Assembly (NCBI GenBank): GCA_039024555.1
Contig: JBCCQQ010000089.1
Coordinates: forward strand, 1 to 19,951
Length of the DNA: 19,951 nt
DNA from: Cyanobacteria bacterium P01_D01_bin.156
Lineage (GTDB): Bacteria; Cyanobacteriota; Cyanobacteriia; Phormidesmidales; Phormidesmidaceae
Direction of reading: 5' to 3'
The position numbers were made by a program, and so were the translations under genes. The notes under the pieces were generated by a model. That model saw only the letters and a program-made list of their open reading frames with translations. It was not told the origin of the DNA and ran no database searches. Positions 1-19,951 of this stretch are shown here, piece after piece (the first letter of the stretch is position 1; each line of letters begins with the position of its first letter).

Positions 1-78
1 CTCCGGGGTAGCGCAGTCTTCCAGCAGTTCGTCTAGTAAGTCATCAACGCGGTTCGGTTCTTTTTTCTTGCGGGCCAT
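1..78 (-). CDS. IS256-family (Mutator-type) transposase, N-terminal 26 aa, partial
   Basis: Hand translation gives MARKKKEPNRVDDLLDELLEDCATPE, matching the 'LLDELL..C.TPE' start of IS256-family transposases. RBS context is GGAGATCGCCCCATG. Confidence 0.75.
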   Translation of the reverse strand, partial: MARKKKEPNRVDDLLDELLEDCATPE

Positions 79-138
79 GGGGCGATCTCCTGATGTACAT
101 AGATGATAGATCGCTTACACAAAATTCTGTACAGTCCC
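1..138 (-). mobile_element. IS256-family insertion sequence, left end (element continues beyond the window start)
   Basis: The minus strand begins GGGACTGTACAGAATTTTGTGTAAGCGA (138->111), resembling IS256-family terminal IRs. It is followed by an AGGAG RBS and an ATG at 78 opening a transposase-like N-terminus. Confidence 0.8.
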
Positions 139-270
139 TCGCATTTGAGGTCAGCCATGGCAAAGTTGTTGCCTTTCGCGAGTACTTTGGCGACTTAGGT
201 GCCTAAACTCGTGGTCATATAAATTCTTTGTGCGATCGCATTTTCTAAAGGTATCCCAGGCAACATTGCT

Positions 271-975
271 ATGAAAACCGATTTGCTCCACGACCGTAAC
301 CACCGTGGCCGGACTCAGCTTGGCTGGCTTAATAGCTACCACACCTTTTCGTTTGGCTCATTTCAAGACCCCAATCGCATGGGCTTTCGAGCACTACGCG
401 TGATCAATGAAGATCGTGTAGTGCCGGGGGCAGGCTTCCCTACCCACAGCCATCAGGATATGGAAATCTTCACCTATGTTTTGGCAGGGGCACTAGAGCA
501 CCAAGACAGTCTGGGAAATGGCGCGGTGATTCATCCTGGCGAAGCTCAGATCATGAGTGCTGGAACAGGCATTACCCATAGTGAATTTAATGCATCATCA
601 GAAGACCCGGTACACTTCTTACAAATTTGGATTTTACCTAACCAGCAACAACTGCCCCCACGATACGAGCAACGTGAGTTTCCCCTAGCCGAAAGGCAGG
701 GACAGCTGAGACTGATTGCTGCTAAGGATGGCCGGGAGGGAGCGGTTAGAGTATTTCAGGATGTGGATCTGTATACCGCTGTTTTAGAACCGGAGCATGA
801 GATTCGCTATGACCTGGCAGTCAATCGTTTTGCTTGGCTGCAGGTGGCCCGAGGAATTGTCCTACTCAATGGAGAAGAGCTGCGCGAAGGCGATGGTCTC
901 CAGATGGGTGGTGAGCGCTCGCTGAATATTTCAACCTCTGTAGGGGGAGAGATTCTTCTGTTTGATTTAGCCTGA
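271..975 (+). CDS. Pirin family protein (YhhW-like bicupin)
   Basis: GWLNSYHTFSF, LRVINEDRV, the metal-ligand motifs HSHQDME and HSEFN, FLQIWI and C-terminal LLFDLA; 234 aa. Confidence 0.95.
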   Translation: MKTDLLHDRNHRGRTQLGWLNSYHTFSFGSFQDPNRMGFRALRVINEDRVVPGAGFPTHSHQDMEIFTYVLAGALEHQDSLGNGAVIHPGEAQIMSAGTGITHSEFNASSEDPVHFLQIWILPNQQQLPPRYEQREFPLAERQGQLRLIAAKDGREGAVRVFQDVDLYTAVLEPEHEIRYDLAVNRFAWLQVARGIVLLNGEELREGDGLQMGGERSLNISTSVGGEILLFDLA

Positions 976-1052
976 GCGATCGCAGATTAAGCTAGAGATA
1001 GGGGAGCTATGCTACTCCGTTCTTGTTTATTTGCCCCATACTGACCCAACCC

Positions 1053-1652
1053 ATGACGGCCTCTAACGCGTATCCCTCCATTCAAATTGTCAAGCACCGT
1101 AACGATGACAATCAACCTGTGACCGCCGTTATCTCCCAGCGGGTGTCCCGTCAGCACCAGGCCGACTATGAACGCTGGGTGCAGGGTATTTCCGAGGCAG
1201 CTCGACAGTTTCCCGGCCATAGCGGTCTCACGGTCATTCGTCCCGAAGCAGGCATCTGCCTTAATTTTGTGATTATTCTCAAATTTGACTGCTACAGCAA
1301 CCTCAAACGTTGGCTGGATTCAGATGAACGACAACGGTGGTTAGACAGGGCGAAACCCTTTATTGCTAAGCAAAATAACATTCAGATTCTCACCGGTTTT
1401 GAGACCTGGTTTACCCTGCCCGTTAAGGCCGTACAAGGCACACCTGCGCGTTATAAAATGGCGCTCTTAACAACCTTTGCTGTGTTTGTTTCTGTGAACC
1501 TGTTTAATCCTCTACTTATGCCGCTGCTGACACAATTTTTGCCGCAGTTGCTGGCCTCTTTGGTGGTGACTTACCTGGTGGTTTTGTTTCTAACCTACGG
1601 AGTCATGCCTCGGTTAACCAAGCTATTTCGTCGCTGGCTCTATCCACAATAA
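1053..1652 (+). CDS. Antibiotic-biosynthesis-monooxygenase (ABM)-domain membrane protein
   Basis: The N-terminal ABM-like domain has YERWVQGISEAARQFPGH, LKRWLDSDER and TGFETWF. It is followed by P.RYKMAL, two hydrophobic helices and 'MPRLTKLFRRWLYP'. ATG 1053 is preferred over TTG 1023. Confidence 0.85.
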   Translation: MTASNAYPSIQIVKHRNDDNQPVTAVISQRVSRQHQADYERWVQGISEAARQFPGHSGLTVIRPEAGICLNFVIILKFDCYSNLKRWLDSDERQRWLDRAKPFIAKQNNIQILTGFETWFTLPVKAVQGTPARYKMALLTTFAVFVSVNLFNPLLMPLLTQFLPQLLASLVVTYLVVLFLTYGVMPRLTKLFRRWLYPQ

Positions 1653-1859
1653 AAAACCATTGGCAGATCTTGTTTACGCTGCGATCGCAAACACTAAAAG
1701 TGTAGACCCCTTGGGCTATACATCTCCTTGAACTATTTAGGTATTCAAATGCTTTACAGAAAAGGCTGCCAGACTTGATACCTGATTGTGACAGTTGGGA
1801 GTGCGGAATGTCGGTTTGGCGGCAAAGGAGTCGGGCATGCACCTGCTAGCTGACGGATA

Positions 1860-2156
1860 TCAACCATCTACTCCATCAGACTCAAAACTCTCTTTCAAAG
1901 GACAATCTTTTATGGGACATTCAATAGGCTCCAATCGAATCTCATTGGAAAAATGGGTAATGCCAAAGCGCTCTTTTAGATAGGGCATCACTTTTTGCTC
2001 CATGTAGCGTTCTAGCTGACGCTTACGATATCCGGCACAGTGAATGGGCTCTACTTCCAAAACCTTTTGACCATTGTGGATAACGGTGGCCGAGATCGCA
2101 TGTACGGGTGCATCAATGCACCCGATTGAGACCGAACGGCATTCGCTCAAAGCCAT
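1860..2156 (-). CDS. Hypothetical protein with HC and CPxxxCP motifs
   Basis: 98-aa ATG ORF starting 11 bp after the cobO stop on the same strand; contains PIHCAG and ECPIKDCPL. Confidence 0.6.
   Translation of the reverse strand: MALSECRSVSIGCIDAPVHAISATVIHNGQKVLEVEPIHCAGYRKRQLERYMEQKVMPYLKERFGITHFSNEIRLEPIECPIKDCPLKESFESDGVDG
2102..2124 (+). repeat. REP-like hairpin within a coding region
   Basis: GTA-CGGGTGCAT-CA-ATGCACCCG has a perfect 9-bp inverted repeat. It shares the GTA(C/G)-GGTGC...GCACC frame with the other REP-like hairpins in this window. Confidence 0.4.
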
Positions 2157-2167
2157 CGATCAACACT

Positions 2168-2788
2168 TTAATATTCAATCCCCATTTGCGCTGGAATACC
2201 CGCACTGATGGGATGCTTGATGCGGGTCATTTCTGTTACTAGATCCGCGATATCCATTAATTCTTCGGGAGCATAGCGTCCAGTACTGGCCACATGGCAA
2301 TGGTTGGGACGCGACTGAATACCGGTCAGCACCGCAGCTAGGTCTAGACGAGCCTTTTTAAGGGCAATGTGCAATTCATCTAGAACAACGAGAGAAATGT
2401 CAGGATCTGTAATCAGCTTTGTAGCGGTTTGCCAGGCTTGTTCTGCCATCTGTTGATCTTGAGCAGGGTCCTGAGTTTCCCAAGTAAACCCTCCACCAAG
2501 GGTATCAACACTGACTGGAAACCCTCGTTCCTTGAGTTTTTCTAACATGATGCGATCGCCATCGGGAAAGGCACTGTCATTTTTAATAAACTGCACAACA
2601 GCCACTCTCATATCGTGAGCCAGATGACGATAGACCAGATTCATAGCGCTGCTGGTTTTACCTTTACCTAGGCCGGTAAACAAAAGGTATAGGCCCTTCT
2701 CATTCCCTTCGCGATTGGCGCGAGCCTGATCTTTAGCCGCCTTGATTTTTTGAAGTCGAGTCTGTTCTTCTGGGGTGGGGTTGGTCAT
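2168..2788 (-). CDS. cobO: Cob(I)yrinic acid a,c-diamide adenosyltransferase (CobO/BtuR family)
   Basis: P-loop TGLGKGKTSSA, VVQFIK, GFTWETQD, LVVLDE, TGRYAP, ADLVTEM and KHP...AQMGIEY. Overlaps the cobN stop (ATGA, 2785-2788). Confidence 0.93.
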   Translation of the reverse strand: MTNPTPEEQTRLQKIKAAKDQARANREGNEKGLYLLFTGLGKGKTSSAMNLVYRHLAHDMRVAVVQFIKNDSAFPDGDRIMLEKLKERGFPVSVDTLGGGFTWETQDPAQDQQMAEQAWQTATKLITDPDISLVVLDELHIALKKARLDLAAVLTGIQSRPNHCHVASTGRYAPEELMDIADLVTEMTRIKHPISAGIPAQMGIEY

Positions 2789-5700
2789 AGTGTCTCCTCA
2801 ATATGAGCTTCTGCGTCTAACACGATTGCCCTCAGCTGTTCTAGCAGTTCGGGCGAAACCTGCTGCCATAATCCCCGCTGATGGGCTTCTAATAACCGTT
2901 CTGACATATCCCGTAACGCCCAAGGATTATGGGTCTGGATAAAGCGTTGAACGTTGTCGTCTAGAATATACGCTTCGGCAACGCCAGCATACATAAAATC
3001 AGCCACTGCGTGGGTGGTTGCATCATAGGCAAAGAGATAATCCACCGTTGCCGCCAGCTCAAAGGCTCCTTTATAGCCATGGCGCATCACACCAGCAATC
3101 CATTTAGGATTGACAACACGGGAACGATACACTCGGCTGATCTCCTCTGGTAAAGAACGAATACGGGGGGCCTGGGGACGGGAGTGATCGCCGAAATAGG
3201 CTGTGGGATTTTTACCCTGGGTAGCGCGTACAGCAGCAACTAATCCTCCTTGAAACTGGTAGTAGTCATCAGAGTCTAGTAGATCGTGTTCTCGATTATC
3301 TTGATTGTGCAACACAATTTGCAGCTGTCCTAGGCGTTGTTGAAACACATCGGGAACTGAGGCAGAGCGCAGGTTTCCCGATTGCTGTTCTGAGGGCGGG
3401 CCGGGCCGCCCGTAGGCATAGCAGCTCCAGTTGATATAGGCCTGGGCCAAGTCGCGATCGCTTGTCCAGTTTTGTGCCTCAATCAGTCCCTGTAGACCCG
3501 CCCCATAGGCACCTGGTTTAGAACCAAACACCCGATATTGGGCACGAATATCGGCCTCCTCGGGAGTAAACCCAAGGGACTGCCAATGATGGAGTTCTTG
3601 CTTCACTTGGGCCGCCAGGGGATTCATGTCGGCGGGTTCATCTAAGACCGCAACCGCTGCCACCGCTGAGTTGAATAAATCAATCAGATTGGGAAAAGCA
3701 TCCCGAAAGAAGCCTGAAATGCGCAATGTAACATCAACGCGGGGGCGCTGCAGCACCGACAGGGGTAGGATTTCAAAATCTATCACCCGGCGGCCCACCC
3801 CATCCCACACGGGGCGCACCCCCAAGAGGGCCAGAGCCTCAGCCATATCATCCCCACCCGTGCGCATGGTGGCGGTACCCCACATCGAGAGTCCTAGGGT
3901 TTTAGGATAGTCCCCCTGTTCCTGGGTGTAGCGCTCTACCAGATTTTCCGCCGCTCGACGGCCTACATCCCAGGCACTTTCCGTCGGCAGACCGCGAATA
4001 TCAACACTGTAGAAATTCCGCCCGGTGGGCAGCACATCGGCCCGGCCCCGAGTGGGCGCACCGGAGGAACCGCTGGGCACATAGCCTCCGTCTAAACCGT
4101 GGAGCAGATGGGTAATTTCCTCAGAAGTTTGCGCTAGTCTGGGCCATAACCACTGGCCGATCCAGAGAAGTTCTATGGTGGTTTTTGGACCAGCGATAGA
4201 GCTGCGATCGCTCACAGCGTTCTCGTCATTTAGCCCTTTAGCTAACAACCGTTCCACCCAGCACGTTGCCTGGTTTTCCAGCACGGCAACCGCATCCCCA
4301 ACGGTATAAATAGTGTGTTGAGATAGTTTGTCAGCTTGCAACAACGTATCAGGGATTTTCACATCTTGGATGATGGTCCCTAAATCTGTCGTGAGCGGAT
4401 CAAAGTGTAAATCCCACCCCCAATCTTCTGCGATCGCACGGGTCAGTCCCTGACGCCCCGGCCCCGGTTGACGTGCGATGGCTACGATTAAATCCCGCAG
4501 CTGTCTGCCATCGGGACACTGCCCTAGAATATGTAACCCGTCCCGAATTTGAGCTTCTTTGAGATCGCACAGGTAACCATCTGTTTGAGTAATAAATTCG
4601 CTAAAGGCGTTTGCATCTAAGGATGGATCCTGTTGTCGTAATCCATGCCCATTTTGCCCCAGTTGCAACTGGGGCAAAATGGGAGCCAGTCCTGGCAACA
4701 GACTGAGATCCTGTTGTAGATTTTCTTGGGTGACCAGGGAGCAGATGCGATCTCGAATCACAGGAAGTCTTTTTGGATCTAACGATTCCGCATCGTAATA
4801 TTCATCAATCAACGCTTCCAAGCGATGGAGTGAACCATAGAGCTCAGCCCGCGTTAGGGGAGGCGTCAGGTGATCCAAAATGACCGCCTGGGCTCGACGT
4901 TTGGCCTGGGTACCTTCCCCCGGATCGTTAACAATAAATGGATATAAGTGAGGCATGGGTCCCAGGGCTACCTCTGGATAACAATTTTCAGAAAGCGCCA
5001 GACTCTTACCTGGCAGCCATTCCAAATTGCCATGTTTACCCACGTGGACAACAGCCTGGGTACCCCACTGAAAACGCAGCCAGGCATAAAACGCCAGATA
5101 CCGATGGGTAGGTTCTAAATCCGGCGCATGGTAGTTCAACGATGGATCATCGTCATAGCCGCGAGAAGGTTGAATTCCTATAAAAATGTTGCCCAGCTGA
5201 ATCCCGGCAATGGGAATATCGGCATTGGGGTCCACATCTCCCCAGCGCTCAATGACACCCTGCTGTACGGATGCAGGCAATGTTTGGAAATATGCTTGGT
5301 AATCCTTAGCGGAAAGGGTTTGACGGACAGGGCGCATGTCTTGTCCCTCTGGATCATTAGTGACGCCCTGGGTGAGCCAGTTGATTAAATCTGCACTGGT
5401 GGCCGACAAGATTTCTTCTGGGGGAAGAGAGTCGAGTGTGTAGCCTGCTGAGTGGAGCGATCGCAAAATTTCCAGACAGCTAGCCGGAGTATCTAAACCC
5501 ACTCCATTGGCCAAACGACCATCTTTATTAGGATAGTTCGCCAAAATTAACGCCACTTTGCGTTGTTCAGGTGTCGTGCGTCGCAGCGTCACCCAATTAG
5601 CTGCCAAGTCAGCAACAAACTCAATCCGGTCAGGCTTTGGCTTATAGGCCATCACCGTTGTTTCTAGCTGAGGGTGGTCAGTTTGCACCGCCTTGAACGA

Positions 5701-6720
5701 TACCGCCCGGCTAATAATACGACCATCCACCTCCGGCAATGCCACATTCATCGCAATATCTCGGGGAGACAATCCTCGCCATTGTTGTTGCCACTGGTCT
5801 TCACTGCCACCGCTGAGCATGACCTGAATCACGGGCACATTCAGCCGTTGCCAAAAGTCTACCTGAGGAGATTCAGCACTTAACTTAGCGAGAGAGAACC
5901 CGGTGGTATTGAGAATCAGATCAATGCGCTGATTTTTGGTCAGTTCGGTTAGCAACTCAGACTGAATTTCTGGATTACGCAGCGAGGGTAAAAATAGCGG
6001 CAGTGGGGAGAGACCATGAGTCTTTAGTGCTTCGCAAAGGGCATCAATGACGCGGGTGTTGCCAGATAGATAGTGAGCGCGATAGAAGAAAATTGCCACC
6101 GTAGGCTGGGTTTCAGACGCAACAGGATTCTCTCCCCTTTTACCCTTCTCCTTTTCTCCCTTTCCCCCTTTCCACTCATACTTTCCCCACTGCGGCACAG
6201 CCTGCGGTTCAGGCACCTCATAGGAATAGCCCAAACAGGTTTGTGCTAGATATTGCAGTCCGTAGGCCAGGTTTTCTGCTCCACCTTCCACAAAGTAGTG
6301 CCAGAGTTGATCGGCTACCGTCAGGGGCACGGTGCCTAAACTACAGAGGACCGGATCGGGGCGATCATCGCCGGGTAATACCACCAGGCTAATGTTGTAA
6401 AGTTCTGCTATTTCCCGCAGACGTTCTAGGCCATAGCTCCAGTAGCTGCGTCCGCCCAGCAGCCTTACCATGATGACCTTCGCTTTGCTTAATACTGAGT
6501 CTACATAAGTGTCGATGCTGAGTTCTTGCTGTAGTTGAAGCAGGCTGGCGACTCGGAACTGTGGGAAGTCTTGGGGTAGTTGCGGCAGACTGGCGGCCAG
6601 GGTTTGGATTTCGGTATCGGCGGCGGTGATGATGATGATGGGGGCTGGGGTTTGATCTAGGATGATGACGCCGTCGGTGTCGGGGTTCCATCCTCCTGGT
6701 GTGGCGGCAATGCGATGCAT
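2785..6720 (-). CDS. cobN: Cobaltochelatase subunit CobN
   Basis: 1311 aa with MHRIAATPGGW, ALPEVDGRI, ANGVGLDTP, HVGKHGNLEWLPGK, NDPGEGTQAKRR, LPTGRNFY, RISGFFRD, HNQDNREHDLLDSDDYYQFQGG and NPKWIAGVMRHGYKGA. Confidence 0.98.
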   Translation of the reverse strand: MHRIAATPGGWNPDTDGVIILDQTPAPIIIITAADTEIQTLAASLPQLPQDFPQFRVASLLQLQQELSIDTYVDSVLSKAKVIMVRLLGGRSYWSYGLERLREIAELYNISLVVLPGDDRPDPVLCSLGTVPLTVADQLWHYFVEGGAENLAYGLQYLAQTCLGYSYEVPEPQAVPQWGKYEWKGGKGEKEKGKRGENPVASETQPTVAIFFYRAHYLSGNTRVIDALCEALKTHGLSPLPLFLPSLRNPEIQSELLTELTKNQRIDLILNTTGFSLAKLSAESPQVDFWQRLNVPVIQVMLSGGSEDQWQQQWRGLSPRDIAMNVALPEVDGRIISRAVSFKAVQTDHPQLETTVMAYKPKPDRIEFVADLAANWVTLRRTTPEQRKVALILANYPNKDGRLANGVGLDTPASCLEILRSLHSAGYTLDSLPPEEILSATSADLINWLTQGVTNDPEGQDMRPVRQTLSAKDYQAYFQTLPASVQQGVIERWGDVDPNADIPIAGIQLGNIFIGIQPSRGYDDDPSLNYHAPDLEPTHRYLAFYAWLRFQWGTQAVVHVGKHGNLEWLPGKSLALSENCYPEVALGPMPHLYPFIVNDPGEGTQAKRRAQAVILDHLTPPLTRAELYGSLHRLEALIDEYYDAESLDPKRLPVIRDRICSLVTQENLQQDLSLLPGLAPILPQLQLGQNGHGLRQQDPSLDANAFSEFITQTDGYLCDLKEAQIRDGLHILGQCPDGRQLRDLIVAIARQPGPGRQGLTRAIAEDWGWDLHFDPLTTDLGTIIQDVKIPDTLLQADKLSQHTIYTVGDAVAVLENQATCWVERLLAKGLNDENAVSDRSSIAGPKTTIELLWIGQWLWPRLAQTSEEITHLLHGLDGGYVPSGSSGAPTRGRADVLPTGRNFYSVDIRGLPTESAWDVGRRAAENLVERYTQEQGDYPKTLGLSMWGTATMRTGGDDMAEALALLGVRPVWDGVGRRVIDFEILPLSVLQRPRVDVTLRISGFFRDAFPNLIDLFNSAVAAVAVLDEPADMNPLAAQVKQELHHWQSLGFTPEEADIRAQYRVFGSKPGAYGAGLQGLIEAQNWTSDRDLAQAYINWSCYAYGRPGPPSEQQSGNLRSASVPDVFQQRLGQLQIVLHNQDNREHDLLDSDDYYQFQGGLVAAVRATQGKNPTAYFGDHSRPQAPRIRSLPEEISRVYRSRVVNPKWIAGVMRHGYKGAFELAATVDYLFAYDATTHAVADFMYAGVAEAYILDDNVQRFIQTHNPWALRDMSERLLEAHQRGLWQQVSPELLEQLRAIVLDAEAHIEETL
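6128..6177. repeat. Degenerate ~8-mer tandem repeat (TTCCCCCT/TTCTCCCT) inside cobN
   Basis: ttctctccccttttacccttctccttttctccctttccccctttccactc encodes the low-complexity peptide EWKGGKGEKEKGKRGE. The same unit (TTCCCCCT x2) occurs at ~13752-13767. Confidence 0.6.
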
Positions 6721-6871
6721 TCGGTCATGGATAGAGTTAAGTAATAAATACTACCACTTCTTACACTTCCGATTTTTTGTTGTGCTACTACGGTTGATTT
6801 TTCTGAAAAATGCACCGATTCAGGACTAATAGGAAAGGGATTTTTTAAAATAGATAGTGCCGAAATGAGTG

Positions 6872-6890
6872 TGCTATAACTTGGCAAGTT
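6872..6890 (+). promoter_or_regulatory. Candidate extended -10 promoter (TGcTATAAC) overlapped by palindrome AACTTG-G-CAAGTT
   Basis: TG at 6872-6873 and TATAAC at 6875-6880, ~30 nt before ATG 6910. A perfect 6-bp-arm palindrome spans 6878-6890. Confidence 0.4.
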
Positions 6891-6909
6891 GTAACTAAAC
6901 AAATCAAAA

Positions 6910-7269
6910 ATGGAATTATCCGCATTATCTGAACAAGCGGTAAAGATAGCACTGTGGTCACTTGAAAAGGCTTCTGGGGGAGCTTTGTCAAAAGTTGGTT
7001 CGGAAATCTTGAATCTCCTTGTAAAACAATTCCAGGGAAAGCTTGATATCGGAGAAAGTCAACCAAAAGTTCTGGAAGCTGAAGTTGTTAGTGAAGCAGA
7101 GTGGAATCAAGAATTTCGCAAGGAACTTGAGAAGCTAGTAAATCAGTACCAGCAAATACAAAATAACAGCTCTGTTTCACAAAATACTGAATCAGGTGTA
7201 AACATAAATGCTGAGAATAACTCGGGCACGGTAATAGGTCAGCAGATAGACAACCGGCTTTTTCGTTAA
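6910..7269 (+). CDS. Small hypothetical protein (helical N-terminus, Q/N/S-rich tail); probable N-terminal module of a frameshift fusion
   Basis: 119-aa ATG ORF in AT-rich DNA. It ends SQNTESGVNINAENNSGTVIGQQIDNRLFR with the sequence CTT TTT CGT TAA. Confidence 0.8.
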   Translation: MELSALSEQAVKIALWSLEKASGGALSKVGSEILNLLVKQFQGKLDIGESQPKVLEAEVVSEAEWNQEFRKELEKLVNQYQQIQNNSSVSQNTESGVNINAENNSGTVIGQQIDNRLFR

Positions 7270-8752
7270 CCAGTTCTTTCTGGGTTTAAGTAACTCGGAC
7301 TTAAAGTCTAGCAGTGGCTTTTTCAGTCGATTACTTAACTACATCAAAGTAATTGCTTTTCTGGTATGTGCACTCATCTGCTGGTTTTTGTTTGGCTGGC
7401 TAGCTGATTACTCTTTTCCCTTTGGACAAGCTATAGATTTAGTATTCGCCTGCTTTAAAGGGACTGTTGCATCAAGAATTAATAACTTGCAGCAAAAGTT
7501 GCAAAAGACAGACATACATTCTCAGTCTGATCGTAAGAAGCAGGTTCAAACTCTCACCAAATTAGAGTCTCAAGCCTGGCTGTATGAGGGTGTCTTAGAG
7601 CGTCTTGGCGCAGATCCATCTGTAAATCATGAAAAAGTAGCAAGAACGCTTGAGGCATTAGAGTATAAGAGAACTACGATCCTCCAAGATTTAGAACCAC
7701 GGCGATCTGTCAAATACCGCATTTTTTCAAGTTTGCAAGACTCCACTCGTGCTGTTTTAGCTAGCCAAGCGGAGAAAGACTATGAACAGCTTCAAAAAAT
7801 TACAACTAACTTAGTCCTTTTTGCAAGAAATCAGCAACCTTCACAAATTATTCTTTCAGAAATTGTTGACAAGTTAGCTAAAGAAATAACAAAAAAATCT
7901 GGTCAGATTAGCCCTTATCGTCTCCGTCTTGCTTACAGACTCGATGAGTTGATGAATATTTTAGAATCAAAGCTAATTCTCAATCCTAAAGACTTAAGAA
8001 CTTCAAGTAGCTACCACTCAAAAAATCGTGAATTACGCTCGCGCTTAAATACACTGTCTAGAAAATTTGATAGCTTACTTGTAGCTAAGCAAAGAGAGAA
8101 GAAAGAATTAGATATACGTCTGCAACAAATTTCTAGTCTTTCAAGAAAGATTTCTGAACTTCATAGAGAGATATCCAATCGCGATACGGACATAGATACT
8201 TTACAGACTAATATTCAAGATCTTACGAAAACAGTTCAAGATAAACAGAATCAGATAACTAATTTTGAGGGTTTGGTATCGAATCTAAAGGATGCTGCTG
8301 AAAAAAATACCGAATTTGATCAGAATCAAAAAAGTTATATCGATGAAATACAGGCTAAATTATTGCGACTGAGTCAACAGAATTCAGTGTTAGAGAGAAA
8401 AATTAAAGATTTCTCTATGTCCGTTCAGAAGAAAGATAATGAGGTTGAAGAGTTAAGAAATGAGAAGTCTCAATTAAGCATTCAAAAAAACGAATTGGAC
8501 AGACAATACCAAATTTTATATCAAAATTATCAGAAACAAAAAGCTGAAATTGATACGTTAAGGCAAGAAAATCATCAGATTAATCTCTCAAAGGATTCTC
8601 AAGCTAGCAAGTCGGAAACAATTAAGAAAGAAATCTCAGTAGAGGAATATCAAAGAATTTCGAATAAAAGTGATTATACTTATGTAAAAGCACATTATCG
8701 AAAAGGAAGACCCGTCAAGGCACATTACCGAAGATTACCAAAAAAATATTAA
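7250..8752 (+). CDS. Membrane-anchored coiled-coil protein; reading frame is open from 7250 with no ATG/GTG/TTG before TTG 7388
   Basis: After TAG 7247-7249 the frame reads TTGFFVNQFFLGLSNSDLKSSSGFFSRLLNYIKVIAFLVCALICWFLFGWLA.... The track's TTG start falls inside the hydrophobic helix. A long heptad-rich region and a basic C-terminal VKAHYR x2 tail follow. The true start is uncertain. Confidence 0.75.
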   Translation, partial: TTGFFVNQFFLGLSNSDLKSSSGFFSRLLNYIKVIAFLVCALICWFLFGWLADYSFPFGQAIDLVFACFKGTVASRINNLQQKLQKTDIHSQSDRKKQVQTLTKLESQAWLYEGVLERLGADPSVNHEKVARTLEALEYKRTTILQDLEPRRSVKYRIFSSLQDSTRAVLASQAEKDYEQLQKITTNLVLFARNQQPSQIILSEIVDKLAKEITKKSGQISPYRLRLAYRLDELMNILESKLILNPKDLRTSSSYHSKNRELRSRLNTLSRKFDSLLVAKQREKKELDIRLQQISSLSRKISELHREISNRDTDIDTLQTNIQDLTKTVQDKQNQITNFEGLVSNLKDAAEKNTEFDQNQKSYIDEIQAKLLRLSQQNSVLERKIKDFSMSVQKKDNEVEELRNEKSQLSIQKNELDRQYQILYQNYQKQKAEIDTLRQENHQINLSKDSQASKSETIKKEISVEEYQRISNKSDYTYVKAHYRKGRPVKAHYRRLPKKY

Positions 8753-8792
8753 TGAGATGGACAAACAGAAGCGGTAGTAAGACTAAATCCAG

Positions 8793-8816
8793 GTACGGTG
8801 CGTTCGTGACGCATGG
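8793..8816 (+). repeat. Degenerate REP-like hairpin
   Basis: GTAC-GG-TGCGT-TCGTG-ACGCA-TGG: a GTAG-like tetranucleotide followed by a palindrome. Confidence 0.55.
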
Positions 8817-8838
8817 TTTACGGCATTTTCAACACTGT

Positions 8839-8978
8839 TTATTCATCAATCCATAAGAGATTTTCGGGACTCTCCTCTTGACACCAGTAAGGTGGATAAA
8901 TAGCCTCTTCAACGAACTGTGCACACTGAAACGTTTCCACAGCAGTGGACTTTCGAATAATCCACGGTGGACTAGATT
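8839..8978 (-). pseudogene. 3' remnant of a REP-associated tyrosine transposase (RAYT-like), frameshifted
   Basis: The minus strand reads NLVHRGLFESPLLWKRFSVH, then in a shifted frame QFVEEAIYPPYWCQEESPENLLWIDE*. This resembles the RAYT C-terminus NPV.HGLV..P.DW.YSSFHRFV..G.YP.DW. It is flanked by inverted REP hairpins. Confidence 0.6.
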
Positions 8979-8985
8979 GCAAGGT

Positions 8986-9009
8986 GGTGCGTTAGGGAAC
9001 GCACCCGAC
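8986..9009 (-). repeat. REP-like hairpin
   Basis: Plus strand GGTGCGTT-AGGG-AACGCACC-CGAC forms a perfect 8-bp stem. The minus strand reads GTCG-GGTGCGTT-CCCT-AACGCACC. Confidence 0.7.
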
Positions 9010-9013
9010 ACTA

Positions 9014-9526
9014 TTACCTAGCCAAACGACGACGTACCATCGGATGTTCAATCAAAACCGGACCTTCCGGCAAAAACCGGGGAGGATAATTAGACTTTTT
9101 ACCAAAAGCCTTCAAATTACCAATCGCTAAAGGCTTTTTCAACTTTTCCAAATCCTTCAACAGCCAAAAAACTGCCCAGTTAGGCTTATCATTGGTGGTC
9201 GATTCAGGTCGATGAATCGCTTTACCCGGATAGCGACCGCGACGGGAATGCACCTGCTTAATATAGGTCGCCTTCCAAGTCGCCTGGGGATTTAGTGGAG
9301 GATTATCCGCATGGGACGCATAGATATACACATCAGCCAGACGCTCCTTACGCAGGGCATCAGCTTGGCCAAATACTTCAAACGCATTGCTCCCCAAAGC
9401 CACGATGGGATGGGTATCCAGGGCTTCATCATCTAACTGCTGGGTAATCGTATCCAACCCCGAGAATAGATGATGCTCCGGTACGGGGGCCAAAATAGCA
9501 AAGTTTTTAGTATTCGTTATATCCAC
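9014..9526 (-). CDS. Hypothetical protein, possibly PUA/ASCH/EVE-like fold
   Basis: 170-aa GTG-start ORF with globular composition. The pattern VYIYAS...ATWKAT...AVFWLLKDLEKLKKPLAIGNL...FLPEGPVLI suggests the fold, which is an inference only. Confidence 0.7.
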   Translation of the reverse strand: MDITNTKNFAILAPVPEHHLFSGLDTITQQLDDEALDTHPIVALGSNAFEVFGQADALRKERLADVYIYASHADNPPLNPQATWKATYIKQVHSRRGRYPGKAIHRPESTTNDKPNWAVFWLLKDLEKLKKPLAIGNLKAFGKKSNYPPRFLPEGPVLIEHPMVRRRLAR

Positions 9527-9659
9527 AGACAGTTTCCCTTAAGGCCAGTTTTCTAACCTAACAAGTTATGAGGCGTCAGGGATGGCTAATTAGAAAATTG
9601 CTGTCATCTTCCATGGAGTCGGTAAGAACCTGCAGCTCATGCTGGAAAAGCCGACGGGT

Positions 9660-11180
9660 TCAATCTAACGTCAGGCCAACCCACTGACGAATCAGATCCA
9701 GATCGCAATACTCTTCTAGGGTATCGGCCATTTGGTCATAGAGTTGAAACTGTTGTTGTTGCCAGGAGATCGCCCCCGGCTGATAGTCTTGCACATTCGC
9801 AAGCTGGGCTAATGTTTGGCGCAGGGTGGTGGATTCAAACAAGCCGTGGAGATAGGTACCCCACACGTGGCTTTGACTGTGCTCCCAGGTGTGAATGCAG
9901 TGGATGCCTGCGGGCCGCTGGGTGCCGTTCAGCTCAATGGTTAGTAATGGCTCCGTGGATGTGTGCGAAGTGAGATTAGCAGCAACGGCATGGGTCTGCC
10001 CCATGTGGATTTCATAGGCTTGCCAGGTTTCAGATTTGCCCTGATGGGATGAAATCGCCTTCACCTGCCGCACCTCCTTAGAATTAATAAACTCCGTTGC
10101 CATGGGCAACAGCCCCAATCCCGGCACCTCACCCGCCAGTCCCGCATAGCCATTCGGGTCCGAGAGAGACTGCCCCAACATCTGATAGCCGCCGCAGATA
10201 CCCACAATGGGAACACTTCGTTGAGCCGCCTGTTGAATCGCATCTGCTAAGCCTGTCTGCCGCAGCCACTCCAGATCTTGCAGAGTATTTTTACTACCGG
10301 GCAAAATTATCGCTCGTGCATCTGCTAACTCCTCCGGTGTCGTCACCCAGCAGGTACGAATACCCGTATCCAGCTGCCAGGGTTGACTATCCTGGGAATT
10401 CGACACCCGAGGAAACCGAATCCAGGCAAATTTAGCCCCACTGCCCGATTCTTCTGCTTCGGCACACAAACTGTCTTCGCTTTCTGGCTGCAGATGGCTA
10501 CGGTAGGGTAAGGTGCCCAGGTAGGGAAAATCTGGCAGATGCTTGGCAAAATGCTCACCAGCCGTATCAAACAACCTCAGATCGCCCCGAAATTTATTGA
10601 CAATAAACCCCAGACCCAGGGACTTTGCCGGGTCTGGTATCAACGTATGGGTGCCAATAATTTGAGAAAAAATCCCCCCCCGCTCAATATCGCCCACCAG
10701 CAGCCAGCGCCCCTGCAAATACTGAATCGGTCGCAGGTTAACAATATCCCGATGCATCAAGTTCAGCTCCACCGGGCTACCAGCACCTTCTAGCAGCAAA
10801 ACATCACAGCGATCGCGCCAAGATTCCAGCGTCTGTTCCACCACCTGCCAGATATCCTCAATGTGCTGGTAATAGTCCCCCGCCCGAATATGCTGCTTTG
10901 GCTCACCCAACAACACCAGCTGAGACGTGCCATTTCCCGACGGCTTCAGCAATACCGGATTATGCTCCGCTACCGGACGCACTCCACAGGCTGCTGCCTG
11001 GGCCGCCTGGGCTCGACCTATTTCCCCACCTTCCAGCGTGACGTAGGAATTATTGGACATATTCTGCGCTTTAAAAGGCACCACATTTACCCCCTGCCGC
11101 CGCAACCAGGCCCCCAGGGCCGTAACGATCCAGCTTTTACCAGCATTAGACGAAGTACCAAGGACAGACAGTGCTTTCAT
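9660..11180 (-). CDS. cobQ: Cobyric acid synthase (CobQ/CbiP)
   Basis: GTSSNAGKS, PFKAQNMSNNS, GEIGRAQ, NPVLLKP, EGAGSPVELNL, DIERGG, NKFRGD, ILPGSKNT, glutaminase Cys in GICGGYQMLG and His in GTYLHGLF. Confidence 0.97.
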   Translation of the reverse strand: MKALSVLGTSSNAGKSWIVTALGAWLRRQGVNVVPFKAQNMSNNSYVTLEGGEIGRAQAAQAAACGVRPVAEHNPVLLKPSGNGTSQLVLLGEPKQHIRAGDYYQHIEDIWQVVEQTLESWRDRCDVLLLEGAGSPVELNLMHRDIVNLRPIQYLQGRWLLVGDIERGGIFSQIIGTHTLIPDPAKSLGLGFIVNKFRGDLRLFDTAGEHFAKHLPDFPYLGTLPYRSHLQPESEDSLCAEAEESGSGAKFAWIRFPRVSNSQDSQPWQLDTGIRTCWVTTPEELADARAIILPGSKNTLQDLEWLRQTGLADAIQQAAQRSVPIVGICGGYQMLGQSLSDPNGYAGLAGEVPGLGLLPMATEFINSKEVRQVKAISSHQGKSETWQAYEIHMGQTHAVAANLTSHTSTEPLLTIELNGTQRPAGIHCIHTWEHSQSHVWGTYLHGLFESTTLRQTLAQLANVQDYQPGAISWQQQQFQLYDQMADTLEEYCDLDLIRQWVGLTLD

Positions 11181-11236
11181 GGGGGGATGGGGTACAGGGC
11201 TTTGCCCTTCTCGTAGAGTTGGGGTGAAAGACTACT

Positions 11237-12211
11237 ATGACTGAATTTGTGAGCTATGCGGCCATTGTGCTGATCGGTGCAGCAGGGCTGGACTTTCTGG
11301 TGGGTGACCCGTGGCACTGGCCCCACCCGGTGCAGGGGATGGGCTGGTTGATTCAGCGGTATAGCAACCTGGCTTTTAAGACGACACAATCAGCAACGGT
11401 GATGAAGGGTCTCGGGGTGTTACTGACGGTGCTATTGGTTGGGGGCAGCGCTGTTGTGGGTTGGGGTTTGGTTGCGATCGCCCATCAGTTCAATTACTGG
11501 GCTGGCCTTAGTTTAGAAATCATCTTAGTGGCCTCCTGTTTTGCTGGTCGCAGCCTGCGAGATGCGGCAGAAGATGTGCTGGCACCATTGAATCAGAACG
11601 ATTTAGTAGAGGCACGCCAGCGCATGGGCCGCTATGTCGGTCGTGATACCCAGGAGCTGGATCAACCTGAAATTCTCAGGGCGGTGTTTGAAACCGTAGC
11701 TGAGAATAGCGTCGATGGCATTATGGGGCCGTTATTCTATGCTCTGGTGGGGGCGGCCACACCATTAGGGAGTGCGTCGATGGCCTTGGCGTATAAAGCC
11801 GCCAGCACCCTAGACTCCATGGTGGGCTATAAAGAAGCCCCCTATACCCACATCGGCTGGTGCAGCGCCAAGTTCGAAGATGCCTTGACCTGGCTACCCT
11901 GTCGTTTAACGGTGCTCACCCTGGCGCTACTGTCTAGAAAACCTCGCACAGTCATTGCCCTTTGTCGGAGAGATGCCGACGCAGACCCTAGCCCTAACTC
12001 CGGATGGAGTGAATGTGCCTATGCCGCTAGCTTGGGAGTGCAGGTAGGTGGAAAAAATGTCTACAAAGGTGTGGCTAAGGTGAAACCCTTGATGGGCGAT
12101 CCGGTGCGGGAGATTACGCCGAATGTGATTCAAGAGTGTTTACGGTTAAATCGGATTTGTTTTTTACTCTGGCTAGGATTAGGAGTTTTTCTGCTTTGGA
12201 TTTTAGAGTAA
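11237..12211 (+). CDS. cbiB: Adenosylcobinamide-phosphate synthase (CbiB; called CobD in the aerobic nomenclature)
   Basis: LDFLVGDPWHWPHPV, VGRDT, ETVAENSVDG, YKAASTLDSMVGY and SPNSGWSECAYA, with multiple TM helices. Confidence 0.97.
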   Translation: MTEFVSYAAIVLIGAAGLDFLVGDPWHWPHPVQGMGWLIQRYSNLAFKTTQSATVMKGLGVLLTVLLVGGSAVVGWGLVAIAHQFNYWAGLSLEIILVASCFAGRSLRDAAEDVLAPLNQNDLVEARQRMGRYVGRDTQELDQPEILRAVFETVAENSVDGIMGPLFYALVGAATPLGSASMALAYKAASTLDSMVGYKEAPYTHIGWCSAKFEDALTWLPCRLTVLTLALLSRKPRTVIALCRRDADADPSPNSGWSECAYAASLGVQVGGKNVYKGVAKVKPLMGDPVREITPNVIQECLRLNRICFLLWLGLGVFLLWILE

Positions 12212-12246
12212 AGAATTTCATTGAGACGTACAATTACATTCCCTCT

Positions 12247-12496
12247 TGGGAGCAGGGGCGTTTCGTGTGTATCAGAGAAAATCTGTCAGGTTTATTATTT
12301 CGTTTATACTTAATCGAGATATGATTGAAGGGAAGCAAAACCGGTTGCTTGGGGTCCCTCCGAGTTCCCCAAACCCCCATGGCTAGGGCCGGGAGGCCGC
12401 CCTAGGACCCAGCCTACTGGGTTGTCCTTAATTGCATTAAAGTAGGGGTTACGGCGGGGGCGATTAATCAGGTTGTCGCATTGTTGTTCGGCCCAC
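12247..12496. repeat. Dispersed structured repeat, copy 1 (core 12337-12496)
   Basis: The core aligns without gaps to 16361-16520 at 147/160 identity. A more diverged upstream extension (ggcg.ttc.tgtg.a.c.gagaaaatctgt.agg.tta...aatcgagat) is also shared. Confidence 0.9.
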
Positions 12497-12612
12497 TTTA
12501 TTCCAATTTTTAACTCATACAAGAGAATATGTTTTGTACTTCGCCAACACATTCTACGATGGGTTCTTGAACGCAATACTTTAGCAATTTGTTGTTGAAT
12601 ATCTGAAACTGA

Positions 12613-13701
12613 ATGGTTGCTTCTCCTTCTCTATCTGGTTCATGTCGTCCTACCCATGGTGGTAATCGTAATTGGGCCGCTCAGCTTGCCAATTGCAAAC
12701 CAGAAGAGATTCTAGACTTTTCTGCCAGCATTAACCCGTTAGGTCCGCCTCAATCAGTGCTAATAGCACTGACACAACATCTTCAGAACCTAACGGCCTA
12801 TCCTGATCCTAACTATACTCAGCTGCGGTCAGCCCTGAGCGACTTTCACAATCTGCCGATGGACTGGATTCTTCCTGGTAATGGAGCTGCAGAATTATTA
12901 ACCTGGGTGGGTCGAGAACTAGCTCAGCTGGAAGCTACTTATCTGGTAACACCTGCTTTTGCTGATTACCAACGGAGTTTGAACGCTTTTAAGGCCAAGG
13001 TTATTCCTGTGCCAATGGATTTGGAAACAGTGCCGCCCAAGGCAACGATTACAGCATCCGCAAACTGTGGACTGCTGCTGAATAACCCCCACAACCCAAC
13101 GGGTACGCTCACCCGACGAGATGATTTAATCCCCTATCTTGAACAATTTTCTCTGGTGGTAGTGGATGAAGCGTTTATGGATTTTTTGCCACCGGAACAG
13201 CAACAGAGTTTATTGGAGATGATTCTGGATTTTCCAAACTTGATTGTGTTGCGATCTCTAACCAAGTTCTACAGTCTCCCTGGTCTGCGGCTGGGCTACG
13301 CCATTGGCCATCCCGACTATCTAAAACGATGGCAGCAATGGCGAGACCCGTGGCCGGTGAATACCTTGGCGGAAATGGCTGCGATCGCAGCCCTCAAAGA
13401 TAACCCATTTCAGCAACAAACCTGGGATTGGCTCCCCCCTAGCCGTGATGCTCTGATTGCATGTCTGCAAAAACTGCCAGGACTTAACCCTTTACCGGGT
13501 GCTGCCAATTTTCTGTTGGTCAAAACAGAGGTTCCCAGCCCTCAACTCCAACGAGAACTACTCAAATCTCATCAAATTCTGATTCGCGACTGCCTGAGTT
13601 TTCCAGGATTAGGAGAGAATTATTTTCGTATTGCTGTTCGTCTTGCTGAAGAGAATAATCGATTATTAGCCGCCCTTGCTCAGGCAACGTTAAGAATCTA
13701 A
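12613..13701 (+). CDS. cobD: L-threonine-O-3-phosphate decarboxylase (PLP-dependent, CobD)
   Basis: HGGN, LDFSASINPLGPP, YPDP, GNGAAEL, NNPHNPTG, VVDEAFMDF and the PLP-lysine motif LRSLTKFYSLPGLRLGY; cob-cluster context. Confidence 0.93.
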   Translation: MVASPSLSGSCRPTHGGNRNWAAQLANCKPEEILDFSASINPLGPPQSVLIALTQHLQNLTAYPDPNYTQLRSALSDFHNLPMDWILPGNGAAELLTWVGRELAQLEATYLVTPAFADYQRSLNAFKAKVIPVPMDLETVPPKATITASANCGLLLNNPHNPTGTLTRRDDLIPYLEQFSLVVVDEAFMDFLPPEQQQSLLEMILDFPNLIVLRSLTKFYSLPGLRLGYAIGHPDYLKRWQQWRDPWPVNTLAEMAAIAALKDNPFQQQTWDWLPPSRDALIACLQKLPGLNPLPGAANFLLVKTEVPSPQLQRELLKSHQILIRDCLSFPGLGENYFRIAVRLAEENNRLLAALAQATLRI

Positions 13702-13706
13702 TGTTC

Positions 13707-13730
13707 GGTGCGTTAATAACGGCACCCTAC
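13707..13730 (-). repeat. REP element (GTAG type)
   Basis: The minus strand reads GTAG-GGTGCCGTT-ATT-AACGCACC, in the cobD-cobH spacer. Confidence 0.7.
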
Positions 13731-13772
13731 GTCCTGCCTCCTCATCTTTTCTTCCCCCTTTCCCCCTTCTCC

Positions 13773-14378
13773 ATGCACCCCATCACCGCCGAAAGCTTTG
13801 CCATCATCGATCGAGAAATTGGTCCCCACAACTGGCCTCCCGAGGAATATGCCATCATCCGTCGAGCCATCCATTCCACTGCTGACTTTGAACTGCTGAA
13901 TTTATTTGAATTTAGTGACGGTGCTGTGGCAGCAGGGATAGAAGCTCTTAGACAACAAGCGCCTGTGGTTGTCGATGTGCGTATGGTACAAATGGGCATT
14001 ACAGGTGTACTGAAAAGAATGGGCCATACTTCAATTGTCTGTGCCTTAGATTATGTTCCAGAAGATTTTGTGCCCAGCGCAGACAGCACCACCCGCACCG
14101 CTGCAGGCATGTTAGCCCTAACGCAACACTATTCCACTGGCATTTTTGTTGTTGGTAATGCACCTACAGCGTTACTTGCTCTGGTAGAACAGATTCGATT
14201 AGGACGGGTAAAACCGGCCTTGGTAATCGGTGTTCCTGTGGGGTTTGTTGCAGTTGAAGAAGCTAAACAGGCATTGGCTAAGGTGGATGTTCCCCAAATT
14301 CGAGTGCAGGGACGAAAAGGAGGTTCACCCGTGGCTGCAGCTATTGTCAATGCCCTGGCCTATTTGGTTCAAGCCTGA
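13773..14378 (+). CDS. cobH: Precorrin-8X/cobalt-precorrin-8 methylmutase (CobH/CbiC)
   Basis: MHPITAESFAIIDREIG, RRAIHSTADF, TRTAAG, VGNAPTAL, IGVPVGFV and GRKGGSPVAAAIVNAL. ATG 13773 is preferred because 13701-13772 is a REP plus a pyrimidine repeat. Confidence 0.95.
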   Translation: MHPITAESFAIIDREIGPHNWPPEEYAIIRRAIHSTADFELLNLFEFSDGAVAAGIEALRQQAPVVVDVRMVQMGITGVLKRMGHTSIVCALDYVPEDFVPSADSTTRTAAGMLALTQHYSTGIFVVGNAPTALLALVEQIRLGRVKPALVIGVPVGFVAVEEAKQALAKVDVPQIRVQGRKGGSPVAAAIVNALAYLVQA

Positions 14379-14389
14379 GCGCACCCGTA

Positions 14390-14989
14390 CTACCCTTTGA
14401 CACAGTGCTTCAAAATTCCGAGAATTTTACCCACATCATTCAAAAAATATTCCGTCAGATCAACCTCTACAACTGCATCCCGCAACCGCAAAAATTGCCA
14501 AATACTCCCCGTCGTAATCACTCCATAAACCGCTGGAATTTCATTGTCACGCTGTTGATTAAACCGCTGGGCTGCTACCATTTCTGCAATACACTGCCCG
14601 AACCCTGACTTAATGTTGTCATTTTTGGCTTCTACAACCGTAATCACTGGGGCCTGAATAAACAACTGCTCCGGCGACTGACTAATCAAAAAATCACAGA
14701 ATCCTGTTAGTCCGTTGGCTGCATCTACATTAAATTCTCGACCTGAAAAAAGACTAATCCGGTCGGTAAGCTGACGTTTTAATTCAAACAAAATTGGCGC
14801 AATAATGAACTCCGAACGCGACTTTTCAGTACCAATCGCTAATGCTACAGGACTGTAATCTGTCAATGCCTGTTTGAGAAAGTCACCATAGGCAATGGGG
14901 GGCACATCCGCAAACAAATTCATTCGATCCTGGATACTCACCTTCAGGACGCTACCAACGCTATCAATGTTGAATTGATCGTAGGGCAT
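14390..14989 (-). CDS. Hypothetical protein, PD-(D/E)XK nuclease-like (HsdR N-terminal-like cyanobacterial family)
   Basis: TEKSRSEFIIAPIL, LTGFCDFLIS, VVEAK, GFGQCIAEMVAAQRFN and YGVITTGSIWQFL. ATG 14989 (MPYDQF) is preferred. Confidence 0.8.
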   Translation of the reverse strand: MPYDQFNIDSVGSVLKVSIQDRMNLFADVPPIAYGDFLKQALTDYSPVALAIGTEKSRSEFIIAPILFELKRQLTDRISLFSGREFNVDAANGLTGFCDFLISQSPEQLFIQAPVITVVEAKNDNIKSGFGQCIAEMVAAQRFNQQRDNEIPAVYGVITTGSIWQFLRLRDAVVEVDLTEYFLNDVGKILGILKHCVKG

Positions 14990-15041
14990 GCTTAAGACAA
15001 GGGGGGTGAATAATTGGGGCAACACTGACCATAATGACAGG

Positions 15042-16196
15042 TTAAGTTGGAGGCGGTATTGTGGCTATTTTAGCGGATGTATTCTGGGCAATAATATTTC
15101 CTTTGCGATCGCACAGCACCACTCCCACCTCTACCCGCACATTGGCATACTTCTGAATATAGGCTTGGGCGCGATCGCTAATTTGTCTTGCCAACAACCC
15201 AAATACCGGATCTGCCAACTTTGCTTCTATCAGCAGTTCATGGGCTGCCGCTGCAGTAGGAGCTGCTAGCACGGCACGAATTACCGCCAGACAATCAATT
15301 GCTTCCGGCATCTCCTCCACTTGAGCAATCGCCGCTGCCAGTATCGGCAGTTTGCCATCCGCCACATGACTCGACGTGTTGAAAATCCCCCCTGCCAGCT
15401 TAACCAGCTTGCCGTGATAGCCCAGCAACACAACAGATTCTGCCCCCCGTACCCCTGCTTCCACCAGCATCGGCCCCAACCAGTTACCCGTCTGCACAAT
15501 ATGTTGCGAACCAATCCCTAATCGTTGCGCCGTACGCTGACCATTGTGACCAATGCAAAACACCAGATGCGGCGTTATCTGCACAGCCTTTTGTAAATTC
15601 GCTCGATAGTCTTCTAGCTGGTCAGTAGATGAGTGGGGTTGGGAAATGCCACTGGTGCCCAGGAGAGCTAGCCCCTCCAAAATGCCAAAGGCCTCATTGG
15701 ATGTACGCTGGGCTAACCGACGCCCTTCTGGCAGGATAATGCGAACTGTGGCCTGATGCTGTGCTGGAATTAGGGGACGAATATTGATATCGAACAGCTT
15801 GCGGGCATAGGCATAGAAGGCGGGTTCTCCGGTGACGGTATGACCGATGCCTTCACCGGCTTCTAAAGTTAGATTGTTGTTGGTCTCCGCATTGATTTGT
15901 TCTAGATTTACCCAGGCCCAAATGGGGGTATTGCGGGTTAAGTCGAGATTATCGCCGGGGTCGCTGAGGCAGATGCCCAGGGCAGTAGTGGTGGTGAGAC
16001 TGGCGACTTGTTGGATGATAATGTCAGCATTACCAGGAGATAGGTCAATAGTGATTTGTGTTGCTTGTGGGTTATCTGTTTGGAGAGTAACCGATCTATT
16101 GTCTTTGTCTTCACTCTTTTGGGCAAGCAAATGGATCAGGGCAGCTTTAGCGGCAGCAACAGCAAAGACTGGTAGTGTGTAGCCAGCTCGGGCCAT
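15042..16196 (-). CDS. cbiD: Cobalt-precorrin-5B C1-methyltransferase CbiD
   Basis: MARAGYTLPVFA, SDPGDNLDLTRNT, AGEGIG, LAQRTSNEAFGILEGLALLGTSG and GYHGKLVKLAGGIFNTSSHVAD. Confidence 0.96.
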   Translation of the reverse strand: MARAGYTLPVFAVAAAKAALIHLLAQKSEDKDNRSVTLQTDNPQATQITIDLSPGNADIIIQQVASLTTTTALGICLSDPGDNLDLTRNTPIWAWVNLEQINAETNNNLTLEAGEGIGHTVTGEPAFYAYARKLFDINIRPLIPAQHQATVRIILPEGRRLAQRTSNEAFGILEGLALLGTSGISQPHSSTDQLEDYRANLQKAVQITPHLVFCIGHNGQRTAQRLGIGSQHIVQTGNWLGPMLVEAGVRGAESVVLLGYHGKLVKLAGGIFNTSSHVADGKLPILAAAIAQVEEMPEAIDCLAVIRAVLAAPTAAAAHELLIEAKLADPVFGLLARQISDRAQAYIQKYANVRVEVGVVLCDRKGNIIAQNTSAKIATIPPPT

Positions 16197-16269
16197 AGGG
16201 TCTCCTTGTGTTGTGTTTGATGGCTTAGTTTTGGGGTATCTAGGTTAAAAAGACAAGGATTTGGGCCAC

Positions 16270-16525
16270 TGGAGGCAGAGGCGCTTCATGTGCACCCGAG
16301 AAAATCTGTAAGGCTTATGACTTTGTGTATGCTGAATCGAGATTATGCTCGCAAAGAGCTAAAACCGGTTGCTTGGGGCCCCTCCGAGTTCCCCACACCC
16401 CCATGGCTAGGGCCGGTAGGCCGCCCTAGGACCCAGCCTACTGAGTTGTCTTCAATTGCATTACAGTAGGGGTTACGGCGGGGACGATTAGTCAGGTTAT
16501 CGAATTGTTGTTTGGCCTACCTCCA
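16270..16525. repeat. Dispersed structured repeat, copy 2 (core 16361-16520)
   Basis: Direct repeat of 12247-12496. It is bounded by an imperfect 9-bp inverted repeat, TGGAGGCAG (16270-16278) / CTACCTCCA (16517-16525). Confidence 0.9.
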
Positions 16526-16571
16526 AGCAGAAGCGGCAACGATTGTATCCGTTTTGGTTTGGTTTGTGTGT

Positions 16572-17327
16572 TTAACGATTTTTCATTGTTGGATAAAGGG
16601 TTTGCTGACAAAATTCAAGGACTCTCTCTAAGTTATGGGTTTGTTGGGAATAGGCTATTGCAGGACGGGCAATGACTAATAGTCTCACTCCTAATGCTTT
16701 TGCGGCGGCTAATTTTATGGGTACGCCGCCAGGTACGCCGCTGGCTTTGGTGATGACTGTATCCACACTGAGTTTTTGCCAGAGGGTTTGTTCTGCTAGG
16801 GCATTGGTGGGGGAGCGATCGCAAATTAGCTGCGCGGGTGCAAATCCAGCCTGGATGGCTTGGTCTCTGGCCGTTGGCAAGATTCTGGCCCAGAGATGCG
16901 CCCGCTGTTGCCAGGGTTGAAATCTATGCAGGGCTTTGATGCCCAGGGTGAGTAAGACACGACGATTTTCTAGATAGGTAGGCTGTAATAGGGTGTTTAA
17001 ATCCGGTACGGATTCGGCGGGGGGCTCTAGGGACGTCGTCTGTCGTTCAAACCGTAGGTAGGGCAAGCCAGTGGCTATGGCCTGTTTGGAAATTTCGGTG
17101 GCAAAGGGATGGGAGGCATCGACAATGGCGCGAATGCGGTGTTGTTGAATTAGGGATTGCATATCCGCAAGTGATAAGGCCCCTGACTGTATGGGACCGG
17201 GTAACCCTTCATAGAGTCGGGCGGCGGTGGGGGAAACCACCGTGACTAGCCACGGCAGCCCTTGCTGAGTTAAGTGCTGGGCAAGGGCTCGACTTTCGCT
17301 GGTTCCCCCAATGAGCCAGATGGTCAC
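16572..17327 (-). CDS. cobK: Precorrin-6A/cobalt-precorrin-6A reductase (CobK/CbiJ)
   Basis: IWLIGGTSESR, IVDASHPFA, YLRFER, VLLTLG, ARILP, VITKASG..GG...K and VIARP. The GTG start overlaps the cobM stop (GTGA). Confidence 0.95.
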   Translation of the reverse strand: MTIWLIGGTSESRALAQHLTQQGLPWLVTVVSPTAARLYEGLPGPIQSGALSLADMQSLIQQHRIRAIVDASHPFATEISKQAIATGLPYLRFERQTTSLEPPAESVPDLNTLLQPTYLENRRVLLTLGIKALHRFQPWQQRAHLWARILPTARDQAIQAGFAPAQLICDRSPTNALAEQTLWQKLSVDTVITKASGVPGGVPIKLAAAKALGVRLLVIARPAIAYSQQTHNLERVLEFCQQTLYPTMKNR

Positions 17328-18115
17328 GCGTTTGCTTTTGCTAAATGGGGCCGGAAGAGATGGCTGTGGCCTGGATTGTATAGCTGCGATCGCGCCTCGG
17401 CTTGGGCTGCCAATGCCGGACTAATCAGGTACATGACGGTACGATCGTGGCCTGCTTCTTTGGTCATAGCCGCCATGGTGTCCAAACTCCCCAGACGAAT
17501 CTCTTCATCGGGCCAGCCCAGTCGATAACAAAGGGCAATGGGGGTATCTGATGGATAGTGGGTGAGCAGTTTATCCTGGGCATCGTTGGCATGGCGTGCG
17601 CTGAGATACAGACAGAGGGAGGCACGGTGAGCGGCCAGGGAGGCTAAGTCCTCATCCCCTGGTACATTGGTGCGGCCCTGGACTCGTGTGAGGATAATAC
17701 TCTGCACCAGTTGGGGCACGGTTAGCTCTGCCTTTAGACGGGCTGCGGCCAGTTGAAACGCACTTACCCCCGGCACAATTTCAAACGGGAGCTGATGCTT
17801 GAGTAAAAAGGCGGTGAGTTCATGGAGGGCACCGTACAGACAGGGATCGCCATCTTGTAACCGCACCACTCGCTTTCCCTGATTTACCCGTTCTTGTAGT
17901 AGCGGCAACCAAGTTTCTAGGGTATGGGACCGGGTATCAATGGTTTCTGCTGACTGGCACCATTGCAGCATTTGCTCGGGTACCAGCGACCCGGTGTAAA
18001 AAACGGTATCTGCCGCTGCTAAAAGTGTCTGACCGCGAACGGTAATCAGGTCTGGGGCACCGGGACCGGCTCCGATAATATGGACTGGAAATTGTGAGGT
18101 GATGGATTGGCTCAT
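17324..18115 (-). CDS. cobM: Precorrin-4/cobalt-precorrin-4 C11-methyltransferase (CobM/CbiF)
   Basis: IGAGPGAPDLITVRG, YTGSLVP, VVRLQDGDPCLYGA, VPGVSAF, ELTVPQLVQSIILTR, LCLYLS, WPDE and RSQLY. Confidence 0.96.
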   Translation of the reverse strand: MSQSITSQFPVHIIGAGPGAPDLITVRGQTLLAAADTVFYTGSLVPEQMLQWCQSAETIDTRSHTLETWLPLLQERVNQGKRVVRLQDGDPCLYGALHELTAFLLKHQLPFEIVPGVSAFQLAAARLKAELTVPQLVQSIILTRVQGRTNVPGDEDLASLAAHRASLCLYLSARHANDAQDKLLTHYPSDTPIALCYRLGWPDEEIRLGSLDTMAAMTKEAGHDRTVMYLISPALAAQAEARSQLYNPGHSHLFRPHLAKANA

Positions 18116-18466
18116 GGGCTAAATAAGTCTTTCACTCTCCTTAGGAATTCCTCAGGCACTGGCGTATGGGTTGGCTAATAAACAATCAGCCTGGCTATGG
18201 TTTGTTATGCAGTGGTGAGAGTTTTATTTTCCTTAAGTTATGACTGGAACCGACGCCTACTTATCAATTGTCAAACCATCTCAATATTTTGAATGATGGT
18301 AACTTCGAAACAATTGTTAAGGTTTTAAGAAAAATTGGTGACATGACCCTTTAGAGGGGCAAGGGCCTGTTAAGTAGGTAAATAAAATTATGTTTAGTAT
18401 CAACATTTCGTAAGCATCTCCAATAACATAGCCGATACCACAACCCATACAGCCCATAGCCAAACC

Positions 18467-18718
18467 ATGCACCAATTAACCATCCACTACCCAGAAACCT
18501 TCCCCGACGTTGTTGGCAGTAGCCAAGAACAATTCGAGCAAGAAGCCAAATGGGCCATGGCCGTCAAACTATTTGAGATGAAACGCCTCTCCTCCGGCAT
18601 GGCCGCCACCCTGATCAATGTTGATCGCGTCACCTTTCTCCTCAAACTTGCTGACTATGGTGTCCCCATGATCGACCTCACCGAAGACGAACTGCTCTCA
18701 GACCTCGCCAATGCCTAG
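18467..18718 (+). CDS. UPF0175-family protein (putative antitoxin)
   Basis: 83 aa; AMAVKLFEMKRLSSGMAATLINVDRVTFL HTH-like signature and an acidic tail. Overlaps the next gene by 8 nt. Confidence 0.9.
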   Translation: MHQLTIHYPETFPDVVGSSQEQFEQEAKWAMAVKLFEMKRLSSGMAATLINVDRVTFLLKLADYGVPMIDLTEDELLSDLANA

Positions 18719-19211
18719 ACCCCAGAGCATCGTCATCAACACCTCGCCACTGCTGGCCCTGATTGCAGCTTGGGGCAATCTAACCAGATTAAGCTCCCTA
18801 TACGCAGAGGTTTTAGTCTCCTATGAAGTCACCCAGGAAATCCTTGAAGGTGGGGTGACTAATTTTGGCATTACTGAATTTCAAGCTGCCGACGGGCTCA
18901 CCAAACTCGATCAGCCACTGACCATTGCCCCGTTTTTGCGCAACTCCCTCGACCTGGGCGAAGCATCCGTCATTCAGCTCGCCCTAGATCGCTCTATTTC
19001 AACTGTCTGTATAGATGAAGCCGTTGGCAGACGAGTTGCTAGGTTAAACGGTTTGACCGTAACCGGTTCCGTTGGAATTTTGCTCAAAGCCAATCAGCAA
19101 AATCCGGTACTGTCAGTCAAAGCAGCCATCACTAATATGCTCAATCGTAATATTCGACTCAGCCAATATGTTATTGATTTTGCCTTGAAACAATCTGGTG
19201 AATCTATGTAA
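18711..19211 (+). CDS. DUF3368-family PIN-like protein (putative toxin)
   Basis: IVINTSPLLAL, LDLGEASVIQLA and CIDEAVGRRVARLNGLTVTGSVGIL; the typical partner of UPF0175. Confidence 0.9.
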   Translation: MPRPQSIVINTSPLLALIAAWGNLTRLSSLYAEVLVSYEVTQEILEGGVTNFGITEFQAADGLTKLDQPLTIAPFLRNSLDLGEASVIQLALDRSISTVCIDEAVGRRVARLNGLTVTGSVGILLKANQQNPVLSVKAAITNMLNRNIRLSQYVIDFALKQSGESM

Positions 19212-19749
19212 ATTTCCCTGATGAGTGTTGATGTAACCTCTTTGGTTCGATGTGGGTAATGCTTGCACCATGGACAGCTGCCGGTAAAGTCCTTGGCTTG
19301 GGTTGCATAGGGATGACTACATAAAAACCATGAAACCCTTACGTAACAATTCTTACTCAATAGCTCATATAGATCATAAAAGACACCTTAAAACTTTCTG
19401 TATAACTCCGGCTGCGGAGTATTTATTTAGGTAAATTCATAATTAGTTTTTAAGTCAATTTTCTGGCGGAGTAACCTGGAAAACCAACTGCCAATAAACA
19501 TTTACATCCCTAAGGTTTTGCTCATTTGGGAACCACCTTGCTTTGAACAACTCCGGTGTAGCGCTGTAAGCTAAGTTTACTCTCTGAGCAGCTATCTGAG
19601 ACATTGCTACAGGCTCGCACAATAGCCTATCCATGGCCTTGAGTCAAAGATTTCTCTACTATTAAGTAAGTTGCTGTATTTAATATTCATAATAGAACAA
19701 TCAAAAGGTAATACATGATTAAAGAAATCTTAGGCACTGGAGAAATTTG

Positions 19750-19815
19750 ATGAAATGGATTGTTGAAAACAAGGAATGGATTTTTAGTGGGATAGGAGTA
19801 TTTTTTCTTTCACTA
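19750..19815 (+). pseudogene. 5' part of a small membrane-protein gene interrupted by an IS
   Basis: GGAG precedes ATG 19750, which opens MKWIVENKEWIFSGIGVFFLSL. The hydrophobic helix breaks off exactly where the IS terminal repeat begins; read-through would end at TAA 19918-19920 (56 aa). Confidence 0.65.
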
Positions 19816-19951
19816 AGGAATAGGGATTTAATAACTTCCAGTTTTATATTTGTTGTGGTTGAGCAACATAATTCCATTGAGGTAGATAGTCATCGAAGCG
19901 AATGGGCATCTGAGCCTTAAACTCATCGGTAGCTTTACGTCCGGTCTCATA
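19816..19951 (-). mobile_element. ISAzo13-family insertion sequence, right end (continues beyond the window)
   Basis: The transposase C-terminus is followed by the IR-like GGAAGTTATTAAATCCCTATTCCT(TAG). The exact end is uncertain by 1-3 nt. Confidence 0.75.
19844..19951 (-). CDS. ISAzo13-family (Rhodopirellula-type DDE) transposase, C-terminal 35 aa, partial
   Basis: Hand translation gives YETGRKATDEFKAQMPIRFDDYLPQWNYVAQPQQI*, with the Y.TG.K...F...M.I.FD..LP.WNY signature. Confidence 0.8.
   Translation of the reverse strand, partial: YETGRKATDEFKAQMPIRFDDYLPQWNYVAQPQQI

Follow-up and report, generated by a model that had tools for sequence, protein, structure and literature searches.

Organization of the locus

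The window (the whole 19,951-nucleotide stretch of DNA analysed here) carries, in a variable slot between cobN and cobQ, two overlapping reading frames on the forward strand, the second of which is start-less. The features are as follows.

2785..6720, reverse strand: cobN, left flank of the variable slot (TIGR02257 above cut-off)
6910..7269, forward strand: ORF1, 119-aa zero-frame product, putative Bell/HetE-N-like small protein (56 homologs, 55-72% identity)
6910..7170, forward strand: helical domain of ORF1, residues 1-87, four predicted helices (AlphaFold2 model, pLDDT 72)
7171..7260, forward strand: N/Q/G/V-rich tail, candidate amyloid signalling motif, common to both products (composition; low-confidence coil)
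7247..7249, forward strand: TAG closing the +1 frame upstream, which bounds the place of entry (sequence)
7258..7269, forward strand: putative shift site CTT [TTT CGT] TAA, with TTTCG (7261-7265) as invariant core
7262..8752, forward strand: ORF2, start-less +1 frame, 496 codons counted from TTC
7271..7336, forward strand: ORF2 codons 4-25, coding constraint ahead of any start codon (pN/pS 0.31)
7337..7405, forward strand: predicted single transmembrane helix, then a conserved FGW-A-Y-FP stretch (hydropathy peak 2.6)
7421..7972, forward strand: conserved helical domain of no known family (no significant match in Pfam, NCBIfam, PDB or BFVD)
8006..8602, forward strand: predicted long coiled coil of variable length (only weak SMC-like matches)
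8624..8749, forward strand: small basic β-strand C-terminal module (no Pfam match)
9660..11180, reverse strand: cobQ, right flank of the variable slot (TIGR00313 above cut-off)

Re-reading of the sequence agrees with the preliminary description of both frames. ORF1 (6910-7269) encodes 119 aa and ends CGG CTT TTT CGT TAA, and the +1 frame, closed by the TAG at 7247-7249, is open from 7250 as far as 8752. Its earliest ATG, GTG or TTG is the TTG at 7388, 46 codons in and within the sole hydrophobic helix; a CTG is present at 7280. Fusion of the two frames at the site would give the proposed protein of 118 + 495 = 613 aa. The +1 frame opens 3-10 codons upstream of the shift site in most relatives. 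A promoter and terminator scan at the locus gave results at chance level.

Start-less long +1 overlaps occur at 5 of the 6972 ORFs of the window's genome, and one of the five, ORF1, ends in TTT CG. The arrangement is above chance, as it is unique among the 6972 ORFs and is found in 72/72 of the relative rows that end in Phe-Arg (see below); it is neither a chance occurrence nor an assembly error. The run of five T residues had been singled out for a check against reads, and one Logan contig (depth 15.5) matches the window there, being possibly the window's own source and not independent.

Conservation of the putative shift site

DNA rows were counted if their ORF1-relative score was at least 40 bits, which gave 78 rows, duplicates included. 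Genome sampling contributed 12 of 401 genomes of the phylum, 30 of 401 of another order (weak matches included), 17 of 173 of the window's own order, 20 of 251 of one family and five named genomes; metagenome searches contributed 22 loci. A Phe-Arg end is present in 72 of the 78 rows, and it is encoded by TTT CGN in 72/72, never with TTC or AGR, so that the predicted invariance at synonymous positions is borne out. The Arg codon is CGT in 62 rows, CGG in six, CGA in two and CGC in two. These loci are kin and the counts are of related sequences: the 72 rows collapse to 51 groups at 90% identity, 16 at 60% and 13 at 50%. The six rows lacking Phe-Arg comprise two internal deletions and four rows of in-frame fusions to another domain, the full-length ones of which end in a ferredoxin. 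A search run after the TTT CGN rule had been fixed yielded 16 conforming cases out of 16, with 13 new loci. The start-less +1 ORF predicted to follow the site in relatives is present in all 72 Phe-Arg-ending rows.

The preliminary description had anticipated conservation of TTT CGN together with the stop codon; the first part stands and the second does not. Among the 51 representatives the stop is TAA (34), TGA (11) or TAG (6) and sits 0-4 codons past CGN; thus, it is not part of the conserved signal. At one locus (L018), a 9-base insertion or duplication at the stop, directly past the site, leaves the +1 frame intact.

At the protein level, the suggestion that similar small cyanobacterial proteins end in Phe-Arg proved correct for 57/57 proteins of the near search (query included, Phe-Arg scored within five residues of the stop) and for 27 of 33 distant proteins of 100-200 aa. 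In an alignment with a mean identity of 32%, five columns are at least 90% conserved, Phe118 and Arg119 being two of them; the five TTTCG positions are 100% conserved, with flanking positions at 88% or below. As controls, TTC occurs in 11-53% of loci at nine other conserved Phe columns versus 0/43 at the site, and TTT CGN is used at 14 of the 39 Phe-Arg gene ends of the window's genome. The Arg codon alone proves little, since CGN also prevails almost without exception at some other conserved Arg columns (27/27 and 26/27) and changes from CGN to AGR are constrained. A codon-usage probability for TTT CGN (1e-4 for 8 clusters) ignores ancestry and is not relied on.

The codon preceding TTT in 43 representatives is TTT in 32 and another codon in 11, with TCC in none. 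The representatives' aligned sites show no conserved hairpin or Shine-Dalgarno-like stimulator nearby. Features of the prfB type are absent from the site, namely an A-site stop (CGN follows UUU) and conserved anti-Shine-Dalgarno pairing. CGU is not rare in the window's genome, where it makes up 25% of Arg codons.

Coding evidence in the +1 frame and the ORF2 protein

In 20 intact main-clade loci, codons 4-25 of the +1 frame have a pN/pS of 0.31 versus 0.15-0.40 for the remaining ORF2, and their third positions are the most variable (0.54 versus 0.21 at the second). This substitution pattern indicates that the first 25 codons of the frame are under purifying selection. In 27 intact loci, ATG, GTG or TTG occurs at none of the first 23 aligned columns and in at most 9/27 at any of the first 60. 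The CTG at 7280 and the TTG at 7388, named earlier as places where independent initiation might be mapped, are not conserved across relatives.

A Tyr...Trp..Gly membrane motif lies in the +1 frame in all 46 of the 51 representatives that have it, at a spacing from the site that takes ten values between 24 and 38 codons. No ATG, GTG or TTG precedes the motif in 39 of these 46 loci, and in seven such a codon occurs at scattered places; a start codon upstream, within the overlap, is found at four loci. Three of the five representatives lacking the motif are broken just past the site and two have another partner. Of the 51 representatives, 11 have a +1 ORF of less than 300 aa, mostly through decay, with some cases of a short second partner or a contig end; ORF1 is mostly intact.

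As had been foreseen, an in-frame fused homolog exists (P0083, 669 aa, a single record), in which both parts are joined and Phe-Arg is lacking; its alignment to ORF2 begins at ORF2's first codons. The expectation that the +1 partner might vary was also met by an unrelated second family behind the same site in L105, L177 and L178. These second partners (L105:816-1445, L177:1922-2584 and L178:852-1505) are soluble proteins of 210-221 aa with weak similarity to phycobilisome proteins (E 8e-4 at best).

The C-terminal β-strand module of ORF2 is replaced in other relatives by a His/Cys-rich version. Searches with ORF2 returned zero matches in PDB or BFVD at E 0.001, no usable match in the ESM Atlas and only coiled-coil noise in NCBIfam and PADLOC. 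By these searches the ORF2 partner does not belong to the NLRs, and no known sensor matches it.

Probable mechanism of the shift

Judged from the sequence, UUU_CGN is a programmed +1 ribosomal frameshift site with a probability of roughly 85%. This supports the frameshift interpretation of the preliminary description, with two refinements: the stop lies outside the signal, and the short protein is probably Bell-like. Most ribosomes would read ORF1 and terminate to give the 119-aa soluble protein. In a minority, tRNA-Phe(GAA) in the P site on UUU, with CGN in the A site, would re-pair to UUC, and these ribosomes would continue in the +1 frame to give the 613-aa protein, whose N-terminal domain and tail are those of the short product. 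A tRNA scan shows that the window's genome encodes tRNA-Phe(GAA) and the Arg tRNAs ACG, CCG and TCT. The same scan called one tRNA Gly-ACC, unusual in bacteria, and Ile-GAT and Ala-TGC are absent, probably as a result of unassembled rRNA operons.

Precedents have been described. In PA-X, shifting is lost when UUU_CGU is changed to UUC_AGA, there is a preference for CGN and the efficiency is ~1.3% (PMC3498833); the vertebrate +1 site of PLEKHM2, UCC_UUU_CGG, operates at ~1% efficiency (PMC11451614); and UUU_Ynn is reported to be +1-prone in bacteria, as in the YopN-TyeA case (PMC5009743). By analogy to the ~1% of PA-X and PLEKHM2, the shift efficiency at the present site is presumably low.

The length of the T run at the site decides between slippage routes. 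It is six T in 34 of the 51 representatives, five in the window and three in 16. The same two products could arise by -2 ribosomal slippage or by RNA-polymerase slippage on the T5/T6 run, and the prevalence of such runs favours this, as does the Phe codon ahead of the site, which is TTT in 32/32 cases; we nevertheless consider it improbable. The three-T sites are preceded by AAC, TAC, AAA, CAG, ACG, TTC and others, the C and G past the run are invariant, and runs of 3, 5 or 6 T fall short of the more than eight that known transcriptional slippage requires according to PMC3711429. Since three-T sites permit neither polymerase slippage nor -2 re-pairing, both are excluded as the general mechanism, which leaves P-site slippage from UUU to UUC as the single route shared by all sites. 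At T5 and T6 sites, the window's T5 included, -2 or tandem slippage may add to the +1 shift.

Less probable still is independent translation of ORF2, from a near-cognate codon or by re-initiation after the ORF1 stop, with Phe-Arg kept for protein function. The tight coupling of the genes, the ATH at column 28 in 17/27 loci and the TTG or ATG ahead of Tyr27 in 7/46 would suit it. Yet coding constraint begins at codon 4, upstream of every candidate start, no candidate start codon is conserved, Phe-Arg is lost in fused homologs, and synonymous codons are never seen at the site. The chance of an assembly error or a recent inactivating mutation of one gene is negligible: a fused homolog (P0083) does exist and the window was assembled from a metagenome-like source, but the contig is identical at the T5 run and the same break recurs in 72 rows, which span many genera and families and reach as low as ~16-30% identity. 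Conservation of the break rules this explanation out.

Properties of the small protein

ORF1 encodes 119 aa with an acidic residue at position 2 (Glu2). The monomer modelled with AlphaFold2 consists of four helices (residues 3-87) and an unfolded low-confidence tail. The tail is enriched in N (3.8x), Q (2.7x), V (2.1x) and G (1.8x), with I at only 1.2x, and depleted in K, P and L. For comparison, Dyrka et al. (bioRxiv 10.1101/2020.01.06.895854) describe BASS motifs as biased towards N, Q, G, V and I and away from K, P and L, and their Bell definition is a ~100-aa helical domain in a protein of 120-140 aa with an acidic residue at position 2-3.

Structural and profile searches gave weak leads. 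The best structural match of the model (VIA, 48,161 chains) is the ZAR1 CC domain, with a Z score of 6.4 and an rmsd of 3.4 over 71 aligned residues, a weak match below the counting level; no Bell or HeLo structure is among the listed VIA matches. An ESM Atlas feature match to HetE-N (PF20701, 0.93) is likewise a weak lead. A Pfam scan of 34 ORF1 family members gave zero matches, as did comparison of ORF1 with PDB sequences and by Foldseek. ORF1 has no strongly hydrophobic N-terminal helix, with no 19-residue window above 1.2. On these weak leads, ORF1 probably encodes a Bell-like effector whose tail is amyloid-like.

ORF1 has no paralog in the window's genome, searches of phages, plasmids and IMG/VR gave zero matches, and longer proteins sought with alignment A2 were not found (weak evidence). 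At L021:912-1890, the ORF1 helical domain is tandemly duplicated ahead of the tail and shift site. At L014/L019, L061, L062 and P0062, an ORF1-like domain with its tail continues, without a change of frame, into a helical domain and a 2Fe-2S ferredoxin.

Related loci and their proposed modes of expression

A second profile, A4, was built from weak relatives (hhalign to A2 95.9%, E 6e-9). It matched 60 of 301 genomes, and 70 of its 77 matches were examined; the other seven were three that had been covered before, a second copy and three weak matches. Beyond the stop, the same frame holds a long ORF lacking an ATG within 15 codons at 36 of the 70 loci (L067, L069-L075, L077-L087, L089, L090, L113, L114, L117-L119, L121-L123, L126, L131, L133, L134, L137, L139 and L144). 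The stop contexts at these loci are TGA-C (28), TAG-C (5), TGA-A (2) and TGA-G (1); TGA-C is the rarest stop context in the window's genome (2.9%). The TGA-C and TAG-C stops, at 33 of the 36 loci, are candidates for programmed readthrough in bacteria. CUG initiation is the rival for this in-frame class: a CTG follows in 16/36 loci, but other codons do in 20/36.

At eight further loci of the 70 the long ORF, encoding an NLR, lies in the -1 frame (L063, which is L027:1905-1917; L064, which is L037; L109, L110, L132, L140, L076 and L120). AAAAAG is present at six of these, as A_AAA_AAG, G_GGA_AAG at one, and one (L120) is unclear, with no clear heptamer. An ordinary ATG partner is found at 8/70 loci and no such partner at 18/70. 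The 15 partners that were scanned all belong to the NB-ARC, NACHT or nSTAND1 proteins, and most of them have TPRs. The two-gene pairs whose partner has its own ATG are L092, L106-L108, L115, L124, L125, L127, L135 and L148.

The tail motif distinguishes these arrangements. At a score of 35, and with L029 and L106 added to the count, a copy is present in 8 of 9 partners that have their own ATG, and in the scored two-gene pairs it is matched at the partner's N-terminus. Recoded partners have none: 0/47 (+1), 0/8 (-1) and 0/37 (readthrough). The motif thus appears either to be duplicated across two genes or to be present once in a recoded gene.

Genomic neighbourhood

The cassette has a GC content of 35-39% versus 47% for the window's genome. 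The slot past cobN holds different genes in the eight congeners examined, and ORF1 is found in 0/21 congeners. Downstream, positions 9014-9526 (reverse strand) encode a conserved 170-aa protein of no known family, homologs of which lie close to this slot in some congeners (L155, L156), and positions 8840-8980 contain a short repeated element with matches elsewhere in the same and related genomes. A cobalamin gene cluster spans positions 2168-18115 and is interrupted by small accessory genes; it includes, besides cobN and cobQ, what we take to be cobO, cobD, cobC, cobH, cbiD, cobK and cobM. Among the accessory genes are one that is Uma2-like (14390-15025) and a pair (18467-19211). Next to the cassette in L001, L002, L003 and L009 lies what is presumably a BrnT/BrnA-like toxin-antitoxin pair.

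Functional model

By analogy to known pairs, we lean slightly towards a function in which recoding replaces motif duplication in an amyloid-signalling defence pair. The 613-aa protein would comprise the N-terminal domain, tail, membrane helix, helical domain, coiled coil and variable C-terminal module, and this rare long form would serve as a membrane-anchored sensor that clusters upon a cue. The clustered long form would nucleate amyloid assembly of the abundant short form through its identical tail; the short form would then expose or release its N-terminal helix, so that the cell is killed or arrested, as in Bab/Agp and HET-S. Recoding would stand in for the duplicated motif required by canonical Bell/NLR gene pairs. 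Presence of the effector domain on the long form as well may explain the rarity and frequent loss of that form.

A frameshift that is real but serves another purpose is possible, if rather unlikely: the short protein could be a chaperone or antitoxin of the long one, or the two could form a membrane-anchored filament of fixed ratio. The lack of an NTPase in the partner, the absence of a PADLOC or Pfam defence match, the weak fold match and the ferredoxin on some fusions are in line with such roles; the size of ORF1, its acidic residue 2, its tail composition, the HetE-N lead, the kinship with small proteins of canonical motif-matched NLR pairs, and the patchy spread and frequent decay argue for the amyloid switch instead.

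Extended to the related loci, the amyloid-signalling model would describe a large unannotated class of cyanobacterial innate-immune genes, each recoded so as to encode both a Bell-like amyloid effector and the matching sensor. Three interchangeable recoding signals (UUU_CGN for +1, A_AAA_AAG-type heptamers for -1 and UGA-C/UAG-C for readthrough) would set the effector-to-sensor ratio and ensure a perfect motif match, and the window would represent the +1 branch, in which the membrane sensor family is new. We give this wider proposal an even chance.

Significance

Firth et al. 2012 left open the use of UUU_CGN sites in cellular genes, and in the literature searched the cases that followed are vertebrate. 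Few bacterial chromosomal genes are known to have a conserved programmed frameshift. Recoding of the present family was not found in the literature searched, though subscription papers and closed supplements may hold a description. The words frameshift and readthrough are absent from the main texts of Dyrka et al., the Bab/Agp paper, PMC8195603 and PMC7889193, and the searchable supplements of PMC3711429 gave no match. Each element is known elsewhere, and the combination looks undescribed.

The dozens of natural bacterial site variants make the mechanism of the site testable in a tractable host. If the functional model is true, amyloid immune signalling can rely on recoding in place of motif duplication, and the annotations of many cyanobacterial NLR and membrane proteins give them wrong starts and omit the effector domain. 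If the recoded class is real, it would be the first case in which bacteria make conserved use of the influenza-type site, and it would add a widespread bacterial instance of programmed stop readthrough.

Comparison with known systems

The -1 shifts of chlD (magnesium chelatase), dnaX and csoS2, as presented in PMC5009743 and PMC3711429, also yield short and long forms with a common N-terminus, and A_AAA_AAG occurs in sister loci of the present family; the direction, motif and protein family differ from those of the +1 locus. The prfB site (CUU_UGA) and YopN-TyeA (UUU_Ynn), described in PMC5009743, share with the present proposal P-site slippage in the +1 direction. In contrast to these, the present site has no A-site stop and no conserved Shine-Dalgarno element, and it has a conserved CGN and a start-less second frame.

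The Bell/BASS-NLR pairs (Dyrka et al.; Bab/Agp, 10.1101/2024.11.07.622273) resemble the locus in several respects, as far as those accounts describe them: a small helical protein of ~120 aa with an acidic residue 2, as in ORF1, a C-terminal N/Q/G/V-rich motif, a tightly linked partner and occurrence in cyanobacteria. Relatives form canonical motif-matched pairs. A five-helix bundle with a hydrophobic first helix is a further Bell criterion; the pLDDT-72 model of ORF1 has four helices. Unlike the NLR of such pairs, the partner here lacks a start codon, a motif copy (0/47) and an NTPase, has membrane and coiled-coil regions instead, and would gain the motif and effector domain by recoding. As the partner is no NLR and carries no motif copy, the locus is not a strict Bell/BASS member; in the model it would act like such a pair.

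The PA-X type (influenza A UCC_UUU_CGU, amalgaviruses, PLEKHM2 and the predicted ASXL1) shares with the present site the UUU_C re-pairing core, the preference for CGN among CNN codons and, in the accounts of PMC3498833 and PMC11451614, the lack of an obvious stimulator. The present case differs in belonging to a bacterial chromosomal family, in a preceding codon that is mostly UUU and never UCC among those tallied, in a stop 0-4 codons on, and in that the shifted product is the long one.
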